Assembly: GCF_001186125.1 (NCBI RefSeq)
Contig: NW_014040484.1
Span: forward strand, 63,057-95,759
Origin: Sphaeroforma arctica JP610
Lineage: Eukaryota
Reading direction: 5' to 3'
Length of the DNA: 32,703 nt
In this document: piece after piece, positions 1-32,703 of the stretch
How the letters are laid out: the number at the start of each line of letters is the position of its first letter
How positions within the stretch are numbered: position 1 is the stretch's first letter
Notes under the pieces: generated by a model
Database searches by the model: none
What the model saw: the letters and a program-made list of their open reading frames with translations, nothing else
What the model was told of the DNA's origin: nothing
Position numbers and translations under genes: made by a program

Positions 1-31
1 TGTGTGTGTGTGTATGTGTGTGTGTGTGTGC

Positions 32-70
<39 letters not shown>

Positions 71-71
71 A
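1..71. repeat. (TG)n then (TA)n microsatellite
   Basis: Directly visible dinucleotide runs. Confidence 0.95.
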
Positions 72-344
72 TAATACATACTTGAGTTTTGTGTATATAT
101 ATATACCGCTAGCAACGTTCTTTCACGTACATTGACACGCCTGTATATTTACATGATGTACATGGAGTCCATTCAAAACTCCACAATTGTTTTTATGTTG
201 ACTCAATATCGCAGCAAGTATTACATGTAGAAAGATCGACAAATCGACTACATAAAGCGGTAATGTGAACAGGATACATATACGCTTTGAACAGTCTCTT
301 ATATCTGAACATGCGTGAACGTCAATTAAATGTCAATGTCTAGG

Positions 345-548
345 TAGAATATTGTGTCAAAATTATGACATTCGTCCAGCCATTTGTATTGTATGCCGTG
401 AAGTATGAGCACAACAAAACACTTGCATTGTGTATGCTAGATATATTAGAATATTGTGTCAACGTTATGACATTCGTCCAGCCATTTGTAATGTATGCCG
501 TGAAGTATGAGCACAACAAAACACTTGCATTGTGTATGCTAGATATAT
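345..548. repeat. Tandem duplication, 102-bp unit x2
   Basis: TAGAATATTGTGTCAA...GCTAGATATAT starts at 345 and again at 447, nearly identical. It explains the repeated peptides in ORFs 340..588 and 365..601. Confidence 0.9.
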
Positions 549-2225
549 GGATAACTACTAAGAATGTGGTACATGGGGATCCCCACACGGCTGAAAACTA
601 GTTGTACGCAACTGAATACACACATGATTATATGTAACAAGACATTCTCTGCACAATATGCTTATACTACTCCTTGTCCTGTAGATGGGAAATTGAACTA
701 GGTATGCCGACCTCAAAAGTCGTGATATAACATGCTGTTACAGGACAGGACATATCTAAAGGAATCAAGTTCGTACAGATGCTATACAGAGGAAGTACTT
801 ATATATTTCAAAAGCGGCCGACTTACATCACTCATTTTGGAAAAATTCTGCTTGTTGACTTCTCGAGATATTGGTCACCTGTGCTTCTATCCTATTACCA
901 TGACTCCGCACCTTATCCTGCGCTTTCTGCCGTATCTATATATCTATGTGTATATTCTTATACACATACATATATACGGTCAATAAGCTCTACTTCTGCG
1001 AATTATGGTATCAATCCACAGTTTGGATGTCAACTTTCTCGATTCTGTTAATAGTAGATTGAACCAAACTCGCACTACTACTGTAGTCGTATTATGTTTA
1101 GGTGGTGGGATCATAGCAGCTGTGAATATTTGATATATTGTTTGTTATCAATTTCTGATTCTCTCTCTCCAGCAGGCTCCCCAGTGAGTCCAGTCTCGAC
1201 TCTCTCCTCTCTCGACAAAGGCTTCTTTTCTCTCCAAAAACTTTGTATGGCATAAACTGGGTTTATTCTAAGGGGTAAGGTTTTTGAAGAAGAAAAATAC
1301 GTACTGGTTTTACTTTTTTATTTCTGTAAATACAGTGAGCATTTCAGTTGCTAAAGAATGATAGGGTATAAATCATAGCTTCCTTAAAAAAGAACAAATC
1401 TCTGTGTCCAACAGCTTTTTTTTGTTGCTATTTGTTTTCAGAAAAATATTCTGAATAATCAGCTCCGAAATAGCCCGACCCAAAACATAATCAAGACTAA
1501 ACAGTAGGTATTTTTTTTTAAAGGTCCAGGACTTCAGGCTTTATATCCAAAAATTGGGTCCCGAGTTTTGAGCCAAATTTGGCTTACGCGATCCATGACG
1601 TTGTTCAGACTGCTAGTAGTAGAGGAAAAAGTCAAAAAGCCAATATTTATCATTAATTATTTTATATCGAAATTCTGGATTTGGCTACAAAATTCATCTT
1701 CGAATCCGCGAATCAGATTTACTCTTTCTGCAATGATTTTTTAGAGCGGTTGTTTTTTTTTTTAAACAAAAATACCCCGTATGTATGTAAAATTGTAAAT
1801 AAATATGTACCCCATGTTTCATGACCCACACGAGAAGACTACGAGTTAAGAATGGCCCTCTGGATTAGGGTCTGCAAAACCGAGTGGACTGGAGAGTCTC
1901 TTTGAGTCTAGAGAGTAGTCTTGACACTATGTAGCACCTTTTTTACGCCGAGAATTCTTGAATACAGGTGCATTATTGAGGTAGATGAGCATACCGGATT
2001 GCGATGTGCGGGTAAGTGGACATGTCGCCCAGTTCGAATCCGCGCGCCACGAAGGCAACAGCAACACGATCTTTTTTTAGGTTTAGAGGCGGGCGGTATC
2101 TAATACAGTGCGTCTTAGTTGTATCAAGATAAAGAGGTATTCATTCATTCCAGAGCTTCTGTAGTAAATTAGGTGATTTACCCAAGAACGTGTGAACTAG
2201 CGACCTTTCCAACTCTGTAGTAGAC

Positions 2226-2984
2226 TGTAACTTTCGGTCTATCAAGGCGATATTAACGCCTTAAGAGTAATTAAACGCTTAGGTTAAGTCTAAGTATTGT
2301 TAAATTCGAAATAAATAAACGAAAAATGTCTTGTAGTAAAGTTATGTATGCCTCGTGAAAACAGCAATACTCTGAGGGATTGTGAGGCTGAGACATTGCC
2401 TATATATAATCCTCTCAGTACTGTTTTCGCCGAAGGGATTTTATTTAATGTTTCGTCTATTAGAATCTATGGCATGTTTCGTTGGGGCGAATCCGAGAGA
2501 CTCATAAAAACCTATCTTTAGAAAAAAAAGAATAGAAAAAATAAAAAATACTCTTGATGTCCATAGTTAGTGCATTAACCAATAACTTGCCACTTATCAA
2601 GAATTACCGACTTAGCCTTCATCAGACTGGCACATCTGGTTGGCTGAACGGAGGATAAACTAGATACCGTTAATAGTCCTTAGAAACCTATGTTCGGTTG
2701 AGCCATCTCGCTACCTAAGTATTCAGATATGAATTAATTTGGAAAGTAAATATAGTTCTATTAATAGAACTAGACCAAATCTAATGTTTGGTATTTTACT
2801 GGGGCCTTTTAATGGCCTTGTCCAAATATCTGATATGTAAAATGGAAAAGGTATTAATTAATGAAACCGTTAAAACCCATTTAGGAAACTAAAGTTCCTA
2901 GTACTATTAAGTGTACGTTTATAGTTTACGTACAGCTTAAGAGTACGTTTATAACATAGAGTCTATTGTGGAGGCCCGGCTTAA
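2226..2984 (-). mobile_element. Family-B LTR copy (solo or relic), ~760 bp
   Basis: Starts TGTAACTTTCGGTCTA and is colinear with the LTR at 22230-22920 (e.g. GGCTGAGACATTGCCTATATA, CTTGCCACTTATCAAG, AAAACCCATTT). Strand is given relative to the sense of the family-B element. Confidence 0.75.
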
Positions 2985-2986
2985 CC

Positions 2987-3121
2987 AATCCGGCTCTGTG
3001 CTATGATTGTAACGAATACGTACATGTTCACATTGCTCGACTACCACACCTACGGCTGTCTCTGCCCTGTCGGCCCCGGTAGCCACAAGTTCACTACCAG
3101 CCACTTTACCTGCACCCAACA
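2987..3121 (+). mobile_element. Short fragment of the LINE-like family, inverted relative to 3762-3842
   Basis: ATCCGGCTCTGTGC.ATGATTGTAACGAAT and CCCGGTAGCCACAAGTTCACTACCAGCCACTTTACCTGCACCCAACA are the reverse complement of 3762-3842, with ~55 extra bases between the two blocks. Confidence 0.65.
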
Positions 3122-3126
3122 GGAGA

Positions 3127-3263
3127 CTTAGGTTCCTCGAACTATTAAGAGTACATTTAGGAAACTTAAGTTCCTCGAACTATTAAGAGTACGGATATAA
3201 TTTGTGCACTGCTTAAGAGTGCGTTTATACATATAGTCTAATGTGGAGGCCCGGCTTATTACA
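3127..3263 (-). mobile_element. Family-B LTR terminal fragment with a short internal duplication
   Basis: Matches 2880-2984. GTTCCTCGAACTATTAAGAGTAC occurs twice. Ends GTGGAGGCCCGGCTTATTACA, which reads TGTAATAAG... on the - strand, a TG LTR start. Confidence 0.6.
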
Positions 3264-3272
3264 CGACAACCG

Positions 3273-4384
3273 TCAAGCTAAAGGCCCCATAAGCAGTATG
3301 TGACAAGCGTGCCAATAAAGACTAAGTAGAGTACCCACCTCTGTGATACGGATCGGGTCTGCGCCGTGTAGTGCCGCGGAATGGGCTAGTGCAGAGTACG
3401 AAATACCGAGAAGGACCAGGTTATCCGTCATAATCCGGTCGAGAAGCGAGGATGGGGGTAAGCCATTGCCGCACCAGACCACGGATGAATTCGGTATGTG
3501 TTGGCTGGTNNNNNNNNNNNNNNNNNNNNGATATTTGGAAGTAAGTATTTCAACAGCGTGATTAGCCGGGGTATGGGGAACATCTGTTGATGTGTCAGGG
3601 ACGGGTGAGGGTACGGTGGTTTTTAAACATGCTGGAGAAAAGATCCAAGGTGTTCGTGGAGGGTTCAGATACCGTGGAAGTCGTGGCACTCCTGTAATTG
3701 CTGAAGAAGGTCAGGGCCAATGGGCGGCAGTTTCGGGCCTACCAGGATGCGCCGAATCAGTTGTTGGGTGCAGGTAAAGTGGCTGGTAGTGAACTTGTGG
3801 CTACCGGGTCATTCGTTACAATCATGGCACAGAGCCGGATTTGTGTAGGCTCGAAGCAGCGATTGAAGCTGTCTTGTCTGGCTGTGTCTCGGTTTGAGGT
3901 TGGCGGCTCACCCATAACCAGTTGGTAGTAGTATTGGCGCCGGGCCATTGCCGCGATCTCCTTGTTGAACCAACGATTTGTTGAGTTCTTCCTGATGTCG
4001 TCACAGCGTTGGCGGAGGGCTACATGGTCGGGTGTACGCCCGCCCGTGGTTTTGTGTACAGTTTTCAGGTGATCATAGATACTGTACGGGAAGCGCAGTG
4101 ATGGTTTATCGTGGGCCCAGGCGGGTTGCGTCAGAGGGGTAAGTAGATTTGTGCTTGCCAGTGAGTCGAGTTGTATTCCCAGGCAACCTCCGAGGTAATC
4201 CGCGAATGGTCGCGCGGGGAGCAGGCCGCAAAAGTGAAGTAAGTTTATTTGATATTTTGGAAACCGAGGGTATTTAGTGCCCGTGATGATGGCTGCTGCT
4301 TGGATGAGTGCTGAATTAAAGCGCTCGAATATGGGGTCCAATGCATCCTTCCATATAGGCGGAGCCCAGGCAATAATGTTCAGC
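3273..4384 (-). mobile_element. Probable non-LTR retrotransposon (LINE) ORF2 C-terminal fragment; spans the N gap at 3510-3529
   Basis: ORF 3757..4431 contains IIAWAPPIWKDALDPIFERFNSALIQAAAIITG...CGLLP, resembling the post-RT thumb region of LINE ORF2 (W...L.R....AAR.ITG...GL.P). ORF 3273..3689 is homologous to ORF 5357..5686. Confidence 0.5.
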
Positions 4385-4713
4385 CTTGATAGTGGCAAGT
4401 TATTGGTTAAGACAATAACTAATGACGTCAAGAGTATTTTTATTTTTATTTCTTTTTTTCTAAAGATAGGATTTTATGAGTCTCTCGGATTCGCCCCAGA
4501 ATAGAGCGCCAACGAAACACTAAATAAAATCCCTTCGGCGGAAACAGTACTGAGAGGATTATATATAGGCAATGTCTCAGCTTCACAATCCCTCAGAGTA
4601 TTGCTGTTTTCACGAGGCAAACCTAACTTTATTAAACGTCACACTATAGAATTTACCTACGCGTTTATTTATTATAAGGCATTAGTATCGCCTTTATTAG
4701 ACCGAATCTTACA
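4385..4713 (+). mobile_element. Family-B LTR, 3' half, inverted relative to 2226-2600
   Basis: Reverse complement of 2226-2600. Contains TATATATAGGCAATGTCTCAGC and ends GACCGAATCTTACA. Confidence 0.75.
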
Positions 4714-5034
4714 GTCGTAGGTTGGAGATCAAGCTGTGCAATCCCGATTCTTATGGTTTTAAATACCAAAATGAACTTATTAACACACTCACTCACTAGC
4801 ATCGTGGTTTCTTAACCAGCAGACAAGGAATGGTGAATGGCCAGGAGGCAGGATAGTACGGTTACAATGGTCTGAGTGCTATGTTTGTGGGAGTGACAGT
4901 CGTTCTCAAGACGGTTAATTCGCTTGAGTTATAAGTTGCTGGATTGTGGTGTCAGTATGTGAGAGAGTTTCTTGTAAAGAAATTACCCTGGGTGAAGATT
5001 TAGGACCGGACCAGAGGGCCCGACATCTTGGTAA

Positions 5035-5706
5035 TCCCAAAACTGCCTCTCATTGGCCTTAACCTCCTCCAGAAATTACAAGAGCGCCACGACGTCCACG
5101 TTATCTGGACCCTCCACGAACACTTTGGATCCTTTCCACAGCATGTAGAACAACCTCGTACCCACACCCGTTGTCTCTGACACCTCAACAAATGTTCCTC
5201 ATACTCCGACTGATCACGCTGTTGAAGTGCTACTTCCAAATTTCGGTCCAAACCAAGTCATCGCACCTGTTGGTTTCGTCTATGATACTTCCGATCCAGG
5301 CCAACCAGCACATACCGAGGCAGCATTGTCTGGTGCGGCATTAATTCACCCTAACCTTGTTCCTCAGCCGAATTATGTCGGATAACCTGGTCCTACTCGA
5401 CATTTCGTACTCTGCACTAACCCACTCCACCGCACTACACGGTGCAGACCTGATCCGTACCACAAAGGTGGGTACGCTATTTAGTAGGCCAGCAAGCGTA
5501 TATGTGGCACACTCGATGGTGTCAGATTTTTGTCAGCACCGGCCTGAATTGACCCAGCGCATATCCTCCATCGATGACTCACTTGGCCCAAGCTTCAAAC
5601 GGGAATTTACTGACCACTTCTTCTCATCGATCTTCCTTGAACCACTACAACTGCTACGAGAACCACACCATGTGTACATACATTGAAACTTATCTCCTTT
5701 GAAATA
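5035..5706 (+). mobile_element. 3' end of the same LINE-like family
   Basis: RIMSDNLVLLDISYSALTHSTALHGADLIRTTKVGTL (5357..5686) matches RIMTDNLVLLGISYSALAHSAALHGADPIRITEVGTL (3273..3689). The 3' part matches 9444-9636, which ends in a (TAAA)n tail. Confidence 0.55.
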
Positions 5707-5786
5707 TTAGTATTATCCCTATAAGTAGAGTTTTAGGACCAGACCATAGAACCAGACCTAGTAGAATATTTCAGGACCGGACTATG

Positions 5787-6120
5787 TGTAGCATCTAGGG
5801 ACCCCAGATTATCAAAAAGCGAATCCAAATTCCAAACCCTCAGAGTCATCAAATATTGACTTTTGGAATTAGGATTCAAATATTCCTGATCTTAGAGTCA
5901 TCAGAAATATTAGCGGCAGAACAGGTGAGCTATACCGGAACACTGCGTGTGAGAGAAACACTCAAGTAGAAAACTTGAGTCTAGTGAATTAGCAAACACA
6001 AATAAGACACAGTTCAGTTCTCTCAGACGAGGGACTTTTCCTAGCTGAGATAATCGTACTTGATAAGAGGTATATTGTATCCCTTGACACGTATCTTTCA
6101 GCTACTCTCTATGCTCGACA
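5787..6120 (+). repeat. 5' LTR of the family-A element
   Basis: TGTAGCATCTAGGGACC...CTCTCTATGCTCGACA (TG...CA). Homologous to 14704-14995 and 24958-25266. Confidence 0.92.
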
Positions 6121-6723
6121 TTTTTTACTATATTCTTACTGAGATAAGTAAAAACAAACTCACGTAGTATTGCCAAACTATAAGTGAGAAATCAAAATAG
6201 TTGTCAGGGGTCTGGATAACGCTACTTTATTGCAAAAATTTAAGTAATAAGAAGATTAGGTGCTAAGACGAGACAGGACCAAGGATGTACCGGTTGATAA
6301 ATATTATCCGGCTCACGGGAAGCTAGAAGAAAGGAAGAAGAGTAAGCCAGAAGGAGACGCTCTCTCGCACTAAAACGACGAAGGAGCACAATAGGATAAC
6401 GTTTCAAAAGTGTTGTGTGAACAAAGGGGAAGAAATCCCCCCAAGTGTCAAGGTGATAGAATTATCAATGTTGGGGATGGTTACAAAAGCGTGAAAATTA
6501 TGATTTAAAAATGTCACTTTGATTTCGTACAAGAAAATTCATAAGAATAGAGCACGGTGCATTCACGCGGTATCAAGTAAGCCCAAATAGACCTATGTGA
6601 CTGGGACGGTAGCCAAGAATCTCGAGCACATATTCACAGGATAAAATATCTAGATATACTAGCTCGATTCTCAGGCAAGCAATATCAGAGACCACTTACC
6701 ACAACAGCTGAAATATATAGCTG

Positions 6724-7001
6724 GGAACATCTATGTACCTCATGAGAAGAGGATTACATTAGTAAGCATTCAATCTTGTAAACAACCAGACGAATCAATC
6801 TAGTCAATAGTATAATATGCAAGTGACCTGAGAGGACAACTACCACGAACAAACTAGGCATAGGAACATCTATGTACCTCATGACAAGAGGAGTTCATTA
6901 GAAAGTATTCAATCTTGTAAACAACCAGACGAATCAATCTAGTCAATAGTGTAATCCACAGGTGACTTGAGAGGTCAACTACCACGAACATACTAGACAT
7001 A
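6724..7001 (+). repeat. Tandem duplication, 139-bp unit x2, in the element's 5' leader
   Basis: GGAACATCTATGTACCTCATGA at 6724 and 6863, colinear through AACTACCACGAACA. Confidence 0.88.
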
Positions 7002-7829
7002 GACAAGACTAAGGCCTACCAGCAACAAATACGAGTTCGGGGGCAAATCTTTGAACACTATAGAAGTTCCTAGAGAACGAAATTAGCACATCAAATGCGA
7101 TAACAACTAACAATAGGAAATCAAGGTAACATTAACATATGTAGTCTGAGTTAGGACAATTACAAATGGTAGGACGGAAGAAACACGTCCAAGCACAGGA
7201 GCAATAACTATTCAAGAGCCAAGGACTCAGAAAACGGCACGTAACATCAAATCTGGCGAAATCATTGCCAGAACAAGAACAAAATTACTAAGATCACAAG
7301 ATTAATAATAAGTTAAACCAACACTAGTATTCAAGAAGACGATACACAAACAAAAATTACAATTATCATACAGAAGTTTAAAAAGAATCAATGATATATA
7401 CGATCAGCTTTAGACAGGCATATATGAGATCGAAATTAGATTCCATGGGTCACGTGCACACTAACATCTAGCAGAAGAGCCACATAGTAAAGTTATTATA
7501 AGGCTCACGCACCAACAAATAGTAATCAAAGAGAGTTTAAGTATCGAGTATAACTAGTCCAGAAACAGATAACCCAAAAACAACTTTCATGATGCAAATA
7601 GCATCAAATACATGAATGCGGGAAGTCAAACGGATCGAAGTGACACAAATACGCTGACACCATAACCAAGCATACACATTAGCAATACGCACATGTACCC
7701 CACATGCACAAGAATGAAAAGATTTAAGAAACAGTTCGTTTAATTCGACCACACAAGAGCAATTAGCTCAACATTGTGCAATACACATAAGAGATCACAA
7801 CCAAAAGGACTATGAGTTCAAGGAAGTGA

Positions 7830-8141
7830 AAATCTTAGGCAATCACATTTTCCAGAGAACGAGGAAAGCAAGGTTAAGGAATTATACGAGGCATAAGTAC
7901 ATCTAAGTATCAAGAATACATGTACTTCGTAAGAATAGTTCATAAACAATCACATCAGGAGTTGAGCAAGATAGAACACAACGAAATCTTGGGCAATCAC
8001 AAGTTCCACAGAACGAGGAAAGCAAGGATAAGGAATTATACGAGGCACAAGTACAACTAAGTATCAAGAATACACGAACATCGTAATAATAATTCATAAA
8101 CAATCACATCAAGACACACACTTGAGTAAGATTGAACACAA
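7830..8141 (+). repeat. Tandem duplication, ~154-bp unit x2, in the element's 5' leader
   Basis: AAATCTT.GGCAATCACA...GAACGAGGAAAGCAAGG...AAGTATCAAGAATACA...TTCATAAACAATCACATCA at 7830 and 7984. Confidence 0.88.
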
Positions 8142-8907
8142 AACCTGCCAACACAGACACAGAATGAGAGTGACATAGATAAAAGGCTGTCAGAACGATC
8201 AGTTTAGACCAAAAAATAACGGATACAAACCATCTCACACTTGTAGTTTAATACAGAACAAACATCGAGTGAGTTCAATAATAAGACCAGCACAAGTAAT
8301 TCAATCCGAGACTAAGAACAAGGGTACAGTTAAGGCCTGAAAGACGAAGGCGAGAACATCACCAGCGTGTATCACAACGTGGCACCGCACGACAATCAAG
8401 CAATTACTGGGAACATATCAGGTACATACTGTAAACGCAGTTCGTGACATGACAGATGATCTTATCACCAACACAGTTCGACATAGAACCGACCATAACA
8501 GGTGACATCACCATCAAACCAGTTTGGTACAGGACCAAACATCAAGAGGTGACGTCAACATGACCGAACATCTCATTGAGATCACATGGGAAAATAATTA
8601 TCATAGGACGAAATAAACACAAGTCTACATATGACGGAATACGCTTGACTAACAAACACCAAATTAACCCTCCCAATCACAGGAAGGAACGCAACAAGCT
8701 ATCGTGCCACACAGGACGGTAAAAACTTTACACGGAAGTGCAGCAAAGCGAGACCACACTAACAGTAAGTAAAACAACTTCAAATTTTATTTATTTTATA
8801 TTAATCATTAGCAAAGACAAGGGGGGTAAACCGCGCATTCGCACAGAATATTGCCTGGGTCTTTACGTATCACCTGCAATACCCACACACCAGTACAGAC
8901 ACTTCAA

Positions 8908-10450
8908 GATGCCAACAGCAACCAGAGGAGGGGTGTATAGGGCTAACGAAAGTGGTGTGGGTACGGATGGGGCAAGTAGTAGCCCGGTAGGGGGGGCAAG
9001 CCCTGGCAGTAGCTCAAGTCAGCCTACACCAGGGGGGGGATGTCCATACTAGCTTCAGCAATGCGTTTATAAATAGACAAGAGCATCTGTCAAGGCACCC
9101 ACGTCCTGGTTAGTAGATTTTTTTCCAAATTGTAACAGACTGCACCGGTGCCTATAGCCACTCTACACAAACAGTCAGAGCGACGAATGCCAATCGTCGA
9201 CACAGTACTCAGAAGACGATATGATTTAGCAATTAATGAGTGTGGTAACGATGAAGAAGATAAACTTATCCAAATCAGTCAGTATATCAGTGAGTTATAA
9301 CTCTTGCGTTCACGCTTAGACAATAAGATAAATGAACCTGCACTTTCGAAACTACTAGAGATCTCATAATTTCCGAAGCTACCTAATAATAGTTACTTTA
9401 AAATGAAAAATCATGAAGACATTATAGAGTTCACTACGGCAAGACCGGCCCGAATTGACTCAGCGCATATCCTCCATCGTCGACTCACTTGGCCCAAGCT
9501 TCAAACGGGAATTCACTGACCACTTCTTCCCATCGATATTTCCCGAACCACTACAACGGCTATGAGAGCCATGCCATATGTCCATACATTATAACATACA
9601 TACATTGTAACTTATCTTTTTAAATAAATAAATAATGTTTTCCCTGTTCTTAGCCCCAAGTCTATGCCACTGTGTCAGTACCCAACACTAGCGAGATATC
9701 TATTGGACTCCAGTGATGCAACGGAGAAGACCAAGGCAGTGCTCATTGATTTACGAGACTCTGAAACACAGATGACCAAGCATTGTAAAGATCCTGAACA
9801 ATTCAATAGAATCATTATCGATAGACTCAGACACCATCCAGTAGACTAACTGTTAGAGAAATTTCTCAATGACATGCAGAATAAGACAGTGAATGTAGAG
9901 GTGCGCACAAAGCGATTGCATACAGCACTGTACGTGTTAAAGGAACGTTACCTCAACTCGGGACAAAGAGCCTATACACTTGCAAATCGTCAAGGTCGTA
10001 AAATACCAAGCACTTACGTACTATGGACAACAGAAGAAAGTAGACACCATCATCAAGGCAGACAAACATCCTGATGGAGGTGAAGGCCATTTATCCGATA
10101 TAAAACATATGTTTCACTCTCTCACTTAAGCAACCATAAGAGCAGCAGCCAAGGTGCAGGCAGATCGGTTGTATAGAGAGTGCAAGCGACACAGCTCGCA
10201 GACATCCAGTCAAAGCCAGTCTCAGAGTAGCACAACCACTACGACCAAACAACACAAACCGGACAACGGTGCACCTAAGCAAATCAAACCGAAAGGGGCG
10301 CGCGAGGAGCGCATGTTCTTATTGCAAGGTGATGCCATACTCACATCGTTTCGAATCAGGCCAAGCAGGCTGAAGAGCGTGTCAAGTACAAGATTATTTA
10401 TTACCTCCGGCAAGGTAGAAGACATCACAGATGGTGATGAACACTGAAAC
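8908..10450 (+). pseudogene. Decayed gag of the family-A element, interrupted by a LINE fragment
   Basis: Broken ORFs (MPTATRGG..., 9664..9849, 9874..10074, 10154..10447) lie directly upstream of the protease. There are possible degenerate Cys/His knuckles near 10105-10210. The call is mainly positional. Confidence 0.55.
9444..9636 (+). mobile_element. 5'-truncated LINE-like insertion nested in gag
   Basis: Highly similar to 5538-5706 and ends in TAAATAAATAAATAA. No TSD could be identified. Confidence 0.7.
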
Positions 10451-11110
10451 AACAGGTGGGCGGACGCAAACATGATTGACCTGGCTGACAGGCTTAATGT
10501 AAGTACAGATGAAGAACCGTTGTTAATAAATGCAAATGATATAGATTACCAACCTTTATCCTTACTTCCCGCATCATGAGACCTAAGATTACACATTGAC
10601 ATCAATACACTAGTAGACTTTGGCGCGCAACGTTCATGTATGGACAGGAGTATAGTAGCTGAACTATGCATCTCTGTCAGAGCACAACCGGGCTATATAC
10701 AACTAGCACAAACATATGCCAGAATACAAAGAACAGGGTCAACCCAAGTATGTGACATTAATTATGGAGGAAGACAATCCTCTCAGTGTTTTGAAGTGTT
10801 GGACCTACCAGACAAGAAGGCACCAATACTTCTCGGTATGGACATTTTACCATACGTAGGTATATACATAGCAGGATTAATCAATTCACTTATACCAACA
10901 GTTGGAAAATGGGAATCACTTCTCACGCCACATGGAAAAGATCCTGAGCACGAACAAGAAGGATTCAGAGAGTCACTTGCAAATCTCTTAGATATCAATG
11001 CGAACATACCTCCTATCGTACATTGCAACCTACCGGGCTCCACAGTCACAGTACCTGCGGATGAAATAAATGTCCGACAAACGAGGCACGCCAAAATCAA
11101 CTTCGTACCT

Positions 11111-11289
11111 CACAAGTATATCCCGCAAACGGATGAAAACGTAGAAAAGTGACTTACAGATGGTCACATATAAAAACGAACCACACCGACAACGGTGAAC
11201 ACAAGTATATCCCGCAAACGGATGAAAACGTAGAAAAGTGACTTACAGATGGTCACATATAAAAACGAACCACACCGACAACGGTGAAC
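11111..11289 (+). repeat. Exact 89-bp tandem duplication inside pol
   Basis: CACAAGTATATCCCGCAAACGG...ACAACGGTGAAC at 11111 and 11200. Confidence 0.92.
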
Positions 11290-12559
11290 CTACCATTGCT
11301 ATCAACAGCTGAATATGACCAAACAGGTCTTCTCAAGAAATTAAGAACATTTTTAGACTTACGAGAGATCAACTACCAATATGAACAAGATAAACTCGTG
11401 CTATCAATAGTAAAGGAAGTAATACACAGCCTATAAGGAGCACAATTCTTCTCAAAGTTAGATCTCACATGATAGTTCCACCATTTCCTAGTAGACGAAG
11501 CAGGCCAGCACTTCTTCACGTTCTCGTGGAGAGGAGCGCAATACTCATTCAAGTCAGCGCCGTTTAGCCTACGCTCACTCACAGCACAATTCCAACGAGT
11601 CATGACAAACTTGCTCATAGACATCAAAGGTGTGCAAGTTTTTGTAGATGACATAGTCAGTGCGAGTCTTATTTAAGAGGAACACCGCAAGACAGTTTGT
11701 GAAGTAATCAAGCGACTGAATGGAGCAAACTTCCGACTCGATCACAACATGTGTGCCTTCGCGGTCAAAGTGGTCAACATCCTAGGGGTGAAAGTCACCA
11801 CACAAAAACTCAAAGCGGATCCTGAGAAACAAAAAGGGATGATGGACTGGTCACAACCCAGAACAAAAAGAGATTTACACAAAGCGGTGGGACTCGCGAA
11901 TTATATGCGTGACCATGTCCCCAACTTTGTCCACACAATTAACACTTCCGGAACCTAATAAAAGAGAAAATGAACCGCATGCTTTGGACTCTGGAACTCA
12001 AAAAGAAGTGGGAAGAATTCAAAGAAGCCATCGCATATTCGTCGACACCAGCATACCCTGATGATAGGGTATCGTTTCAAGTCATGAATGATGCTAGTGA
12101 CTATGGCATAGGACGATGCTTATTTCAAGTCATCGATGGGGTTAGGAGAGATATTCTCTACTTTTTCAAAGGCTTGAATCCAGCACAACAACGCTATGGC
12201 ACAAATACTAAGAAGCTACTAGCACTGGTATACAGCCTGGAACATTTCTCCAAATACATCAAAGGAGGGGACAGAACACTGTGGACAGATCATAAAGCGA
12301 TCACGCAAATGAACAGTCAACAGACGTTACGCCGAATACTAGCCAAATGAATAGCGAAAACATCCCACCACCATTTCTCCATCATACACGTCCCAGCAAG
12401 GACAACCAGATGGCAGATTTGTTGTCACGTCTACACGAAGACACGTTTGATACTAAAACATCCGAGGTATTAAAAAACGCGAACAAAACAACACCTAACA
12501 GCCAAGAGTACCTAACCTTGGAGACTAACATGCCCATAACTGAACCATATCAGAAGTTA

Positions 12560-12930
12560 CATCTCGGATTTTACAAAGAAACTGAAAGACGGTTTGGGAA
12601 GTTCACAGTAGATCTGTTTGTATCGGCACACAATGCACACACCGATAAATGCTACACCAAAGAACAGAATGCGCTTCTACAGAAGTGAGCGCAGGAAGTG
12701 AATGCATGGGCGAACCCACCATGGGAACTCATACCGGATGTCCTTGAAAAAATCATTGAAAAGGCAACCAGCAAGCATCACGATATGTGTATCATACTAC
12801 CCCAATGCAACGTGGTTCGAAAATTGTCTTTACTAGAAGTGGTCCCGATGCTAGTGGAAAACACAAACAATATGTTCTCAAAGAAGGCACGAAAGCATGT
12901 GGCAAGACCCCATGGGGTGTCACATTAGTA
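12560..12930 (+). pseudogene. Dam-like DNA N6-adenine methyltransferase domain within pol (family A)
   Basis: RFGKFTVDLFVSAHNAHTDKCYTKEQNALLQK*AQEVNAWANPPWELIPDVLEKII, then after a frameshift ASITICVSYYPNATWF. DLF is at 12611-12619 and NPPW at 12713-12724. Confidence 0.85.
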
Positions 12931-14099
12931 GCAAAGATAGGGGTGAAGTCTCCATACTTTGACTCAATGCGGGAACAATCTGCCATACATGTTGCAGCAT
13001 CACATCCAGTTCCATCTGGAGATGAGCCACATGTAACAGAATACGGGACACGTGTCAACAACTTAAGACATTGCACTCCCGAGGAAGCGGTAAACAAGTT
13101 GCAAACAGAAGGACATGATTGGCCACAAATTCAAAAACATGTACACAAGTTCATCGAAGGATGCGTACCATGTCTCAAAAATAAGGCATACAAGAAGGGA
13201 TTCCATCTCTTACAATCAATCACAGTGTATTTCCAGACGACAGAGTCCAAGTGGACACTATTGGGCCTCTATTGGACTTAACAGAGGACACACATATGTG
13301 TTAGTATGGCTAGATGTACACTCATCATATACCATACTACGTCCACTACGACAGCGCGTACGCTGGTACCAATCATGTGTGAACATGCGTTCCCACAAAT
13401 CCTACAGACTGACCAAGGCACTGAATATGTTAACAACATACTTTCAAAAGTTGTTGAACAGGCGCCGACACAACACCTAGTCTCTCGACCGTACCAACCT
13501 AATGTCTTAGGCGCGAACGAAAGATTACACAAGGACCTCATTCCACTGTAACGAAAATACGTTGTGCAAAACCCAGGTAAATGGTGTTCTCGACTTCCTT
13601 TCGTACAGATGGGCCACAATCTCCGTACATCAAGAAGACACATGTCACCACGATTAAATGTGTACTTTGGTCGCAGACATAATCAACTCACGGACTACAA
13701 CACCCCAGTAAACGCACACTGTACAACAGTATCTTGGGAAGAGCGACTGTAGCATCTAGAAGAAGCCATTAGGCCACAACTAGAGAGCAACGTTGCGCAA
13801 TATCAAGCGAAGATGCGCGCAACATACGACCAAAAATACCAAAAGAAAAATGTACACTTCCAGGAAGGAAACATTGTCATAGGTCCACTATCAAAGTGAA
13901 ATGAACAGGATGACTGTACCATATGGCGGACCATACAGAATAGTATGCAGGGAGGACAACGGGTATTTTGTCTGTAAACTTGATGGGACTAAATCCCCCG
14001 AATATCCTGACTCGGCCAGTGATGAGCTAATTGGACTCGTAAAAAGGGCTAATGTTCTGGAAGCATTTACTTCTAATAGTCACGTACAACCAACCGAGG

Positions 14100-14250
14100 A
14101 GACTCAGTTCTTCTCAATAGTCGACGACAGGCCGTCCATCCAAGGTGATGGATCCCAGGAGTATCTACTACATTGGACAAATGGGGAGCGTACCTGGACG
14201 CATGAATCCGACATTACAAACGCTGATGTCCTTACACTATACCGTCAACG
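14100..14250 (+). other. Chromodomain at the integrase C-terminus
   Basis: FFSIVDDRPSIQGDGSQEYLLHWTNGERTWTHESDI fits the chromodomain pattern I..R...YLxxW...TW. Confidence 0.75.
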
Positions 14251-14687
14251 CACTGGCGCAAATGAAGGCAGTCAAGGCAAAAGAAGCCAGCATCAGCGAG
14301 CAGCAGAAAGCGCACAAGGCGGGGGACCTAAGCAAGTCTTACTGATACCAAGGGACACTCCCGCATTTCTCGCCTTGAAGCATGCTCCGCCCACACACCA
14401 TAGGGATAAGGACCAAACACTCGGCCGTATAGCCACCATTGAGATGCGTTTTCCAATGCCAAGTTGAGATCAACCGAGAGCACCGGTCAAGACTGACTGC
14501 GACGAGCTTGGTAAAGAACTCTCGTCATAGTATAAATTTTATTAATAGGTGATATGTAAGAATATATAATGGTGGCAGGTTTTTCATCATATGCCTAAGG
14601 GACAAGTTTTCCCTGTACAAAAACACCAACCTCTAGATAATCTCGTACCGTATGATGTCACTTTCTACTCCTACGCAGGCTAAGATG

Positions 14688-14703
14688 CAAAAAGTTGGGG
14701 GAC
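14688..14703 (+). promoter_or_regulatory. Polypurine tract of the family-A element
   Basis: AAAAAGTTGGGGGAC immediately precedes the TG of the 3' LTR. Confidence 0.75.
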
Positions 14704-14995
14704 TGTGGCATCTAGGGACCAGATTATCAAAAGCCAATCAAATTCCAAAACCTCAGAATTACCAAATATTGAGTTTTGGGATTAGAATTCGAATATTCCT
14801 GATATTAGAGTAATCAGAAAGATTAGCGTTAGAATCGGTAAGTTATACGGGACACCGCGTGTGTGAGAAATACTTCAGTAGAAAACCTGCGTCTCTCTCA
14901 GGCGAAGGACTTTTCCTAGCTGAGATAACCGTACTTGAGAAGAGGTCTATTGTATCCCTTGACATGTATATTTCCGCTACTCTCTATACTCTACT
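14704..14995 (+). repeat. 3' LTR of the family-A element
   Basis: TGTGGCATCTAGGGACC...CTCTCTATACTCTACT (terminal CA mutated to CT), followed by the TATG TSD. It has an internal deletion of ~40 bp relative to the 5' LTR. Confidence 0.9.
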
Positions 14996-17304
14996 TATGG
15001 GATCAGACGTGACCAGATAGTGGAATAGAAGATTTAGTGAGAGAGAAGGATTTCTAGGAGACAAAAACCATAGATACGGGTATTTTCACAATCACCCGTT
15101 GTTAGAGAAAATATCGTCCCACATAGGCACGTGATCAATAAATACATCAAACGCACCGCTCATAACGGCACTTCTGACTAAGTTCACTTTTTCAGACTTG
15201 ACACTCTTCACTAAGCGTTACTTGGTTTTGACTACATCCCCTGTGGGCTTCACGGGAAGGGCGCAGAGCGGCTACTTTTGGTTCATGGAGAAAGTCAGGC
15301 TTGGTGTGTTCCGATGTCTCGAGGGGTGGTCTTGATGTCACGACTAAACCAACAATGGCGAATTTGTTCTACTGATCCTGGTCAAGACCACTGAGGAATA
15401 TACCGATAATAAGTCATCAGTAAAGATAAGATTATGGTTTTGGGCTATCTGTTAGCGCTTGGTACCGCAGGTAGTCGATGTACACATGTGTACATCTGCA
15501 TCGCGTTCAAAGTCACGGAGATATTATTGATTAATGAATTGGATCGTTTGCCCTGGAAAAGATGGCAAGAAGGAGTCAAGGTGGAACAATATGGAGTCCT
15601 TATTTGAGAATTTCAACGAGTTCATCGGATAAAGTCCGGACAAGCAGAGACTGTGCTGTCCTCTTGATGTTCAGCAAGAAAGGTACTTGCGCGCATGGTC
15701 GGTATGAGGGTAGCGTGACACTGTGGAGTTTAAGCGTCATTTTTTATCGCTCCTTAAACCCGTTATGTGTCATAGTAGGAAAGTTTAATCGAGGCCCATA
15801 ACCTAATAACCACTATAAACTTAGTTTTGGAAGAACTGCTTTTCTTTATATGAATTCCAGAATATATACATAAATGATTTAGTCAGGAAAACGTGGTCTC
15901 TCGTGGCCTGGTCCTGGAAGGTAAACCTGATTAGGGTTCTTAACCTAACGAAGGAAACTGGATTTACTTTGGCAGCCATTATTTTATATAATATGGATTG
16001 TGAATCTGGTCCGAGAGACCACATATTTAGGCCTATTATGTATTGTATTTGTTTTTTTATTTATTTGCTTTCGATTCGCTTTCGTGTTGAGTGGACTATG
16101 TGCAGTTTAGTATGTAATTGCGCGGGTCAAATTCACTATATCTACGATAAATTGAAATCAGTGGTTGGAAAGCTCCTAAATCCTACTTTGAGATATGATA
16201 TCAAACGATCGCCATGAGACGAAGATACGTAGAACTACCAATAAGTTCGTATGGGATAGACACATGATCTGTAGTATACAACACACCATCGTGTATTCAA
16301 AATAGTACCTTGAAATCTTGCCTTCAGTCAGTCTAAAATATTACGATCTAACGACAGCTATGTGTCAAAACTAGATGTGTCTGAAAGTACACCGTATGCT
16401 TTGTTTACTCCATCGGTTCAATCATCTAAAGTAGTTATTAGAAAGCGGCACATATCCACATTCGTATTAAGACAATGAGTACGTAAATTTAGAGCTGTAT
16501 ACATATGTTTATACGACTGGATTTAAATATTATAACGGTGACAATTAGTTTTAAAAGTCGCGTACAGTTCTCGACAACAAGCATTTACTCTAAGCGAGTT
16601 GTTTTTGTTTGTTCCAGTGTGGATAGGACTATAATTAGGGATGTACGTGTTGTGTACGATATTGTAACTAGTGCATCCATATGACTGCCCATTTTACAGT
16701 ATCGTATCTAACTATGAAACTTAATATAGTCTGTCGGTCAATAAACTTTGGGATGTTATCAACATTCGCTTATAAAGACAAAGTTGTGTTTAGCTTTTCT
16801 TTGAGTGACTGGTCGCTACAAAGTTTATAAACATTTTCTTTCTATATGTAGGAACATCTCTGTTATTATACCACTACATAGCAGATTTACGGTATTGATA
16901 TCATACTGACACTGATCTTTCACGGCTATACAGTGATCCTTTCGTAAAATAGGTTGTTCTTTATGATACCTTTTCTATATACTTTACCCAGCAACAACAC
17001 AGCCGAGATAGTGCATGTTGTAACAAGTCACATCCCTATCGTTAAAACACAGAACTTGTATAGTAAACTATAAGCACCGTCTGCCAAAGCTGCCCCCGAG
17101 AAACACGGTACCCCGTAGCTACAAAAGATTGAACATTTATCTACTAGTATATACTCACAAGGGCACAAACATCGCGTGAATATCTCAAGTGGCCAATCAG
17201 CAAATATGTCAACATGGCGGATTGTCGTGACACAATATAATTTGTAACTGTGGCGAAAGGCCTATTCTCAAGTAGCAACATATTTGTGGTGCAAGAGCTA
17301 TCAC

Positions 17305-17720
17305 TTTAGATATCGGTCTAATAAAGCTGTATTGACGTCTTTAAGCTGAAACGTATTGGTTTCATATTAATAAACAAAGTATTGAGAGTAGTCGGTAATA
17401 AAATTAAGTACGCCTTGTGAAATCAACAATTTTCGGTTGAGCCATCGCTCTACCGTATATATATACATATTTATATATATATATATANNNNNNNNNNNNN
17501 NNNNNNNATCTTGGAAAGTTTTAATAAGCATTCTAATAGGCCTACTCTAAATATAATCATTAGAATATTAATAGGCTTTTGAATGGGTCTAATCCAAATA
17601 TCTGATTTGTAGAGTGTAAAAGTTATTTTCAAATTAATAAAACCGGCAAACCCCATTTGGGTAGACTTAGTTTACGTACTACTTAAGAGTAAGTTTATAT
17701 AGATAGAGTCTGACGTGGAA
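17305..17720 (-). repeat. 3' LTR of the family-B element (degraded; spans the N gap at 17488-17507)
   Basis: ATATCGGTCTAATAA...GCC.[T/C]GTGAAATCA.CAAT and AAACCCATTTGGGTA..CTTAGTTTA match 22230-22920. Confidence 0.65.
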
Positions 17721-18199
17721 GAAGCTAGCTACTCACCTAAGCTGATGTTTGACTATCACAGGGTATCAAAGAAAACCGCATCGAAACGTGAAGATGTATA
17801 GCGTATACTTAATGTTTCTCAGGCGGAGAAAGTGAGCATTCTCGGTTGCCCTGTTAGTTTTGGACTTAGGTCCAGTAGGTCCGTGATGGTCGGCTGGACG
17901 CTTTTACGTTTCAATGTGTTTGGAACATATGAAGGATGAACTGTATAGCTCGGGATAGATGCTTTTTCCCTTCCTTCACGTTCCATCAGATGATGTAAAC
18001 ATACTATTTTTCTTAGTGTGCGGCTTTTTTAACGGCACTCTCTAGGAAGGGCTTTAAATAGTCTTGATTGTCAGATATATTTCTGCGATTGTACCATATA
18101 TAAAACGTGTACGATAATATTTAAATTCTCCTTTATCTATTCTCCATATATATCTTTAAATTCGGAGCAATCAAGAAGGGCACCAGAGTCATATCTTCT

Positions 18200-20560
18200 A
18201 GCGAGTAAAATTTCTGTAGTCGGAATACGACTAGTGCCTTTATTAAGCGCACAACAACCATTGGGGTTATTTGCCGTCGTAGATTATACTTTTAGTGTGT
18301 ACATATGGGCCTAACCGTTTCGTTATTAATACAGTAGCATCGTAAATACGTTGTCGGACATTCACTTTGTCGCCCACCTGATACCCTGCAATCTTCTTGG
18401 AATTATTTTATCTATTTTGCCATTTTACTAAAGCTGAAATTGTTTCTTGCAAGCTAGAATATACAACGTGATATATACGTTGTATCTTTTCTAACCATGG
18501 TAGCTCATGGCGATTATGTCCTTCCTTGCTATATGGTATTTTAAACTCACTATGGTTGCCACGACAATGGTGAGCGGGTGTTCTTCCTGTAACCTGATCA
18601 GCACATTCGTTCATTTGTGCTAGTGACGATTTAAAATGGGGCTGCCAATCGTCTCGTCATCCGTTTATGCAGTACGCAGGAGGAACTTCAAGTCTTCTAT
18701 GGTGTGTTCCATTCGCGTCTTGCATTTGCGGTGTATATGGTACACCTCTCTTATGGCACATGCCGGATACGAGTACTACTGATTCCATCACGTCATCAGA
18801 TAACGCGCTACCGCTATCAGAGCACGCAAAACCTGGTCGTCCGTGGTGAGAAAAGACTTGGTAGCATAATTCTGCCACGGTCTGCGTGCTCTTATCATTT
18901 AAATGATAGAGCAAGTGAAACTGTGACGCCACATCAAAGAAGTGGCATATATAACGGTCGCCTGTATGTTCGGACGTGGGCAGGTCAATCAAATCAAAGA
19001 TGACCCTGCGCCATGGAACACTATCGGTCACACTCTTAAGTGATGCGAACCCATAGCGCTTTATCTGGTTGTGATCACAGTGTGTAAATGACTGATATAC
19101 TTTGTTCACTTTTGTTGCTCACTTAAGATGTGCCATTCTATTACACTTGATCGTTAAGTGCTTTTACTATATTCTGGTGCTTGAGCTTATGATTTTCCGT
19201 AGGCCAAGTGATGATGTTATCATTATTCTGCACTTCCAAAACAAAGGTAGTGTTTTCATACCCCGTACTAATTGTGTTTGAACATATTTGCGCTCATATA
19301 CATATGATACATTCGAATTATTTAAAAGTCTTATGTGTGTATATACTTCGGGATTAGAAGGGTGTCTGAAAAACTTAGGGAATCGACTTTATAGTATTGA
19401 ATGAAGGTTTAGCTAGAGATTTACAATTCTTAAGAGCTTGATGTGTAGTATATTGTATACGTTTACTTCATTGGAGAGTGAAATATCCGACTACGTGACC
19501 TTTTTAAGGAAGGTCTTAGAGGGTGGCCATGTAGTTGTACCTACAGGATTTGTACGACATATTATAGTATGACTCTAGGGAGTCTTTTGGGCTACTTGAA
19601 TACCCTGATAGAGGAAGGTGTCTACTTCCCTATCGAAATAGATCGGCTCACATATGGTATCATGATTATTAGCTATTGAACCACGGATCTTATTTCAGGA
19701 ATGATCAAAACAAGTTATGGCAGCTTTGTGTATTTGAACATAGTTAAGTAATTGGGCAATTAATTGCCATGGTGGGTTAGCCCACGCGTTATGTATAAAG
19801 ACATGTATTTGAAACATATATATCTATGGATGATTTCATGTCATATATTCTTTAGCTGCGTGTTTTGATACACGGCAAACATATCAATATTTTGCGGCTC
19901 AATATCTTTTGAGCAAGCTCAGATCATATACTAAGAACTCTCGTTCTAACTTATTAAAGTCTGCTACGAACTTGGATAACACATTCGGTAAATGGTTATG
20001 TATCCCATGTATATGTTTTATATCAAAGTGAAACTTGGATATCGTATTATGCATCTACTCATTAATCGAGAGTCTGGTTTTGTCTTATTCACATATTGAC
20101 GTGATTTCTGATCATTCATCACCGTAAATGCTGTTCCGTAGAGGTAATTTCTAAAGTGGTTCGTATCTGATATTATAGCTAATAGTTTTTGGTTTACAGT
20201 TGCATAATTCAACTGTAAAGCGTTCATAGCTCGATTAAAGAACTGTATATATAGATTTGTTGTATATTATATAGAACTCCTCCCAAAGCTAAGTCTGATG
20301 CGTTTGTTACTATTTCAAATGGTGCGACATCGACTGGCCCTTGAACTGTCGGAGTTTGTTGGACGGCATGTTTTCAGGTTTCAAATGCCTCGTCACAATC
20401 CCTTGCCCATAGCTCTCCTAGTTCACCTTAGTGACATCTAAAATGTCCAAGAAGTTTTAGATGATCTGCTAGACGTGGAAGCCCTTCTGAATAAAAAATT
20501 ACGAATCCACACAGGCTATTTACAAATCTAACTGTGGTTGGCGAGGCGAGTCAGATGAAC
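18200..20560 (-). pseudogene. pol: Family-B pol remnant: RT thumb, RNase H, Dam-like MTase, integrase
   Basis: LCGFVIFY (~20500), PFEIVTNASDLALGG (~20280-20325), NYATVNQKLLAII...FTVMNDQK (20018..20227), GIHNHLPNVLSK (~19972-20007), PWRRVIFDLIDLP...SDSGSAL...PYTPQ (18657..19109), YQVGDKV...LGPY (~18300-18390). Confidence 0.85.
19660..19930 (-). pseudogene. Dam-like DNA N6-adenine methyltransferase domain within pol (family B)
   Basis: On the - strand: NIDMFAVYQNTQL (DMFA at 19874-19885), NAWANPPWQLIAQLLNYV (NPPW at 19767-19778), then LIIPE and PWF after frameshifts. Confidence 0.82.
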
Positions 20561-21299
20561 GTTTTTCTCGTGAGTCCGGCGGCCCGTTAATGTAATTACG
20601 GGTCATTCCTGATGTTGATTCCTATCACATACATGGCTAGTATCTGATATCAGTGTGGCTTGACGTCCCTGGTTATATCAGGTCGGACCAAGTCAGAATC
20701 GAGCTTTGAAATGCAGCTCAAGATAGAGGTGTTCGGAGTTGGCGGTGCCAGGATCGAACATAATACCGGACTGTGCATATCCTTGCTCAACAAGGGAGTC
20801 ATTGGCCAAGATACTTCTGGCGAAGTGTGACAAGGCTTGATCTCGTCATTGTGCTTGTGGAGAGCTCGATAAGTGCTTCCTTCCGGGTTAAATGACTGCA
20901 TTAATGTATGCACCCATTGCTAAGAAGCAATGTCGGTAAGTCGCTGACATCCTAGTAAATGCGTTTAGAGTGCGAGTTGAAGTCCAGGTCATGGTTGTTG
21001 ATAAACTCTGGCCTGGTAGAGTTTTCGTCCAGTTCGACTTAAGTTGGCTGATCGAACCCTTGTACTTTTAATTGCCGCTGTTGTCTTGACCTCGTTGCAC
21101 TTGAAGCAACTGGACTTGGCGTAGTAGCCGACCTCTTACAGATGTACGAAGTTTGCTTTACTCGCTCGCTTTCTACCCTTGCTTCCCCTTCGGTTAAATC
21201 CAAAGTCAAGGGGTGAAGTTTCGCGACGTTCGTCGGGTTACTTGGGCGATACGATGTAAATGTCGTTCTTACTAGCATATATTCTGTCAGTAAGCTTCG

Positions 21300-22130
21300 T
21301 CTTATCAGATGTCGTCGTAGTACGGGATGGTGTGTCTGGAGGTGTACGTTAAACTTTCATAGGATCAATAGTGCCCTCGAGCACCGGTTTCTGTACTGGT
21401 AGCCCGTGTAAACGAGCTCTCTCTGGATTGTTTTCAACTTGTCTCGCTCGCTCAGAGTCTTCAAGGGCGAAGCAAAAATTGCGACACCACGTTTCTGAAT
21501 ACCTGTTAACTCATACTTCGAGACAGCGTATTCCGAGATTTCTCTTGCTTGTTTGTGGCTAGTCCATTGATCAACGCTGCGGTAGTGTCGTTAGAGAAAT
21601 CTTCGCGTAAGTGTATTGCCTTTTCACCAGATTCATACATTCGATCTACGTGTTCGGCTGTTTGATCTTCTTTAGCGAGTTTCAACTAAAGAGCTGCTAA
21701 CTAATTCTTAAATAGTTCTTTATGGGCTCGGTCGTTGATTCAGCTGAGTCTTGAGGGCTCGTCACTTCATCATCCACCTTCTGTGTCTGGTTCGTCTCGG
21801 TTTTCCTCACCGATCACCTAGACTGGGACCTTCTTTGATGAACAGTATGGCTTGCTTTAAAAACCCTGGTCTCACTTCGATATTTCGTAAATGTGGTTCC
21901 GAAGCAGTTGCAATAGCTGGCCCTTGGGCCCTTTCTTCGGGAGACTTCTCTCTTGGTGGAGTAGCCTTATTTTTCTCTGAAGTGTTCTCCTGGCTGGTCG
22001 AGCCTGCAACAATGGCTTTGGCAACTGCTTTGTTAACTTCTTTGACTGCAGCGGCTGCGGCCCTTCTTTTCCGTTTTATGCTTCGTGGAGGTAGTAAAAT
22101 CTTTGGTGCTCTTCATCATCTTAAGTATAT
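21300..22130 (-). pseudogene. gag-like remnant of the family-B element
   Basis: An open frame of ~100 codons on the - strand (IKRKRRAAAAAVKEVNKAVAKAIVAG...) lies just inside the 5' LTR. The call is positional only. Confidence 0.45.
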
Positions 22131-22229
22131 AAGTCTAGTTATAAAACAAATGGAGTAAGAAAACATCTCTGGAGTGAAATACCATAACGTTTAAGCAGCT
22201 CACGCTCAATATTTATGCTGCCTTCAAAA

Positions 22230-22920
22230 TGTGGAAATATCGGTCTAATAAGGCGATACTAATGTCTCGAAGCTGTAGTGTATTGAGTTTGTGTTGTACT
22301 TTTTAATACAAAAAAAAATGTACGAGAGTAGCCATAAGTAAAGTTAGGTATGCCTCGTGAAATCAGCAATAGTCTGGGGATTTAAAAGGCTGAGACATTG
22401 CCTATATAGAATCCTCACAGAACTGATTTTGCCGAAGAGATTTTATTCATGGTTTTGTCGTCGTCTTGCAAAACTATTACTATGCTTCATCGGGCGAAGT
22501 TGAGAACTAACAATATCCTATCGTTAGAGGGAAAAAAAAGACAAAAGAAAAAATACTCTCGATGTCCCTAGTTATTGTATTACTATACTAACCAATAGCT
22601 TGCCACTTATCAAGGATTACCGACTCGCCATTATCAGATTGGCGATCTGGTATGTAACGCTAATAGTCCCTGGAAACCTCTTTTAGGTTGATTCATCTTG
22701 CTATTGAAGTATTCAGATATATGTTGCTTTTTTGTGTGGATAATTTAATAGCCCTTTTAATAGAGCTACTCCAAATGTGATCTTTGGAATTTTAATAGGC
22801 CTTATAATGGGTCTACTCCAAATTATTGATTTGTAAAGTGGAAAAGGTACTAAAATGGTTAAAACCCATTTGGGTAACCTTAGTTTATGTACTGCTTAAG
22901 GGTACGTTTATTAACATAGA
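22230..22920 (-). repeat. 5' LTR of the family-B element, outer end truncated
   Basis: TGTGGAAATATCGGTCTAATAAGGCG... on + (CA end on -). Colinear with 2226-2960. TATATA at ~22403-22408. Confidence 0.8.
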
Positions 22921-22924
22921 GGTG

Positions 22925-24860
22925 GCGCGACTATTCATCACTAGTGAAAGAGTTGTATCGAGAAGCGGATTCGATTGCATAGACAATTTGTGCAGAACCC
23001 CAGTAAGCTACTTACGAACAACAACAAACAAGAGACAGTTGGCGGTGCCAATGTGTTTTTGTAGTCAAGACAGTCAGTATATTAGGCGTCAAAGTCGCCG
23101 TACAAGGGCTCAAAAAAGACACAGAGAAACAAAAACGCATGAATGACTGGCCACTACAAAGCACTAACAGGAACTTGCACCGAGCGGATTAAAACTCTAA
23201 CATCGTTTCATTCATTGGTTGTCAAAGTGAGTTTTTGCCCAAGACAGAAGAAAATGTACTTAAAATGCGTTCGCGCGAGGTAGCACGATAAGTGTGTTTA
23301 AAAAAGAGCCGTGTGAGGCATTGACGACCGACATGGTAGTGGACATTACCTTTCGGGGCTTGACATCGTATGGTAAATAGCCATGTGAGGCATTGATGAC
23401 CGACATGGGAGTGGACATTACCTTTCGGGGCTTGACATCGTATGGTAAATGCGCCTAAAAAGTATGAAAGAGTTGATATGACAAGCGGATTCGATTGCAT
23501 AGACGATTTGTGCATAACCCCATCAAGCTACTTACAAATAACAACAAATGTGCATTTGTAGTCCAGACAGTCAATATATTAGGCATCAGAGTCGCCATAC
23601 AAGGGCTAAAAAAAGACACAGAGAAACAAAAACGCATGAATGACTGGCCACTACAAAGCACTATCGGGAAATTACACCGAGCGGATTAAAACTCTAACAT
23701 CGTTTCATTCATTGGTTGTCGAAGTGAGTTTCTGCCAAGATAGAAGAATATGTACTTAAAATGCGTTTGCGCGAGGTAGCCCGATAAGTGTGTTAAAAAA
23801 GGAGCCGTGTGAGGCATTGACGACCGACGTGGGAGTGGACACTACCTTTCGGGGCTTGACATCGTATGGTAAATGCGCCTAAAAAATATGGAAGAGTCTA
23901 GCAGACCGAAAATAGACATTAGTATGGCGCAATATTTAAAATAATAAATGCGCGCAGCATACGACCGCAAATACCAACAGAAGTGCATACAATTCTAGGA
24001 AGGGGACATTGTAATTGCTCGCTACAAGATTAAATGAATAAAATGCCAAGCTAAAATGAATAAAAGAGAAAGCAAGGAGTGCGATGGGTATTTTATCTGT
24101 AACCTTGATGAGACTAGAGTCCCAGAATATCCTAAATTGGTCAGTGATTAACAAATCGGACTCATAAAAAGGCTAAAGCACAGGAAGTATTCATCCCCAA
24201 CCGCCAAATACTAACAACTGAAGAGACACAATTCCCATTCGTATTAAACCATCTAAGCCATTCAACCGAGATGATGGGTATCAAGAGTACATACTACAAC
24301 GGACAGATAGATAACGCACCTGGACACGCGGGACAGACATAGGAGATGTTTATATTTTTACACTTTACCGACAACACATACGACACAAACGAAGCCAAAC
24401 CAGGCCGCAAAAGCCAACAGCAACAAGCACGAATGAACGATCAGCGAACAATAAAAGCGCACAGGGCGGAGGACAACCCAGTTTCACTATCACAAAACAA
24501 ATTCCACGTCTGATTTACCTTGTAGCATGCTCTGACCACAAACCAGAGTGATAAGGACCAAAGTCTCGACATAACAATCACTGTTGAGAAGTATTCTCTC
24601 GAACACGTTTTTCATCATAACCCCCTTTTCCTTGTCTTAAAATACTAAACACAAGAAACCAAAGTACCATAAGATATCACTTCCCACCACTACACATGCT
24701 CAGAAGTGCAAAAAAATTTAAGGCCACAAAATATCAAATACTGAGTTTTGGGTCCGGATCCAACATTTCTGATAAGAGTCATCATAATATAGCGGTATAA
24801 CCTGTAGACGATACCTGCACCCCGCGTGTGGGAGAAACACTCGAGTAGAATTTGTCTATT
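22925..24860 (+). mobile_element. Heavily deleted relic related to family A (RT-thumb fragment, integrase tail and chromodomain, 3' UTR, partial LTR)
   Basis: KCAFVVQTVNILGIRV...DTEKQKRMNDWP (23495..23689) matches 11749..11958. 23925-24715 is colinear with 13795-14700. 24725-24860 resembles the family-A LTR. Confidence 0.75.
22945..23896 (+). repeat. Two-copy tandem block (~520-bp period) with an internal ~72-bp duplication
   Basis: TGAAAGAGTTG...AAGCGGATTCGATTGCATAGAC at 22945 and 23465. GTGAGGCATTGA.GACCGAC...TTGACATCGTATGGTAAAT occurs three times (~23312, ~23385, ~23808). Confidence 0.85.
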
Positions 24861-24957
24861 GAATAAAAATAAAACATTAAAAAGACAATGCAAATCCCGC
24901 TAAAAGATACGCACTTGAGTTGCACATTGTTTTCTTTGATCAATCTTTTCAGCAACT

Positions 24958-25266
24958 TGTAGCATCTAGGGATCAGATTATCAAAGAGCCAATCCGAATC
25001 CCAAAACCCAGAATACTGAAATATTGAGGTTTGTAATTAGGAATGAACATTTCTGATTTCAGAGTCATCAGAAAAATCGGCGGTAGAACCGGTAGGCTAT
25101 ACCGGGACTCCGCGTGAGAGAGAAACATTAAAGTAAATCCTGAGTCTAGTGAAAACACAAAAAAAAGAATCAGTTCGGTTCTCTCAGACTAGGGACTTTT
25201 CCTAGCTGAGAAGAGGTCTATTGTATCTTTTGTCTCGTACCTTTCAGCTACTCTCCATACTCTACA
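24958..25266 (+). mobile_element. Solo LTR of family A with 4-bp TSD AACT
   Basis: TGTAGCATCTAGGGATCAG...CTCCATACTCTACA, flanked by AACT at 24954-24957 and 25267-25270. Confidence 0.9.
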
Positions 25267-27026
25267 AACTCTCAAATTAAACACGTACACAAACTACCAC
25301 TGATATCGTGGGTCCAAAGAATGAAGTTTTGTTTGTAAAGCTATATGCTAATTTAATGTTGATATCGTCAAGATGCATGGCAAATAAAGCGCCGCGTGTG
25401 GCTTTTCTGGAATCTATCATTTAAATAACTTCCCCAGTGGTGTCTTTGGAATATATGTATCTTCTCGTACTGCTCGTTTTAATACTGGTCGATGTAACGA
25501 CTGCTAGTATAGCAGCGTGAGCTAAACCTGATCCAGCGGATATGTAATCCGGAGGGATTGTATTGCTGTCCATATGGCAAAATAACGTACTTTCATCCGG
25601 TAGGAACGTAAAATTAGAATTCTCTCATATTTTTGCATACAGCCCAAGGCAATTTGAGAGCAAATATAAACCTTTTTCTGTCGATTTGTTTCTAACAAAA
25701 TATGGACTTAGCTTTCCCAATAATACTCTCCAGTACAAAATCGCCGTATTGTTCAAATATGCCACACACTGATTCGCTTTTTTGTACGGTACCAGCAACA
25801 GTTGTATTTCTAATTCTCTGGATGCACTTAAGTAACCCGCTAGAAGTAGCGGTAGCTTTTTAATGTATTTCTGCGAAGGTGACTGAGTCTACAACGCTCT
25901 TTCTAGTCATGTTCTATATTTTTTATCCATTTAAATTTGGATAAAGTTATGTCTAGCTATCATTAGCTTGGATAGTGACAAGGTAAAAATAGTGTAGGTG
26001 GCAACCCGTACAAGACATAAACGATTATCGTATGTGAGTTGAATACGCTGTGTACTATTGAAGCTAATGCTATCTCGGTATTCATCCAGCGATATAATGA
26101 AATCAGCGTCACTCTGATCGATCATCTACAAGCCACTGTTTGTGTAATTTTGGTAAGAAATGAAGAAGACTGTCAAGACTTCTGATTGTATCCTTTGCAA
26201 TATCTGCATTTGTTCCTATTTTTTTTTCTCGCTCTTCTCCTCAGCATTTATGGCACACTTACGTGCGCTCCGTGACAACTTCGGTTTATGATATTCGCTT
26301 CCGGCCTGAATTCAGTGAAGTGTCAAGTTCAAACGTTCCTATGTATAGAATGAGTAGCTTATCTCGCGATAACGGCTAACGGCTTAAGTAACATTTAGGT
26401 GCTGCACCCATTGCTATAGTTACACAGCTTGTATCACTGACATTTTGTTAAAGGCTTCCTCGGCTAGTAAGTTGGGTAAAAATTGTTTGTGCAGATACGA
26501 TGGCCTCTCTTTTTCAAACAGTAATTAGCAGCTTCTTTAAATGTCTGTCAGCGGGCTCGATATCACGGAAACATGCCTCTATCCACTTCGATTGCATCAG
26601 GTTGCTTTTATCCATCTTACTCATCGGTCGTGGTTTTGTATATGTCTTTTTTGTTTCTGGTTTTGGGTATGCGGCACATAGAGATCGGAGTGCCATCAAC
26701 TATATCTCCTGTTCTGTTTTTGTATGTAGCAATTGCGCAAGCCTCCATCATCTTCCTTCTACTCATTCACAGTTCAATTCAAACGTCTAGCTCACATTAT
26801 ATACATACTTCAATAGTTTAGGGTATATGATATGAGGTTAACAACATAAATTACCTAAAAGAACCTGGTTATTATTATAGAATATTATGGCGACGTAAGA
26901 GCGCGCCAGAAATAGTAAGTTCACTCCCAAAGCGTAGACTCCAAAAAAACTGCCTCAACGTGGTCCAGCTTTATTATTTTTTTTTGTAGTTTGTATATAT
27001 AAAAGAATCTTTCTCACCAGATTTAG

Positions 27027-27097
27027 ATCCAACTGGTGTAGTGGTAACATAGATGATTTCCATTCACCTGCCATGGGTTCGATTCCCGTGTTGGAGA
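27027..27097 (+). tRNA. tRNA-Gly(TCC), 71 nt, with atypical pairs
   Basis: A box TGGTGTAGTGG, D stem GTGT/ACAT, anticodon loop TT-TCC-AT, T arm ATGGG-TTCGATT-CCCGT, acceptor TCCAAC/GTTGGA, and a downstream T6 Pol III terminator. Confidence 0.82.
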
Positions 27098-27739
27098 ATT
27101 TTTTAACAAAATTTCATTGTCATGCTTTCACACACTATTATGTATAGATAAATTTATATAAATAGAAAAGTTTGAGGTAAATACAAGGTATTCTGGTCAG
27201 AATAGTAAAAGGCGGCATATAAATAGATCGATTATATTCAGCCACACACCTTGAGCGGCAGTTATATCAAAGAAAAAAAAAAACACGAAAAGCAATCCAT
27301 TGCGAATAATTACAGTATTATAAACTTATAGGTAAAAACGCTGTCCTGCTAGTTACTTAGTTTGTGCCTACAATAAAGGCAGCTTCAAGACGGTGATGAA
27401 CATTAAAGAAGAAACACCATGAGATGGGTAGCAACGCATATCGCTGATAGAATTTGATTGAAATATATTCCTCGAGATTATTGATAGCAGAGGATAAAAT
27501 CTCCACCTGCGATGCGAGTCAGGCAGAAAACTGCCGACCTGACATGAATAGGACACCAGTAGACGACGTAGCTGTAATATACCAGCGGGTTGATATCGGC
27601 AGTACAAGGCTATCCACATTCACAGTTTGCAGTTGACGTGCATAGGAAGAGGTTTTTAGGGTTTGGGGTTTAAGTGATATGAACACAGGCACGTAGCCGG
27701 TAACCACTCACGCAAGAGACACATACGACCTCGCAAAAT

Positions 27740-31734
<3,995 letters not shown>

Positions 31735-32300
31735 AGTACCAATTTCCAGACGATCACCGAGTTGGACAAACAAACTAAACTTCTATGAAAGGAAATATAT
31801 ATCGATGCGCGGTAGACTTTAGGCTGTACAAACTGTTAAATTTAGAAACAATCGATCTGTAACAAAGAATTACGAGACAAACAGTACAAAGAATATATAC
31901 CGAACGATTCAGTATAGCAGAAATAACGACTTGTAACACAAACTCAATAGCCTAAGACATGGAATGAATAGCCTAAAACATATCTATGTATTTACACACG
32001 TAAATACATATTTACTGATTTTCATGTGTTATCAGTTACGAGTTAAAGTAAAATTGTACCGCACTTTAATTCGCGGTTCAAGCCTCCAAGACTAGGGTTC
32101 TTAGGTTTTCTTGTTTTTATCTTAGTAGGCTATGTGTGCGTTTGGCTATTCATAAACATTTACATAGCGCCGTCACACAGCCTTCTAAATCAAACAGTCA
32201 GCCGTTGAGCACCATCACACATAACATTTTAAAAAGACAGCCTTGTGCCACGACGTTTCATTCAAATTTCTGCCTTATCCACAGTATTAGGTAACCACTA

Positions 32301-32465
32301 TTACTAGCTAGCTGGATATAGTGATTTTAAGACTAGAGTGGTCAAGTGCCTAACTGCTAGTATTAGCTAGCTGGATAAAGTGATTTTAAGGCTAGAATGG
32401 TCAAGTGTCTGACCGCTGTTACTAGCTAGCTGGATATAGTGATTTTAAGACCAGAATGGTCAAGT
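32301..32465. repeat. Minisatellite, 59-bp unit x~3
   Basis: TAGCTAGCTGGATA.AGTGATTTTAAG..[TC]AGA.TGGTCAAGT at 32305, 32364 and 32423. Confidence 0.9.
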
Positions 32466-32703
32466 AGCAATTGGGCGTCGAGACTTACAGTGAGAATTTC
32501 GTGGCCTGACTGGCTACGCCATCCCCGCGCCTCATGCATCGTTTGAGACCAGAATTATACAAAAAGCCCCAGGGAGGTCATGCATCTGTCTTCGTATATT
32601 TATTACGATATGTATCTCTCATATAATCAAATCCTTGTGCATAAGTATTGATCACACAGAAGTACCAGAAATTATTAGCTATATATATATTTATATATAT
32701 ACC

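What the first reader, a model, noticed from the sequence alone, without database searches (positions are those of the whole stretch)
19660..19972. A second, distinct Gypsy family carries the same MTase at the same position
Seen: on the - strand, right after the RNase H end (GIHNHLPNVLSK), come NIDMFAVYQN, NAWANPPWQLIAQLL and then LIIPE/PWF, followed by the integrase. The eight residues NAWANPPW are identical to family A and the DxF-to-NPPW spacing is similar (107 vs 102 nt). Yet the LTRs look unrelated (~760 vs ~330 bp) and the RNase H and integrase sequences are very divergent. Inference: the MTase is an old, conserved module of a whole clade of LTR retrotransposons rather than a chance capture, and conservation of the catalytic motif suggests it was under selection.
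Basis: partly seen in the sequence, partly recalled or inferred. Interest (0 to 1): 0.85.

Follow-up and report, generated by a model that had tools for sequence, protein, structure and literature searches.

The report
Decayed Gypsy element with Dam methyltransferase
A broken copy of a Gypsy-type jumping gene carries an adenine-methyltransferase domain between its RNase H and integrase, shared with a second family in the same window and likely inherited from one old capture, but a 2026 preprint has already described this kind of element.

Summary
Family B (minus strand) has a Dam-type (PF05869) N6-adenine methyltransferase domain at 19928-19545, between RNase H and integrase, as family A has at 12554-12951. 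Similarity runs well beyond NAWANPPW (motif masked: score 72 against 25±3 for 60 shuffles). Intact relatives exist for both families (P0002/P0003; P0012). In trees, A and B fall in one supported Dam clade that includes Abeoforma whisleri proteins, and the same elements form one RT clade (100/97). One old capture is therefore the best reading, although an AU test on the Dam domain alone does not reject separate captures (p 0.12). This copy is dead: frameshifts, stops, protease and RT core missing. The host is likely a Sphaeroforma-like ichthyosporean. The kind is already in print: bioRxiv 10.64898/2026.05.21.726589 defines DAM-LTRs, with an ichthyosporean lineage, and this scan has met such elements on other DNA. 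Activity is unshown. Small additions here: the clade ends in a degenerate chromodomain, which the preprint says it lacks; the closest solved fold is the RNA enzyme PCIF1; and two Ty1/Copia polyproteins with Dam turned up, which the preprint's main text does not mention.

The parts
19545..19928 (-). Family B Dam-type N6-adenine methyltransferase domain, broken (5 frameshifts and 4 stops by my count on the alignment)
   Evidence: Collinear with intact P0012; 60% identical to it over 108 columns; tblastn E 8e-10 with P0002 Dam
19877..19885 (-). DMF, the DxF motif; its role in SAM binding is inferred from family knowledge
   Evidence: D29 and F31 nearly invariant in 63 aligned domains
19767..19790 (-). 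NAWANPPW with the NPPW catalytic-type motif (19778-19767)
19545..19649 (-). C-terminal part of the domain, homologous to family A independently of the NPPW motif
   Evidence: motif-masked alignment, score 72 against shuffles 25±3
19971..20544 (-). End of RT (connection) and RNase H of family B
   Evidence: Pfam RT_RNaseH E 2.6e-13; 54-56% to P0012
17946..19227 (-). Integrase (zinc finger, core) and C-terminal region of family B, broken
   Evidence: 170/424 identical to P0012 905-1340; Pfam rve E 0.0045; 69% to Sphaeroforma arctica SARC_07241
20545..21040 (-). Gap where protease and RT core should be; no match, so likely deleted in this copy
   Evidence: P0012 residues 1-380 find only a score-34 match in 20500-22250
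21091..21108 (-). CFKCNE, likely the start of a Gag zinc knuckle; gag remnant inferred for about 21040-22150
   Evidence: sequence; no Pfam hit for the piece tested
22230..22921 (-). Upstream LTR-like repeat of family B, ending in CA on the minus strand; outer end not found
17310..17708 (-). Downstream LTR-like repeat of family B, interrupted by an assembly gap (17488-17507)
   Evidence: 69-75% to 22237-22921
12554..12951 (+). Family A Dam domain (comparison), NAWANPPW at 12701-12724
   Evidence: Pfam Dam E 6.8e-12; tblastn to P0002/P0003
5787..14995 (+). Family A element (comparison): LTRs 5787-6120 and 14704-14995, purine tract 14689-14702, candidate 4-bp target duplication TATG, pol 10469-14328
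   Evidence: LTRs 84% and 90% in two blocks; ends; pol

Best explanation
This is a dead copy of a Ty3/Gypsy LTR retrotransposon whose Pol carries a Dam-type adenine-methyltransferase domain between RNase H and integrase, likely inherited with family A from one old capture and predicted, in intact relatives, to methylate the element's own newly made DNA. Shown here: the domain order protease-RT-RNase H-Dam-integrase in intact relatives, the methyltransferase fold of the predicted model, the intact NPP[WF] motif, and matching Dam and RT clades. Inferred: the domain came from a DIRS-type element, where it follows RNase H; as part of Pol it would be packaged in the particle beside the cDNA; it would place 6mA on the cDNA or RNA:DNA intermediate; host AMT1 would maintain the mark after integration and keep the new copy transcribable. 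That last chain is the preprint's model and is untested. My odds: identity and architecture about 0.95, single capture about 0.8, self-marking of cDNA about 0.5.
For: Intact single-ORF relatives: P0002/P0003 for A and P0012 for B (196/388 identical over RT end-RNase H-Dam; its Pfam Dam score 26.2 is just under the 28.1 cut-off). Dam tree of 76 rows: A and B in one starred 19-row clade, 100/94, with two Abeoforma whisleri proteins. RT tree: the 11 members with RT are one clade, 99/98, and 100/97 with L001 added under a mixture model. Of 25 metagenome loci picked by RT motifs only, L001 carries Dam and falls inside the clade; L002, L007 and L018 have RNase H and integrase without Dam and fall outside. 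NPP[WF] in 19 of 19 clade rows. Model pLDDT 94.5; best predicted-structure matches are phage Dam proteins, E 1.6e-11, TM 0.79. Other genomic copies match B over the motif-coding stretches in 4 of 4 runs laid. The preprint reports more 6mA and more expression in DAM-LTRs of S. arctica and A. whisleri.
Against: The preprint found no rise in 6mA when eukaryotic DAMs were expressed in dam-minus E. coli. Iyer et al. judged DIRS1 MTase domains likely inactive. The closest solved fold is the RNA enzyme PCIF1/CAPAM (Z 10.4, rmsd 3.0, 135 aligned), ahead of E. coli and T4 Dam (Z 7.9). The 142-residue domain is all core fold, with no separate target-recognition domain evident. AU test: B-type Dam held with DIRS and outside-Gypsy domains is not rejected (p 0.121); the clade had only SH-aLRT 83 in that 36-row quick tree. 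RNase H+integrase tree supports the clade at only 82/83. The Dam bootstrap had not converged and had no phage outgroup. The protein set was drawn with a family-A profile, so it is biased towards A's relatives.
Confidence: 0.55

Rival explanations
1. The domain is active but works like PCIF1: it methylates adenine in the element's RNA (cap-proximal or internal) or the RNA strand of the hybrid, to stabilise or protect the transcript.
For: Top solved match is PCIF1/CAPAM in both Foldseek (E 2.7e-4) and VIA-align (Z 10.4), followed by rRNA adenine methyltransferases. Iyer et al. place DIRS MTases in the PCIF1 clade. PCIF1 prefers ssRNA > hybrid > ssDNA > dsDNA (abstract), which would explain the negative E. 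coli DNA assay.
Against: Predicted phage Dam structures match far better (E 1.6e-11, TM 0.79) than viral PCIF1-like proteins (E 1.5e-4, TM 0.60). No Dam relative was found in the PDB by sequence, so PCIF1 may lead by default. DNA 6mA is raised on DAM-LTR insertions (preprint).
Confidence: 0.2
2. The domain is kept as a non-catalytic nucleic-acid- or SAM-binding module that helps reverse transcription or hand-over to integrase.
For: Negative heterologous assay; Iyer et al.'s prediction of inactivity for DIRS versions; earlier scan notes, unchecked here, of Gypsy elements that keep the domain but lost the motif.
Against: 19 of 19 clade rows keep NPP[WF], and the DxF residues are nearly invariant in 63 domains, over RT distances of about 60%.
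Confidence: 0.15
3. A-type and B-type elements captured related DIRS-type Dam domains separately, or swapped them later, at the same junction behind RNase H. This concerns origin and is compatible with any of the mechanisms.
For: AU p 0.121. The preprint counts at least four separate DIRS-to-LTR transfers, and my tree has Gypsy Dam domains in at least three places. A/B Dam identity (50%) exceeds their RT identity (41%).
Against: The same elements form one clade in both Dam and RT trees with matching subgroups. No Dam-less locus fell inside the RT clade (3 placed, all outside). An A+B sister pair has no support in the Dam tree (22/59), and Dam identity is near RT identity in most other pairs.
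Confidence: 0.15

Closest known systems
Ichthyosporean DAM-LTR lineage (Fernandez-Moreno et al., bioRxiv 10.64898/2026.05.21.726589, May 2026)
   Same: Ty3/Gypsy Pol with a Dam domain and Asn-Pro-Pro triplet; described from Sphaeroforma arctica, Abeoforma whisleri and Pirum gemmata. My clade holds two A. whisleri proteins, and B's integrase is closest to an S. arctica protein.
   Different: The preprint says the lineage lacks chromodomains; I find a degenerate chromodomain-like C-terminus (profile match 97.6%, E 4.7e-12). I could not compare with its sequences because supplements are closed. The window copy is a deleted pseudogene.
MT (Dam, PF05869) domain of DIRS1-type tyrosine-recombinase retrotransposons (PMC3783388; PMC5890265)
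   Same: Same domain family, placed directly behind RNase H in Pol.
   Different: Here it is followed in frame by a DDE-type integrase, the element has a protease and direct LTR-like repeats, and its RT groups with Gypsy, away from DIRS-type RTs.
Phage Dam-like methyltransferases (PF05869, PHROG 111)
   Same: PHROG 111 E 6.8e-17; predicted structures TM about 0.8; 483 phage records match by tblastn.
   Different: Stand-alone phage enzymes; only about 24-38% identical in the 30 rows listed.
PCIF1/CAPAM cap-specific adenosine methyltransferase
   Same: Closest solved fold (Z 10.4).
   Different: 13-17% identity; PCIF1 is a much larger host enzyme (about 480 residues in the solved chains) acting mainly on RNA.

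Membership tests
DAM-LTR retrotransposons | Ty3/Gypsy-type RT, RNase H and DDE integrase rather than DIRS tyrosine recombinase | tested here: met
   RNase H and rve in the window copy; RT from intact P0012 groups with Gypsy. The window copy has lost its RT core.
DAM-LTR retrotransposons | Dam (PF05869) domain inside Pol | tested here: met
   A: Pfam E 6.8e-12. B: by homology to P0012, whose Pfam Dam hit is E 7.4e-6, 26.2 bits against cut-off 28.1.
DAM-LTR retrotransposons | Conserved Asn-Pro-Pro catalytic triplet with aromatic residue | tested here: met
   NPPW in both window copies; NPP[WF] in 19 of 19 clade rows.
DAM-LTR retrotransposons | Paired LTRs with target-site duplication | tested here: inconclusive
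   B is flanked by direct repeats 69-75% alike, with one end unseen and no duplication found; A has clear LTRs and a candidate TATG duplication.
Ichthyosporean DAM-LTR lineage | Dam domain groups with those of S. arctica, A. whisleri, P. gemmata | tested here: met
Ichthyosporean DAM-LTR lineage | Lacks a chromodomain (as the preprint describes it) | tested here: inconclusive
   No clade member reaches Pfam's Chromo cut-off (best 19.3 bits against 25.1), so the description holds at threshold; a profile comparison shows a degenerate chromo-like domain, also in A. whisleri P0010.
Ichthyosporean DAM-LTR lineage | Host is an ichthyosporean with AMT1-type 6mA | tested here: inconclusive
   Host inferred from one named homolog (69%) and clade membership; no genome is held; AMT1 not searched.
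DAM-LTR retrotransposons | Raised 6mA and expression of insertions | not testable with these tools
   Needs methylome data; only assembled contigs were available.
DIRS1-type elements | Tyrosine recombinase, no DDE integrase or protease, inverted terminal repeats | tested here: not met
   rve integrase follows the Dam domain, and relatives have an aspartyl protease.

The most novel reading that the evidence does not exclude
The clade is an old chromovirus-like lineage that pairs an adenine 'writer' with a degenerate chromodomain 'reader'. Its enzyme acts on RNA or RNA:DNA inside the particle, PCIF1-style, not on duplex DNA, and the wider Gypsy Dam group has also passed the domain to Ty1/Copia elements.
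Probability: 0.15. Interest if true: 0.7.

Novelty: already known. Interest (0 to 1): 0.27.

Why it matters
Retrotransposons that write their own adenine mark would be a way of exploiting host 6mA chromatin, and the substrate of this domain is still an open question. That idea and this lineage were published as a preprint in May 2026. This finding adds a worked example of two families about 40% identical in RT that keep the domain at the same place, and names intact natural proteins (P0002, P0012) suited to a biochemical test. The Copia cases seen in passing may extend the known range.

Tried and rejected
Word-indexed protein searches reached only P0002/P0003 (2 of 114 and 2 of 157 candidates) and one S. 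arctica protein (1 of 103); the HMMER search of representatives was needed. Viral contigs: 70 pattern matches, none a relative. Folding with 2 sequences failed (pLDDT 42.7); 63 sequences gave 94.5. Sequence search of the PDB found no methyltransferase. No RNA holder was listed among sequencing runs, which says nothing on expression. Contig depth is summed and is not a copy number; I use it only to show that other copies exist. Phage Dam hits were not added to the tree, so it has no outgroup. The Atlas search gave unnamed eukaryotic clusters and one with Dam in 14% of members; the Atlas look-up of ORF 3760-4473 did not complete. No earlier scan notes exist by place or sequence. Rejected: a chance motif; a DIRS fragment nested in a Gypsy copy, because intact single-ORF relatives have the same order.

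Full report
Observation. The window is eukaryotic repeat-rich DNA with two decayed Ty3/Gypsy elements: A on the plus strand (5787-14995) and B on the minus strand (about 22921-17310). Family A's segment is a Pfam Dam domain (E 6.8e-12). B's segment is too broken for Pfam piece by piece (0 families for two pieces). It is hit by the Dam domain of an intact A relative at E 8e-10, and with the eight shared residues masked it still scores 72 against 25±3, max 37, for 60 shuffles. The domain spans 19928-19545, further than the finding's coordinates.

Intact relatives. A search with A's domain returned P0002 and P0003, 1288-aa Pols ordered protease-RT-RNase H-Dam-integrase. A profile of their Dam domains matched 2984 representatives at E up to 0.001; the best 150 were kept. 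One of them, P0012, is an intact B-type Pol: 196/388 identical to B from the RT end through Dam and 170/424 over integrase and tail. Against it, the window's B copy shows 8 frameshifts in the first stretch and no match for protease and RT core, so it is dead. Contigs from 4 of 4 runs laid show many other copies that match B over the motif-coding stretches (19709-19803 and 19557-19651), with summed depth up to about 78,000 against 132 for the unique contig in one run; this is not a copy number. B's integrase has one close named relative, Sphaeroforma arctica SARC_07241, 69% over 70% of the query, and two clade members are Abeoforma whisleri proteins. The host is therefore likely an ichthyosporean; this is inference.

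Trees. I sorted P0002 and the 150 hits with my own HMMs into 24 Gypsy, 42 DIRS-type, 2 Copia and 83 unclassified. The DIRS label rests on RT similarity and lack of integrase, not on finding a recombinase. The Dam tree used 76 rows, leaving out 77 of the unclassified (146 columns, bootstrap not converged, midpoint root). A and B sit in one starred clade of 19 rows (100/94) with no DIRS row in it. B pairs with P0012 (100/99) and A with P0002/P0003/P0005 (100/99); the order among subgroups is open. The 11 members with an RT form one clade in a 25-row RT tree (99/98), with similar subgroups. RNase H plus integrase, including both window copies, gives one clade at 82/83. As a test independent of Dam, I scanned metagenomes with RT motifs only. 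Of 25 loci, 1 has Dam, 4 have RNase H and integrase without it, and 20 show no integrase hit and are uninformative. In a 37-row mixture-model tree with 12 of the 25 (13 short, split or near-duplicate loci left out, L019 among them), the Dam-bearing locus joins the clade (100/97) and the three Dam-less ones placed fall outside. Against this: an AU test on a 36-row Dam subset does not reject holding B-type with DIRS and other Gypsy domains (p 0.121), and there the clade had SH-aLRT 83. The sample was also drawn with an A profile.

Selection and fold. All 19 clade rows keep NPP[WF]. Intact A-type and B-type proteins are 50% identical in Dam, 41% in RT, 38% in RNase H and 30% in integrase; between the close pair P0002/P0003, Dam is the least conserved domain (80% against 86-95%). 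This pattern fits a constrained core with a variable surface; no dN/dS was run. The P0002 domain folds with pLDDT 94.5. Its best predicted matches are phage Dam proteins (E 1.6e-11, TM 0.79). Its best solved match is PCIF1/CAPAM (Z 10.4, rmsd 3.0, 135 aligned), then rRNA adenine methyltransferases, with E. coli and T4 Dam at Z 7.9.

Mechanism. I commit to the reading that the domain, carried in Pol and so likely present in the particle, methylates adenine on the element's own cDNA or RNA:DNA intermediate, and that host AMT1 then keeps the mark so the new copy stays transcribable. Fold, motifs and position are shown; catalysis, substrate and AMT1 hand-over are inferred, the last from the preprint's model. 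The preprint's E. coli assay was negative, and Iyer et al. thought DIRS versions inactive. RNA-directed activity and a non-catalytic role therefore remain live rivals.

What is known. bioRxiv 10.64898/2026.05.21.726589 (whole main text read; figures and supplements not seen) reports DAM-LTRs as new, with five lineages. One is ichthyosporean, from S. arctica, A. whisleri and P. gemmata, with raised 6mA and expression. The Dam domain behind RNase H in DIRS is older knowledge (passages of PMC3783388; PMC5890265; PMC4738411). For PCIF1 substrates I saw the abstract of PMC9178792. A search for 'DAM-LTR' found only the preprint. Earlier scan notes on other DNA reached the same preprint; I had found it.

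Small additions. (1) The preprint says this lineage lacks chromodomains. Nine C-terminal segments that I picked by position and weak hits align to a profile of four clear chromodomains at 97.6%, E 4.7e-12. Single members reach Pfam Chromo only weakly (E 0.015 and 0.0011), and the B-type version is the most decayed. (2) Two Ty1/Copia-type polyproteins carry NPPW Dam domains at different positions and are sisters within a starred 25-row group of Gypsy Dam domains. 'Copia', 'Ty1' and 'RVT_2' have 0 occurrences in the preprint's main text, and one paper search found nothing on it by title or abstract start; the supplements may cover it.

Verdict. Real, correctly read, and already known as a kind. 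Interest 0.27.

Noticed in passing
proteins P0060/P0172 and P0065 (not in the window): Ty1/Copia-type polyproteins (RVT_2) with an intact NPPW Dam domain, after the protease in one and before it in the other; P0060's cluster has full-length members from two sources. Not mentioned in the preprint's main text.
   Followed up: partly
proteins P0025 and P0028: Gypsy-like polyproteins with an Exo_endo_phos endonuclease domain followed by Dam, both upstream of a very divergent RT; 'endonuclease' has 0 occurrences in the preprint's main text.
   Followed up: partly
window 14100-14250 (+) and C-termini of clade proteins: Degenerate chromodomain-like tail after integrase in the clade, including Abeoforma P0010.
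   Followed up: yes
protein P0075: Dam placed after integrase and a weak chromodomain, a further position for the domain.
   Followed up: no
window 27743-29645 (-): Likely host gene: PRP38 splicing-factor family (E 1.6e-9 at 29154-29645) with an Arg/Ser-rich frame downstream at 27743-28399.
   Followed up: partly
window 22945-25266 (+): Further family-A-like remnant: duplicated RT piece (22945-23378 / 23465-23874), integrase tail (23852-24455) and a third A-type LTR at 24958-25266. It abuts B's upstream LTR.
   Followed up: no
window 2226-2922 and 4385-4716: Two more copies of the B LTR-like repeat, in opposite orientations, inside an inverted-repeat block (about 2200-5500) with unassigned frames such as 3760-4473 that have no Pfam hit.
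   Followed up: partly
window 6121-6126 (+) and 22226-22229 (-): Both upstream LTRs are followed by a run of T, not the usual TGG primer-binding start (the usual pattern is recalled). Decay or non-standard priming; not tested.
   Followed up: no
window 11111-11288 (+): Perfect 89-bp tandem duplication inside family A pol.
   Followed up: no
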